Part shown: positions 1 through 64,000 of the stretch, piece after piece
Numbering within the stretch: position 1 is the first letter of the stretch
How the letters are laid out: every line of letters starts with the position of its first letter
Assembly: GCA_050084515.1 (NCBI GenBank)
Contig: CM114271.1
Coordinates: 31,000,001-31,064,000 of the forward strand
DNA: 64,000 nt
DNA from: Blasia pusilla
Taxonomy: Eukaryota
Direction: 5' to 3'
Translations under genes and position numbers: made by a program
The notes under the pieces: generated by a model
The model's database searches: none
Told to the model about the DNA's origin: nothing
Seen by the model: the letters and a program-made list of their open reading frames with translations, nothing else

Positions 1-801
1 TCTAACTGGGTAAGTACCCATGAAAGAGGACTACCAACCGTAATTTGAAAAGGTTCTATACGAGCTGATGACTTTGGTTTTAATGTTCTATCACCGGGTC
101 TATTTGCACCCGTATTTTGGTCTTCAAAGTGCAGGCACAGGACGCATACGGGTCCGCTAGACTAGAATGGTGAGAACATTCCTTTCAATGTTAACAGTAT
201 TTTCCGTCCCTTCTCCATTCAAGTCATCATAGATGAGGACCGATGTACAGACAGGTGGGGAGAATAAAAAACCTGTGGTAACTGTGCACCAACGTACAGC
301 TCCCGTGCAGCATTGTTTAGCTTCCCAGTGAGTTATCGCACAACACCAACCATAATGTGAGCAATTTTCTCTGTGCTTATCCTCAAGAGTTCATCAGTCA
401 GTCGACTTGTAGATATGGAACATTACGATAAGGAGAAAGAACTGGAGCATATGGGTGGGGCTAACACCAATAGCTAACAGAGTTGAAAACTTGGAACTTA
501 ATTCTACCATGAAACCGCCCAAATATCTCAGGTATCCAATTTGCCTAACTCATGACACAACACCAGATTTGGTTTCTATTATCACTGGTTTTCTCATCTA
601 CTTCAACATTACTAGGCTTTCACCCTAATTGCAGCCAAGAAAAGCTAGGGGAGACAAGCGTCACGAACTTGCACCGAGGGCCGTACGAAAGGAAGCAGGC
701 ACGAATCGATAAAGATCGCGAATTTGAAGTTGACCTACTCCTGCGGAAGAGAATTGGCAACTATAGAGGAATAAGAGATGTCAGAGAGATGAAGAAGGTA
801 C

Positions 802-1103
802 CAGTATAAGGGCCACATGGTGTAGTCCAAATCCACCGCTACCATCTTGGGCAAAACTGGAGCCCTTGCAAGCAACGCCACCGCGTCATCAAAACATCCG
901 CGATTGCCATCCTCTCCATTTCCTTCCGAGCAATCCCGAGGCGCATTGACGGACAGTTGAGCCGAGAAAAGAATCGCTAGCCCGCCGCTGATCCTTGCAG
1001 CAGCCGGCAATTCCCACAGCAATCTTCGTCTACTCAGAAACTTTACGGACGAAAGCGACAGGAGCCCACGTCTCTGGAACCGGGCAGCTGCTTCTAGTGC
1101 CAT
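802..1103 (-). CDS. MDP1: First coding exon of a magnesium-dependent phosphatase 1-like protein (HAD superfamily); the gene continues leftwards, probably beyond the window
   Basis: ATG at 1103. Translation ends ...LPKMVAVDLDYTMWPLY, the MDP-1 DxDxT(L/M)WP motif. A GT donor at 801-800 splits the following TG codon. The R/S/L-rich N-terminus resembles a transit peptide. Confidence 0.8.
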
Positions 1104-2006
1104 CCTCTCTCCACAGAAATCACAGTTCAATAACTTGACCCCTATCTCTTTCGACCCGTGCCCCTCATTATCCTCAGCCCGATCTCCTTCTGTTCTCCAA
1201 CGTTCACATCCCAATTCCCTCGCTGCAACTGCGGATTCTCCGCTTTCTCTTCTCTCCTGTTTCCACCCGCGCAATGCATCTTCCGCACACGCCAATTCAC
1301 CCTCCCTGCGACCAACCCCAGGGCCGCTCTATTTCTATTTCCTGCGTGCCACTGTAGAGGAACGACATGCATTCACAGGGTACGTGATCTGCAGCGATAA
1401 CGCCAGTAAGAAACGAGAACATTATTTTCCTACATCGAAGGTTTACAAAGTGGATTTCATGAAAGGTGATGAGCAAAATCTCGTTAGGAGAGGAATAAAG
1501 GGTGTGATTCAAAGAAATGAGATAATCTAGTGTGGCACCATTTTCTTATCATTATTATTATTGGAAATTTCTTTTTTATTTCCAAACACCTGTTTTTTTC
1601 ATGAGGCAACGGGGCCGCAAGAAAATATTTCACCCTCTACGAGCAGAAAGAAACAGATTTTGTGATTAGTTCCTTCACTCCCACTAGTAATATCATGAGA
1701 GGGGATTTTAATTTACTTTAGAAACTTTTACTCTTAAGAAAGGACACTCATTGAGGGGGTTAATATTTGTGATGTGTCTTATGGCATATTTAGGTATCTT
1801 GATGGTTGATGATGCCACTCGTGCAAGTTAGGCCAAGTGAGGTAACATTGTGTCACTAGTGAAAGTATCCTCTTTTGTTAGGCCTTTCTTTCATATAGTC
1901 ATACTTGGTTCGTATGGAGGAGGCTCTATATCATAGCTTATGAATTCGAGCTTACAATGTACTCTAGGTCCTTTATGACTAACTATAACCGGTTCGATAA
2001 AAATCT

Positions 2007-2330
2007 CACTAGAAGAAAATAGTGGTTTTTATGACTAGTACAAGAATGATTGAGGTTCTTCATGACTCAAACATATGACTAGAATCTCTGCTAGTTTGAT
2101 AGCAGCCATATCACCCCATATAATAGTAAAGTTGCAGTCATATAAAATTATGACTGAGTCATAGAGAAATCTTAGGATATGGCATAGTCATATTTGAAAT
2201 GACTTAGTAACTAGTCGGTCTTGTGTGAAGTCATACTAAAAATTTTATATGACTCACTTGTGTCAGGAATGAAAAATGACTAAACATGTGAAGTCATAAA
2301 CTAAGTAGAAATAATGTACATAGGAACTTA
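2007..2330 (+). mobile_element. Possible 5' end of a CACTA (En/Spm) element
   Basis: CACTAGAAGAAAA at 2007 followed by many ATGACT/AGTCAT subterminal-like motifs. No partner end with a matching TSD was found. Confidence 0.35.
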
Positions 2331-5259
2331 GATGAAAAAAAAAGAGAAAATGGGGGTTCCAAGATTTCATTAACCTACGTGGCGTATGACATGGCGTGCT
2401 CATGGCGCGCAAGCAAAGAAGGGTCTAGCTACCTATTGGTGGGGGGGGGGGACCAGCAAGGAAGTATGAGCGAGAGGGGCCGGAACTTGTACGAGGGTTA
2501 GGCGATCTAGGGCATAAGAGACGTGTGAGCGAGAATGCAAAGCTGAAGAGAGCAAGGCGGAGACGAAGATGCCACAAGGCGAAGAGAGAGGGTAGAGGGA
2601 AGCGAGATAGGAACCAGCAGTTGAGAGTCCATTGCGGCCTGATTACTTGATTGCTTGAGCTGCGCGGTCCATTGCCGCCTTCCCTGGGTGTGGTAAGCCT
2701 AAGAAAATTAAATGCTCGAGGTGCGTCAGCCCTTTCCGCCTTCCCCTGGTGTGGTAAATCAAGTGGAGCAGTGGTGGCAGCCATGTCCAAGGAGGTGTTG
2801 CGGTCCAACGAGCGATTTACCATCGAAGCTCCTATAGCTGAAATGTAAGTTGGATCTCTCTCTCTCTCTCTCTTCTCAAGCGGTAGATGACCAAGAGGTT
2901 AGCTGAACAAACATAAGGTCCTCTTGAAGAGGTCTTGGGTTCAACTCTCCCCTTGGACAGTGGGGCGATCTCAACCCTGAGGCATGGCGTCCCCTACCTA
3001 GGGCATGGATGGTCCATGTTCGAGAGAGAGAACGCCTTGTGTGCCTTTACTATGCTCCCAGGTTAAAAATCTGGATAAAATTCCACGCCTTCACAAAGAA
3101 AAACAAGAGAAAAAAACAAAAACCAAATCTCCTGAGTGAGAACTCCAAATCTAGATGTGAAAGTGTCCTATCGGATGCAAGGTCAATTTCACATATGTGG
3201 AAGGGGTCCCATAAACCGGATCAACTTCTTGTGGACTAAAAATCTACTCTAATCTATTCTATCTCTCGTGAACGATAAATCATTTGATTCATTCCCTTCG
3301 TAGTCCCTAGGATACATCCAATGTTCTCCACGTATCAACGTTAGGAGGGCATCTTCCGAGGTCATCCATTTCCTCGTGTTCGTGTAGAGTCTGTCACTCG
3401 ACGTTGGATGTGGTATGCGTCCAAATTCAAAGAGCCTAACATGAGATGCAAGATCACCTCCCTACAATCTTAGGTGGGAATAGAAATCTTGTGCTATTTT
3501 GGGTATTCGGTTCGAAGTCTCTTTCAATTAGTGGTGGTCATCACAACAATCATATGAATCTTAGACGCCATTGATCGTCGTGTCCACAATTCGTCATTGA
3601 CATCCACCTCGGGTATCCATCCACGACAACTTTGGTAGAAGTACCACAACTATGTAGCATGTTAATCAAGTCCATAAAGCTCCAACTGCCCTGCGCTCTG
3701 TAACAACTGTTAGACAACCATCCGCTTCCCATGGAGTAGGGTTTACTGGAGCGCAAGAACTCGTTTGACAAGCAAAGTGATAGCCTACGGGAATGTCCAT
3801 TTGAAAAAGAGCTGAGCCCTCAGCAGAATTATCTTGAGCAGAGGTCAATATGCAGTGTAGGCGCCTGTTCTGGGTGAATTTTTTTTTAGTTGCGAGGAAA
3901 AAATTAGGTGCTAAAACTGCATTCTAGCGTCGCAATTCAAAGAGAGAAACACTTTCAAGTATAGCTTCGATAGCAAAGACACGAAAGTGGACAATTGAGA
4001 ATTGTGTAGGGACCAAACTGGGGTCCATAGTGGTTTTATATGAAGCGTTCCTGTCACAAATAATATCCTTTAGGCGATGGACCTCTAGCGCCAGCTTGTG
4101 ACATTTGGACGCCTGGCAAAGTTAGCGGCATTGCGGGCGGCCTCTCTTTGAGAATCATTTGGCGACGAGAGTGCAGTCAGTCTCCAACTAAACATCTTTG
4201 TTTGTATTTCTTGGAATGACTATTCTTTGGATGGTTCGGCTAAAGGACTGCCCCTTTTGCGGGGATGTTTATCTCAAACGAGTCATTTCCTGTCACTGGT
4301 TGTAAATGCTGCACTCTATGAATGTCAAGATTAATGGTGGGTCAAACCTTTCATATGGTGCATAAGGAGCGGGCAAGATGAGAAAATGAACGATACTTGA
4401 ACATCTGAACTTGCATGGGGTTGTGATCCCTGGGACGATGCGCTTGACATGCTACACGCTGTTGTTAAATTTCAAAGGAGGAGACAATATGTCATAAACT
4501 TCCCCGGAAAGATATCAGAGATATTGTTGATGCCCGTCCTACTCTTGCTCTCTCATTCTCTCACAAAAGAGACAAGATCCTCTTTTTGGAGCGCCAATCT
4601 TTGCCACCTTTGGCTGACTTAGCAAGACCAGAGTTGAAGCTTGTTGGATTTTGGATAGACCTATCATTCAACGCCCAGAGTCGGATGTAAGTTCTTCTTC
4701 TTCAGATAATCTGTTTGACCACCTTCCAGTATGATCTTACCCCAGGGGCAATTAAGGAGCGTGTTTGTATTCTCCAAGAGTGAAATTCCAGTGCTTAGTA
4801 CTTTCCACAATTTGAAGTGAAGAAAATTCAGTGTTTGGAGCAAGATTAAAGTTAATACGTAGTCTAAGGTAGGATTATTGGCATGTAGATGGACGTCATA
4901 TGACATTGACAAATGCGTTTGCATTTTTAATCCTTCTCGTGTGAACCTTTATCAGAAAACAAGATGCATGCTTATGAGCATTTGGGACTTTTTTTGGAAG
5001 TTGACCATGAAAGCTTGTTCAACTATGGTGAAGCTGCTTGTCTTCAGGTCATTCTATATCGGAATATTCATGCATACGCTTCAGAATGATGGCACACGGG
5101 GGCCAGGGAAATTTGTCTTCGCATTGGGCAGCACTCCTTTTCACTCCTTGCGCCCAACATTGGTCCTTTATCCATCTCCACCTTTCTTGAGCAAATTTGT
5201 ACTTCTCCCCGATCCCTCCCTTGCACTATGATAACGAAGAAGCATGTTGTGAGATGAAC

Positions 5260-6085
5260 CCGGCTTGACGGGAGGCGATGTGGAGCATTGTCCATTCCGG
5301 ATATAGACATCTTGGGTGGAGCAAGTACCACATAGTATATCATTCGACAGGAGGTCATGGCGAGGATTTGCTTGGGACATCCTACAGATGAGTCCGTAGT
5401 GCGAGCCAAGGAGATAGTGACGGATGTAGAGTCCTACGACGTCTTGGTTGGTAGAGCAGTGTTATACTCGATGGGGTTTTCCCTAGATTACTGGGAGGAG
5501 TCAGAGTCCTACAGACTAGGATGGCAATCAGGTGATGAGCGCCTTAGCTCATTACCCGTTTGATTCACTTGTGGAGTGATCGAGCGACGACTAGGAGAGA
5601 TGGCGACCTTAGCAGCATTTAGCAGTGCCATCACTTGGCCTAGTGATTTGATTGAGGGACATGTCCATGAAAAGGATACTCCCGTTCTTGACATTTCTAT
5701 GCAGAGGAGTGTCATTGTAGCCGCATCAGTCCGTGGAGGAGAGGTGCCGCTTTGGGGCTCGACTGACGAGCTTCAAGGCTTAGCCATTGAGCATCTGCAA
5801 ACCACGTGGAGCGAGACGTTTGCACCAGAGTGTGACAGGTCAGAGGAACCCCAAGTAGGCAGGAGTGCTGCTATGAGCCCTTTGGACACCACCTCGATTG
5901 TGTGGTACATCCTAGAGAAGGGTATTCGGGTGTTGCATCTCTTTGGAGAGATCAGCATTGGGTTAGTTGTTGTTTTGCACGCTGGAATGCACGTGCAGCA
6001 GTACCTATATGTGGAGATTGATGATGTTGCAAGGCGCGCTTCACTTCACCATGTGGCATTGTTATACCTCCGTTTCCCCGGCTTA
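5260..6085 (+). pseudogene. Fragment of a second DNMT-carrying Ty3/Gypsy element (protease C-terminus, linker and methyltransferase N-terminus)
   Basis: ESYDVLVGRAVLYSMGFSLDYWEE...SGDERLSSLPV and IRVLHLFGEISIGLVVVLHAGMHVQQYLYVEIDD align residue by residue with ORFs 14446..15156 and 13735..14427. Contains stops. Confidence 0.85.
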
Positions 6086-8977
6086 CATTTAGGCTATTTT
6101 GTGTCTGAATCGGAAGGCCAAAATCAGTGATCGCTACACATAGAGTTGATACCTAGTAAATCTCATGCTCTCCTACTGAGGTGGTTGCGGCTGATGTTCA
6201 GAAGGTTGTTGTTGGGCTACTTGTTGTTGCTAATGTTGTTCTGCCTTCAATTTTTGCTGTTGTGTCTATTGCTATTGTTACTGTTGCAGCAATTGTTGTT
6301 TATGTTGTTGAAGTAAAAGTTGTTGTTGCTATAGCTATTGCTATAGCATTTCTTGCTGCTTATGTTATTGGTGTTGCTTATCACAACATTAACATTAGTG
6401 TCTTTCTCCATCACCCATTCATCTATATGATTCAGATCATCCTTTGGGTCTTTCCGCTCATGGAGGTCACCTTCTAGGTGTGGCCCTACTTTGGTTACGT
6501 GCTCTCTATGCTCCTCAGAATCGTCAACAACAGAAGCCTCGTGCATAATACTTGTATCAAGCCATGTCTAAATTTCCACTTCCTAAGGAGAGGTCCATCA
6601 CCTCTTTCTAGATGAAGCAACAAACTTGGAGACATTTGTAACTTGCACAATAGAGCTCCAACTGCATCAAAACCCACCTTAAGAGCATTGGAAACTAACT
6701 CATAGGAAGATACTAGAGAATAATCAAATAGATTAGGTGCATATTCACTATTATCCAAAGGATGAATATTTCCCCATACATGGTCTTCCTTATTGTGGGA
6801 GTGGCCAACCTTCAAGCCCTCTAGTCCACATGCACTCCAAGCGTGGAAGAGACAATTCATGCCAGCAACACTATATATCCAACAAACTTCCAAAATCAAA
6901 GCTTCTTTCATGGCTACTCATGCCCCCTTTCTTGTTGAAAAATATCTCAAAACAATCAAAACCTATCAAGTGAAATGAAAATTGGAGATATGGAAACTTG
7001 TCCCAAAACACACAAATTAGGAGCACAATGCAATGACAAGACACGTTAACATCATGGAAAGCTTGAGCATATATCATTTTCTTCTCTATGAGAGTTGCAA
7101 CATTGCCATCAACAGAGTTAGCACTGGTCATCATATGCCAACGTTAATGTAATGTACAAGTGGTTTTAAAATTGATCTTTATACAGTAATTTAATGAGTT
7201 TGTTCCTCAAGAGGATCACGATTATGTGAAAAGAGAGGTCAAGATGTCGTTTATCTTGCAATAGTTGTAATTAAGTGTGTATAATTCAGATTCAATGACT
7301 TATCAATGTCTTCAGAGCTCTCTTTGTACCAAGATTTCTTTCCTCTATTCTCTCTAGTAGAGTTGAAATCACGCTCAGGTAGATCTTTCACTCAACATCA
7401 AAGAACCTCATAGAGACCTCAACAAGAAGCTGGCTTCTCCTACTTTCGGAACTTAATCCGTCTAGGCAGGCTACTCTTTGTCAAACAAATTTCTTACAAC
7501 TCCGTGTTGATTATTCTATTGATGAAAAGGTTCTCCTGATTCACTCTTTACTCTGCAGACCCAATAAGAATACTCAGACATATGCATCGCACATCAGAAT
7601 GAAGAAATGAGTACTTTACTACTCCATCAAGAATGAGAAAGCTTCAAAAGTATATACAAACACGAGAGGGTACTACTCTCTTGCTCAGACCATTCCTACA
7701 GCATAAGGAGTTCGTGAGAGAATGATGATGATCGCTACTTTCATGCTTCTTAAATATTCTCCAGAGTAGGAGTGGTTCTAAGGATTCGAAGCGTTCTTGA
7801 GGAATCTGTTGTCTCTTCAACATTTGTAACTACCTAGATCTATGGTACTCTTTTCTTTTCCTATGATCCCTGTAAATCCGTTGAGCGTAATGGTACTAAC
7901 TTCCTATCTAATACAAAAAGTCATGCCTCTTCCTAGTCTAACTGTTCTATCAGTATGCCGCTTGAAATCACTTCGAGTCTTAGCTTTGCTTCGTTGCGAA
8001 GTGTGGACCTCTTTTGCTTCCCTTGATTACGAAGCGCTGCATTCTTCGCTCTGGTTTCAAGTGCTTTGTGCTTCATGCTTTGCTGAAGAGCGAAGTACTT
8101 CTTCCTCTTCTTTTTCATCATGCTTCGTTCAAGAGCGAAGCACTTCATGAACAAGTTCTGAATAGGGCTTCGTTGACTTTTCCAAGCTTTGATGTGAGTC
8201 TTTAGACTTGGTTACTGCATTTCCCTCTCCTCTAAGGCAAATTCTTGATCTTCCACCTCTCTGCCTTGTCCTAGGAGCTTTGTGATCTCTTTCAATATTA
8301 CTCATTCTTCTACTACACAAACATAATATCCAAAATCATTATGTATACACAAGTTTTCTTCGAATAAAAATCTCTAATCTTCAAAAGTACAAAATTGCGG
8401 GCATCATTGTTAACTAGAGCTTCCACAACCAAAAAAACCATGAAACTTTTGAGGGTAGAACAATATGGGCCCTTCATTCATATATTGGGAAGAAGACATC
8501 GACTTAATCTGCAATAATCTCAATTGCAACTAGGATGTATGAGTATGACCACAAGGATTTGACAACCATTAGTTGAGGAGATGATTCTTTGAGAACATTA
8601 GAAGAGCTTGTTCGTGCTTATTAGAGTTTCTTGTGAATGAAATTGGAGGCCATAAAGTAGTTAAGTTTAAGAATCAATAGCAATTATTTGTAGTCAATTT
8701 GTGACCCAAACTTGCAACCACTTTAACCAATCCATTGCAAGCTCAATGTAAGTCTTTGCAGTTTGTCGTGCGCATATATATCGCTACACAACATACATCA
8801 CTGGTCACATCTACACCACACAACACCAATCTTCCCCACACATGGGTCGATCCATACATGTACAAAAATCAACTCATACATATACATGGAGATCATATAA
8901 CCGCCCCCCTAGCTGGCAGTTGGATCCCCCCAACTCCAGATAGAAAATATCACATCTCTCTAACATGACCTACTACC

Positions 8978-10230
8978 CTATACACATCTCGGACACATCC
9001 ATCGTCCCCTGGGAACCACATCTAGAGGGGTGGTCAGACATGACATATGCCACCCTCGAGAACAACCATCACATACCAACATGGTGGCTGCACCCCTCGC
9101 AGATCCGCACAACATACACCTCAAGCCTGCAAGTACCACTGCCAAGCTCGGATCCACTGTCCCATTAACGTTCGAAAGATGACATGGCGCACAATTGCGC
9201 ACATGATCCTTCCAAACCATACCATCCCGTCCCTCCAACATGAGGACTCCGGTCGGTAATACCTCGCGCACATGTAGGATCGTGCGCCCTGCAGTGACAT
9301 CTAACGTTGTGGATGCCGCCTGCTGTAAATACACGTAATCTCCAGGATGAAACCTCCTAATCCTTGGACGATAACCTCCTCCATGAATGGTCGCGTACCT
9401 CAATGTATCTCTATGCTGGGCAATAGCTAAGTTCTCAAAGGCCATAGGCATAACTCTACGAAAAACTTCTGCCCTCTGAGAACATGCTTGTATCCACACA
9501 TCTGGATCATCAAGATCTAACACCTCCGCCATGTCACGTCGAATCGTTGCAAGTAAATCTGGCTCTCTCCCAAAGAGCAAAAAGTATGGTGAAAATGATG
9601 CCAAGGATGCCTGCCGACTAAAGCGATAACCCATAGCCAACATGGCAACTGTAGGTCCCACTCCCTCAACTGTCCCCGCTGCAAGCCATACTTGCGCAAT
9701 CCTCTCTTCACCGTCTGTACCACTCTCTCCGCCAACCCATCCGCCTCAAGATGATCTCTGGACGTGGTGCAGTGATCTATCAGCGCCTGATCACACAAGG
9801 CCTGAAAACTCTCCCCTGAACTCGGTACCCTGGTCAGTCAACACCTCCGCCGGTGCACCAAAGTGACTGAGCACACGATCTAGAAATGCATAAGTTGTTC
9901 CCTTGCTCGCCTTGTCTGGTAGTGCCACCAACTCTATCCACTTGGAGAAATGCTCCACCATGGCAAAAGTCCCGCAAAGTCTAAACTCCACCGATAACCT
10001 AAACCCATAATCGGCAAAGGATGTAACTGCGGAGTGGGAGCATTGAAGGATGCTCGCACTCTGTCACATACCATACATCTGGCCACAAACTGCTGTATCC
10101 CAGTATGCATGCCGCGCCACCAATACTGAACATGGAGTAAGCTGTAAGTACGCTTTACTCCGAAATGTCCCAGCTCCTCATGGGCATGTCGCACTTCACG
10201 TGCTTGCTGGGAAGGATGAGGTACCACTCG
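8978..10230 (-). pseudogene. Integrase with C-terminal PHD finger
   Basis: HHCC motif (HEELGHFG...CMVC), WSLDFAG, LTDQGTEF, DGLAERVVQT, SPYFLLFGR; terminal CMLC...LVCDGCSRGWHMSC...WMCPRC matches C4HC3 PHD. Confidence 0.9.
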
Positions 10231-11261
10231 TGTTGTGCACCTACTCTCCTTGAACGTTAATCTTGTTTGTTGCGGAAGCGTGCTTTCAGTAGGTCACGCT
10301 CTCAACGCTGATCTGCATCCAAACACGCACTTTGGTTAGTCGGGTCTTGGATCAATCAGCGGGGTTACTTTCCGAGTTCTTGTCTCGGACTCTCATCAAG
10401 CTCAACCTTCCTAGTTTCGCGGTTTCCAACACGGGCAAATCTCGAAAGACTTGGGAGAAACTTTCTGATCGGTTCAGGAACCTGAAACGGCGTTTCGCGC
10501 CTAGCGGTTCCAACTGTCCGATGGACATCCAATGATTTCCTCACCAAGACTCGCACAAAGTGAATCTCGGGTTGGAATCCAAGTGTGGCGTACAAAGCCC
10601 ACTCCCTTGGATCAGGTTTGGGTTTCAGGTTCCCGCGCCAAACTCCCGTTCCATCCCGTGCCTCTTAAACGCCGTTTGGCGCCCAAAGTGGGGATTCATT
10701 TCCCGAGACATCTTGGAGAGGGTCCTCCCTTACTAGTACTTCTGGGGATCTCCGGGGGCCCCCTACATTTAGGGAAAGACACCCGGGCCTCTCCAATTGG
10801 CCCTCAACCCGATTGCTCTCTCAATCGTTTTCGGCCAATATCTCAGCCTTTACTTATGCGTTTGCTAAGATCTTTGGTGCGTTGGAAGCATCTCAAGATC
10901 AGCTTTCCAACGCGCCCTTATTTGTCTCGAACGCATCTTGGAGCTCAACGTTATGGTCCTCAACACAGTCAGATTCTCCCAAACGCTAGTCGTGTTCCAA
11001 ACTGGTTCTCACCTCTTTGGCAACCAACCTCCCAAGACTCAACTCATCTCAAGTCTTGGCTCGCGTTTGGTCTAGGTTTCCTGTTTGCGACCACTAACGC
11101 ATGAAACGCACAACTCTGTTCCGCGTTTCGTCTCTTAGACTTTTCCAAGAGACTTATCCAAACGCCTCTCCAAAGCGCAAACCTCGCAGCGTGAGTTCCT
11201 TTGAGTTCTCATGTTTCGCTTGGTGCCTATTTGTTGTTGTTTGGTTATGAGGGTCACGACA
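10231..11261. mobile_element. Solo LTR (1031 bp) inserted in the Gypsy pol just upstream of the integrase HHCC motif
   Basis: TGTTGTG...CACGACA termini and perfect 5-bp TSD ACTCG (10226-10230, 11262-11266). Removing it restores the GRIRVVPHPS reading frame. Confidence 0.9.
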
Positions 11262-11605
11262 ACTCGTATCCTACCATCTCCCCATACCCGCAAAATGTGA
11301 GTCCCCTCCCACCTGAACCTCTTGGCTCTTTGTAGGATCCGATCCCGCTCCCTAGCACTCACTGGACTCGCAATGACGCCAGTGCCCAAGAAATCCACAA
11401 CCTCCACGTCGTCATGGATATCACGACCACCTGTCGCCTCCTCACTAACCTCCGGATCCAAAGACTCATCATCCAACCCCACCACTGGAATCATCACCTG
11501 TGGCTGACCTGCCATATTCAACCAACAAAGATAGGTAGATGTATGCCAATCGGGCACCATCTCCTCATCACTCTCTCCGTGCCATCGAGCTCCTGTATCG
11601 TCTCT

Positions 11606-12978
11606 CTAACTCGAACATGGGTTACGACTCAACCTATCCGCATCCTGGTTCAGCCGACTTGGCCTATGAACCATCTCAAACTCATACTCATGTAGTAATA
11701 GAGCCCACTTGGCAAGCTTGCCCGTAAGCTTGTCGGACTCCATCAACCACCTCAACGGCTGATAATCAGTGATAAGTGTGAAAGGGTTGCCGAATAAATA
11801 GCACCTAAAATGTGCCACGGCCCACACTGCAGCCAAGCACTCTCCCTTGTAGGAGCTGTACTTCGCCTCTGCAATTTTTTTCGATCGGCTCGCGTAAGCC
11901 GCAACGAACTCCCTCTCCTTGTCATCCCTGTGAGTAAACACTGCTCCTAGACCCAACATGCTCCAATCCGTATGTAACTGGAATGGGCGACCCCTAACCG
12001 GTCTCTGTAAAATGGGTGAGGACGTCAACGTGTCCTTGAGCAATGCTCGCTCCTGATCATCTCCCCACAACCAAACCTGATCAAGTCTCGTCAACAAGGT
12101 CAAAGACTTTGAGATTGCACTAAAACCCTTGACATACCGTCGATAGAAGTTCGCCAGTCCAAGAAATGCTCGGACTTGACTCACATCTGTAGGGCGTGGA
12201 ATCTGCGCAATAGCCTCTACCTTCATTTTCTGAACGCCTAACCCACTCGGGTATATGGTGTGTCCCAAGTACTCAATCTGCTCTTGAAAGAATCTGCACT
12301 TGCCTGGATGTAACTTGGTCCATGTTCTCGCAATTGTGAAACACCTCCTCCAAGTGTCGCTCATGCTCCTCAACCGTGGAATTGAAGATAAGAATATCAT
12401 CTATGTAACATCGTACAAAATCCAAGCCAGCCAGAATCCTATCTATCACTCTCTGAAACTCTGCAGGCGCGTTCTTCAACCCAAATGGTAAGAACCGCCA
12501 CTGATACGAGCAATCTCTCCCGAACCGATCTATCTCCCGACGAATCTTTGTCTTCTCCTATCCTCCAACCTGATAGGAAGCGATGATAGCCAAGACGAGA
12601 TCTAAATATCAAGATCTTTACATGTCCTACCGTATCAAAGATCTCCTCAGGAGTAGGGATGGCGTACTGATCTGACCTCGTCTGTCGGTTGATGAGACGG
12701 TAATCTCCACACATCCGCCTATCCGTCCAATTGCCATACATATCCTTCTTTGCAGGCATGACTGTGGCAGATGCATACTCCCCATGTGATAACTCCATAA
12801 GTCCTGCCTCCAACAAGTCCTGACTCCTTCTCTGAATCAAGGTCCGCTCCATATCAAAATACCTGTAGGATTGACGAAAGATTGGCGTATCACTAGCCAA
12901 CTCAATCCTTATCCCGGGATCCTTCAGCGTACCGAAGTCTCTCATACTGAAGTCAAAACAACTGACATGCCCTCTCAA
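11606..12978 (-). pseudogene. Reverse transcriptase and RNase H of the Gypsy element
   Basis: RRMCGDYRLIN, KNAPAEFQR, CYIDDILI, FLGLANFYRRYV, LHTDWS, GECLAAVWAV, LITDYQPL, NQDADRLSR. Several frameshifts. Confidence 0.95.
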
Positions 12979-13359
12979 AAACCTATGAACTCGCCGTCGC
13001 TCTCCTCATATCAACTTGAGACCTATCATAGGCTCCCAAGTCTCCATCGTGACCTCACTTGGAGAGGACGCAACCTCCGACTTTGGTTGCTATGTAGCAA
13101 CCCTAGCCACCTCTGCAACAGCCACTCCACTCTGACCTCCTACACCATGCTCCACATCCGAAAAATGAACATGTGCTACTCTAGCCGCCTTCGCACTCTC
13201 TGTTTGAACGACGTCCCAGGAAGTCCATGGGTGCCTATCTCTCCTCGTCTCGTCCCCAGCCAATGGCTGTACAGACCCTGTAGGCAATGGTCCAACTCGT
13301 GGACGTGACAGCATGGATGACACTCGCATCCGTCTCTGCTCAGCCATACCTAGGCTGAC

Positions 13360-14310
13360 TATCCATGTGAGAGAGTTGAGGTCCATCGCCTGCCCCAACA
13401 TCTATCTCCGGGATGCCTCACTCATCCCTGGCACCGCCGTAGTACCGGTAGTAAACCCCACGGCGCGCTCGCGCTCATCTGCTATACGCTCCTCCAATGC
13501 TCCAGTCACCTCATCCCAAATCATGCCTGGCCCTCCCTGACAAAAGGCATGGGATGCTGGGAAGCTCACCAACGTAGGTAAGGCTGCCCTCAACTCCCCC
13601 ACCCTATTGGCCGTGGCCAACGGTGGTCTATCATCCCGTGTCACCACCTGAGATCGATGCCCTGAGCCCAAAATAGCATCCACTGTGAGATGTGGTGCTC
13701 TCTGGACTCCACTGTATGCTCGACTCAGTACCTCTCATGGTATCAGGTTCGTCCACCACAGTCGTGGACGATGGGCACGTGAACCAACTCTCGCTGCATC
13801 TAACAACATAGAAGGTCCCAAGCAAGACCTCACCTGATGTACACTCGTCATCACACGTGCATGAGTGTCTCCCAACAATGGCACGTTCTCCAAAATGTAC
13901 GCTGGAGAACATATCTTACTCTTCTGCAAGTGTCGTAATACTTGCAGCATCTCCCAAAACATCCCTGACCTCGGAAGCTGCAATCCAAATCCTCGCCCTG
14001 CTGATGAATGACCTTGACATGGCCATCCAGCAATCACCAAATGAATGGTGCCAACTCTATCCAGATCCTGCGCCCCCACCAAAGAGATGTCGGTGGGTAG
14101 CGTATGCTGATATCCACGTACTGCAGATACCGGCAACAACTCAGGATACCTTTGGACCAATCTCGCCACGTGACATAATGATACTTGCCGCACGGTCTCA
14201 TCTCTCTCCACATAAAGGTATTGATGCATTCGTATGCCCGCCTGCAATAGTGCAGCCAATCTGGTGCTTATCCCTCCGAAGAGATCTAACACCCAAACAC
14301 CCTCCTCTAG
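13360..14310 (-). pseudogene. DNMT3/DRM-like C5-cytosine DNA methyltransferase domain embedded in the Gypsy pol
   Basis: Motif I VLDLFGGIS, II YLYVE, IV IAGWPCQGHS (catalytic PC), VI YILENV, VIII RAHRPRLWWTNL, IX ERERAVGF, X MLGQAMD. Split by a frameshift and stops. Confidence 0.9.
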
Positions 14311-14445
14311 GCACTCCCATACAACAGGTGTGGTATCTAGTGGGGTCAACGTCTCCACTCCAAGAGCCCGATCGCCACGTGACTCTCGCTGCTCTGGAAT
14401 AAAAACATGACTCCACGCCTGCCTCACGAGGTCCTCGGCACTCCT

Positions 14446-15156
14446 CTATAGCTCTCGAGTCGTACCCCACAATGGTGAAGAGGCCTCGCCAACATGGGAA
14501 GAGACACCCGCCATGGCCTGTCTCTCCATGGGACTATCCGCTACTGGGACATTCTCTGCATGTGCGTTCCCCTCCAACAACTCTCCTAGCCAGCTAATAC
14601 TACCTGTGAAAGCTGCCAACGTAGTCATAGACTCGCCTCGTGATCGACCACCTCGTCCCGCAAACTGCACAGGTAACTGACTCATCCGGCCGTCACCTGA
14701 TCGACATCTTGGCCAATAAGCAACGGTCTCCTCCTCGAAGTCAAGGATGAATCCTAGGGGATATAACACTGTACTCCCCACCAACACATCATACGACTCA
14801 TCTGATATCGTAATCGCACGTGTGCGCACCATAGCACTATCCGTCGCATGCTCTGGCTGGACTCTAACAACAATCTCCTGTCGAGTCATATATTGAGTGG
14901 ATGATACGCCCCCAATCGAGGTCTGTATCTGGAAGGGACAAGGCTTAATGTCGGCCTTCCGTAACCCCAACGCTAAACACGCCGCCTTCCCTAACATCAA
15001 GGGTTGTGCTCCCGAATCAAGTAGGATGCGCTGCGGATGGTATACTGTCCCCGTCGGACTAACCAAGCAAAATACTCCAGCTCGATTATCCAGTAACACT
15101 ACTCCAGGTGTCACCACTGCTCGCTCTATGGCCGGTCGAGCTAGCATATCTACCAA
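14446..15156 (-). pseudogene. Retroviral-type aspartic protease plus linker
   Basis: ILLDSGAQPLML catalytic DSG motif and downstream YDVLVG motif. Confidence 0.85.
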
Positions 15157-15180
15157 CTTCGCCGCCGCCGCATGCCATGA

Positions 15181-17005
15181 CTATGGGGAACGCCCCAAGA
15201 CACGGCTCGAGGGCAAGTCCGCCACCTCCTCAACTACCTTTGAACAAGAAGCAGTCATCTCTCCATGCTCACACAACATGGCGGCCAACCGGAACACCTC
15301 AGCTGGTCCAACTCCCAACGTCGCCAACTCTATGGCGGAAAATAGTGGAGTCTGACTCACTCTGGTGGCCACCTCCAACACTATGGTCGACACTGACTCC
15401 ACTAGAGCCACCATAGGAGTTTTCACTCCAACTCCTCGTGACCTCGGCGTGAGGTGCCTCGAGGCGAGGCACCGTTGGTCGTCGAGGCACCATCGATGGT
15501 GTGTGTAGTGCCTCTGACAATGTGAACGACTGTGGAACCCTGGCCTGCTGCCCATCGGTCCCCTCTGGTGGGTCAATCTCAACTCCACCTCTTGATGGCT
15601 CGGTGCCTCTCGCGACTCGAGTCACCACCGCACCGCTCCAGCCTGGCTGCACTACACATAAATCCCATACTGGCGAGATCCTCACCCGGGTCAGGGTAAG
15701 AGGTAGAAGCTGGAGTCACACTAGCTGCTCGCAGATCCATGCCTTCCCTAAGCTGCATCATCGTCATGGCAGCAATCCTCTGCTCCAACTGATCGATGCG
15801 TAAGAGAAGTGCCGGCTCTGGTGCTCCTGCTCCATCTCCTCTGGCTGGTGGTGGTCCTCTACCACCACGTCTAGGAAAAACTCCCCAACCTCCTCCAGGA
15901 CGATCGCCCCCAGGCCCTCAACCTACCTCTGGACGTGCCCCTCGGCGAAGGTCAAAACATCTATCCCTAGTGTGACCATATCTGTAGCAATTGTCACATT
16001 GGTGCTGTGGTGGGGGCATCCTCTGTGGCTCTTGAGAAATTGGAGGCGCTGGTGGTCCTCTCCCATGATGTGGGCAGTCTCTCTGCCTATGGGCCCCTCC
16101 ACACATCCAACAAGACCACATCGGTCCCTGCTGGGCAACATATGTAGGTACGGGTTGTTGCCTCATAGGCTCACGGTACCCGCCCTGCTCTCTAGGCACG
16201 CTGGCCCACTCCCGTGGTACTGGTGCTCGCTGTGGAACCTGTGGGGTCACCGTCGCTCGTGGACCCGTCGACTCTCGAGAAAATCCAGCGGTCACTACCT
16301 ACTCCTCACTCATGTTGAGCTCAATACGCTCAGACAACTCAAAGACCACCTTCAATGTGGGCTTTGTTGTGTGAATCAGCACCGCATCTCGGACTCTTCT
16401 CGGTCCAGAACCCCGTACCAATATTGGACTGACTGCGCCCTAGTCACTCCAAAAAAAGCAGTGATCAGCCTCCTCATGCGTGTGAATGCCTCTCTCAGAG
16501 TCTCACCCGATCGTCGCTGAAAATTCTTTAGACTCTTCAGCTTGTCGGTGCGTACGCCCTAGTAGCTCTTCCCCAACTGTCGGAAGAACTCCACTGTGGG
16601 GTTGAAGCTGGGTGGCCCTCTACCACTAGAGGTCTGTGCCACATCGCCTCTCTTACTACCCTCCTCTCCATCTAGTCTCCGGGCAGATGGTGTGGGTCTC
16701 TCTCCCCTCACAATCCCATCATATGCCTCGCGACTACTAGTCGACACATACCCTAGAGCCCAATACATCCTCCAGGCATCGATCTCTACTGAATATAGTG
16801 ATTGAAACTCCATGTAGTCATCCATCGGAGGACCCTCCAAGTGCTGGAACAACCCCTTCCATGCCATGAAAGGGTTGAACCATGTCGGGGTCCGTATCTC
16901 TTGGAAGTCGCACCATGTGTCAAACTCCTTGATAAAATCATCTAAGTCGATGGTGTCCACTACACCCGAGAAACGACGCATGCCCCGATGGCCCATGTCG
17001 TCCAT
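15181..17005 (-). pseudogene. Gag of the Gypsy element (frameshifted), with two zinc knuckles
   Basis: RFSGVVDTIDLDDFIKEFDTWC capsid-like start; CWMCGGAHRQRDC and CDNCYRYGHTRDRC knuckles in ORF 15918..16295. Confidence 0.75.
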
Positions 17006-19799
17006 CTCCTACCAAGTACTACTGTCTCTGTCTGTGATCTCGTCGCCAGACCCAATGTCGAGTGATGACGATCCAGCCACGAATGGATGTCGAGGTAGCT
17101 CCTCACTGGTAACCCCTCAGTATCTCACTCCGCTCCGTGTCACACCACTACTACTGCTCGCACTACCCCGTTCTTCCGAACCCTAGAAGAACGCCGTGAT
17201 GACAAACCCTGTCTCACCCGCTCAAGCACTCAGACTCACCGAGAGTCTCCCACATGCCTCACTAGCTCACCTATGCTAACATCAATCCCGTGATGACATA
17301 CCCGGCCTCACGCACGCTCAACACTCGGGCTCACCATGAGCCTCCCAATTGACTCACCTAACCTAGCGACACTCTCTCGGGTCATACACGTGACCCCTAC
17401 TCGGCAACCACCGTATATCCACCAACATGCTACACATGAAAAGAATCTACACTTGTCACCATCACTGCAGCCACCTAGCACCAGCTACTATCCGATACCC
17501 AACACTCTCAATCACACACGACAAGTGCGGGAAAAGCGACTCGAATGGGTAACCTGATCAGGCCCTCCAACCTGCTGCACTGTCAACATGCACTCCTCCA
17601 CATGATATGACAATCTCCACAACACAACACTCTCCTCGACCAACACGTGGATCCTCCGTCAACAGATGCGGACAACATGTCGGCATCATGCGCACTGCCC
17701 CTCCATCGTCAACTCTCGCAACGCCCTGTCGCGCCCCAAAACATCATGTCACGCCCGCTGTCCAACTATGTCGGTCACTCACCACGTCGACATCCTCCCT
17801 GCCATCACGTTGCCCATGCGCAACCGTGTTTGCCGGACCGACCTCGTCCGTCCTACCACGTTCGCCGCTACAACTGCACCACATCCACTCCTACCACGTT
17901 GGAGGGGGGGTGGGAACTTGGCCCGCGGCCCTATGCAAGCCCCTTGGGCCCTAAATGCGGGGGGGCCTGGCCCGCACCCCTATGGGCCTCCCCAACTTTT
18001 GGGAAGGGAGCAATAAATGGGGGAGGGGGGGGCACGCGCTCTTATGCGCGCCTCCCACCTCGGGGGGGGGGGGGGGGCGTGCCATCCGCCGTCCGCCACC
18101 GTCTGTCGGCGCCCGCCGACCAAAACGCCTGTCAGCGCCCCCGGCGGCTACAAGCCCTAACCCTCTTTTCTTCTCGCTCTCGACACCCTCACTCGCGTGC
18201 ATCCGACGCTCCACCGCACACTACATTCGGCTGCTATCCCGCGTCAATCCGTACCAGCAAAATCTGAAAAAAATGGACAGGGCTTCCGCCCACGGCCTTC
18301 CAAACAGAAAATGACAAACACCCGCAACACACACATCTCCAGGGGCTCCCGACCAAGGCAACTCGCTTGCCTACCTGCAAACAACGAATTCCCACCAGCC
18401 CACTGACATCTTTCTCATGTAAAAATAAAGAGTAGTAAAAACGGCACACTCGGCCTAAAACTCCACTCGGCCTAAATCTACATCGGCATATCGAGCCTCG
18501 TCCACCCTGTGCTATCAAGGAATCCGGACGCTAGCACCCTAGTCCTATCTCACACACATACAAGGGAGGTGCTCCAACAGCCCAACATGAGAAAGATGGC
18601 TTAGGAAAGCCATCTTCCTCTCTTATATAGGGTTGGGAAGAGCCAAAAGGCTCATCCCCTAAAAATAGCCCTCCCCTTGGTAACCTGCGAGCACAGGTTA
18701 CCAGGGGCGGGTGACCTGGTCAATAAGTCACCAGGCTGTAAAAGACCTCAACATGAAAGTTTTCAGAAACGACGTTCCTGACACAATGGACCTATCCTCA
18801 ACCTCATCCATCACCGTGGGACAAAGTTACACTCAAGATAGTCCGCTGGCTCCTACGCCCTATCCACGATAGATCTTGGCCTATCGGCTACTCAGATGTG
18901 ACAAGTCGCACTTGGAAAATGGTTGTTTGGAATCATAACCTTGTGTTAAGTCATGTAATGGAGTCATACAAATTCGAATAAGAAATTGAAAGTGGTAACG
19001 GAGTAGCCAAATAGTTGCTCTTGGAAAAAATGAAATTGCAATATTGGAGCTACATTGCTACGTTTACCCATATTAGTGGCAAATGGTTGAGATAGCAATT
19101 ACAAGAAGAGGAATGAGCAAGAAGACATTACTTCAATGGTGAGCTTTATTTATGGAAGGGAAATTACAATCCAAAATTTTCCCTCCAATCCATCTTCTAA
19201 CATTAAGGTTAGGGTTTGGATTATTGATCTTTTAGGGATTTTGGGTTGCTTGCGTGTGTCTTGCGAGTCAAATTGTCACTTGTAGCTGCAAGAAAGTCAC
19301 CCATCTGAGTGACGTGATGGTCTTGTGGCTCTCGCTATTCGAATAAACTATGGCAATGTTACTCGCAACACTGCAAAAAAAACCACAAAAAAACTCAGTT
19401 GCGAGAAAGTCGCAAAACAAATTGGCAGACCTACCCTCTATGGATCCCTTGTGCACCTTCATTTTCCTCATTTCACAGTTGCTTGCATGCGTGAGGGAGA
19501 GCCCTCTAGGAGTGGTTTCAGAAACCCACTGGAGCGGGATACATTTTCCGGGGCCATTGATGAGACGGTTAACATTCTTAGAATGTATGAGTCAATGAAA
19601 TTTTAGAATGTTTAACTAACTATGTGGGCGTATCATATAGTTCATTAAGTATGGCAAGTACCCCACTCCCAAGCAAGGTTGCACGAAAACGTAAAAGTCC
19701 ATCCATGGGACAGACATATCTGAACATGACCACGGACATGGAACACCGGGCGCGAGCACGAGTATTTTTGGCGCCCAGATTAACCGCGTGGGCTCCACT

Positions 19800-20650
19800 T
19801 GCGGGCCACCGATGCGGGCTCTGATGAAGGGTGCAGGCTTCAATCATGACGCGGGCTGCTTGCAGACTTAGGAGCCCGCATTCGGGCTAGGGTGCGGCCC
19901 TAAAGCTTGCATCCGGACTACTTGCGGGCCGCCAAGCCCGTGTGCGGGCTACTTGCAAGCCTTGCAGCCTGCGCGTGGCCTCGTTGCGGGCCCTAGAGAC
20001 CGCGTGCGGGCTGCTTGCGGACCTAGGAGCCACTATGCAAGCTAGGTTGCGGGCCCTAAAGCCCAAATCTAGGCTGATTGCGGGCCTTGGAGACTTCTTG
20101 CGGGCTATGTCACAGGCCGCCAAGCCTGTGCGCTCGCTTGTTGTGGGTCCTAGAGCCTGCGTGCGGGCTTAGGTGCGAGCTTGATGCGAGCAGTGAAGTC
20201 CGAGCTGCTTACGGGCTATGAAGCCCGGGCTGCTTGCAAGCTTGGGAGCCCACATGCGGACTACAATGCGGGCTTGCATGCAGGCCTCCGAGCCCGCGCG
20301 GAGGCTAGTTGCGGGCCCTAGAGCCCGCGCGCAAGCTCCTTGCGAGCTTTGGAGCCCACCTGCGCGCTATGTTGCGGAATCGTTGCGGGCTCATTGCGGG
20401 CTCCTGCGCAAGCTACTTGCGGGCTTACCAGCCTACAAGGGTGCGGGTTGCTTGCGGGCCTAAGAGCCCGCGCGCAGGCTTGGCGGCCCGCATCCATGAG
20501 CTAGTTGCGGGCCCTGGAGCCCACATGCTCTCGCCTAAACCCCACATATGGCCCGCATCGGGGGCTCGCCCTAAGGCTCGCATGCAAGCTGTGAGCCCGC
20601 GCACGGGCTTCTTGCGGGCCGTGCAAGTGAGTGGTTGTGGGCGGGCCCTA
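19800..20650. repeat. GC-rich subterminal repeats (GCGGGC/GCCCGC) at the left end of the hAT
   Basis: Dozens of TGCGGGC/GAGCCCGC motifs in both orientations; similar motifs at 30850-31200. Confidence 0.8.
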
Positions 20651-21053
20651 TGATTTTTGTGGGATATTAAATAAATTCTGTCACTATTATGGTTTGGGTG
20701 ATTGACGGTTTGAGACGTTGGAATAGGGTTGTTGTAGGAGGAGTAATTGAAGAATTTATGATTCTAGTAGTGGAAAAAGGAATGACAATATTAAAATAGA
20801 TTTGGATGGTTGTATTGCAAAATAGGTCTGTGTAAATTTAGACTAGGTCAAGAAGTTAGGATAGGTCAAGAAGGAATCTAATAGGAGAATAAAAGTAGGT
20901 TTATTTAATGAAAAATAATAGAGATGGTTTAATAATCAATTGTAAGTGGGAGTAGATGATTTGGGGAATTAGAAGGGTTTATTCTCATCCTTCCATCCTC
21001 CCCTATATAAACTTGCTCATTTTTTGTATACCCTCACAATCTCATTCCTCCCT

Positions 21054-21056
<3 letters not shown>

Positions 21057-21116
<60 letters not shown>
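21057..21116. repeat. (CT)n microsatellite
   Basis: About 30 CT units just downstream of a CTATATAAA box (21003) and upstream of the transposase. Confidence 0.95.
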
Positions 21117-21119
<3 letters not shown>

Positions 21120-21370
21120 CCTGGAAGTTTTTTTTTCTCCGTAGATAGCTAAACTTGATAAGTGAGAATGTTTTGCCACGGATTAACCTTGATAATTAAG
21201 TTTAGGTATCTCGGTTATCTAGGTTAGCATATTAATCTTTCTTGTTTATAATGAGTGTTCCAACTTTTGTTTTTGGAGCATTCACGGAATATATTTGGTA
21301 TAATTTGCATACATTTTACTGATCGATATATACTAAAAATTTTTGGTGGGGTTAGTGAGTGCATATAGTC

Positions 21371-23707
21371 ATGACCAAATCTAGAGAACTCCAACAGATC
21401 GTGAAGGAACATTGGGAAGAAGTACAGATGGAAGGTAGAACATCAAGCAGATGGCAGTGCAAGTATTGTTCCTATTCTATGAAAACATATGATAGCACGC
21501 GGATGGTAGAGCATTTTACACGAGAGAGACGAAAGACAAAGGATGAGAATCAGGATACCTTTCATGCCAAATTATGTGTGAAGGTCCCTCCCAACATGCA
21601 ATGGGATCCGAAACAAGGTACTAGTGGGAAATGGACAAAGAAGGCAAGCGAGACCTTTGAGTAAAGTGGAAGAGAAGACTCCATTACAAATAGTTTTGAA
21701 ATAAACAAGAAATAGTGTTTATGTTGTACAAAATGTTGATAGGGTTGCGAACATGCCATCGAGTGATAATCTCGAGGAATGCAGAGGAGTTGTTGGGCTC
21801 ATTCGAGGGACTAGTAGTTCTGGGAAGAAGAAATTCGATCTGAGGGATTCTTTCAACATCCAAGGAATAAAAGTTGCGAATGACATGTGGGCAAATTGTC
21901 TCTACGAATGTGGAATACCATTCCACGTAGTACGACAATATACTTTCAAACAAGCAGTGTTGGCAATAGCAAAGGTGAAGGGTTACTCAAGTCCTAGTTA
22001 CAATTCGTTGCGCACCACCCTACTTGAGAAACATATGGGGAAGATGAAGGATAAGGTGAATGGCATATTGGAACATTTACGTTTGGGAGCCACGATCATA
22101 ACCAATTCTTGGACCAATGTGAGGAGCGAGTCTTTAGTGAAAAAGTTGGTCTCGTGTCCACAAGGTGAGATCGTGATTGAGTCGGTAGAGACCAAAGGGG
22201 AATCCCAAACAGCAGAATGGTTGGTAGGTCACATAGAGAGGACTATCATGTGGATTGGTCCATAGAATGTGTTGCAACTTGTGACAGAAAATGCTAGCAA
22301 TGAGCGAGTAGCAGGGAAACTTATTGAAGCAAATTTCCCTCAAATTCTTTGGGATAGATGCGTCTTACATTCTCTTGATCTAGTCTGCGAAGAGTGGGAT
22401 AAATGGCCTTGGGTGGATAGGATTTTTGCACAAGCTCGTGAGATGGTAGTATTTATGAAGACTAGAACTTGGGTGATGGCCAAATTCATGGAAACCAATC
22501 CAATTAAGAGACGATTGTTGCTTCGTGCAAATACACGCTTTGCCATAAATTTTATCATTTCGGGACGCATCTTAGAATTTAGGGAGGCGTTCCATGCCAT
22601 GGTTGCCACCAATGCTTTTAGGGAGTATTTCAATGGCAGGGATGGGAGGAAAAGGGAGAAGGCATGAGAGATTGAGATTATTGTGGCCAATCACGATTTT
22701 TGGATGGAGGGTAAGGAGTTGTTTGCTACGGCTCAACCAACTATTATTCTGTTGAGAGAGTGTGATAAAGCAATGACCAGGCATGTTTATCACCGTATTT
22801 TTGAGATAATGGAAGAGACTCATTCTTTTCCTATAACTTCATGGCCCGGTGTGGGTGGAAGGCATCGCGGTTATTTTGTCACAATGTCTAGAGCAACAGA
22901 GATGGTCAATGTTATTTCTAGGCGATGGGCACTTATCCACAACAAGTTACATGCAATAGGCTACATTCTCGCCCCTTACAATCTTCTTGATAGTGTTCAA
23001 GACGTCACTTCAAATGCTCAGTGCATGAGAGATTTCAAATAATATCTGAAACTTTATGCAATGGGGCTGCATGGGCTCAATGTCACCGAGGCTAATTCTT
23101 ATGTGGCTACTTGCTTGCGAGAGTTGGGCAACATTGTGAACCATCAGGAAATATTTGTGGATGAATTTGGTAGGGAAGCTTTTGATTCACTTGGCCCCTC
23201 TGATTGGTGGAGCATCCATGGTCAAGGTGCACCAACATTGCATTATGTGGCTAAGTCCATATTAGCACAAGTGGTTTCATCTTCTTCAGTGGAGAGAAAT
23301 CGGAGTAGTTATGGTTTCATCCACAACAAGCACAAGAATAAACCAACGAGCGTGCCAGAGATTTGGTTTTCATCTACACAAACTCAAGGTTTGGAAACAA
23401 GGGTGTTTCTCCGAAAGCAAGACAAGCGCTCTTGTACGAGCAATACTTTTCAGAAAGGGATGGACAAGAACAAGCTAGAAGGATACTAGAAGATGACAGT
23501 GAATCTAGCTTGCATGCAAGAAATCGTGATGGTATTCAAAAAGATAACCTTGACTTTCAAGATGAGGACCTAGAGGAGGTGGATGTGATATATGGAATTC
23601 ATGGCATCGAAGGGAGAGAGAATACTCATATTAGCAACACTGAAAATTTTGATTCCGAGGGGCTTGGAAGAGATGAAGATGAAGTTAAAATGGAACATTG
23701 GATTTGA
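21371..23707 (+). pseudogene. hAT transposase (BED finger, DUF659-like region, C-terminal dimerisation domain), disrupted
   Basis: WQCKYC...RMVEHF; CGIPFHVV; TIITNSWT; LQLVTENAS; WDRCVLHSLDL; NTRFA; LHAIGYILAP; PSDWWSIHG...LAQVVSSSSVERN. Multiple stops and frameshifts. Confidence 0.92.
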
Positions 23708-24259
23708 GAGCACGAGGAAGAGCAACAATGGTGGACTTCAAGCGAAGCCAATTTGCCCAACACTTCTCCTAACACGACCTAAGACCCTCTGATTGTTGCA
23801 CTGATAGGAGATCAGAATTATTCTACCGAGTCTATTGAACCTATGTGGGATACTCCTCCACAATCTTTGAGCGTTGAAATGGTGGACTGAGTTGATGAGC
23901 CTAATGATAACGATGTTCTCATACCTATGGTTCCAAACTCTCAACCCATCAATCATGGCATGGATAGTTCATACATCTCCTCCAATGATGAAACAACTGC
24001 AATGGGAACTCGTCACCGATCCATCCGACTTTGAACTATTGAGCCGCCAAATTACCGCTTACATCTTAATCCACCAGACCCAACCATAGACCTAGACTAC
24101 AAGATTAATTATTGAATTTCATGAGATAGATTAGTAGATAGTTGTACCAAACTTGTTTTGTGTTGACTTTTGTAAGAATGTCATTTTTATGACATTCCTT
24201 TTTATAACCTTCTTGCTAATAAAGTATTTATTTTTACATTGAAGGTAAAATTGGTAAGT

Positions 24260-25380
24260 GTGATTTTTGAGCTCATGGTCACAACTCCATTTTGCTCAAA
24301 ACCTTGCAAGAGTACTACATACGCAACTTGGGAAAGTTGGACATAATGAAAAATGAAAAAACCTTCTTTTCATTGAAGGTTTAGTGGTTCGGGGCCAAAA
24401 CCTACTTACATATTTTTGAGGTTTTTCTCACAACTCCATTTTGGTTGAAACTTGGCAAGAGTGCTAGATGCACCTTGGGGACCATGTTTGCCAAATTTCA
24501 ACTCAAGATGAGAAAGTTGGATAAGATGAAAAATGAAAAAACCTTATTTTGATAGAAGGTCTGAACTGATGGTTTGGGTTTAAAAAGAAGTTAGTAATTT
24601 TGTTTTTGCTCACGACTCTATTTTTTGAGAAACTTGGCAAGAGTGGAACATGCACCTTGGAAACCATTTGGGCCAAATTTCAGCTCAAGATGAGAAAGTT
24701 GGACAAGATAAAAATGAAAAAACCTTATTTTGATAGAAGGCTTCATGGTTCGGGTCCAAAAAGGACTTGCCAATTTTTGAGCTTGTGGTCCCAACTCCAT
24801 TTTACTTTGAAACTTTGCAAGACTACTAGATGCATCTTGGAGACTATGTTGGCCAAATTTCAGCTCAAGATGGGAAAGTTGGACAAGATGAAAATCTTAA
24901 GTTAAGACCTTCTTTTCATTCAAGGTTTAATGGTTCGCGTCCAAAACGGGGTTAGTAATTTTTGAGCTTTTGCTCACAACTCCATTTTGCATGAAACTTA
25001 GCAAGAGTGGAACATGAAGTTTGGGGACTATGTTAGCTAAATTTCAGCTCAAGATGAGAAATTTGGACAAGATGAAAAATGAAAAAACCTTATTTTGATA
25101 GAAGGTCTGATATATGGTTCGGGTCCAAAATGGATTTTCCACTTATTGAGCTTGTGGTCCCAACTCCATTTTGCTTCAAACTTTGCAAGACTGCTAGATG
25201 CACCTTGGAGACCACGTGGGCTAAATATCAGCTCAAGATGGAAACGTTGGACAAGATGAAAAATTAAAGCCTTTTTTTCCATCCAAGGTTATCGATATTT
25301 GCTTCTAAAAGGTCATTTTAAACTTAATTTGGGATGAGACTTTGTAAGAGTGATAGATGTAGCTTGGGGACCATGTGCAC
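24260..25380. repeat. Tandem repeat, ~180-185 bp unit, ~6 copies, inside the hAT
   Basis: AAATTTCAGCTCAAGATG...GGACAAGATGAAAAA recurs at ~24493, 24676, 24855, 25038 and 25223. Confidence 0.9.
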
Positions 25381-26179
25381 TTTTCTATAAAATTTTAGAA
25401 GAGTTATTATATTTCACTCTTGTAAATAATTACACTCGTGTAATGAAATGTAAATGATATCCTAGTCCCTAGAGTAAATTCATCCTTCCATAAAATTCAA
25501 ACCAAATCTATTCTTTCTCCATTAAAATTAAATTTCCCTTTCCATTACATATGAATCAATGCACCTCTGAATTTATTTATCTAAAATTTTCAAACGTATA
25601 AAAATTTAGTAATATTTATATTCACCTAATATAGTATTAAATAAAAAATGAATTAATAAGTAGATTTGGTTTTCAATTCCACCCCAGTCCCTTTCAAATT
25701 CTACCCCATGCAATATTGGTCACTAAACAAAATTCATACATTATTTTCCCTTAAAAATCAATTCAAATATATATTTTCCTTCAATAATTTTGGAAAAAAA
25801 TTTCACCCCTTTTTCTATCCCCATCTTTCAATAAATAAAAGAAAATCACTTAGTTTGATGAGTTAGTAAATTTTTAGGAGTTAGTAATAAAAAAATTAAA
25901 TTTATATCAAACAAATCATTCAATTATGGTACTTGCTATCTTATCCAAGGATTTATAATCCAAGAGAAAATTTTCATCCATTTCATGAACTCACTTCATG
26001 GATAACATTCGTGACTGGCTCACATTCACAAGTTTCCTTAGTTGAATTTTTTGAATTTTTTTGGAAATGTTTTATGACAAATGAGGAGTACCCCACGAAA
26101 TATCTGGATTGAGAGGAACCTAATACTTAAGTACATTATAAAGATAAAAATATCAACTTATTCTTTCTAATCTGATTCA

Positions 26180-28393
26180 TCATGAGATATATGTAACACT
26201 AGTGCCGAAGTCTCACCAACTCTTCCTCCTCTTCCCCTAGCTCTAGTCACGCGCGTCCCACCTCCATGAGGAATAGTCCTTTCCAACTCAACATCAACTT
26301 TACCATCATCAGTTTCTTGTGTTGGCTGTGTCGGAAACATCTCTCACTCTCTCTCGAAGAATCCAAAGAGTTCCTCCTGCATTCGACGAGGGTAATAGTG
26401 TGTTCGAGGAAATCCGCCTTCAATCCTTTGAGAAATATCTTTCCATAAGAAAGGTGGCAAGATCAATTCGAGTCTCCTCAAAACAAGATCATCCATCAAT
26501 GGATTTTGATGATTGTTTAGCAAAAGTTGTCGAGTTGTGTTGACGGCGTCTCGAACTTCTTGCAAATTCAACCCCTAAGCAAAGAACAAGTTTTCCGCCT
26601 CTCGATTTTGGAGATCAATGGTTGTTCCGTGGATGAGCTCTCCTCGATCGTACATGTCAATGAGGCGGACCAACCACGCTCGCATTGCCCAATCAATCCT
26701 CCGTTGGCGAGGGATTTCTGCTTGAACCACCCCGTCTATGTTCACTTTGGGGTTATAGTTTGATCGGGGGCTACGATTTCCCAAACCGAAAGTGAAATTT
26801 TCTTGCTCTTGGGTTAATTTGCGATAAGTGGGTGATGCATTTCCATCAGGAGCATGGAAAGATATGCCAAAAAGATGATAGAGTCTTCCTCACCAAGCTT
26901 GTCTACAAGTTGGACACTTGTGAGATAGTAGCATGGTCTTTTGAAGATAATATGGATGCCAATAACAAGCTTTACATGTGCCTGTTACGTAGCAATTTTT
27001 TGCAGCGATGGGGTTGAAGCACATCCTGCATTTGGGCCAGTTGTTTGGCGTGAGGGCCCCTCCTTCACATACTGCAATTGCCTTCATCCAATCCTGAAGA
27101 TCTTGTACTTGTGTGCTCGGATTAAGAGGCGTTGGTGCCAACATCGTAGAGGCATAGTTGGCAGCGTTTGGATCTATAACATTGTCCCATGCTGCGCGTA
27201 GAGTTGGAGGCCACAACTTCTTGATAAGTTGAAATAAGATCATATCAACCTTCTTCACGATACGACCCTCAAGTAGAGTTGTCTTGGGGCTGAGTTCTCC
27301 CACATTACCTCTTGCTCTCCATCGCAACAATTCATCCATCTCTTGCTGTCGTCTTGCCATGATGTTCTCATATGCTCTCCTCCACTACTCTGTGTGGTCA
27401 ACCATTACATCTCTTTGCCATCTATGGAGGTCATCTCTGGCAATAGATTTGTTCAAAAGCCTCTCCATCTCTTTCTTCAATATGATGTGCTCCACATAAA
27501 GCTATTCATACTTCCCCTTCAAAACGTTGAATTTCACGGCCAAATCAAAATTGCATTGGGAATTTGTTATTGAACTCTCCAATTGTGATAGACGAGACAT
27601 TACCTCACTATTCTCCGTAGCACTCTCCCCACAAAAGGTTTGGGGAGGAGCACCGCTATGTATAGGGCGATCAGAATTCTCCCTGGGCTCATCAAAGCTC
27701 GTACTACGACCTACAAAGTTGACCTTCCGCCCCCATTTGTACTCGCCCTTCATCTCCACTCTTGTCTTGTATATCTTCTTCAGCATGAAAATTTCTTCTT
27801 TGACCATCCAAGGAAGATAGTATGGCTCTAAGGCTCCTTGATAATCCGCCTTGCTGATAATGGCGTGACGACGCTCGCGGTGATGAAGCTTCCACTCTTG
27901 CTCGTTTAAAGTGTGGTGGTGGGGTTCTAGTGTCTTCTTCTCTTGGTCTCTTTTCTCTTCTCAAAGACCCCTCATCCAAATCGCCATATTGTACCTCCAT
28001 ATCCTTCATCAACTCCGCGACTTTGAGCTGAACAGATACCTTGCTCACTAACTTCCTCTTCCTCTTCCTCTTGGGGAGGTCTTTGTACTTTCGGACGCCA
28101 TTGAATAAAGCCCAATCCTTTGTCCACTCATTCTCTTCCACTTTCCTTGCAAATTCTCTAATCGCATGCTCCGGCCACTTCAACCGCGACTTCTTGAACT
28201 CTCCTTTCAAAACTTGTGGGTCAATGGCGCTATCCAAGTGCGCCTTAAATTCATCTTCCGTGATGAATTGCGGGACCGTCTTCTTGTTCATCTTCGGAGG
28301 GATCTTTGTTGTCGGTGTATCGGGGGGTTCTTCCCCTCTTCCATCGTCCTCATTGTCGTGAGGGCAACGGTTTTCATGAGGTGGCAACTCCAT
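26180..28393 (-). pseudogene. hAT cargo gene 2: charged/coiled-coil protein with a RING-like finger, disrupted
   Basis: Successive ORF pieces 27704..28408, 27502..27807, 26890..27360, 26575..26784 and 26344..26571; CRMC...TCKACYWHPYY...KCPTC resembles a RING finger. Confidence 0.6.
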
Positions 28394-28587
28394 CTTGTCT
28401 TTTACCAAAATACAAAAAGAAAGGCGATTTAGAAATAATTACAATAATAGTGATACGATGACACACGATACATCCGCACATCAATCAAGATTCATCATTT
28501 AAAAAAATTTATAGTAACACATTCATCTTTTTGAACCAAGTCTTTCATTTCTCATGAAAAATATCCAATCCTCAAACGGGTTTACAA

Positions 28588-29970
28588 TCATACTACAACT
28601 CTTAGTGGCCTTAATCCCGAATCTACATTGTCTACACCTAATACTTTCGCATTTGCTCTCATGTATGCAAGAAGAAACTCTAAGCTTTTGCGATCAAAGG
28701 GATTCGGAGCTAATGCCCACTTTCCAATCCTTTCCAAATAAGTAAATCTCACGTTCGCGTGGGCATTCTCGACAGAGAGGTTGTATGTCACATAGTTCAA
28801 ATTCGTCACAATCATTCCTAGGGCATAGATTTCAGTGACCTTGCTTAAAGGAATATTCTGAGGCCCTACTATCAACTCTAGTGCTATATGCCCAACCTGA
28901 TTTTTTGTTCATGCTGCCACCATCTATGAGGAGACTCTACGACTTCATCAATCCACATGGCATTTCTCCAATCTCCAACGCCAATCTATGGGTTAGAATT
29001 GGATCCAAAACCCATGAACATGTTCCTAGCATGGAGGTTGGTATGAAAAACCCCATGCTTGTGGACAGTCTCCATGGTACCAAGAAGGGCAACCAGAAGA
29101 CAGACGATATTTGATGCTATTTCGAGACACCTCCTCTTTTCCAACTCTCCTAGATTACCCCCGCCGTTCTTCAAGCTATGGCATGCTCGCAACCCATTTT
29201 CAAGGTGTCCACCATTCCAATATGGAAAAATGGCACGCGGTGGATCCTCAATCAACCTTCCCTCCATGCGAACAACACCGCGATGTAGAATACTCGCAAA
29301 TAATTCCTCGCGCATCATCAATTTTCTAGATCCTGATAGAGATGATTCCTTATACACCTACATGCAATAGTACATTTCTTCCCTAAATCCATGGGTTCCG
29401 TTTATTTTACAATGGTACAAAATTTTGTGTAAACCGGTTCCCACGATATCGCTCGAGTCATGTTCTATTACTACTTTCTTATCGGAAATCAATGTTATTG
29501 CCCATGGAATGGTCAATGTCAACCCTAGAGAAGTACTACGTCCCTTGAAAAGATGTTGAGCACTTCTTAACTCTATACAAAATCTTTCTAGGAAAGTTGA
29601 CTCTACAGCATTCTGCTTCTCATCCTTATATGTCTTGAGATTGACATAGGCTCTCTCTAGGATAACACCTTGTTGGGCACAAAATTTAGTCAACCTATCA
29701 GCCTTTGCGGCATCCACTTCCCAATCAAATGCCTTTGCCACTCTATTGGACAATCTCTACAATTCCAAGGTGTAGTCATGTAAACCATCCATATCCCTCA
29801 AAATGTAGGATCGTCTCTTATCTAAAGAAAGCTGGAAAAACCAATCTATCCATGCCTCTCTTACGGCCATGTTGAAATCAATCCCCTGAATTTGCTCTTT
29901 TCATCTTGGTACTGACATTGGACTCATTTTGGTTCTCTCCCGCTCTGGATGACCCAACCCCACTAGACAT
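28588..29970 (-). pseudogene. hAT cargo gene 1: divergent eukaryotic protein kinase, disrupted
   Basis: IVGTG Gly loop; YCM*VYK (VAIK position); REE...LHRGVV; FPYWNGGHL; VHKHGVFHTNLHARNMFM catalytic loop; IGVGDW (DFG position); TEIYALG; PNPFDR. Confidence 0.8.
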
Positions 29971-32811
29971 TTTCCTTGGATGAAGAAGATAATAATATCT
30001 TAAAAAATACAAGGGAAAGAAATGCACGGGTTGAGATGAGAAAATACCAAAAAAGAATGACGCGAGATGCTAAAATAATGGTTCATAATGTACCGGCGCG
30101 TGATTGATGGAAGTTTAGGGTTGGGCTCTCAAAGGGAATAGGTAGATATGGGCGTGTTTAGACAAGGTTCCTTGATCACCTCCACATCTCCAATATGCTA
30201 AAGAGAACCAATGAAACAAATCAAAACACTCGGGTCTATGAAGCGGAAATCTCAAAATCACCAAACAAGTTTGGTGAAACAAGAGATTTCCACACTCACA
30301 AACACTCACCTAATGTGGAGTCAATTGGAGTTTATTTAAGATGCAACAAGGAGTGCAAATATCGAAGTTGGTCCCAAATAAGATCCAAGTACTCCCAAAA
30401 GGCACCCAAAGGATTTCTCCAAAATTCCTAGTAACCTTGAAAGCCCTTAGCTATCAAGGCACCATAAAAATTTGGAGCCAAATCCAAAATATCACTAAAA
30501 AACTGGATAAATAGGAGAAATAATTGATAAGTAGGTAATTAACCCCTTAACTCCCCTCCATATGTACATTTTTGGGGCCCCTTGTGGGCCCTTCCCTTAT
30601 GGGTCTTACCCAAAAGGAAGAAAAAGGCAAGGGAGGGGGAAGGGGAGGGGATTGGGGCCAAGTTCGAACTTGGCCCTGGCCACTCCCAGGATGCCACATG
30701 TACCCGTGGGGTTCATGGGATGTAGGCTCCACACGGGCGCCACGTGGGCACGGACGATAGGCCGGTTGACGGTGGACTACAGTGGGCTGCGCCACATGGC
30801 ACAGCCCAATTCCACGATGCTCACGTGGGCTAAGGTGGGCCTTCGAGCGGGCTAAGGCGGGCTACGGTGGGCCCTCAAGGAGTCCATGGTGGGCTACGGG
30901 GGGCCTGTCGGGCGGGCGGGCGGGCGGGGGGCTCGCGGGCCTGCATGCAGGCTCTGTTGCGGCACTAGAGCCCGCATGCGGGTTGGGGGCGGGCGTCGCG
31001 GATCCTAGGGCCCGCATACAGGTGGGGGGCAGGGGGCAGGGGGCAAGGGGGGCTCGCGGGTCTACATGCAGGCTCCGTCGTGGCCCTAGAGCCCGCATGC
31101 AGGCGGGGGGCGGGTGTCACGGGCCCGTATGCGACGGGCTGGGGCTCACGGGCTATACGCGGGCCATAGAGCTGGCGTGCGCGGTCATGGAGCCCGCACG
31201 GAGATGTCCGTTCTCGGGACGGACATATGTCCGCGGACACGGACTTTGTCTGTGTGCAACCTTGCTGCCAAGGTCATGGAGGATGTGTGGTAGGATTGGA
31301 GGATATATTTGCCGATGAGAATATCCTGGCAACCTTGGTAAGTTTCTAACTTATAGACTACTTCTATGTTTAAGGTGTTTTCAAATTATTTCAGAATACT
31401 AATGCAAGTTAGTCCGACTATGTGTGGTAAGGCATTCCTTTTGTTGATGGGGAAGGTCCTAAAGCGGACTCACATCGGATATGAGAATGCTGCGGACTTC
31501 ACCAAAAAAAAATTTATATTTGAAATTTCTGAGGAGAAAGGAGAAGAAAAAATGAGGAATTATCATGGGAGTGAGTTTCCTAAATTTTGTCTTTTTAAAG
31601 TGATATCTTTATACACTTTCAAAGGGGAGAAATGTAGAATAGGGTAGGGAAGATGAAATAAGGGAGAGAGACTCTATACTTGTGTGCCACATGCGTTTAG
31701 GTTCTCACTTATGTAGAAAAATAATCATATTTTACCTATATAAAAACATGACGAGGGAAAGATTTGTAATGCAGTCCTACAAATTCCTTCCGATCCCTCT
31801 CCGGATTTAAGTCTCCCTCCAACTCCAAAAGCCTTCGCAATTTTCAGTTCCAAGTCCGAATCTGCATCGAAGTTCCAAATTTGAAACGTGACAAATGGAA
31901 TGGTGCTAGTGGGATCACTTACAGACACCATGTGCTCATCTGCATGATCTGTCATCTTCACAACGAAGCTCTACGATCGAATAGTTTCCGATGTTATAAT
32001 TTCCGTGGACGGCTGCTTGCAATAATAGCGAGGCTGAAGCTTACAGGAAATCCCGAGTTTGGAAACCCATTCATTTCGGGATCACAACATGAGGAAGCCA
32101 AGCAAACGAAGGCCTTAGGAATACGTGTATGAGATCATTGTCAATGTCCGTAATATAGGCCCGGGAAAAGAGTAGGACAGGAAACACTCATGCTGTCTGT
32201 GAGGCTCAGCCGATATTTATGGAGTATTCTTTATGAAGAGAGCGTTCTGATCTAAGAATTGAAGTGGCGTCTTGAATTCGTTGAGTCTTGGCGATGGGGC
32301 TGGATTCTGGAAAACTCGATTCCGACCGAGCTCGTGCCGTTGTGATCGAGTCTGCCGTGTGGAGATCGTGTGCATTCAGGGATGGATCTTCCCGTACATG
32401 CGATTCGCTGGCTCATTCTCTAGCCGAGGATGTGCTTGTCGGAACCCCCGCGAGAAAAGGAAATGTGCCGATCCTTAAAAACTCGATCCGCTGCCTGAAT
32501 CTGGACGGAGAGCTCCGTGGAAAAAATGGCTCTCGAGAAGCCTCAGCGTGTGTACGAGACATGGCGGACCGACTCACGGAGGGACCGTCGGTGTTGATAT
32601 TCCATCCGATCGATCCTGTCGATTGCAAGCGTCGAGTAGCTTGGGATCGATCTAAGCTAGCAGCAAAAAGCGCTGCTTCCGACCTCGTTCGCGAACAATC
32701 TGATGAACCACATGCCCCTGGGCATCGGGTCAACTACGCGGAGTGAGAAAGCCTGATCCCTCAGCTCTTTGCAACGCGTGCGCAAAGGAGGGTTTGCAAT
32801 GGGAAGGGAGA

Positions 32812-34731
32812 TCAAGCGTCCTCAGGGCGGCTGTCGAAGTTCGTGACGAGGCGAACTCCGGCCCAACGGAGGGACAGTTCGATGTCCATGACATCTCGGA
32901 GATACGGTGCTCGATCTGAGATGTTCCCCACGGGCGGATCTTGGAAAGGGCAGTCCCACATGGTGGTCGAGGTCTGCTGGGCAACGTCCACCGTTCTCCC
33001 CCGCACGCAAGGCTCCAGCTTGGTCCCGTTGGGTGGATCTTCCATGAACTCGATGAAGTAGGGAGTGATCGCTCCGTAGGCCTGCGCCAGGCCTCCGAAG
33101 GTGGAGAGCGGGGTGATGAGGAGTTGGTCGGAGAAGCTGAGCAGAAAGATTTCCGAGAACGCTTGTACGTCTTCGTTTTCGTCGTGCAAGATCTGCTTCT
33201 GTTGGCTCGTCAGCTGCACCACGCTCACGTCCTCTCCCGTCACGGTGATGGGATTTTCTAGATACGGTTTGGAGATGTGATCGAACAAGTCACGGAACAA
33301 TGATGCGATGTAAACCATGATGACGGGAGATCGCTTGATGGAATCGAGCGACTGCTCCGGTGCGGTCTTCAGTTTCATCTGGGAGAACCGGGGAAGAATG
33401 CCCTCCTTCCACAGGCACTCGATGATGCGGGTGTCGATTAGCGTCTCCATGCGGTTCTTCATATCCACGCCGTCTCTGAACCGCAACTGAATTCCCACTC
33501 GGCGATCTGCCGCGCTGAGCAGGTAAGCGTGGTTGAGATGCTTCACTCGAGTCCAGACTGTCTCACTCGGCAGCGCGACGCTTCTTACCAGTCTCGTCAG
33601 TACCATCCGGTCTGGAAACAAGGCCTCCAGAGCCGGCATGAAGGTAGGAGTCGTGAAGATTCGGGGAACTGTGTTTATGTACCCGCTCCACAACACGAAA
33701 GGAACCTGGGCGTAGTACTCTTGCTCTGCCGTGCAGTAGAATCTGGAAAGTGGTTGATAATCATGGGTGAGTTCCGGGGAACCCACCACCGCGTAATCTT
33801 GAGACCTCCAGGGAAACGTCGCATTTTCATCCTTGTAGCTTTCGAACACGGATAGCGACTTCTGTGCTGCCAAATTCGAAGATGCATTACGACCGAACTG
33901 CTTAACATGCTCATCTATTTCACGGAAGAATTCCTCATCATCCTTCCACCCGGAAAGATCAAATCCGAACCAACCATGACCATTATAGCGAGGTAGGGGG
34001 AAATCAGAACGTATTAGCCAAGACGAACCCATGAAAGGCTCGCAGGTGTTATCCGGTAAAAGGCTTCGAGTGGCCAACAGCAAGATTCTCTGCGTGGAAA
34101 TTGCATATAGAAAGGCAGAAGCTAGAACCAAGACCTTGTTCCCCATTCCCGTGCCTTCGGCAGGATCTGTAATCAAGAACTTGCAACCAGGTATGTCTTG
34201 CCGCTCACGATAGTACCTAGTGATGTCCGGGATCTTCTTCGTGCAAGCCCGGTGGAGTTCGGAGTACTCCTCCATGACTTGGTCCCACGCTGGGTTCGCG
34301 GGAAGATGGTTGACGTGCTTTCTCTCATTAAACATGATTGGCAGCTCCAATCGGCTGGCACACGGATTGCGACTCTGCCATTCCTCTCTCTCCTTGTCAC
34401 TGATTTTCTCCATCACTCCCTCAGTCACCATTCTCCGAGTTTTCTGGAGCGCCTCAAGCAACAACGAACCGTCAGCTGCAGGCAGCTGGCTTCGTGAATG
34501 CTTCTCATGTTGATACCCTTCAGACCTTGGCTGTGAAGAATCTCTAGAAAAGCTTTCCGAAGAAGTAAACGGCACTGGAGCAGTTTCTGGAACAACACGA
34601 AATTTGATCATGCGACTTAAGGCGCGATATTGTGGCAATGCAAACCATTCGGATATCACAATGAGAAATATCGCCAGCAGAAAAATGCGATAGATAGCTG
34701 AGAGACGACATGACTCCGCTGGTTTATCCAT
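32812..34731 (-). CDS. FUT: GT37-family galactoside 2-alpha-L-fucosyltransferase (xyloglucan/AGP FUT-like), 639 aa, single exon
   Basis: Intact ORF; N-terminal type II TM segment; GMGNKVLVLASAFLYA, CEPFMGSSWL, VGIQLR, FSEIFLLSFSDQLLITPLSTFGGLAQAYG motifs. Confidence 0.93.
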   Translation of the reverse strand: MDKPAESCRLSAIYRIFLLAIFLIVISEWFALPQYRALSRMIKFRVVPETAPVPFTSSESFSRDSSQPRSEGYQHEKHSRSQLPAADGSLLLEALQKTRRMVTEGVMEKISDKEREEWQSRNPCASRLELPIMFNERKHVNHLPANPAWDQVMEEYSELHRACTKKIPDITRYYRERQDIPGCKFLITDPAEGTGMGNKVLVLASAFLYAISTQRILLLATRSLLPDNTCEPFMGSSWLIRSDFPLPRYNGHGWFGFDLSGWKDDEEFFREIDEHVKQFGRNASSNLAAQKSLSVFESYKDENATFPWRSQDYAVVGSPELTHDYQPLSRFYCTAEQEYYAQVPFVLWSGYINTVPRIFTTPTFMPALEALFPDRMVLTRLVRSVALPSETVWTRVKHLNHAYLLSAADRRVGIQLRFRDGVDMKNRMETLIDTRIIECLWKEGILPRFSQMKLKTAPEQSLDSIKRSPVIMVYIASLFRDLFDHISKPYLENPITVTGEDVSVVQLTSQQKQILHDENEDVQAFSEIFLLSFSDQLLITPLSTFGGLAQAYGAITPYFIEFMEDPPNGTKLEPCVRGRTVDVAQQTSTTMWDCPFQDPPVGNISDRAPYLRDVMDIELSLRWAGVRLVTNFDSRPEDA

Positions 34732-35102
34732 GAGAAAAGTGCACTCCTGCCTGACTGAATCCCTGGAAGTTTGGCCCGGGTCCCGTGCTGTGGAGACCGA
34801 TCCTACTTATATAGCTCTCTTTGCTTGAAACTCTAACAAGCTGCAACGAATTTTCCCCGGATTCCGTGAGTATACTCGAGTCAGCGCCGTTCTTGACGTT
34901 GGAGGTCAAGTTTACCAATTTTGGAACGAGAGCTGCACGCATAGGAATGGTAGTGCACTTACTTCTACGTCTCATGAACCCATCACGTCGGATCTTTCAA
35001 AGTCTCATGAATCTGTGACTGGGGATCGAATTCCCTTCCATTGCCCACAACGTCCCTACTCCCGCCATTCGCCATAACGTCGTGGACATTCACTCTGGAA
35101 TC

Positions 35103-35268
35103 CCAACCACACTCACTGTCTCACGCATTCTGATGGGTCGGAAATATGATAATACGTGCGAACTAGTTCCAATATTCACACTGAACCAACCACACTCACT
35201 GTCTCACGCATTCTGATGGGTCGGAAATATGATAATACGTGCGAACTAGTTCCAATGTTCACACTGAA
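35103..35268. repeat. Near-perfect 83-bp tandem duplication upstream of FUT
   Basis: CCAACCACACTCACTG...TTCACACTGAA occurs twice head-to-tail with one substitution. Confidence 0.95.
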
Positions 35269-37519
35269 AACCGACAAAAAATTTCAACCATTCGCGAATC
35301 TTAGCGTCTGTGACTGATCGATGGCATGTAATTCTCTGTCAGCAGTAATTTCGTATTTCTGTGTTTCTCACAAACGTCTCAGACTCGTGATCGGGATCCA
35401 CGTTCTCTGTGGCATGAAGGAAATCTATTCAAACCTGGCCCACGACGGTGCTGAGACTCGCTCTAAACTCTTTCGAATGAGGCCTCCTCAAGACGGAGTT
35501 GAGCTAAGAGGTAGACTGCTCTTCACAGTGTTCTCGTAAACTTAAGAAGGTCATGCTTTCTTTCCCGCACACGGTGTAAGAATCCGACACGCTTAAGTAA
35601 ATTAAGGGGAATGTATTTTTCGAGAGAATTTATTTGAGAAGATCCAAGTGAATAGGGTTAGGAATCTACTTTCACAACTTCAGGAATGCTAATGATTTTC
35701 AGCTACTTCAGGTATTTTTGTGGAGGTGAATGGAAAACTGCGTCGTGCCAGCTTCATTCGAAGACCACCATCGGTCTTCGGATTGGGCATGCTGAGCCAT
35801 TCGGGTTCACCGTGAACAATATGTAGGTCCATACTCATGATGACTCTTCGTGGTCGGAGTTGCGATGAACCTCATGGTTGTTCTCGCTCTCCTTCAAGCA
35901 AACTGTGAGACCTCAACAAATTACGTCAAAGTTTGCTTCGTCATTGGTACTTCACCGTGACCGAGCACCTGCCGTGCAAAGAGTCTGCCAAGAGAATGAG
36001 CGGGAAATTTGGGTATCTGAAGCCAGGCTGAATTAAAGTGCCCAACGGAATGTTGAATTCGATTCATGAATGCTGCAGTGTGCGGAGAGGTGTTAGCGTG
36101 TATGTGATAGTTTCCCTCAGTTGGTCGTGTGTTGTGGACTTGAAGATTGTCTCCATGGTATTCCAGCCCTAAAGAGTCTACATTGACCCTACACAACTAG
36201 CTTCGGATCCCGCCAAGGTGACTAACCAAACCTTGCACTGCCATTTCAATTGAAGGCTGAGGAAAATTCATGAACTGCATCACCCCTAGTGACGCTCTTG
36301 ATTTGGTTCGGTGAGATTCTTCTGCAACGTACCCCACAACCTTCACCATTCTTATCCGACAAGCTGTTGCGCATCCAAAATCGTCCCACACATGGACTGT
36401 TGATGCGGAGGTGCTGATGTGCGAAAGTCCTCTTGGTGCCTCACCGCGGGTCTTGGATTTGGAAAATTGCGGGAAGTGGAGAATGGGAAGGAGTTTCCAT
36501 TTCAAACCTTAATGGATTCCCATTGTGAAGGTTAATCGAGTGGTTTTGGTAGTATAGTTGCATTGGGAAGTGAGGACTGTCTTGAATTTTCTGAAAGTGA
36601 CGTCTCAGGAGAGTGAATTTGGTTGCTCACCTAAACCCTAAAGATACAGAAGAAATAGTGATGATTCTTTATTAGATTTCTGGTGCTCGCGCACCAGAAA
36701 TGTAATAAAGAATAGAGCTGCAAAAGACGTCCTTCCTCTTAACTCAATCATGAAGACTCCGAAATTGACCAACCGAGAAGAACAGTATAGTGTTATGAAC
36801 GGTCCAGGCACAACGTCTGCCACCAGTGCTCCAATCCATAACCCGCCACTCCTGGCAAAATTGACACATGTGGTGGTCGCTCCATGATACAAAACAATCA
36901 GCCTTAACAGACAGCGTCCCAGAGGTGCTTGGTATTCCTCAGACTACGAATTTCGATCAGCCCGGATTCCAATCCGACCCCATGCTTCCCTTCACAAAGA
37001 ACCGAAGTGACGCGACCAGTTCCAAAACATCGGCCATGCGAAACATACCACAACCGTTCAGAAAAATGGAAGTAAAAGAGAACCATACGAACCAAACGCT
37101 TAGACTGGAAATCTCTACCAAGAGAACCCTGACAATTGGCACCTCTACGTGAAAAGTCTCTTCACAACTAGATACAATATTTGGGCTAATAAACCTAATA
37201 AAGATGGGCTACTAATGAAAATCGATTACTTTGGATTCAAATGGGATCTCTAAGATCCTTTTCGAGTTCTCCCAGTTTGCAGTATTGAGTACCCTAAACG
37301 CAAGTGAGTTCAATACTTGGTCACGTCGATTCGGATCGACCTCCCTTATCCATGCTCCAGGAATACGACATTCTCCACAAAAATATAAATGAGGCTTGGA
37401 AAAATAAAGAAATTTGCGCCATGAAGAACCCGAGCCTTCAAATACTTGAAATGTGATCAGTGACGGTGCTGCCGCGGTGCCCGCCACACTTACAAAATCC
37501 ATAAACATGAACAAGGCCT

Positions 37520-39700
37520 TAAGTGAAAACACTTCGCTTACTTCGGATCTTAGATACAATATCGGACCGACTAAAAAAACGGGCTTCCAGTCACCGCCAC
37601 CCTACAAAGCAGAGGCTTGCTCGTGTTGAGCAATTGCGACACGACATCTCATTAACCAGCATACAAGCGAAAAGGTTTGGGAGATTGTTTCCTGCCCGTA
37701 CCATGTCTCACCAGGCAACATACGAGTGGTCAGATGTTAGAGTTGGTCTCTTCTGAGGGACGACGTGCTAGTAAAGAGAAAAGGCGGCAGAGATGAAAGC
37801 AAAGTGTCACCCTTCTTCTCTCTCTTTCTTTCTTCTTCACTTTTCTTTTTTTCTTTCTTTATTTACTAATGATACACATCTTTTAGAAAGAAACCATCTC
37901 CACTACCTTTCGCCATTATTTGTACTATATGACTCTTCAGGACAACTATGTCAACATACCGTGGTTTTATGGGGAGCATGATCTCTCATGATCTCGGGTG
38001 TAGCGTTTATTGCTTTGTGGGAAGTGGGATTCAAAAGCCAGAATTTATTTGAATGCCGGCTAGTTGTGCTTGGAATTCAGCGTTGCAATCCATCATCCTA
38101 TCCGGCCGGGAAAAGAAATAATTACTTGGTAAGTACGATTCGGCCATGAGCGCGAAATAATAAACCCGAAAAGTATCGGGGCTCGAGTACTGGTACGATC
38201 TAGATTTCAGGAAGCGTGATGCAGTATTATTTATGTTCACTTTTAGATTTCCATTGGGAGTCCAATAGATCCATAAAAGACCAAAGAGACCACATCATGC
38301 TGAAAAGATGTCATAACCTTCATCCATGTCTGAAATGCCATACAGAAAGGATCCAGTTTGAATCTTAGTGTATTCATAATACTTTTCGAGGGGCATACCT
38401 CTGTGCTCAATCGTCACGTCTCAGGTTCTCGAGTACATTTTTCACACTTTTGATCAGCGGCCGAGTGCCGACTCATCGTTTCTAGCTTCTTGTGCTGAAA
38501 TTGGAGGCTCAGCGCAATAAGCTTCTGAAACGGCCAAGCACGCGTCCGAGTAGATTGGACCCAAAGCAACTGTTTAATAACCCAAAGTGGCCAATTCTAA
38601 CGAGGCGTATATGCAGAGTAAAAGACGATTTTCAAGAGAATCCATAAACATGAAGACCTCCAGTGGAAGAAAGTTAACTTACTTTAGATTTTCGATACAA
38701 TATCGGACCGAATATCAGAACAGGGCACCTGTCGTCGCTACTCTACAAAGTAGTAGCTTGCGCGTGTTCAGCACTTGACACACGATGTTTCATTATACAG
38801 TATGCACATGAAAAGGTATTGTAGGTGGCCTCCTGCCACACGATGGCTCACTAAGCAACATACGAGTGAAAAGGTATCGGAGATGGCTTTTTGCTTGCTG
38901 CACGACGTGCTAGTAAAGAGAGAAGTAAGCATGGATAAAAGAAAAGCGACACTGTCATGAACGAAAAGCTGTAGTGGATAGTTTCTCACCACACGATGTC
39001 CGAGCAAGGCTCACAGTTTCACAGTCACTTTGTTCCCGTTTAGATTGCTTTAATGAGATACATTGTGTACTAATAAACCATCCCCCACACCTTTCCGCTC
39101 ATTTTGTGCTCAGAGCTCGGCATTGCAATCCATTTCCCCACGTCGATCGGGAAAGGAAACTCTCATGTGATACGGACAAATCGGCCATAAGCGCAAAAGA
39201 ACATACTAGAAAAGTGTTGAGGATCAAGGAGTAGCATGATCCAGATTTTGTGAAGTTTGATGCAGAATTATGTGCACTCACTGTGTCTGAATTTATTTGA
39301 ATCCCTAAGCATTTTCCTTAGGGATTCAAATAAATTCAGACGAGACCACACAGTCAGCGTCACCCTTAAGAGATGTTCTAACCCTGTGATGCAGAGAGGA
39401 TCGAGCTTGAATCTCATTCTATCCATCACAATTCGCTGTATTGTGTGACATACATAGTTCTCTGCTCAATCCTCTCGTCCCAGATAATCGATTATTTACT
39501 CAGAACTGTGACCAGCTGCCGGTGCATTGCGTCTTTTTTCTCGTGTTGGAACTTCATATGTGAGGTTCACCCAAGCGAACTTCCGGAAAGGACGGGCAAA
39601 GAACCCGTTCAATAACCGAAGGTATCCGATCCTAACGAAGCGTACTTGCTGAGGAAAACCATTTTCTCAAGAGTTCAAGAGAATTCGTTGGATACGGAAG
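37520..39700. repeat. Old diverged tandem duplication, ~1.05-1.15 kb unit
   Basis: Colinear shared blocks: GATACAATATCGGACCGA (~37553/38694), CGACGTGCTAGTAAAGAG (~37761/38903), TCGGCCAT..GCGC (~38140/39181), CTAACGA.GCGTA (~38597/39632). Confidence 0.75.
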
Positions 39701-40169
39701 CTCCAGAAGTCAAACGAAAGATATCTGTATCAGTTATCCTCAATGGGAACCTGCAGTTGACACCAATGACAGATTTGAACTCCTGCATTTTCAAATCGTA
39801 GCACACACTAGATTTCAACCATCTCTTCAACTCTGGAAATAAAAGCAAGCTCAGCCCTGAATTCCAGCATGGAACATAGCTCAATATCTTTAGCATAGAA
39901 CATAGCTTAATATCTTTGTTCCTCAAAAACAAATCAATCACTCCCATTTTCTTGACGGTATCACAATTAGGGAGCATTTTGTAAGTTCATGAATTCGCAG
40001 CTAGCAAACAACTCTCAAACTTGGACAGTTCTCACGCGCACAGTACTCGTAACAAACCTACGAGACTATTTCTAATTCACAAATTAGACACTCCTCTTTG
40101 CCTCTCGCCAACTTCCGTCACCCTAGCCTTCTAGCCTGCCATTATTTGCGGTTTGTCTCCACTTCGTAA

Positions 40170-43100
40170 CCCCCAGGTGCATGAAAGATGTGGAAGAAGG
40201 AGACTTTTGCATCATAGATAAGACCCAAGGTGCATGAGTGGGTTAAGGAAGGGTAAAGAAGTGTACGCTTTGGTATTAAAACTAGCGGTTCCACCATCTC
40301 AGATTTATCAATCAGATTACTTGATGAGCACGGGTTTTTATTGGAAGATTTTTGTAGGTGCTTACCTCTTGGACAAGAACCATTTTTCTTTCCTAGTCAA
40401 GTAGAGCAAGTCTTCTTTGCAGATGTGGAAGAAAATCCACGACGGAAAATCATGCTCCAAAACTAAGCTCGAGGTAGAAGAGTGGTTTGTGGTGGTCTTG
40501 ACCAGGATTCTTATGATCACCTTGATTTATTTGGATTTAGACCTCACGCAAATATAGATATAGAAAATGTGGAAGTATCTTTAGTGGGGGCTACTACTCT
40601 TACAATTACATGAAGTGTTGTGGCTTCAAAAACATCTCAATATGTTTCTATAGAAGACACAACCATCAATTTAGATTCAGATATGATATCTGAAGACTCC
40701 TCTGACGACTAAGCCACTAATGATTCATACTTCCAAAGCCAAGCCTATCAAGTGACTTGGATCATCCTACTACTTAAGGAGGTGTTCTTGCGTTGGTTAT
40801 TTTGGTAGTTTCATGGAAAGAGAATGGTAGACTATTGCATTCTTATATATTTTTGATCTAAAGCAAATGTGATATGAATAAATCTGGTGATACTAAGTGG
40901 GCTCAAAGTAGAAGATGTTGCTTGCACTTGTACTACCATGCATTCTCGTAGACTCTTACGCCTTCTGACAGTCTTCCCATGATCATAATTGGCTACTTGT
41001 AATGGTTTTACAATCATCCATGATAGTGTAAAACCATTCGAGGACTACCTTCAACTCCACTTTAGTGAATGCTACCAAGGGAATTGTATGTCTAAAAATT
41101 TGGAATATATGTGGTACTATCAGCGAAGATGGTCCTAAAGGTGAGGACCTTGAGTATTTTTGTGCTAGGGAGAAACGTTGCAAACTTGTGAGGGAAAGAA
41201 CATTAGAACTCACCAAAGAGTTTCGGTTAGTGGTATAGCTTATAAATTGATGAACTTATGCAGTATGATCAATTGAGCTTCTTCATTTGCTAAATTTTAA
41301 TGGTATGCATCTACTACTCTATTAGTAACCCTTTTATATATGTTCTCATTTGGTTTGTTGTATGATTTATCGCAATTAGGAATATTAGATGCACGGTCCA
41401 ATCAAAACTTGATGGGCATATCGTGGCGCTTCAGAAAATTCTCATAGTTTCCTAATTTACAATAGATGATTTTTTTCTATAGTGGAATGATTTGGTACTT
41501 CCAATTAAAGAGAGGAATGTATGCACAATGACCTCAATTTTTTTCTTAAAATTTCAATACTAACCTTTGTACCAACAAGCATGTTTCACATTGTTTACAG
41601 GGAAGCAAACCCAAGTCTAGCTCCCAAAAGGCACATTCCAAGATATTTGAGTAGCGAGGGAGCAGGATCCTAAATCCCTTCTAAGAAACACCACACTCGA
41701 AAATGTTGTCAAGAGGAGACCGTGGATGCATATGAATCAATTGATAGATCAAGAGATTATTCAAATGAGCTATTTGAATCAGATGGTGAGTTTGATGTGA
41801 CATTGAAGAAGGAATCCTTTGAGTCTCCATCAGAGAACCCACCCACTATAGATAAATCACCAACCATAGTGTGCCATCACCACATCACTCCAAGAAGTGA
41901 GCCAAATTGAATAGACAAAAGGTGATGTTCTAATCAGGTATTAATCTTCATTGAGTGGAAGTGTTTGATAGTATGATATTGGGATTTCTCTTTTATGGAA
42001 TGATAGAATGCCTTATGCAACTATCACTTATTTCATTTTGTGATAGCTAACACCTTATGATGTGAGCAAGATGTGCGATTTGCAGTTGGAGGTGTTTCCT
42101 GGCGCATGCCACAAGCCAACCAATTGTCCTTACCTTCTTTTTATTTACAAGGTTTCCACAATGGCCTGTCCCGCCACGTATGTTCCCATTTAATTTTTTT
42201 CTTTCGATGATAATGATATTTAGAGTAATTTAGAGATTAAAGACTTATAACAATATGTATGGTTCCACGTAATAGAAGTTTAATTACATCTATATTATTA
42301 TGGGAGAGTGCCTTCTTGATTTACAAACACCTTTCTGCTTGACACGTGGCAACTTGGCAGCAAGAAAATGTTTCACATGCTACAGGTAGCAAGAAAATAA
42401 TTGAATTTAAGTGCAACATCATTAATCTTCTCCCTTCATGGGCTATACACTAGCTCTTCAAACACTTTTTTATTTCCCTTGCATCGCACGGGCACCTATC
42501 TATATTATTATGGGAGAGTGCCTTCTTGATTTGCAAATACCTATCTGCATGACACGTGACAATTGGACAAAAATAAAATGTTTCACATTCTACGGGCAGC
42601 AAGAAAAAAATTTGAATTTTTGTGCAACATCATTAACCTCTTCCCTTCACGCGCTCTACTCTAACTCTTCAAGCTCTTTTTTATTTCCCGTATATCGCAC
42701 GAGCAACTTACTAGTTTGTTTTGGTTTAGTAATATATTTCATTGGCAATGGGCCTTGGATCCTACTATCCATCTAATCCTTAGTATGAAATGATGCCCAC
42801 TCATGGTATCTCTAATCCATCACAAGGGTCCCCCACTATAGGAAACAGTGAAAAGTCTCCTAGACGCCATCCTAGAGTTCCTACACCTCCTAGTAGTAAG
42901 TCTCATTTACCAGAGAAGCTACAACTTGAACTAGTAAACATGCAAATCTATAGTTTGTTGTAATTGGTATGTCCATAAGTTGATTAGGGTCCATAAAATT
43001 GTTCCCTCTGAATTGGTGATGATGTTACATCAAGCTCTAAAGCTCAACACCATTGACGAGAAAGCCTTGAGGAATGGAAGACAAGTACAAAATCCCTTAT

Positions 43101-46100
43101 CGAGAGAGGTTTAAAACCAAGAGTTGAAGTTACATAATCATGTGAAATTTTATCTTGTTGTGTTGGAAAAACAGCATGGCATGATGAATTGAAGGTTTGT
43201 GCCCTTTGCTATATGGACCTTAGTTCACTTGATGTGGCTAAGCAATCTCAGTTTGACATCCGAACTGTATGAAGGAAGATGAATGAAGGATGGGAGTATG
43301 TTGGGAATGAGCCAAGTGATCGAATTTTTAAATTGACCTTGGCAAATAGCATGAAGAGAGAGAGAGAGCATGCTTAAAGAAACTTTTCAATACTTCAATG
43401 CTTAGCAATTCAGGACTACCCAAAATCTCTAGATGTGCTTCCAAAAATAGTTACTTTGGAGGCCCTCAAAACGTATTAGCTCTCACCACAGGGAAAGGAA
43501 AAAGCAAAAAGGATGAAGATGAATAGAGGAAAAGTTGAGCACCGAAATAGAACGGATCGAAGTGGTCACAAAGGAGTGAAACTCTCCTTGGTATGTAATT
43601 AGTTATGTTTTTATGGCTTTTATTCTAAATATTCAGTGAAGTTTGATGCATATACAATGTAAGTGGTAAACTCCTCTCTAACATTATCTCTTCTTTAGTA
43701 GATGGATCCTTCAATGATTTTATTCAATATTCAGTGAAGTTTGAGAGCAACCTCATGTTGGTCATGAGATTGATTCATGTATTTGTGGTGATTGGTAATA
43801 ATTTTGCAAACAAAAGAAAAAGGTGAAAGCCCCTCATAACATGACTTGGGAGAATCACTAGGGGTGTTCTATATTTTCATAGATTCAGTATGTGTTCTAA
43901 GTTTTAATTGATTCTCAAACTCTGATCTCTTAACTTCATCTGCATGAGTTTATCATGTCTTAACTCCATCACAAAGTCACTAAGCTTTCTTTAAATAAAA
44001 CATGTGTCATTGTGTAAGGCTCTGGCTCTTCTTTGACACATCACCTCGAAAATGTGGAGAAGGAGGCAGAGTCTACAAAGAGTGAGCTCAAAGCTATAAG
44101 GGAGACCTTGAATCTAATTCAAGAGATTGTTTTCAAGTTCACCAGCGAAGTATCCAAACACAATCTGACTTGCTCTACTCCTCCCTTGAATCTACATCTT
44201 ACGGAGGTTCCAACAACATAAGTTATGGATGTAGAGGTCATTGATGCAAATATGTTTCCAACACCTCGAACACTTCCATCCAAATCTGTTTGTGTGTCTT
44301 CTAGTATAGAACATCATATTGCTACTAGGGAGGTATCTACATCCTTGCAACATGTAGTGAAGGCAAATGAGCCAATCTCAGGATGTGATGCACAAGTTTA
44401 GTTGGCAGAGCATGATATGAAACGAGACATCCGACCAAAGCAAGTCATTCTAAAGAAGAGAAAGGAATCTTGTATAGAGAAGAAAGAGAAGATGGTTGTA
44501 AGTAGGCCTTTCTTGGAATGTTATTCCTTTTTTTGTCTTCTTGCTCCAACTATTTTCCATGTTTATATCACACTCACTTTAGATTAGAGATAGCTCATGT
44601 CTTGACCATGTGCATGTATTAATTATAGACAAGCCAAGCACATCTGATATTTTCTTCCAACATTCCTAAAAATGGTTGGATCATTTTAAAGGTAAACTAT
44701 ATGGTTTATATAGTCATGTACTTGACTTCCTTATATGTCTATTAACTATCACCATGTATATTTATCCAAAGTAGATACTGAGCTTTATTAATGTGTTTTT
44801 TGTTGTACTTTTATCAACTTGTAGTAGGTGACTATGTCTGGATGAAGCAAAACAAGAACATTCGCCAACGAGTGCTATCAGGAGAAGGATTGGTATCATG
44901 TCTTGCAAGTCGAGATAAGATCCATGGGAAGGAGATCCCATTTGGATGTCTGAGACTTGATAGGAAGGTAATTCTCAAGGGTCAAGCACAGTTACCATAT
45001 CCGAATCATGATGATGACCCTCTGCAATTGTTTTTGAAAGAATTAGTTGGGTGTCAGATCTTATGGCTAGAGAGATTGATTAAGAAAGATATTCCATTGG
45101 AATAGGTTATGGTAGGCTCTTAAGAGAATCATAGACATACATTTTTTATGTCAATATGGACATTTGCTGGAGACATAGAGTTTGTAGACCTGTTGGCACT
45201 ATAATAGAAATGTAATGCCACTATCAAGTGCCACTAGAAACTTACATTCTTTTGTTGAATTAGGAGTTCCTAAATTTTTTGGGCAATTGGCTATTTTTTC
45301 AGACTCAAAGTTTAAGCCTTGCCAACTATATGCCTTCTTAAACAATGTCCTCATTTGAGTTTCAGTAATAACAAGCAAACTAATTTGCACCTTATATTTG
45401 GTAATCATCCTGGTCTCAATTCTTGGACATTTTATCTTTTCAGTTCTCATTAATACAATGCATCCTGCATTGCACTAAAAATCATACAAGTCTAGAAAAG
45501 TGGATTCTCTCTATTCTATCTACTGCATGTACCTAGATGTGTTACAACAACTAGACTATATCATGGAACTATCCTAGTATTACTAAAGCAAGATTCATGC
45601 TTGGTATAAATGAATTTGTAATGCATTCTACTTTCTAAACTAAAAAATACAAAGCATGACAACCAGAAATTTTAAAAAAATAGACGGTTTCAGGACATTT
45701 CACACGCACACAAAATAAAAAAAAAAACCCAAGATAGTGCTAAAAATTACCATGGATAATTGTCCCAGTGGTTTTAGTACAAGATTCAACACTAAAAATT
45801 ATTTTATTATTATTATGAAAATATGAAGTGATACTCTAGATTAACAACATATAGTGCTACAAATGCCACTATACTTAGTTGCGGTGTACTATCGTTACTT
45901 TAAAAAAAAAAACTTCACCACCTCGATGGGTACTGTACATGACACGTATATGCAAATGATGGGATAAACCCGATCTTCAAATACTACATTTAGTGCAGAT
46001 TCTCAAATTTGATAATAAAAAGAATGCAATTGGTCCACATATCATCATCATACAAGATTTTAATATTTGCAATGACCAGATCTAGTTAAATATAGAATGA

Positions 46101-46369
46101 TATTGACATGAGCCATGTCAATCAAGCCATAATAATATGTCACATATAGTAAGGGTGACAAGGCAAATTAACTTGACCTTAAAGACTACACAAAACCATT
46201 TTAGTCAATCGCCATGTCATCAAGCCATCGTGGAGTCCTTGCCATTGGAGTTCTATATGACTCGTCCTTTGCAATCAATTACTAAACTAGTTGCAACAGT
46301 TCTATACTATACACATGCACTAAAACTACTTGTATATTTTAGTGGCAATGGACATGTTTCCTTCTAGTG
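40170..46369 (+). mobile_element. 5'-truncated degenerate CACTA (En/Spm) transposon
   Basis: DEHGFLL...QEPFFFPSQVEQVFFADVEE (DUF4216-like transposase C-terminus) at ~40323-40480; Tnp1/En/Spm-like domain in ORF 44791..45105 (KIHGKEIPFGC...LPYP...LVGCQILW); 3' terminus TTTCCTTCTAGTG ending at 46369. Confidence 0.75.
42289..42714 (+). mobile_element. Non-autonomous Helitron, head-to-tail dimer of a ~210-bp unit
   Basis: A|TC start; subterminal hairpin of CCCGT..ATCGCACG(G/A)G type in each unit; CTAG|T end; second unit starts at 42499. Confidence 0.85.
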
Positions 46370-47042
46370 TGCATGGACGTTACATAAACCGAACGAGTTA
46401 TGTGTTTACGCGTGATTCTTATTAGTTATGACTCAGTCATATTCATCATGTAAGTTGTCTAAATGATTAAGTCCTAAAGTATGACTAAGTCATATTGATC
46501 TCTATGATTTGGTTATATGACTGATTATGATTGAGTCATAACAGAGTACGTGGGTGCGTAGAGTTTGAGCACGAAGAAAAGGTCCATTTAAAAAAAAAAT
46601 ACATGAGAGGCCTTAACATATGGGCGCAATAGACTCATCATATTGTTCACTCACCATGAATACTAGTACAATCCTATAGATGGCAAGTAGCAAAGAAACT
46701 ATAATGAACAACGAGCCAAACAAATCCAAGATGCTCAAAAATCTAGTTCTTAAAACACTTGGCATAGTGTGGCTCAAGGTGCATATGATAGATAAAAATA
46801 GAAGATTAGAACAAAAAATATAATGGAAAGTAGTTGCAATGAAGCACTTGACGTCCCCTACCCTCAAATTGGGGCTATCAATGACGTAACTCTAGTGGAT
46901 GTAAAGCAAAACTTGGTAGAGTGCTAAGCATACGCTTGCTTAGAATAATCTTTGCTGGATGCATAGTGAATTGTAACAGAATTCGACAAGCAAGATATTG
47001 TTTGGTAGGTGAGATTGTCTGACGGAATGGATTCAATCCTGT

Positions 47043-47975
47043 TGCAACCTGTCTGAGTCCGACGGGTTGCAAATTTTGGGACTTAAATACATGGGTTGCG
47101 AAGCCACGGAGTACCATCTTCTGTAAGAGTCCGAGTGCAACTTACAACCCGTCAGAGTCCGTTGGGTTGGTACCCCCTGTCTGTCTGACCTGCGTGATTG
47201 GAGTCAAGATTTGCTAACATCGAGACACGAGATATCGCATGGATTTGCTACGGCAACCCGTTGGGGATTGCGACGGGTTCAAAAAGCACCTAACCTCGCT
47301 TTCCCTTTTGGATCTCGCGTCGATTTCTCTTGTCCAATGAACTGTGCAAACCAAAAGTGCAGATTTTCCGGATGGTGGGAAGTGTCTTACCCAGGGTAGA
47401 GCTTGTAACCCGTCGGAGGGTAACTGCTTGCCTTGGGACTATGCTTTGTCGCATTGTTACCCGAGGATGAGGAAAGCGTGCAATGCGGCGGTCTCCAAGG
47501 GGTTGCCCGGGTACCTTACCTTTTACCCCAATATGAGGGAAGTGTGCAACCCGTTGGTCTCCGACGGGTTGCGCGGGTACCTCGCCTTGTTACTCCAAGA
47601 TGGAGGAAGCGTGCAACCCGTCGACCTCCGACAGATTGCACGGATACCTCGCCTTACTACTCCAAGACCGGGGAAGTGTGCAACCCGTCGGTCTCCGACG
47701 GGTTGCACAAGTACCTCACGTTGTTACCCCAAGATCGGGGAAACATGCAACTCGTCGGTCTCCGACGGGTTGCTTGGGTACCTTGCCTTGTTACCCGAGG
47801 ACGAGGGATCTGTGCAAGTTGTCAATCTCCGACGGGTTGCTTGGGTACCTCGTCTTGTTACCCGAGGACGAGGGATCTGTGCAAGTCGTCGGTCTCCAAC
47901 AGGTTGCCTCGGTAACTCGCCCTGCATCCCCAAGACCACGGAAGTGTGCAACCAGTCGGAGACAGACGGGTTGCC
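47043..47975. repeat. Array of palindromes GCAACCCGTCGG-NNN-CCGACGGGTTGC; ~67-bp tandem unit over 47400-47975
   Basis: Copies at ~47479, 47544, 47612, 47678, 47746, 47814, 47880 and 47947, plus looser copies at 47043, 47146, 47252 and 47405. Confidence 0.9.
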
Positions 47976-49069
47976 CGGGTTCCCACGTACAAAGATCCAT
48001 AACGGCCTACACATTGCCGTTGGTACGACCCAACGGTCAGCTCAACGGCTCGAAAAGTGTAAAAGGCTGAGGTTTGATCATTTCCATTTTTCATTTCGCG
48101 ATTTCATGTGCTCTTCCTCGCAGCAGCTGACGTTACCTTTCCGCTGCCAAACTGGGTTGCATCACCACTTTGCTAAAAGATTACAACGATCCAGCAACCG
48201 ACGCTTCCGGGTTTGGATTTCGGCAAGCCCATCCGCTGGAGGGTCACGGCGCTTCATCACGAAGCGCTTCGAGGGATCTATCGTGCACAGGAGCATATTA
48301 GACAGTCGAGGAGGAAGAACTAACCCAACGTGCACCATGACAAGAAAGAAAACACAAGCAACCAAGGTAGTGAGCATCACTCCCAAGTCCATCAGGACTC
48401 CTGCGTCACCATCTCTAGCTCCTCGTTCGGCGAATGAGATAAGGCAACAATAAATAGAGGAGCGGGAAAGGGAAGCAGATATGCATAGGCAGGAGGTTCT
48501 AGCAAAACGTGTTTTGGAGGAGCTCACTAAGATAAACGCCAAGGTTGAGGCATCGAAGGCCTTCAAGAAAAGAGTCGCGGATGAGAACCGCGAGAAGAAG
48601 CATCTTGATGCCTCTGTGAGGAGAGCATAATAGGCAAAAGCTTGAAGAGAAAAAGCAATCGCCATTGAAGAAAGCCATGTCCGTCCAACAAAGAGTGTTG
48701 AGATGCGGGAAATGTCTCCGATGAGGTCTGGGAACACCATGAATATAAAATCGGCTGAGGAAACGGCCGAAGTTCAAGTGACGGACGATGAGGTCATGAG
48801 GACAGCAAGTATGGAGATGGTGGACATCTCTGAAGAAGCAAGAAAAGAGTCCTCATCGTCTTTGGGCCCTATGGAAGAAATCAACCTTTATGGGATCGAT
48901 GAGTTTCCCGTGGACTTGCCTAGTGCTGTCCTAGAGCAGTTGGCGGGCCTAGACACCGACCCAATCTTTGAGCGGGTAAGAAAAATTTGAGTTATGTGAA
49001 GGCTCATTATGCAATTCATTGGCAAAACACTGCATGTTATTGATGGAAAAACACCGCATTATGGAGATT

Positions 49070-49660
49070 TTAAGGCAAGGCGGAGCGTAAGGAGGCACCC
49101 TAGCCCTCAAAATTGCAAGCACAACCGAGTTACATAAACAAAGTTGTGAGAGATTTGAGTTTCTGCTCTTCTAGATTTCAGGATTTCAGATCTGAATCTT
49201 GCGGAGACCATATCTTTGAGGTGGAGTGTCATATGAAATTTAGATTTTGAGGCAACGCGGAGAGTGCAAAGGCGCCCTAGCCCTAAAAATTACAAGCACA
49301 AGAAATTTACATAGACGAAGTTGTGAAGGGTTTGAGTTTCTGCTCTTCTAGATTTTAGGATTTAAGATCTAAATCTTGCGGAGGCTATATCTTTGAGGTG
49401 AAGTGTCACATGAAGCTCAGATTTTGAGAAAACGTGGAATATAAAGAGATACCTTAGCTCTCCAAATTTCAAGAAAAATTGAGTTACACAAACGAAGTTG
49501 TGAGGGGTTTGAGTTTTTGCTCTTCTAGATTTGAGGATTTCAGATCTGAATTTTGCGGAGGCCATATCTTTGAGGTGGATTGTCATATGAAGCTGAGATT
49601 TTGAGAGAGCGTAAAATGTCAAGAGGTATCTTATTTCTACATATTTCAACTACAACCAAC
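49070..49660. repeat. 177-bp tandem repeat (~3.3 copies) in the LINE 5' UTR
   Basis: TTGTGA...TTTGAGTTT.TGCTCTTCTAGATTT at ~49144, 49321 and 49498. Confidence 0.9.
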
Positions 49661-49706
49661 TTCTAGAGCAGAAGTTGTGTAGTGTTGGAGATTTGATTAT
49701 ACTTGA

Positions 49707-50483
49707 TTGGAGGTCGTGCAATATCTGGGATATAGTGAAGTCGACTACATGATGACTACTCAAGACGAAATCTTGAATCCAATGCAAGTGTTCTTGCATG
49801 AACTGAAAGAGCTTCGACAAGAATTCAAGGTACAAACTTCTCAAGTAAACCTTGCACATCTTCAAATCCGAGAGTTAAAAGCAACGCAAGAGGTTTTGAA
49901 GAAAGTGTTGAAAGATAGTTCTAGTGTGATGCTGGATCTTTCCAAATTTGTTGCGGATGTTCAAGAGAAGGCATCATCATTAGCGACTACTCCCAATAGT
50001 TCAGGATTGCATGAGGTTTTTGAAACTTTAGAAGTGAAAATGAAATCTTATGTTGAAGCTACAAAGGTTGCTCATATCTCTTTGTGCCAAGGGCAAAAGA
50101 TAGAAAAGGAAAACCAATTTGCCCGTAGAAAGAATGTGAGAATCTCAGGTTTGCCAAAAACAGAGACCAAAAAGGTGAAGAGTGTTGTCACCAAGTTCTT
50201 GGTTGATACACTTCCTGTTCATAACCCGGACTTGGCTCAAGCTTTCCGTATTGGGAAAACGGGAACACAACCTAGTGCCATTCTAGTTAAGTTTGATGAT
50301 CAAACTCAACGTGATACTTCCATGGCTAACAAGGCCATTCTCAAAGGACAAAGGATATGGTTGGATCTTGATCTTACACCTCTACAAGTCAAAGCTAGGA
50401 GAAAGGAGCTTGCAAAGGTCAAAGAGGCTCAAGAAGCAGGTTTTATTGCTTATTTACGCGATGGTCGAGCAATTGTTACCTAG
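49707..50483 (+). CDS. LINE ORF1 (coiled coil plus RRM/CTD-like region)
   Basis: Open 258-aa frame; RRKNVRISGLP, AFRIGK, AILVKF and IWLDLDLTP are typical of LINE ORF1. Confidence 0.8.
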   Translation: MEVVQYLGYSEVDYMMTTQDEILNPMQVFLHELKELRQEFKVQTSQVNLAHLQIRELKATQEVLKKVLKDSSSVMLDLSKFVADVQEKASSLATTPNSSGLHEVFETLEVKMKSYVEATKVAHISLCQGQKIEKENQFARRKNVRISGLPKTETKKVKSVVTKFLVDTLPVHNPDLAQAFRIGKTGTQPSAILVKFDDQTQRDTSMANKAILKGQRIWLDLDLTPLQVKARRKELAKVKEAQEAGFIAYLRDGRAIVT

Positions 50484-50525
50484 AGAAAAACAGAGTTATC
50501 AACCTAGCAATCCAAGAAGCTGAGA

Positions 50526-53500
50526 GTGTTGATGTGGAATAAACGAAGCCTTTCAACAACAAAATATGTGAGTGCTCTACCAATTTGGGAGATGGCGGAC
50601 ATCATCAATATTGTGGAGACTTGGGAACATGAGAGCAATCCTATTGCAGAGATGCAAGGGTTTACTTTGGTGGGATCGACATGGAACCAAAGAAGGCAAC
50701 GGGCAGGAAGGGGTTATGGCGGTGTTGCTACTTTCATCAGGTCTCAATTTCTACCTCTAATACATCTAGAAGATCAAGATATCGGGGGCCAATATCATTG
50801 GCTACGTCTTGGTTTGGTTGGGGGATCTTATTGTTATTTGGCAGTTTGTTATTTTGCACCACTGTCCATGCCTATCTACTCAACATGCACTTACAATCGA
50901 AGTCAACCGTTCCATCAATTTATTGGGGATGTTCTCAAATATCAAAACAAAGGTGAAGTCTTTCTAGTTGGGGATTTCAATGCTCGCACACATTCTGCTC
51001 AATTTATCCAATTCAGTGATTCCTTGACTTCTCCTCTTCTCGAAGAACATGAGGATGGTTTGTGGTCTAGAATCTCTTCAGATCTTTCTACAAATCCTTT
51101 GAGAAAGCATTTTTTAAACTTTCGGAGCCACTTGTAATTTGAAAGTTCTTAATGGAACCTCTCATTTTCCTAACTCTCACTCCAATACGTGTTTCTCCTC
51201 TACCGGCGCTAGCACCATCGATTATTTTCTCTCCTTCCCCGCTAATAGCTCTCTTATCTCTACATTTGATATTCTAGAACCTCAGCCTGAATCAGATCAC
51301 GCACCTATTTTGTTTACTCTCTCACTATCAAAGGCGATTCCTCTTTTAACATGTCAATTTCTTTTAGCTTCTCCCAAGTTTCGCTTAGATCCTGGTAAAA
51401 AAGATCTTTATACGCTACATTTACAAGAACTCTTAACTCGCATTGTATGGAGCCTAGATCCACACACGGCAAGTTTGCAACTAATCGAATTGCTCAAAAA
51501 TACTGCATCTAAGTTCTTTTCGCGGCACAGGGACAAAAGTGCTAGGAGGCTACCTTGTAATGGGTGGTTTGACTTTGAATGCAAGCAAGCAAGGGTAAGA
51601 TCAGTAGATAAATCTTTGGATATCCAAAGTCGGATTATTATGACGAGTCTTTACAAATACTTGGTGAAATTTAAGAAACGAGCTTTCTTGTGGCGGAAGC
51701 AAGAGTCCTTGATAAGGGAGCTACATGACAACCCCAAATCATTTTGGAGACAGTTAGTAGTACGCTCTTCAAAACCTACTCTTAATCCCAAGTCTTTGAT
51801 ATCTTTTGCCGAAAAGTTTTATTTTTTCCCCGATGCTACATCTATGCCACGTTGTGAAGGAATACCTGGCTTATTCTCTGAAGTAGAGATGATGACTTAA
51901 CTAAGAAGATTAGCAACTGGTAAATGTGAAGATTTGGATGGTCTATCTATTGAACTTTTCAAGTGGGGAGGAGATTCTATTAGACCGATCCTCACCAAAG
52001 TATTGGGTGATGCTGCTATCTATGGTTTTCCTTCTACTTGGTCACTAAGGGGATTGTTCCTATTCATAAATCAGGAAGGAAGGACTTGGTGACAAACTAT
52101 CGCACTATCATGGTGGGTAGAGTTTTTGCTAAGTTGTTTGGGAAATTGGTGGAGTCAAAGTTGAGCGCATGGACAGAGTCTTTCCAAAAGAGAGCACGGA
52201 TCCAAGCTGGTTTTCGCCCAACATACAACACCATATCTTGGCCTTGCGTATTTTATGGGAGAAATCTAAGGGCAATGGGAAAGCTTTGTTTTGCGCTTTC
52301 ATCAATTTCAAGAAAGCTTTTGATACTATACCTCGTACGCTCTTATGGGATAGGCTACAAGCCATTGGAGTACCACCAAATCTCCTAGCAGCCATGGCCA
52401 CGTTATACCACTCCGTTCAGGCCAAGATCAAAGGTTCATAAACTCAAGAGATCTTGAGTATCATCGAAGTCATTCAAGGTTGCCCTCTCTCCTCTACTCT
52501 ATTTGGAGTTCTCATAGATGATATCGAAAAGTGGTTGGAGGAATGTGATAGTGAAGGTGTCAAGCTTGGGGACTTTGTCATCAAAGCTCCATTGTATGCA
52601 AATGATATCATATTACTAGCATGTGATGGCATTAGTTTACAAAAACACCTCAACACTTTGGTAAGGTTTTGTACCCAGAATCAGATGGAGGTTAATATGG
52701 AGAAGTCTAAAATCATTATAGTGGGTACAAGATCCAAGTTCTCATTCTTTTACAAAGGTCTACAATTAGAACAAGTGAAGAGTTACAAATATATAGGCAT
52801 CGATTTCTCTCATGACTATAGTTGAGCTTCTACTCTCTTTTGCACTCTACGTGCAAAAGAGAGTAGAAGCTGGTAACAAAGCTCTATATTCATTTTTAAA
52901 CCGGTGTAGAAGAGCTCATCTTGTGTCTTGGGGTCTTAGGAAATTCTTATTTAGGAGCTTAGTGTTGTCGGTGGTCTTATATGGGACCCAAGTTTGGGGC
53001 CCTAGTTGTAAGAAGACAGGTTGGGAGCGCATGGAGAGGGTGCAAAAGATCTTTCTACAAGAAGAATTGGGTGTAAGAAACCAAACTCCATATGCTATTC
53101 TTCTTGCGGAAACAAGTTGTCTTCCTCTAGAGCCTGAAGCTCTTTACTTGACCATCACTTACATCGCAAGGGTGAGATCTCTTGATGTTTCTTGCCTCCC
53201 TCATCAAGTTTTGCGAGCCACACGTTCCATAGGGTGGATGGCGGATGTGGTGACTTGGTCTTCAAAGTGGAATGTGGCCGAACGCGATTGGGACTTGAAA
53301 CCGATGGTGCTCCGCGAGCATCTACAGAAGCAATTTCTCAACATTATTTGGAGCAGCCCAAGCACCAAAATGGAGTTTTATCAACTTCATGTTAATCCTA
53401 TGCTTGTATATTGTGAACAAGGATACCTACTTGCGGGGATCTCCACGTTCTTAAGTCATATTATCGCACGACATAGAACTGGGTCTCATAGGCTAGGAAT

Positions 53501-53741
53501 TGAAGAAGGACGATGGTTTAATATTGATAGAAGTGAACGAATTTGTAAGTTATGTGAGGGAGAAAATATTGAGGATGAAGAGCATGTGTTTGTTACATGT
53601 CCAAGGTATGAAGAGATTAGACTAGGTCATAAAATACATGTGGAGAATTTCTATTCTTTACTACAGCTAGTGCCTTATGATTTAGGTTGTTATATTAGGG
53701 ATGTCATTATTCATCGCTCAAGTGCTCTAGGCAGTAGCTAG
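50526..53741 (+). pseudogene. LINE ORF2: AP endonuclease, reverse transcriptase, C-terminal CCHC; disrupted
   Basis: IVETW, GYGGVA, LVGDFNAR, STIDY, ESDHAPI; NYRTI, FINFKKAFDTI, QGCPLS, LYANDI, YKYIGI; RICKLC...EDEEHVFVTC. Confidence 0.93.
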
Positions 53742-54356
53742 GAGAAGGTCTTTAGGATCTTTTTCCGGGTCAGTGAATGAATAGCTTGTAATATATTTTT
53801 CAGCCTTTTGACCCTTTGGGTCCCACGGGCTTGATCTATTTACTATTTACCATTTATCATTTGAGAAGATGGCACTGATGGAGGGTCAAAACGCCCCGAG
53901 AATTCCACTCTGTCAATTGCGGACAATGGAGTACATCCGCGAAATTCCAATCGGAGGAGGACATTGCAAAGCTCAAACAGTCGGCAGCGACTACATCCTA
54001 CGTCGATAGCTTCCCTCCGTTCTATGTTCAGCCTTACGATGAACAAGGAGCCCAAGCGCTGGTGACGGAAGAGGACTTGGAGGCACTGGATACTTTCTGG
54101 AGGATGAGAGATCAGGAGTTCATAAGAGCGATTGAAGGAACCAAATTTAGCTGGATGCAAAACCTTTACTTCTTCATCTGGGATGGAAACCACACGTACA
54201 TGACATGAACGTAGTTTGCAGAGGAGCGCCCAAATTCATTGGAGACGCATTTTTGCGTGAAGGTAGTCGTGCTCTATCCATTTCCTCATCACATGGCAAC
54301 GGTGGAAATGGCTATGCATGCGATAAATACGTAAGTTTCCTCTTCCTTAAGTTTGA

Positions 54357-55110
54357 TTGCTTCAATCCGTCGGAGTCAAACGGGTTGAATAATTGGAAAG
54401 CTTAAAGATTTGAGTCTCTTGTGACCATCCTGTTTGTGGTCAATGTCATAGTCAAGCAAACCGTCAGAGTCCGACAGGTTGCTTGGTAGCCAAGCACAAC
54501 ATCGACAGGTGGAAAAATGAATGCATGATTTATTTGTTCTGCAATCCTTCGGACTCCAACGAGTTGCACAATGAGAGGTAACAAATCATTGGACATCTAA
54601 AAGCAACTCGTCGGAGTCCGACGAGTTGCTTGACTGTCCGGTATTTTTTGGATACTTTTGGCCGAAAGAAACTCGTTGGACTCCGACGGGTTGCATTTCC
54701 CCCCCTTCCCCGCCCCCCCAGGTTAGGTGGTCGGAGTATGAGAGCTTGCTTTAGCGTCCAATTGTAGCTTCACAAGGCATTACGCAACCCGTCGGACTTT
54801 GACGAGTTGATATGTGCAGTTTTTTCCCGGAAACCTATCCCCGAATAGAAGTCATTCTACAATCCCTTGGAGACCGACGGATTGTAACCAAGGACTAAAT
54901 CGGTTGGATGAAGGGACATAAAAAAAAAGAGTGCAACCCGTTGGACTTCGATGGGTTGCAATTCTCTCTAAAATTTTTCAGAGTGTTGCAATAAGTGTAA
55001 CACAAAGATAAGTGTTGTGACCCGTTGGACTCCGACGCGTTGCAACATTTATCCGTGTGTTTACCATTTCGACCCCCATGGGTTGACAGAATTGCGACCG
55101 GTCGGAGTCC
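54357..55110. repeat. Dispersed palindrome copies filling intron 1 of the ParB-MTase pseudogene
   Basis: CAAC(C/T)CGTCGGA.TCCGAC(G/A)GGTTG-type copies at ~54362, 54457, 54540, 54602, 54668, 54784, 54859, 54932 and 55017. Confidence 0.85.
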
Positions 55111-57247
55111 GGCGAGATCAGGAACCCGATAGCTTGCAGTGTTCTTACTTTGTGTTTGGATGTGCAGGATTGTATCCGAGGGGAATGTCACCCACCACTG
55201 GATCCAGGATTGCGACAGGGTGAAGAAGGTGCTTACGACGCACCCGAAAAAGTACAAGGGATTCCTGGGCGACGGTTTGGTGAATGAGATGCTCACGAAG
55301 GGAGCTCAAATAAAAAAAGAAGACTTGGGCAAATACCTCCATTTCCCAAGATGCAGCCGTCACAATCCTATGTTGGTCCAAGATCCAGGCTGCCAAGAAG
55401 AGTGCTTCGTTGGAACTGGAGCGAAGGGAGAACGTGTATGCGTCGGAACGTGCAAAGTTTATTCAGGCTGCCATATCTACAGCTACAAAGTACACTACAA
55501 GCAAGATGCAGCGATACATTACGATTCTCAACCCCGAACTTGGCCCAGAGTTTTACAAGAAGCTCAATGCGATAATCAAGCGCCTGCGGAAGAGATACGA
55601 AGATACACAAGGTTGGATTGGCGAGAAAGTGTCTCTGGACCGCGTGCACAAATTTGCGCTATCTAGGATATCCGAGTTTCGGAGAATCTGACTAATAAAA
55701 ATCAGTTTCGAGGGCACTGAGGCCCAAAATCGGGCGGCACACCATCCTCCGGGAGTTTCAGATCCAGTGATCGCCCATTGGCTACGGGAATGGTCATTCT
55801 CGGACGCGTTACACCTTCTCAAGAAGTCGATGCTTCTGGGTCTTCAAGCAGAGCTAAAGAAGATTGAGCCAGTTCCAGAGGAAGCAAACCTAGAGGCTGC
55901 AAAAGATTTTGAACTATGGCTTGATGACATCAGAGATAAGCCCATAAAAAACCTAGGATTCATGATGATATTCAAGAATCACATCTTCCCTCAGGCAGAC
56001 TTGGATGAGGAAATAGATGCCAAAAATGGGATTTTGCAAAGAAGAAGCGGGATCTTCAGGACTTGGCTGCCAAGTCATCTCGACAAAGAGCTGCCTAGCA
56101 GATGGTGTATAGGTACCTCATCAATTGTAAGAATGCAAGAACCTAGCAAAAATTACCAGCAACCTACAGATTGTGGGCTTCTCCGCCTGATGGAGAGGCA
56201 TTTTCCATGTATGACATGGAGATGGGACAAGGCATGTCCAACTGGGAGATTAACAATTGTCCAATCTGGTTGGACTTCAACAACCCATAGGACATTACAG
56301 ACAAAAATTTATGCGTGGTGTATGATGTAGTGGTCGTAGGTAGGGACGACATTCTGAACTTCATGCAACCTGACGATTTTTTCGAAGGAGATGCGGGGGA
56401 GCAAGCCCTCGAGACAATAGAGTTGGTGGGCAAGGTCGTCACTGCCAAAGACAAATCCACAGCGGGTTTGAGGAAGTCGAGGGGATCGAGGAATTCGAAG
56501 GCGGAGTCTTCCAGAAAAGAGGTTGAGTCCTCAAGGCGAAAGGCGGAATCATCCTGGCGAGCGGGGAGAGAGGGCCGGACTAGATCCTCGTCCAAGAAAA
56601 CTCTTGTGGAGTCTGAGGTAACAGAGACTCTCACAAGCCGACAGCAGACTCAGGAGAAGCGGAAGCGTAAGGCGCCTGGTTTATCCGAGGAAGGAGATAA
56701 GGATGTGGAATACACTCCATCATCCTTGGGCAGGCATGGGGAAACAACCACCAGGACAAATGTCCTTGTTCAATTGACTCATCTTGTCGATGAGCTGCAA
56801 AGTTTCAATTCTCAGGAGTCGACATCTGCCATCGAAAAGTTGACCGTGCAGGGACAAAAACTCCTTCGGAACGAGTATGCCCATTGGATGGTGCATGGGG
56901 TTGTTGAGGAGGTGGCGGTGAACCTCCTCATTGCGGATTTTCCTTTTGGATTTTGCTTGTGGGACAAAAATCCATCTGACACTGTCCCAGACTAGAATGT
57001 CCCGCTTTCGTACGACCAGATCGCGTGGTTGTTCTCTTTTACCGACGCGTATCTGAGTGAAAAGGGTTGTTTCTTGGTCCTCACTGGAGGGAGAAAAGAT
57101 GAGCTCTTCAACCTTCAGTGCGTGAAGAGGTTGCTGAAGTGGAGGACGGCGCAATTATGGGTAATTAAAAATGAGTGCCCACTCCAATCGGCGACGAGTC
57201 CAGTCCAGGTAAGTTCTCTTATTCAACGAATTTAGTTTAACAAAAAT

Positions 57248-57710
57248 TCAACCCATCGGATCCCTATAGCTTGTATCTGCGGTGTTGCAATCCGTTTGAA
57301 AGCGACGGGTTGCAAATTCACCAACAAGTCTCCATAGACTGCAACCCGTCGGAACCCGACGGGTTGCAAGTAGCACTGCTTTTCAGTGTATTTCTCTGGT
57401 AATGCAACCCGTCTGAAAGCGGCGGGTTTCTCTTATATTAGGAACTCAACTCTAAACAATTGTATTTAGTTGTAAGCCAACCATCGCACTCGAAACGGTG
57501 GAGCTTCTGTCCAGCAAGATGAGCAACCTGTTGGCTTTCGACGGGTTGCTCATGGCCAAAATGGGGTCTTAGAGTTGCAAGACAACTCGTCGGACTCCGA
57601 CAGGTTGTTGTTCTGTCAAGCCTATTGGCCCATTTCGGACGAGTTGGTAATTACTATGGACTAGTATGACGGGTTGAAAAGCAACCTGTCGGATCCCGAC
57701 AATCTGCACA
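57248..57710. repeat. Dispersed palindrome copies filling intron 2 of the ParB-MTase pseudogene
   Basis: For example TGCAACCCGTCGGAACCCGACGGGTTGCA at ~57340; others at ~57249, 57286, 57403, 57522, 57582 and 57680. Confidence 0.85.
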
Positions 57711-58684
57711 TTGTGTCAGTTTATGGAGAGTATACCAGCGGTCTACTAGCTTTTTCTTTTTGCTGACATTAATTTTTACATGCTTGTTACAGATAGACCA
57801 CTCATTTATCTATTTCTTTGTAAGTCCCAAGCATAACTTCCAGGTGTTCCAGTGGATCCATGCTCCGATGGGTACAGCTAAGATAGTCTCTACAATTCCC
57901 AGGGAATTTACATGCAAGACGGGACCCCCTTACTTGGAGGGAGGGAAAAGTCACCTGCCTTGATGCAAACGCTCATCGAGCTTGGTTCGAGGTCGGGTGA
58001 CTTGGTCTTTGACTTAGTGGGCCTATTAGAGGCGCTTGGCATAGTGGCAGGAACATTCTCTGCCTTGAGGGAAGGCCGGAACTTTTTGACCTTTGCAAAG
58101 AGGCAAAGGCGGATTATGAGAGGCTAGTGGGAGTATACAACTCTCCTTCAAAGCCAACAGCTCCGGTTCCAGAACCACCATTGATAGTGACACCATCGTC
58201 ACTTCCTACTATTCCAAAAATCGGGAGGGCAAAACCGAGAGTAATTTTGGAAGAGCTATCGGACGATGACGAGTGAGTTCAAAGATTCATTGGACCCATC
58301 TTGACGGAAGCGTTTTGGAGTAGGGATTTATTGCTTTCCAAGGACGGAGCAGATATTGATACTGGATGGATGTCACCTTGTAGAGCATACAAGATTTACT
58401 ACCGAGGAAGGCGTTGGGACTCAAATCATTTTACATGGGACCGTTTTGGTGTACCTAGGGGGGGCCAAGGCTCTCAAATTCCCCAATATTTTCGATCCCC
58501 CTCTACAATTGGCCAGTGGAGCCACTTGTATCCCAAGACATTCTTTTATACAAGAACCTAGGAAAGCTAGGAGTAAATTTGTAGATGACGAGGCTGAAGA
58601 AATCATAGACTAGATCAAATGTACATTTCCGAGCTTTCCTCGGATGTAATAAAGGATACGAAGTTTTTGAACCATGATGGTTTT

Positions 58685-61600
58685 TGCAAAATCCTAAATC
58701 TGACATTTCAAACTCAGATTTCAACACTCCCTTTATTTCCTCTATTTTCTTATTGTGGTCTCCTGTGATGATAAGATCATCCACATACAGGACTATCAAA
58801 ATATACATCCCATCTTCGCAAAACACATACAAATTTTCTTCCGACGGACTCTTGATGAGACCCTTCTCTCGAAAAATGTATCTATTTGTTGATACTATAA
58901 CCTTGGGGCTTGCTTCAACCCATACAATGCTCGATGAAGTAAACATATTTTCTCTTCTAATCTCAGTGTCTCAAAACTTGGTGGTTGAGATACATACACC
59001 TCCTCCTTGAGACTCCCGTTCACATCGTATTGGTATACATGCCAACAACTTGTTCCAGCAACCGCTAGAACAATTCAACTGGTTGTCATCCTTGAAGTAG
59101 GAGCAAAAGTCTCATAGTAGTCAAAACCTTTGATTTGTGAGCATCCTTGTGCAACCAACCTCGCTTTGAATTTATCCAATGTACCGTATGACTTGTACTT
59201 GGTCTTGTACACCCACTTGGTGCGTATTCTCTTCCTGTCCTTTGGCTTCTCAACCAAAGTCAAAGTTTCATTTCTCTGAATAGCGTCCATCTCCATCTGC
59301 ATGGCCTCTCTCCATTGAGGATGAGCAAGGGCCTCATCCAAGCATGATGGCTCTTCCACCTTCAAGACCTATGTCATCAAGGCCATGTTGACGAGATGTG
59401 CGGAAGCTCTATTCTGCTCTTCTAGTCTCTTGGATCTCCTTGGATGTGTAACAACTTCATCAGTTGTTGGTGGATCCTTACCATCCAAGAGCTCCTTTAT
59501 CCACTTAGGGTATGACGACCGTAGTGGAAGAGCACGCTGCTCTCTGTAATCATCACCAAATTCTTCTTCTTGAGGATCTGGTGTAAACATTGGTGGTGTG
59601 CTCTGGTGGGTTATCTCTTTGTTTGATGATAATGTGGACGGACCACTGATATCCGCCACTTGACGAGGCTGTTCCTAGAACACCATATCACGACTCACAA
59701 GCATCATCTTTGCCTCAGGACACCATAGGCGATAAGCTTAGGATTCATCACGCTATCCCATAAAGGTGCACTTCTTGCTCTTAGACTCCAGCTTGGTCAT
59801 GGATGCTTCAGGAATATGTACAAAGCACTCACTACCAAAAGTCCTAAAATGTTGGACTGATGGTACCTTACCTGAGTATGATTGATGAGGAGTCATGCCT
59901 TACATTGACTTGGTAGCACTTCTATTTAGAATATAAACGACAGTATTAACAGCTTCAGCCCAAAATCCTTTTGTCAAATCCTTCTTTCATCATACATCTT
60001 GCCATCCCCACCACTTTACAGTTTTCACGCTCAACAACTTCATTTTTTTGTGGTATATGTGTTGTGGTTAACTGTCGCTTGATTCCATGCTCCCCCAAAT
60101 ATTTGTTGAATTCTGTTGATAAGAATTCTCCTCCTCGATTGGTGCAAAGCTTTTGAACCTTCTTTCCTGTCTCATTCTCAACCAGCTTGTGCCATACTTT
60201 AAATTTTCCAAAAGCACTTACCTTATCACGAAGGAAATATACCCACATCTTCCTACTATAATCGTCGATAACTAAAAAGAAGTAGAAAGAACCACCTAAT
60301 GCCATTGTTCTCATTTTACCACAAAGGTCAGCATGAATGAGCACTAGAGGAGCCTTTGCTCTCTTGCTGGACCCTTGTGGAAATGGTTGTCGGTGTTGCT
60401 TGCCCATCATACAAGCTTCACATGTATCCGACACTCTAGAAATTGTTGGTAAATCAACAACCATGCTAGATTTCTCCATCTGACTTACTAAGGGAAAGCT
60501 TAGGTGACCAAATCTTTCCTGCCACAACTTACTACTACTAAGATCTGTACCTACACTTGTCGTGAAAGCATACAACTCGTAGATATTTCCACGTTGTATA
60601 TCTTCATCCACTACTTTCCCATTGGCATCCTCAATGACTGCTCCAGTTTTCTTGAAACAAACTTCTAGGTCACGATCACATAATACTATTAAGCACCCAT
60701 GCATCTTCACTCTTTGACTTAGTGGAATGTTCTGCCTATGTGCAAAACTCTTCGATTGCTACCCAAGCATCTACTTCATGTTCTCCTAGTTCTACAGAAT
60801 TTCCAGACTCCTTCTTAGGTCTTAAACAACCGTTCTTCTCATCCTGACTCCTCTTTCTACAATCTTTGATAAGAGGACCTAGCTTACCACAATAAAAGCA
60901 TTTGAAGGCTTTCCTTGGAAATTTCTTCTTGACATTTGAATTGTAATCCTGATTTCTACCTCTGTGTACGTTGGTAGTAAATGTTGCATCACTTCTCTCT
61001 CTTGCTTTGAAGCGCATTTCCTCTTCTACCAACATTGCACCAAATTGTTCAAAAGTAAGCAGGGTGGATTTTACTTGAGTATTCAATGCCATGACCAAAC
61101 TATCATACCTTGGAGGCAAAATCCTTATGCACCGACGTGCCAAATCTTTGCTAGACTTTGAAATTCCTACGAATGCCATCTGATCTTGAAGATTCTTGTT
61201 CCTTGTCAAAAATTGCTCCGCACTTTCTCCTTTTGAAAATTTCTCAGACGTGAGCTGATTCTCTAGATTCTGAATCCAACTCTCATTCCTCGTTTCACAC
61301 TGATTCTTCAGAATATTCCACGCCTCAGCAGCAGCGGTTATATGTTGAATGAGAGTCATGACAAAATCAGTTACATTCCTGACAATCGCATATAGAGCAT
61401 TAGCATTTATGTGTTTCCATGCCAGCAATACAACAAGATCGATATCCCCAGATGAAGATAAACATGCAAAATTCAAAGTAGCTTGTGGATTCGAATTGAT
61501 CCTTGTGGCCATCTCCCAGATCTCAAATGATTCGAGGACAGTTCTCATTTTGAACTTCCACAATGTATAGTTAGACCCATCTAACTTCCCTTCACCCAGC

Positions 61601-62050
61601 GGAGGAGGGCGAGCACGAACTGACGAAGAAGTAGCAATCTCTCAAGATTTTGTGCAAACACACTAGATCGCCAGATACAAAATACTGGAAAATCTACTGC
61701 TCTGATACCATGTGAGAAAACAGAAAGTGAAAAAATCACATAAATCTTTACAAAAATTAGAGATACAAAGTGACCTAGTCCGTCCGTACGCTCACACAAG
61801 AGCTTCGATGAAACCTGAACATGGAGATAACTCGATATACGAGAATCCGCTACCGCTGCGGCTCCCGACTATTTCACTACTCGGGAAACTAGGGTTTTTA
61901 CCTATTTTTCTTCATTTCTATTAATAGAAAATTTCTATTAGTAGGGTTAGATAATCCTAGTAACGCAACTCCTGAAACCACTTACGTCATATTCCTATGA
62001 CTCCTTTGACGTCTAAGTCGAAACCATCAATGTAGGCTTCTCCTCATACA
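58685..62050 (-). mobile_element. Ty1/Copia retrotransposon, 3'-truncated and internally deleted (5' LTR ~61711-62050, gag, integrase, partial RT)
   Basis: PBS TGGTATCAGAGC; gag WKFKMRTVL and CFYCGKLG knuckle; integrase LIHADLCG, VIDDYSR, NRGGEF, VVEREN; RT KWVYKTK, KARLVAQG, LYVDDLII, EFEMSDLG. Confidence 0.92.
61699..61710 (-). other. Primer-binding site (initiator Met tRNA) of the Copia element
   Basis: TGGTATCAGAGC immediately follows ...CTCACA (LTR end) on the minus strand. Confidence 0.9.
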
Positions 62051-62059
62051 AGTGGGCCG

Positions 62060-62699
62060 ATGAGATTAATGGTGCTGAGAGAAGTGGATGTTGAGAATCC
62101 AACATCATCATCTAATATAGTAATAGGACTCCCTAAATTAGCGAGTCTTGCTACGTTAGAAGTATGTCCTACTTGCCAATTTGGAAAACAAGCTAGATTT
62201 CTTTTTCCAAAGCAAGGTAGAGAAGCATCCAAGATATTGGAGTTGATCCACAGTGATGTGTGGACATATGAATCTCCAAAGATTAGAGAGTCTTTCATCA
62301 TCTAATATAATAATAAGACTCCATAAATTAGCGAATCCTGCAACGTTAGAAGTATGTCCTGCTTGCCAATTTGGAAAACAAGCTAGATTTCCTTTTCCAA
62401 AGCAAAGTAGAAGAGCATCCAAGATATTGGAGTTGATCCACAGTGATGTGTAGACAGCATCACAACAAAACCTTAGTGGTTGCCAGTACTTTGTTTCATT
62501 TATTGATGACTTCTTTAGGTCTATATGGGTATAATTTTTGAAAGCCAAGTCAGAGGTATTCTCAGTGTCCCAAACATTCAGAGTTCTAGTAGAGAAGCAG
62601 CCTAAACAACACATTCTGAAATTGCGTTGTGATGGAGGAGGAGAGTATCTTTCAAAACAGTTTGATGACTATTTACGTCAGAATGGCATCCAACGTCAG
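62060..62699 (+). pseudogene. Fragment of a second Copia integrase, with an internal tandem duplication at 190-bp offset
   Basis: VCP(T/A)CQFGKQAR..F...LELIHSDV occurs twice (from 62106 and 62296), then YFVSFIDDF and LRCDGGGEY. Confidence 0.85.
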
Positions 62700-64000
62700 T
62701 GTCTAGGTAGAGATGCGATTTCATACATAGGGTTGGGGGTTACTCAATTGAGGGTGACTTTTCCATTAGGGCCCGCTCTTAGGTTGGAGGATATAAGGTG
62801 GAGTGCACTCAAAGAACAGTCAGTTCTTTGAGTTGAGCCTATTGCGTTGGGAGTTAGCCTTGGTAGTGAGTAGAGCTCTTGGCTATGGTGTTTCCCGCAA
62901 GCTTTGACCAAGATTCTTCCATCGTGGAGTGGGTTTGGCTCGATTGTATGTGATTCTATACGTCTTTTATGACAGAAGGTCTTTCACGGATTTCACTCAA
63001 AGAACTGACGTAGATCGATGGTACCTTCGATTGTGGATCAGTAGGATCTGGTTAGGGCTGATTGTGTACTCACCCATGGATGTTCATGTCTTGTGGCCTA
63101 TGTTGGAGGTGTAAATCTGGTGCGTGGATGTTGGAAACAAAGCGCCTTGCTGAGAGCTTTCCAACGCGCTTTAGATCGCGGGATTTCGTCAAGGGAGTTG
63201 GAAGTTATCAAGGTTTGAAGATTCTGGTTTGTGTTTGACGGTTTTCTGATGTGGAGAGCTTGGAGTGCGGAAGCTCTGTTGAAGTTCATCCAAATTGGGT
63301 GAGAGGTTCTTGTTGCTACTTGTATTGTGATCTCATGTGAAGCTATCTGCTCGAGTGTGTGGAGCGTTGCGGATTTCTGCGTGCATGAAATCAGACGGAT
63401 ATTTGTCGGATTTTGCGATTCTGGAGGTGTATGGACAGCAAGTTTGTCTGATTTTTAGCTCAGAGTACAGAGCTCGGTTGTAGCTGATTTTTTGTGGAGA
63501 GATAGCTATGGTGGTCAATTGAATTCTGGTTGAAACAGATTCAATTTGGGTCACGGATTTGTGAAGAAATTGCTGATCGAAATTTCGCGGACTAGCTCAA
63601 GGTCTTGCTATGGTGGACAGCGGATCGGAGGGGCTAGTTGGTTGGTGACTCGTTCATTGTTGGAGACAACTTCTTCGAGGCAACTCGTGGTAGCTCGGGG
63701 CGAGTGGGCGTGAGAGGCGGAGTAAGGAGCAAGAAGCAAGCAAGCGAGCTTGCTTGCTTGCTTGGGCGTGAGGCAGTTTTTGCAGGATTTGTGATTTGAG
63801 TGTTGCATAACTGGTCACCCATCTTTGGGCTATTCCGCCTGGAAGACGCTTAAGTGCTGAGTTCTTAACTATGCCAGTGTACACATTAGTGTAGCTCATT
63901 TGGTGCTGTTCGGAGATGTGTTAGGCACTTTATGCATCTCAGGTTTTTGGTTGATGTACCTCTAGCGCATAGTATGGTGTAGCCTCTCCATGCAGGTGAT

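What the first reader, a model, noticed from the sequence alone, without database searches (positions are those of the whole stretch)
8764..18903. Ty3/Gypsy retrotransposon carrying its own DNMT3-like cytosine methyltransferase between protease and RT
Seen: a full set of C5-MTase motifs (DLFGGIS, GWPCQG, ILENV, RAHRPRLWWTNL, ERERAVGF, LGQAMD) lies on the pol strand between the DSG protease and RT. The motif VIII-X wording resembles the DNMT3/DRM de novo enzymes. Known: DNMT-bearing retrotransposons have been reported in Symbiodinium dinoflagellates and a charophyte alga (de Mendoza et al. 2018); they are not a standard feature of land-plant Gypsy lineages. Inference: this is a land-plant family able to methylate its own cDNA or insertion site, either inherited from streptophyte algae or acquired independently. 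This copy is dead (stops, frameshifts, solo-LTR insertion).
Basis: partly seen in the sequence, partly recalled or inferred. Interest (0 to 1): 0.88.

Follow-up and report, generated by a model that had tools for sequence, protein, structure and literature searches.

The report
Dead retrotransposon carrying a DNMT3-like methyltransferase
This is a decayed copy of an abundant plant retrotransposon family that encodes its own DNMT3-like DNA cytosine methyltransferase; the kind was known from a charophyte alga, and its relatives here turn up in liverworts, mosses and green algae.

Summary
On the minus strand, 18903-8764, lies a retroelement reading gag, protease, C5 cytosine methyltransferase, RT, RNase H, integrase, PHD finger. 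The methyltransferase passes Pfam PF00145. It matches DNMT3A/3B best by sequence and by predicted fold.

It is not a one-off capture. Reads of the same organism cover the DNMT part about as deeply as gag and somewhat less than RT, roughly 400 times the single-copy flank. In 47 of 48 related metagenome loci DNMT lies upstream of RT/RNase H. Marchantia, Calypogeia, Riccia, Sphagnum and Closterium proteins belong to the family. DNMT and RT/RNase H trees agree. dN/dS of the DNMT is 0.09-0.17.

- The DNMT part has in-frame stops, not frameshifts.
- The stop after the DNMT is a conserved family feature (41 of 41 copies), so ORF1 is gag-PR-DNMT and ORF2 is RT-RH-IN-PHD.
- The ends are split direct repeats (A1-internal-B1-A2-B2, 4-bp target duplication), not plain LTRs. 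This matches what was reported for KnitGypsy-Dnmt3 of Klebsormidium.

This copy is dead. Methyltransferase activity and its target remain untested. I rate it a new member of a known kind, of moderate interest.

The parts
18904..18907 (-). 5' target-site duplication (GACT)
   Evidence: matches AACT at 8763-8760 at 3 of 4 bases. Related full copies have perfect 4-bp duplications.
18421..18903 (-). A1, the 5' unit of the split direct repeat; starts with TGTCAC
   Evidence: reads join 18421 to 8895 (387 reads) and 8764 to 18903 (about 320 reads). DNA depth is about 1550 against about 1100 for the interior.
17057..18420 (-). 5' non-coding region; 17824-18274 is private to this copy or highly variable
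   Evidence: depth is 57 in 17824-18274 against 670-1550 on either side. The stretch is rich in G/C homopolymers.
15485..17056 (-). gag with CCHC knuckles, spread over three reading frames
   Evidence: tblastn with the near-intact relative L006 gives frames -1, -3, -1. L006 ORF1 hits PF00098. CCHC-like strings appear in ORF 16298-15918.
14449..15417 (-). aspartic protease region (DSG at 15018-15010)
   Evidence: The intact relative L033 hits PF13650/PF13975 weakly, below their cut-offs, at the equivalent place.
14446..14448 (-). in-frame stop (TAG) between PR and DNMT; not a family feature
   Evidence: 5 of 28 copies, this one included, have a stop at this codon; two more have one a codon earlier; most of the rest read Gln.
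13093..14445 (-). DNMT3-like C5 cytosine methyltransferase, C-terminal part of ORF1; two private in-frame stops at 13737-13735 and 13404-13402
   Evidence: The fold of intact relative L006 matches DNMT3A/3B/3C.
13084..13092 (-). conserved ORF1/ORF2 stop with its context, TAG CAA CCA
   Evidence: a stop at the same codon in 41 of 41 copies. The context fits the type I read-through motif UAG CAR YYA (PMC11166343, passages).
11262..13083 (-). RT and RNase H, start of ORF2; private stop at 13008-13006 and frame changes near 12577-12533 and 12339-12316
   Evidence: (PF17917, PF17919). One search shows 1-nt indels private to this copy at 12541 and 12329.
10226..11261 (+). insertion of an unrelated high-copy element, solo-LTR-like (TG..CA ends, 5-6-bp duplication ACTCG(T))
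   Evidence: 672 DNA reads skip it, and RNA reads lie on the opposite strand to the host element. Ends.
9517..10230 (-). integrase: H2C2 zinc finger and DDE core, broken by a deletion of about 28 nt at 9961 and by frame changes
   Evidence: PF17921; 470 reads carry 31 extra letters at 9961, and there are private indels at 9805 and 9640.
8978..9516 (-). integrase C-terminal region ending in a PHD finger (about 9118-8984)
   Evidence: PF00628 at 41.6 bits, E 1.2e-10. The same C-terminal PHD is in intact L033 ORF2 and in 40 of 103 long relatives.
8901..8910 (-). polypurine-like G run (AGGGGGGCGG) just upstream of B1
   Evidence: A G run precedes B1 in L053, L057 and L070 as well.
8764..8895 (-). 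B1, the 3' unit of the split direct repeat, ending in CGACA. This copy lacks the A2-B2 that follows in full copies.
   Evidence: junctions and loose ends; homologous to the B ends of L003, L045 and L027.
8760..8763 (-). 3' target-site duplication (AACT)

Best explanation
The locus is a dead, roughly 10.1-kb copy of a high-copy retroelement family. Its genes are Ty3/gypsy-like, but its ends are split direct repeats. ORF1 encodes Gag, protease and a DNMT3-type C5 DNA methyltransferase. A conserved in-frame UAG/UAA, followed by CAA, separates it from ORF2, which encodes RT, RNase H, a DDE integrase and a C-terminal PHD finger. ORF2 is probably made by stop-codon read-through, so the methyltransferase would be made at Gag-like rather than Pol-like levels (inferred). 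Full copies have the layout A1-internal-B1-NN-A2-B2. They have TGTC...GACA termini and 4-bp target duplications, so a DDE integrase inserts them (shown in relatives). The window copy is A1-internal-B1. That form could arise by recombination between B1 and B2, or by insertion of a one-repeat circular form cut at the palindromic B|A junction (inferred). The DNMT has belonged to this element lineage since before its streptophyte branches split, and it is kept under purifying selection (shown). What it methylates is not shown. My best guess is de novo CG methylation of the element's own new cDNA or its integration site, as proposed for the published relatives. The confidence given is for identity and anatomy; for the methylation target it is about 0.35.
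For: Anatomy:
- Domain hits and a single PR-DNMT-RT frame.

DNMT3 type:
- A family profile finds DNMT3A at E 2e-23 and DNMT3B/3C at about 4e-21. Plant DRM scores 2e-14 to 1.8e-10, M.HaeIII/HhaI about 1e-7, and no DNMT1 appears at E up to 0.01.
- The AlphaFold model of the intact relative L006 has pLDDT 86.3. All 30 chains listed by Foldseek, spanning ranks 1-50, are DNMT3, with TM 0.78-0.84 normalised by target for catalytic-domain chains.

Integral part of the family:
- DNA depth over the DNMT bins is 1048-1103, gag 957-1110, RT 1273-1296, single-copy flank 2.4-2.6.
- DNMT lies upstream of RT/RNase H in 47 of 48 metagenome loci that hold both.
- Marchantia proteins P0173 and P0176 read DNMT-RT-RNase H.

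Conserved boundary stop:
- 39 of 39 copies, plus L033 and L036.
- Annotated Marchantia and Calypogeia proteins end at that place.
- Intact L033 has ORF1 of 1369 aa (PR, DNMT) and ORF2 of 1047 aa (RT, RH, IN, PHD).

Split repeats and target duplications:
-, and the read junctions.

History and selection:
- In the DNMT tree (60 rows) and the RT/RNase H tree (45 rows), the two domain orders sit on opposite sides of one branch (SH-aLRT 98 and 99). Both trees give the same inner groups, and the window falls in a bryophyte clade (support 100 and 99).
- dN/dS is 0.09-0.17.

Expression:
- Sense-strand RNA reads cover the family, the DNMT part included (depth 2.4-9.6 per bin).
Against: - No enzymatic evidence exists. 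The Klebsormidium relative gave no methylation in yeast, which its authors called inconclusive.
- Read-through is inferred from the context alone. Only 5 of 41 copies match CAR YYA fully. The other 36 read CAA CCC or CAA CTC, and 13 of the 39 copies have TAA.
- No canonical primer-binding site was seen next to A1, so the replication route is open.
- Three of 10 loci with enough flank (L028, L066, L079) showed no split repeats.
- Many metagenome loci probably come from a few host genomes, so the copies are not independent.
- The trees are unrooted and contain no host DNMT3, DRM or Klebsormidium sequences.
- CpG observed/expected of this copy (0.75) is no lower than the rest of the window (0.68).
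Confidence: 0.85

Rival explanations
1. One-off capture: a fragment of a host DNMT3 gene was inserted or transduced into this single Gypsy copy.
For: Only this one copy lies in the window, and it has no LTR pair.
Against: DNMT depth is close to the depth of gag and pol at about 400 times single copy. The domain order is the same in 47 of 48 loci and in Marchantia proteins. The DNMT and RT trees agree. No read junctions flank the DNMT segment among the 15 best-supported junctions shown (152 further junctions were not shown).
Confidence: 0.01
2. Land plants acquired the DNMT independently of the algal elements, by convergent capture into an unrelated Gypsy lineage.
For: The published view is of recurrent, independent captures (PMC5890265, abstract and section 9). 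No Klebsormidium sequence could be put in my trees.
Against: Bryophyte, Closterium and unnamed algal-type elements share four features: a homologous DNMT (35-45% identity), a related RT/RNase H, a PHD-tailed integrase and split direct repeats. The DNMT and RT/RNase H trees give the same groups. The repeat layout matches the figure legend for KnitGypsy-Dnmt3.
Confidence: 0.1
3. The DNMT domain no longer methylates DNA. It would act on RNA, or serve a structural or binding role in the particle.
For: KnitGypsy-Dnmt3 showed no activity in yeast. The authors raise RNA methylation for another class of DNMT-bearing element.
Against: The catalytic motifs I, IV (PC), VI (ENV), VIII, IX and X are invariant or nearly so across 15 and 54 aligned members. 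dN/dS is 0.09-0.17. The predicted fold is a complete DNMT3 catalytic domain. None of this separates a DNA substrate from an RNA substrate.
Confidence: 0.2
4. The A/B layout is not a replication feature. It would be nested or tandem LTRs, or an assembly artefact, around an ordinary LTR element.
For: In this copy A and B each occur once. B-GC-A junctions could also come from tandem LTRs. Three of 10 loci show no such repeats.
Against: The same A1...B1-A2-B2 order recurs in two diverged subfamilies on separate contigs. Six of the 10 loci have A pairs and six have B pairs. Flanks differ between loci, and perfect 4-bp duplications sit outside A1 and B2 in L045, L027, L053 and L057. A1 is followed by internal sequence, not by B. 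A G run precedes B1 in the window and in L053, L057 and L070.
Confidence: 0.1

Closest known systems
KnitGypsy-Dnmt3 of Klebsormidium nitens (de Mendoza et al. 2018, PMC5890265)
   Same: A non-rearranged Dnmt3-type domain sits inside the pol region of an element with Gypsy domain content. Its repeats are described as like those of a DIRS element. The DNMT is under purifying selection (their Ka/Ks < 0.2; mine 0.09-0.17).
   Different: The hosts of the named relatives here are liverworts, mosses and a zygnematophyte (Closterium), and the window's own host is a streptophyte with a coded name. Three features are not in the parts of that paper I read: the conserved stop that puts the DNMT at the end of ORF1, the PHD-tailed integrase ('PHD' has 0 hits in its main text), and a second domain order in green-algal relatives. 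Direct kinship to the Klebsormidium copies was not tested.
SymbioDIRS-Dnmt3 and SymbioLINE-Dnmt of Symbiodinium (same paper)
   Same: Retroelements that encode a C5 DNMT. The DIRS type carries a Dnmt3-like domain and showed de novo CG methylation in yeast.
   Different: Those elements use a tyrosine recombinase or a LINE endonuclease and live in dinoflagellates. This family has a DDE integrase and makes 4-bp target duplications.
PAT/Ngaro tyrosine-recombinase retroelements (split direct repeats A1-B1-A2-B2; PMC4157794, passages read)
   Same: The terminal layout is the same: A1 at the left end and B1-A2-B2 at the right, downstream of the last gene.
   Different: There is no tyrosine recombinase. 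The elements have an H2C2 and DDE integrase, TG..CA-type termini and target duplications.
Plant chromoviruses (Ty3/gypsy with a chromodomain on the integrase; recalled, and Neumann et al. 2019, PMC6317226, passages)
   Same: Gypsy-type PR-RT-RH-IN with a chromatin-reader domain at the integrase C-terminus.
   Different: The reader domain is a PHD finger, not a chromodomain. A DNMT is present, and the ends are not plain LTRs. The REXdb survey text mentions neither a methyltransferase nor PHD (0 hits each).
Type I stop-codon read-through (UAG CAR YYA) of plant RNA viruses (PMC11166343, passages read)
   Same: A UAG followed by CAA CCA, CAA CTA, CAG TTA or CAA TCA lies between two in-frame ORFs in the window, L006, L080, L033 and L036.
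   Different: It has not been shown to be leaky here. The largest, Sphagnum-like subfamily has CAA CCC, and about a third of its copies have TAA.

Membership tests
C5 cytosine DNA methyltransferase (PF00145) | Pfam score above the gathering cut-off | tested here: met
   35.6 bits against 22 for the window ORF; 49 bits for intact L006 and 51.1 for L033.
C5 cytosine DNA methyltransferase (PF00145) | Catalytic motifs I (FxGxG), IV (PC), VI (ENV), VIII, IX and X present in the order I to X | tested here: met
   Read directly. The motif residues are invariant or nearly so in alignments A1 and A2. Motif names are recalled.
DNMT3 subfamily | Closest to DNMT3 among solved MTases, by sequence and by fold | tested here: met
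   DNMT3A/B/C rank first, DRM second, bacterial MTases and DNMT2 far behind.
DNMT3 subfamily | Falls inside the DNMT3 clade in a tree with DNMT1, CMT, DRM, DNMT5 and host DNMT3 | not tested
DNMT3 subfamily | Not circularly permuted, unlike DRM | tested here: met
   Motif order I-IV-VI-VIII-IX-X.
Ty3/gypsy LTR retrotransposon | Domain order PR-RT-RNase H-integrase, with Gypsy-type RT_RNaseH, H2C2 and rve domains | tested here: met
   with the DNMT inserted between PR and RT.
Ty3/gypsy LTR retrotransposon | Two identical long terminal repeats that flank the element | tested here: not met
   No pair in the window. Relatives have split repeats, A1...B1-A2-B2.
Ty3/gypsy LTR retrotransposon | TG..CA termini and a short target-site duplication | tested here: met
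   Termini are TGTC...GACA. There are perfect 4-bp duplications in L045, L027, L053 and L057, and 3 of 4 bases match in L070 and in the window.
Ty3/gypsy LTR retrotransposon | tRNA primer-binding site next to the 5' repeat, and a polypurine tract next to the 3' repeat | tested here: inconclusive
   A G run lies before B1, not before A2. No tRNA-like primer site was seen by eye after A1, and there was no systematic search.
KnitGypsy-Dnmt3 family | Dnmt3 domain in the pol region of an element with Gypsy domains and DIRS-like repeats | tested here: met
   compared with the paper's text and figure legend.
KnitGypsy-Dnmt3 family | Sequence kinship to the Klebsormidium copies | not tested
   No Klebsormidium protein appeared in the named hits. 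Supplements are closed.
DIRS/Ngaro (tyrosine-recombinase retroelements) | Tyrosine recombinase gene | tested here: not met
   Pfam finds an H2C2 plus rve integrase and no recombinase in the window, L006, L033 or P0266.

The most novel reading that the evidence does not exclude
A clade of integrase-bearing, Gypsy-like retroelements spans green algae to bryophytes. Its members carry their own DNMT3 and a PHD-tailed integrase. They would replicate through circular DNA that the integrase opens at a palindromic GACA-NN-TGTC site inside the repeat. That would produce both the A-internal-B form and the A-internal-B-A-B form. The clade would still be transcribed, and perhaps mobile, in bryophytes including the model Marchantia polymorpha. 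If so, self-methylation by a transposon could be tested genetically in a land plant.
Probability: 0.25. Interest if true: 0.8.

Novelty: new member of a known kind. Interest (0 to 1): 0.58.

Why it matters
Retrotransposons that carry the enzyme hosts use to silence them are a rare and poorly understood case. In the papers I could search they are described from dinoflagellates and one charophyte, and later texts say only 'streptophytes'.

If my reading holds, four things follow:
- The Gypsy-DNMT3 lineage is old and widespread. 223 clusters at 50% identity score E <= 1e-30, and named hosts run from Scenedesmus and Closterium to liverworts and mosses.
- It reaches hundreds of transcribed copies in at least one host.
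- It is present in Marchantia polymorpha, where the role of the DNMT, the PHD-guided integration and the unusual split-repeat replication could be tested at the bench.
- Automated counts of 'DNMT3' genes in bryophyte annotations may be inflated by these elements.

Tried and rejected
- The whole genome of the window is not held, so intact copies in the host could not be sought directly.
- Self-comparison of the window for LTRs found none. The end structure came only from reads and from related loci.
- The look-up of sequencing runs listed no RNA holder among indexed runs. RNA evidence comes only from the three raw-read runs laid.
- No Klebsormidium or host DNMT3 sequence could be obtained. Named hits were Marchantia, Calypogeia, Riccia, Sphagnum, Closterium, Scenedesmus and one mislabelled bacterial MAG. 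A rooted DNMT tree was therefore not possible.
- CpG depletion as a sign of self-methylation was inconclusive. Observed/expected is 0.75 for the window element against 0.68 for the rest of the window. Near-intact relatives range from 0.28 (L006) to 0.70 (L036).
- In the motif scan, 16 of 55 rows were matches in other frames or places and were set aside. They are 15 rows with 'TGA CAA CT/TT' in the L053-type loci and one other.
- Split repeats could not be checked for the second domain order. Only one such locus (L078) was fetched, and its only repeat is at the contig ends.
- The protein atlas narrowed the host only to Streptophyta.
- Nine literature searches found no paper that names such elements in land plants. 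Supplements, which may list them, were closed, and subscription papers are not in the library.

Full report
**1. The observation**

All pol-type reading frames between 18.9 kb and 8.8 kb lie on the minus strand. One frame runs from 15180 to 12439. It reads through the protease (LLDSGAQP), then a complete C5-methyltransferase motif set in the usual order, then the start of RT. The motifs are DLFGGIS, GWPCQG, ILENV, RAHRPRLWWTNL, ERERAVGF and LGQAMD.

PF00145 is hit above its curated cut-off: 35.6 bits against 22, E 9.4e-9. With X at the stops it scores 33.6 bits. Other Pfam hits are RT_RNaseH at 12400-11606, Integrase_H2C2 at 10293-9934, and a PHD finger at the very end of the integrase ORF, 9745-8978. 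The closest solved-structure sequences are DNMT3B/3A (E 1.2e-5 to 2e-5), ahead of DRM2 (E 0.016).

The DNMT part has in-frame stops and no frameshift. The window holds no LTR pair.

**2. Not a one-off capture**

Raw reads from a genomic run and three RNA runs carrying the same coded organism label as the best holders were laid on 7000-20500 at 85% likeness. Summed DNA depths were:

| Region | Depth |
|---|---|
| Single-copy flank (two bins) | 2.4-2.6 |
| DNMT bins | 1048-1103 |
| gag | 957-1110 |
| RT | 1273-1296 |

The family therefore has on the order of 400 copies at 85% likeness or more, and the DNMT is about as deep as gag and somewhat shallower than RT. Only 216 of 103,921 laid DNA reads are 99% or more alike, so this copy is an old, diverged member.

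RNA reads lie almost wholly in the orientation expected for sense transcripts of the element. DNMT bins reach 2.4-9.6 and RT/integrase bins 15-49. The inserted element at 10226-11261 shows the opposite orientation, which serves as an internal control.

A HMMER search of 1.84 billion cluster representatives with the DNMT found 2377 proteins at E <= 1e-3 and 223 at E <= 1e-30. Many of them are polyproteins of 1000-3400 residues.

Named relatives are as follows.
- Many Marchantia polymorpha 'hypothetical proteins', at 52-64% identity.
- Calypogeia fissa, Riccia sorocarpa and four Sphagnum species.
- Closterium sp. and Scenedesmus sp..

Marchantia proteins P0173 and P0176 read DNMT, RT, RNase H in that order. 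A scan of JGI metagenome contigs gave 241 stretches that encode relatives, of which 80 were kept as loci. Of the 48 loci that hold both domains, 47 have the DNMT about 1.95 kb upstream of RNase H.

**3. Type of methyltransferase**

A profile of 15 family members was searched against the solved structures:

| Match | E-value |
|---|---|
| DNMT3A | 2e-23 |
| DNMT3B/3C | about 4e-21 |
| Plant DRM | 2e-14 to 1.8e-10 |
| M.HaeIII / M.HhaI | about 1e-7 |
| DNMT2 | about 1e-5 |
| DNMT1 | none at E <= 0.01 |

The DNMT ORF of the near-intact relative L006 was folded with a 54-row alignment and gave pLDDT 86.3 and pTM 0.81. All 30 chains listed by Foldseek, spanning ranks 1-50, are DNMT3A/3B/3C. Their E-values run down to 1.3e-19, and TM normalised by target is 0.78-0.84 for catalytic-domain chains. 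The motif order is not permuted, unlike DRM. I could not build a tree with host DNMT3s, because none could be fetched.

**4. Coding plan**

The stop at 13092-13090 (TAG) is not damage. The same codon is a stop in all 39 copies in which the DNMT-to-RT junction was found: 26 TAG and 13 TAA, each followed by CAA. A further 16 rows of that scan were off-target matches and were dropped. Two intact, more distant copies also have it: L033 reads TAG CAG TTA and L036 reads TAG CAA TCA. Annotated Marchantia and Calypogeia proteins end at this point.

L033 shows the intact plan:
- ORF1, 1369 aa: a weak aspartic-protease hit, then DNMT.
- ORF2, 1047 aa: RT, RNase H, H2C2, rve, PHD.

L006 has 957, 438 and 766 codons in one frame, broken only by two stops.

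The window, L006, L080, L033 and L036 fit the type I read-through motif UAG CAR YYA (PMC11166343, passages). The Sphagnum-like subfamily has CAA CCC or CAA CTC. I infer read-through, which would make the DNMT part of a Gag-PR-DNMT product. This is not shown.

The stop at 14448-14446 is shared by only 5 of 28 copies, so PR and DNMT were originally continuous.

**5. Ends**

One search gave two families of read junctions.
- 18421 joined to 8895, with six letters between: 387 reads.
- 8764 joined to 18903, with GC between: about 320 reads over four variants. In addition, 2712 loose ends resemble a diverged A start.

Call these parts A (18903-18421), I (the interior) and B (8895-8764).

Related full copies show what the junctions mean. 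L045 and L027 have A1...A2 pairs of about 340 bp (92% and 86% identical). They also have B1/B2 pairs of 112-117 nt flanking A2. The more distant L053, L057 and L070 have A pairs of 289-293 bp and B pairs of 164-185 bp in the same order. L065 has the B pair and L003 the A pair.

Of the 10 loci with enough flank, 6 show A pairs, 6 show B pairs, and 3 show neither (L028, L066, L079).

The termini are TGTC...GACA. The B1|A2 junction reads GACA-NN-TGTC, and in the window's family it is the perfect palindrome GACAGCTGTC. The flanks differ from locus to locus. Perfect 4-bp duplications bracket A1 and B2 in L045 (AAGG), L027 (TCTC), L053 (GGTC) and L057 (CCAA). Three of four bases match in L070 and in the window. 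A G run lies just before B1.

This is the split-direct-repeat layout of PAT/Ngaro elements (PMC4157794, passages). It fits the statement that KnitGypsy-Dnmt3 has 'the structure of repeats ... of a DIRS retrotransposon' with Gypsy domains (PMC5890265, figure legend). Here, however, it comes with a DDE integrase and target duplications.

The window copy is A1-I-B1 only. Recombination between B1 and B2 would give that form. So would insertion of a one-repeat circle opened at the palindrome, and a two-repeat circle opened the same way would give A-I-B-A-B. This model is my inference and is untested.

**6. History**

Among 103 relatives of 900 residues or more, two domain orders occur.
- DNMT before RT, as here: 10 proteins, plus 15 that hold the DNMT alone and are mostly ORF1-like.
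- RT-RNase H-DNMT-integrase-PHD: 78 proteins are consistent with this order, 40 of them complete, Scenedesmus among them.

I built a DNMT tree of 60 rows chosen by hand from 308 rows with a DNMT match, and an RT/RNase H tree of 45 rows. Each tree puts the two orders on opposite sides of one branch (SH-aLRT 98 and 99). Both give the same inner groups: a bryophyte clade that holds the window (support 100 and 99), its sister L033/L036, and a Closterium group. The trees are unrooted.

Inside the bryophyte clade, the Marchantia and Sphagnum DNMTs pair to the exclusion of Calypogeia (support 92). This does not follow host relationships.

Between subfamilies the DNMT has pN 0.16-0.24 against pS 0.60-0.74, so dN/dS is 0.09-0.17, with dS near saturation.

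**7. State of this copy**

- In-frame stops in the PR-DNMT-RT frame: five, of which four are private or recurrent damage and one is the family stop.
- Frame changes: at least seven, across gag, RT and integrase.
- Private 1-nt indels relative to the majority of reads.
- A deletion of about 28 nt in the integrase at 9961.
- A 1036-bp insertion at 10226-11261 that 672 reads skip.
- A private or variable stretch at 17824-18274.
- No A2-B2.

The copy is dead.

**8. Function**

Shown:
- The fold and motifs of an intact DNMT3-type enzyme in relatives.
- Purifying selection on the domain.
- Membership of the element since before the streptophyte branches split.
- Transcription of the family.

Not shown: activity, substrate and benefit to the element.

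The published proposal is methylation of the new cDNA (PMC5890265, abstract and discussion passages). In that study the Klebsormidium domain gave no methylation in yeast, which the authors call inconclusive (section 10, read whole). CpG depletion gave no clear signal here.

**9. Novelty**

Nine text searches and the passages I read gave these results.
- Gypsy-DNMT3 is reported for Klebsormidium.
- Later texts say 'streptophytes' (10.64898/2026.05.21.726589 and PMC12344493, passages).
- None names a liverwort or moss element, the ORF1 placement, or the PHD tail.

Supplements were closed, and much of the literature is not in the library, so I cannot rule out prior mention. I file this as a new member of a known kind, with added anatomy. 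Interest is moderate, because Marchantia would make the question testable.

Noticed in passing
window 10226-11261 (+): A 1036-bp insertion inside the integrase, with TG..CA ends and a 5-6-bp duplication (ACTCG(T)). It is itself a high-copy repeat (depth about 1100) and is transcribed on the strand opposite to the host element. It holds a 199-aa ORF (10505-11104), which was not scanned against Pfam.
   Followed up: partly
window 17824-18274: A G/C-homopolymer-rich stretch in the 5' non-coding region. Its read depth is 57 against about 700-1500 on either side, so it is private to this copy or hypervariable in the family.
   Followed up: no
window 19850-20380: A degenerate tandem array with a period of about 31 bp (TTGCGGGCC...), just outside the element's 5' end.
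   Followed up: no
window 32812-34806 (-): An uninterrupted 664-aa ORF with a xyloglucan fucosyltransferase domain (PF03254, E 9.6e-46). Atlas neighbours are Streptophyta. It is the only host-type gene I identified in the window.
   Followed up: partly
window 59955-61641 (-): Remains of a Ty1/copia element: gag (PF14223), the gag-pre-integrase domain and the integrase core.
   Followed up: no
window 7000-8760: The left flank of the element is also repetitive, with DNA depth 135-584 against 2.4-2.6 for the right flank.
   Followed up: no
proteins P0007, P0020, P0021 and others; locus L078: A second, more numerous architecture, RT-RNase H-DNMT-integrase-PHD, carries a homologous DNMT at 35-45% identity. 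It includes Scenedesmus 'pol' proteins of 3225 and 4177 aa. The DNMT module has changed place once within the polyprotein.
   Followed up: partly
protein P0296: A 1974-aa RT-RH-DNMT-IN-PHD polyprotein is labelled in NCBI as coming from a 'Minisyncoccia bacterium' MAG. This probably means a eukaryotic contig was binned into a bacterial genome.
   Followed up: no
DNMT tree: Marchantia (liverwort) and Sphagnum (moss) element DNMTs are sisters to the exclusion of Calypogeia (liverwort). This suggests old parallel lineages or transfer between bryophytes.
   Followed up: no
L006:321-6809: The near-intact relative has CpG observed/expected of 0.28 with GpC at 1.18. This is far lower than the decayed copies (0.57-0.75) and would fit long-term CG methylation of the active lineage.
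   Followed up: partly

Follow-up and report, generated by a model that had tools for sequence, protein, structure and literature searches.

The window examined here, a 64-kb stretch of the Blasia pusilla genome, carries on its plus strand a decayed multi-exon gene (48337-58276), broken by 5 frameshifts, one LINE insertion and at least 11 in-frame stops. Peptides and gene pieces were placed by three-frame translation of the window, and the features, with the basis of each assignment, are as follows.

47044-47991, no strand: upstream palindrome array holding 6 of the 15 palindrome sites in the window, with 8 tandem 67-bp units at 47449-47980 (repeat scan).
48337-48990, plus strand: remnant of an N-terminal charged ORF, frame 1, with 4 internal stops (translation).
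49065-49713, no strand: 177-bp tandem repeat with ~3 copies, separating the N-terminal ORF from the LINE (repeat scan).
49707-53866, plus strand: inserted LINE, with APE endonuclease at 50508-51137 and reverse transcriptase at 52133-52825 (domain matches).
53869-54330, plus strand: exon with the weakly ParB-N-like segment (IPLCQL...REI.SEEDIAKLKQS ... FFIWDGNHT) (translation, profile alignments).
54331-55167, plus strand: plausible intron 1, GT-AG, frame-preserving, with 5 scored palindrome sites and degenerate ones inside (splice consensus, frame).
55168-57208, plus strand: large exon with a middle conserved in a Riccia protein, then a linker rich in K, R, E and S, and the N-terminal half of the methyltransferase-like domain (translation, tblastn, hhalign).
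57209-57792, plus strand: plausible intron 2, GT-AG, phase 0, with 4 scored palindrome sites and degenerate ones inside (splice consensus, frame).
57793-58276, plus strand: last exon, with a motif VIII-like IDHSFIYFFVSPK followed by motifs X-I-II-III (EKSPALMQTLIELGSRSGDLVFDL ... GRNILCLEGRPELFDLCKEAKADYERL) and, before the stop at 58274-58276, an acidic tail (profile searches, hhalign).
58286-58613, no strand: probably outside the gene; other repeat sequence, running into a copia fragment (loose-end reads, read joints).

A preliminary description of this DNA had proposed that these pieces form one long, fragmented protein. We could map the pieces, stops and frameshifts, and collinear tblastn segments with a liverwort protein bear the proposal out. 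Every peptide that it quoted was found where it had been placed: IPLCQLRTMEYIREI and SEEDIAKLKQS...FFIWDGNHT inside 53869-54208, VNLLIADFPFG at 56918-56950 with YLSEKGCFLV next in an unchanged frame, and EKSPALMQTLIELGSRSGDLVFD and IRGAWHSGRNILCLE inside 57945-58069. The large exon further encodes LSEKGCFLVLTGG and LWVIKNECP beside its motif IV peptide. Seven of the stops and the 5 frameshifts lie within 53869-58276, namely, in the first of these exons, two stops (54206 and 54212) and a 1-nt frameshift (53948); in the large exon, 5 in-frame stops with frameshifts near 55312 and 56021; and, in the last, two frameshifts, near 57940 and near 58015. The 4 further stops interrupt the N-terminal ORF remnant, which also contains a candidate splice donor (AGG/GTAAGA) at 48976; its position and strand, the one link to the main gene, suggest that it belongs there. 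The gene of this repeat has at least four exons and encodes a protein of ~1200 residues which, from its N terminus, comprises a charged region, a weakly ParB-N-like segment, a long helical middle and a C-terminal beta-class amino-methyltransferase domain.

Upstream of 53867 other genomic copies of the gene diverge from the window (698 loose-end reads at 53867), and the LINE insertion recognized earlier is confirmed on that side by matches to Exo_endo_phos (50508-51137, E 1.3e-7) and RVT_1 (52133-52825, E 1.1e-11). The gene had been drawn to extend to 58613, but its ORF terminates at 58274-58276, and past 58285 most genomic copies differ (510 loose-end reads; joints 58285>58584 and 58285>58603), so that 58277-58613 probably lies outside it. 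Further on, an RVT_2 match at ~58671-58880 marks a minus-strand copia fragment.

Genomic reads support the proposed location of the gene within a mobile or repetitive element, since 32,227 out of 12,434,590 (0.26%) fall on 4.9 kb of it. Most of the mapped reads are 80-90% alike (23,081 are less than 90% alike), which implies roughly a thousand or more diverged copies; depth is ~800-1200 over the exons but 90-230 over some intronic stretches. The window copy has at least one stop and one frameshift of its own: at the TGA of 54206-8, 1205 of 1226 reads show TGG (54208 A>G), and 361 of 492 lack the extra base at 53948. As part of an overall explanation that we hold to be reasonably probable, the stretch would be a single dead copy of an old, very abundant land-plant interspersed repeat.

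One relative was found. The sole match among 1.84 billion representative proteins is KAL3687003.1 of Riccia sorocarpa (P0002; E 8.6e-5), and tblastn aligns this protein with 55500-57214 in three collinear stretches, with E values from 1e-10 to 2e-9, which argues that the gene is more than chance. Structure prediction on P0002 gave a pLDDT of 35.7 with AlphaFold (3-row alignment) and of 0.33 in its Atlas model, values that lend no support to a Rossmann-type fold. P0002, whose reading frame is open, has the annotation of an ordinary gene, located on a 49-Mb contig, and this annotation could be taken to mean that the Blasia locus is a pseudogene of a non-mobile host gene family, or else an endogenized fragment of a large DNA virus, rather than transposon cargo. 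No transposase domain was detected in 34.8-48.3 kb or 61.5-64 kb, neither terminal repeats nor a target duplication were found in the window, where the element is interrupted by the LINE and other repeats, and many PF01555 enzymes are encoded by large DNA viruses of algae, according to the available part of one source (PMC7248222). However, a share of 0.26% of reads on 4.9 kb, mostly 80-90% alike, is typical of a transposon family, searches of viral contigs returned no relatives, and the copies share spliceosomal introns. We therefore regard a host or viral origin as highly improbable.

The two GT-AG introns of the preliminary description are plausibly real. Intron 1 runs from GTAAGT to a polypyrimidine-CAG and its split codon AC/G connects frame 2 with frame 2, and intron 2 has the ends CAG/GTAAGT ... 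TTACAG/. Splice consensus and frame continuity are joined by the pattern of DNA-read joints, which at 54336 and 55150 reveal that the interior of intron 1 differs from copy to copy, and by the Riccia gene model, which terminates 5 residues beyond the intron-2 donor position; against this, no RNA read spans either junction among the joints listed. Spliceosomal introns are common to copies of the repeat.

The C-terminal domain is, at the level of profile comparison, homologous to the circularly permuted, PF01555-type beta-class N6/N4 DNA methyltransferases, as had been proposed. PF01555 itself gives at best 13.5 bits (E 0.069) versus a gathering cut-off of 26.7, on 57882-58127 only, with no match on the N-half of the domain or on P0002, and two phage families annotated as DNA methyltransferase, phrog_67 and phrog_3008, match the same residues (E 0.03 and 0.31). 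Alignment by hhalign with 38 bacterial PF01555 domains, in contrast, covers 61 columns with P 3.2e-5 and a probability of 72.8%, and its score of 41.7 was reached by 0 of 100 shuffles (14.6 +/- 2.9, maximum 24.7); this supports profile-level homology of the SAM-binding half (motifs X, I, II and III) with PF01555 domains. Motif IV pairs with vDlIftDPPYN at P 0.099, and for motifs V-VIII a 68-column alignment has P 0.11. Individually weak, these two are collinear with the strong segment, so that the permuted order IV, V-VIII, X-I-III is kept, with template columns 99-109, 151-219 and 265-328 corresponding to VNLLIADFPFG, AYLSEKG...FFVSPKHN and EKSPALMQ...YERL, respectively. In the window the domain is divided by one intron and by frameshifts. 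Membership in this family may suggest a prokaryotic origin.

If these resemblances, and those to ParB, were convergent motif matches, the gene would encode an unrelated, uncharacterized repeat-borne protein. The curated-library matches are all below threshold and span 23-25 residues, searches against solved-structure sequences yielded no methyltransferase, and the Atlas feature matches (0.85) lie within a range often reached by shuffled proteins. Convergence would have to account, though, for a 61-column profile-profile alignment that none of 100 shuffles approaches, for two more motif blocks aligned in the correct order, and for methyltransferase models from three libraries that fall on identical residues. 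We find it highly improbable.

The degeneracy of the motifs reported earlier was found again: the catalytic (D/N/S)-P-P-(Y/F/W) tetrapeptide is absent, with DFPF at 56936-56947 lacking the first Pro and Riccia P0002 reading DLPT, additionally without the aromatic residue despite its open frame. The FxGxG loop of motif I is absent in either frame (DLVGLLEAL in frame 0, LSGPIRGA in frame 2); a frameshift sits at this motif, and hhalign opens a 3-residue gap opposite GSGS. With DFPF here, DLPT in Riccia and a motif I degenerate in both frames, catalysis is doubtful, and so is the suggestion that the protein potentially writes 6mA or 4mC.

The ParB/Srx assignment of the N-terminal segment fared less well, and we regard ParB identity as a weak assignment. 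What stands is a single alignment of 35 residues, which each time pairs the segment with the first strand, Arg and helix of ParB (ipi..L.p..R....l..L..SI..G); with hhalign it reaches P 0.026 versus 31 bacterial ParB-methyltransferase fusions, a value reached by 2 of 90 shuffles, and P 0.31 versus 31 chromosomal ParB proteins and 0.09 versus a mixed profile. For 53812-54330 there is no ParB match in Pfam (E up to 1), PHROGs or NCBIfam, and none usable in the Atlas. The conserved Arg of the G-x-x-R / DGxHR box is absent, the window copy reading DGNHT, with no variant at the Thr codon among the 40 differences listed (1426 more exist), and the gap of ~45 residues from PPFYV to FFIWDGNHT is far longer than in ParB. 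A profile of the 31 fusions gives two collinear hmmsearch matches, one to the N-terminal ParB segment and one to motif X-I. Both together occurred in 0 of 3000 shuffles, by a criterion that was set after the real matches had been seen and that agrees with the places the preliminary description had named beforehand; the full score was reached by 47 of 3000.

That description had not included the palindromes, whose arrays fill both intron interiors. The 31-bp unit GTGCAACCCGTCGG-NNN-CCGACGGGTTGCAC has 27 matches at 15 sites in the 64-kb window versus 0 expected, all confined to 47044-47974, 54456-54959 and 57287-57549 and none elsewhere. Each of the 8 tandem 67-bp units, which lie 350-900 bp 5' of the start codon, contains one, and the predicted hairpin has a folding energy of -20.5 kcal/mol (z -5.5). 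In other copies DNA-read joints reveal the palindrome immediately 3' of the intron-1 donor and 5' of the acceptor tract; its presence at both ends in many copies implies that it was already in the ancestor of the family. Because the palindromes occur only just upstream of the gene or in its two introns, they suggest putative cognate binding sites of the encoded protein.

The same arrangement could arise if the accessory protein had a genuine methyltransferase-derived domain and an N-terminal part that is not ParB, the palindromes being a hairpin mini-repeat of MITE-like or introner-like character, without relation to the protein, that colonized the non-coding parts of the element. A ParB signal whose best P is 0.026 (0.31 with chromosomal ParB), the lack of a ParB match from family libraries, the restriction of the palindromes to non-coding stretches, the variation of intron interiors among copies and the appearance among RNA reads of hairpin units with separate joints (54635>54600 in X14 and X15) all fit this account. 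Yet all 15 sites lie at the gene, although the window has other introns, intergenic DNA and transposons, in many copies intron 1 has palindromes beside its donor as well as its acceptor, so that they were present in the family's common ancestor, and red-algal elements pair a ParB-like accessory gene with inverted-repeat arrays, in the available part of the source cited below. On balance we consider this account unlikely.

Our preferred explanation, which we judge to be reasonably probable, is a dead copy of a repeat whose ParB-like and methyltransferase-like gene encodes a protein that would recognize the element's own palindromes. By analogy with what has been proposed for the ParB plus DNA-modifying accessory proteins of giant algal DNA transposons, the protein of an intact copy would recognize these arrays through its N-terminal domain and thereby bring the methyltransferase-like domain onto element DNA. 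There the domain may deposit 6mA or 4mC; in view of DFPF and DLPT, a non-catalytic role as a DNA-binding module may be more likely. In either case silencing or maintenance of the element would be affected. More speculatively, and in our view rather unlikely, the protein could be the self-recognition module of a land-plant transposon family, in which a ParB-derived domain binds the palindrome arrays and a fused methyltransferase-derived domain, which may still be catalytic in master copies or may have become a DNA clamp, serves to mark the element or to shield it. If so, a prokaryotic partition or modification system would have been repurposed for epigenetic self-control of transposons in plants with very large genomes. 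Gene structure, decay, copy number, methyltransferase homology and the confinement of the palindromes to this locus are observed; ParB identity, palindrome binding, enzymatic activity and the nature of the carrier are inferred.

By its described features, the gene appears to represent in a land plant the kind of ParB plus methyltransferase accessory protein that has been published for algal transposons. In the available part of its description, the 21.5-kb Ectocarpus transposon Sola1-1_Ec32 carries a 1104-aa accessory protein with ParB-like and N4C/N6A methyltransferase parts, for which binding to, and modification of, the parent element has been proposed (PMC12477816). As described there, this protein and the Blasia one are single polypeptides of ~1100-1200 residues with an N-terminal part that is ParB-like (putatively so in Blasia) and an N4C/N6A-type methyltransferase domain, in a repeated and, for Blasia, probably mobile element; unlike Sola1-1_Ec32, the Blasia gene is in a land plant and has degenerate catalytic motifs and palindrome-filled introns. 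Red-algal Plavaka elements, in the accessible text, have PAG2 (PF01555 plus SET), PAG3 (ParB-like plus 2OG oxygenase) and tandem inverted-repeat arrays beside PAG3 (bioRxiv 10.1101/2025.02.11.637652). Such arrays beside a ParB-like gene, a feature of algal accessory loci, are present at the Blasia locus, and by that description the two systems would also share PF01555-type and ParB-like domains as transposon cargo, and in both the copies are strongly amplified, for the most part degenerate, and transcribed at a low level. Plavaka, however, has the two domains in two genes with other partner domains, whereas Blasia has them in one gene and its palindromes are also intronic.

Bacterial and phage ParB_N plus N6_N4_Mtase fusions, such as a 444-aa ORF (PF02195 E 6.9e-10, PF01555 E 2e-19), have what appears to be the same domain order, with collinear weak-to-moderate profile matches at both ends. 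These fusions measure ~420-470 residues with DPPY and FGGSGS intact; the plant protein is longer by ~700 residues between the domains, begins with a charged region, is encoded by an intron-containing gene and no longer has the canonical motifs. Chlorophytes and chytrids have ParB-HTH plus Dam-type methyltransferases (Iyer, Zhang, Aravind 2016, PMC4738411), which, from the portion available, are likewise eukaryotic fusions of a ParB-type DNA-binding module with a prokaryotic- or phage-derived adenine-methyltransferase domain, but these fall within the M.EcoKI/M.TaqI-like group 2 (Dam clade) and the Blasia domain within the PF01555 beta class. The Marchantia 4mC methyltransferases MpDN4MT1a/b are host genes at single loci, have their TSPPY motif intact and show sperm-specific expression, and the available text of their report mentions a ParB part nowhere (0 occurrences; bioRxiv 10.1101/2021.02.12.428880). 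As far as that text goes, they resemble the Blasia gene as bacterial-type amino-methyltransferases in a non-seed land plant; unlike them, the Blasia/Riccia family has DFPF or DLPT and is a high-copy repeat.

Our results support the existence of a decayed multi-exon gene on the plus strand, carried by a high-copy repeat, that joins a ParB-like segment to a C-terminal domain related to DNA methyltransferases. Three-frame translation recovered every peptide quoted in the preliminary description where it had been placed, and the gene resolves into the following pieces.

48337–48990, plus strand: charged N-terminal ORF with four internal stops (three-frame translation)
49707–53866, plus strand: LINE with domain matches to endonuclease (E 1.3e-7) and reverse transcriptase (E 1.1e-11)
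53869–54330, plus strand: exon with the ParB-like segment (translation)
54331–55167, plus strand: intron 1, starting GTAAGT and ending in a pyrimidine tract and CAG
55168–57208, plus strand: large exon (translation)
57209–57792, plus strand: intron 2, CAG/GTAAGT to TTACAG/, phase 0
57793–58276, plus strand: last exon (translation), stop at 58274–58276

Between 53869 and 58276 the reading frame is broken by seven in-frame stops and five frameshifts. A 177-bp tandem repeat (about three copies, 75–82% alike) lies at 49065–49713, between the N-terminal ORF and the first LINE ORF; it may represent the 5′ end region of the LINE or else a satellite lying within the first intron.

Both gaps between the last three exons look like genuine spliceosomal introns. 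At intron 1 the split codon AC/G carries frame 2 into frame 2, and on neither side does another frame stay open for long. Genomic reads under the same species label indicate that other copies match the window as far as GTAAGT, with a joint at 54336, diverge from it beyond that point, and match once more from 55150 in the acceptor tract. For intron 2, the 488-residue Riccia sorocarpa protein KAL3687003.1 (P0002), the sole database relative, ends five residues past the donor position, as would be expected of a gene model running into an intron there. None of the 15 RNA joints listed (269 more exist) falls over 54331–55167 or 57209–57792, and we therefore infer splicing from the consensus sites, the kept frame and the read joints. 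The two GT–AG introns proposed earlier are plausible at the level of genomic DNA. The proposed extent of 48337–58613 stands except at its 3′ end: past 58285 most genomic copies carry other sequence (510 loose-end reads), which places the end of the gene at the stop codon, and 58277–58613 is probably foreign sequence adjoining a minus-strand copia fragment.

In the C-terminal domain, the curated-library matches, all on EKSPALMQTLIELGSRSGDLVFDL, were sub-threshold, both for PF01555, the beta-class amino-methyltransferase family N6_N4_Mtase (E 0.069), and for two PHROGs annotated "DNA methyltransferase" (phrog_67, E 0.03; phrog_3008, E 0.31). We then compared a read-through of the window gene, in which X marks the 14 breaks, to bacterial sets of 31 ParB_N + N6_N4_Mtase fusion ORFs and seven stand-alone PF01555 enzymes (one fusion and all seven stand-alone enzymes were checked against Pfam). 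Against these 38 domains, hhalign aligned 61 columns of the C-terminal region covering motifs X, I, II and III (P 3.2e-5, probability 72.8%), with a score of 41.7 compared with 14.6 ± 2.9 for 100 shuffled sequences, whose maximum was 24.7. VNLLIADFPFG paired with vDlIftDPPYN (P 0.099), and AYLSEKGCFLVLTGG...LWVIKNECP...IDHSFIYFFVSPK paired with motifs V–VIII over 68 columns (P 0.11). The motif blocks fall in the correct order, and the motif V–VIII block crosses the intron-2 junction. On these alignments we accept the domain as homologous to beta-class amino-methyltransferases, as first suggested. The accompanying suggestion that the protein might write 6mA or 4mC fares less well: catalytic activity is doubtful, because motif IV reads DFPF in the window and DLPT in Riccia, where the frame is open, and neither frame of 58000–58045 contains the glycine loop of motif I.

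Other searches added little. Sequence searches of solved structures with P0002, P0001, 57882–58127 and the two-row profile A4 returned neither a methyltransferase nor a ParB, and an AlphaFold model of P0002 reached a pLDDT of 35.7. An Atlas search with P0002 yielded TRM11, UPF0020 and PF01555 clusters at 0.85, which serve as a lead only. Adenine phosphoribosyltransferase was matched in NCBIfam (E 9.6e-4), but over residues that are out of frame, and we rejected this as chance.

The ParB assignment is reasonable but weak, and unproven. There was no ParB match in Pfam, PHROGs or NCBIfam and no usable Atlas match with the ParB piece. In the profile of the 31 ParB–methyltransferase ORFs, the counterpart of IPLCQLRTMEYIREI.SEEDIAKLKQSAATTSYVD is the start of the ParB N domain: its first strand, the Arg and the next helix. 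With hmmsearch, the ParB segment and motifs X–I were the only two matches and were collinear, a pair seen in 0 of 3000 shuffles, although their total score was reached by 47 of the 3000. With hhalign, the segment aligned to the fusions at P 0.026, a value reached by 2 of 90 shuffles; the same residues gave P 0.31 against 31 chromosomal ParB proteins and P 0.09 against a mixed profile. On the ParB/Srx reading in the preliminary description, a 45-residue insertion would be needed in the domain's second half, and the box reads DGNHT.

A phmmer search of 1.84 billion representative proteins with 56291–57232 gave a single match, KAL3687003.1 (E 8.6e-5), and tblastn of this protein against the window gave three collinear matches over 55500–57214 (E 1e-10 to 2e-9, 28–33% identity), which argues that the middle region and the N-terminal half of the last domain are a conserved protein rather than noise. 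Length-filtered, word-based protein searches, which are weak evidence because the number of candidates was capped, returned nothing for 55692–56330 or P0002 at longer lengths and only P0002 itself at near length, and no further relative emerged from metagenome contigs or viral contigs. MAFFT alignments A1 and A2 were discarded because window fragments were misplaced on P0002.

Genomic reads show that the gene lies in a repeat, in keeping with the proposed mobile element. With roughly 1% of a whole-genome run mapped at ≥80% likeness, 32227 of 12434590 reads (0.26%) fell on 53750–58650, 23081 of them less than 90% alike. Read depth was about 800–1200 over exons and 90–230 over 54406–54569, 54734–55061 and 57686–57849. 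The copy number must be on the order of a thousand or more, with an exact figure that depends on genome size. The family to which the gene appears to belong, with its distant relative in the liverwort Riccia, would account for about a quarter percent of this large genome. The gene is therefore part of a repeat, and the window copy is dead and non-functional. Some of its defects are specific to it: in 1205 of 1226 genomic reads TGG stands in place of the TGA at 54206–54208, and the extra base at 53948 is missing in 361 of 492. Part of the reads carry indels near 55312, 55319 and 56021, where the window switches frame. The window does not contain a 20-nt motif taken from the consensus of reads upstream of 53867, so it lacks the element sequence that precedes the ParB-like exon elsewhere in the family. 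Within the window we found no second copy of the element, no transposase domain at 34.8–48.3 kb or 61.5–64 kb, no element termini and no Rfam match.

Some family members are transcribed. The two RNA runs (X14 and X15) contributed 424 and 461 reads, chiefly over 57850–58650 and with minus-strand first mates, which means plus-sense RNA if the libraries are of the usual stranded type. In each run, 29–36 reads match 53907–53947 alone and run into other sequence on both sides (agreement 0.98–1.0), and their left continuation encodes the same peptide, LMEGQKAPRI. A diverged paralogue is therefore transcribed; beyond 53947 it departs from the window copy, perhaps through an additional intron.

A second feature of the family is a 31-bp palindrome. 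Allowing up to three mismatches, GCAACCCGTCGG-N4-CGACGGGTTGC matched 27 times at 15 sites across the whole window, compared with 0 expected, and every site lies within 47044–47974, 54456–54959 or 57287–57549, intervals that sit directly before the start codon or within the two introns. In the upstream block, eight 67-bp units stand in tandem, and every one carries a 14+3+14 palindrome; the folding energy is about −20 kcal/mol, with z between −5.5 and −8. Read joints from other copies put palindromes right at the two ends of intron 1, which makes them a property of the family and not of the window copy alone. RNA reads cover the units at 54570–54733 (X15 depth 9, first mate minus strand), and joints going back 36 at 54600–54636 occur in 7 and 13 RNA reads; at some genomic locus the units may give rise to hairpin transcripts.

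In the sources consulted, accessory proteins that couple a ParB-like DNA binder to a DNA-modifying domain come from transposons of brown, red and green algae, and our literature search found no land-plant report of one. The Ectocarpus Sola1 element encodes a 1104-aa accessory protein with ParB-like and N4C/N6A methyltransferase domains (PMC12477816). Among Bostrychia Plavaka accessory genes (PAG2, PAG3), one combines PF01555 with SET and another has a ParB-like domain, the latter adjoined by tandem inverted-repeat arrays (bioRxiv 10.1101/2025.02.11.637652). Iyer and colleagues described ParB-HTH + Dam fusions in chlorophytes and chytrids (PMC4738411). Compared by description only, the algal transposon accessory proteins and the Blasia gene are alike in size, domain order, repeat-borne state and inverted-repeat arrays. 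In contrast, the Marchantia 4mC enzymes are host genes with an intact TSPPY where the Blasia gene has DFPF, and the text describing them does not mention ParB (bioRxiv 10.1101/2021.02.12.428880). Among bacteria, ParB_N + N6_N4_Mtase fusion ORFs of 424–475 residues (loci L021–L055) were matched at E ≤ 1e-10 in 37 of 301 sampled Patescibacteria genomes, some of which carry two.

By analogy with the algal elements, the most likely function of intact copies would be for the protein to recognise the element's own palindrome arrays, after which the methyltransferase-derived domain would act locally on element DNA. If intact copies are active, they would allow one to test whether plant transposons can write or read the non-canonical marks 6mA or 4mC on their own DNA, and what role the palindrome arrays have; if the domain is dead, it would exemplify the reuse of a methyltransferase fold for DNA binding.

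The window is land-plant DNA, and it holds several other genes and elements.

32812–34806, minus strand: xyloglucan fucosyltransferase gene (E 9.6e-46)
21705–23489, plus strand: remnant of a hAT transposase, with DUF659 matches in a pair of adjoining frames (E 2.3e-13; E 1.2e-11) and the hAT dimerisation domain (E 5e-7)
58506–61641, minus strand: copia-type fragment with domain matches to gag, pre-integrase, integrase core and RVT_2
8981–14445, minus strand: gypsy-type retroelement in a GC-rich, C-skewed block at about 8–18 kb
13738–14445, minus strand: C-5 cytosine DNA methylase, 5′-most frame of the gypsy-type element (E 9.4e-9)
12276–12557, minus strand: RVT_1 of the same element
11609–12400, minus strand: RT_RNaseH of the same element (E 1.5e-29)
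9794–10293, minus strand: integrase zinc-binding and core domains of the same element
8981–9745, minus strand: PHD finger, 3′-most in the same element (E 1.2e-10)

The copia RVT_2 match ends near 58671, close to 58285, where the element carrying the methyltransferase-like gene breaks off. Retrotransposons with their own 5mC methyltransferase have been reported in dinoflagellates and a charophyte, and the gypsy-type element may be another of this kind.
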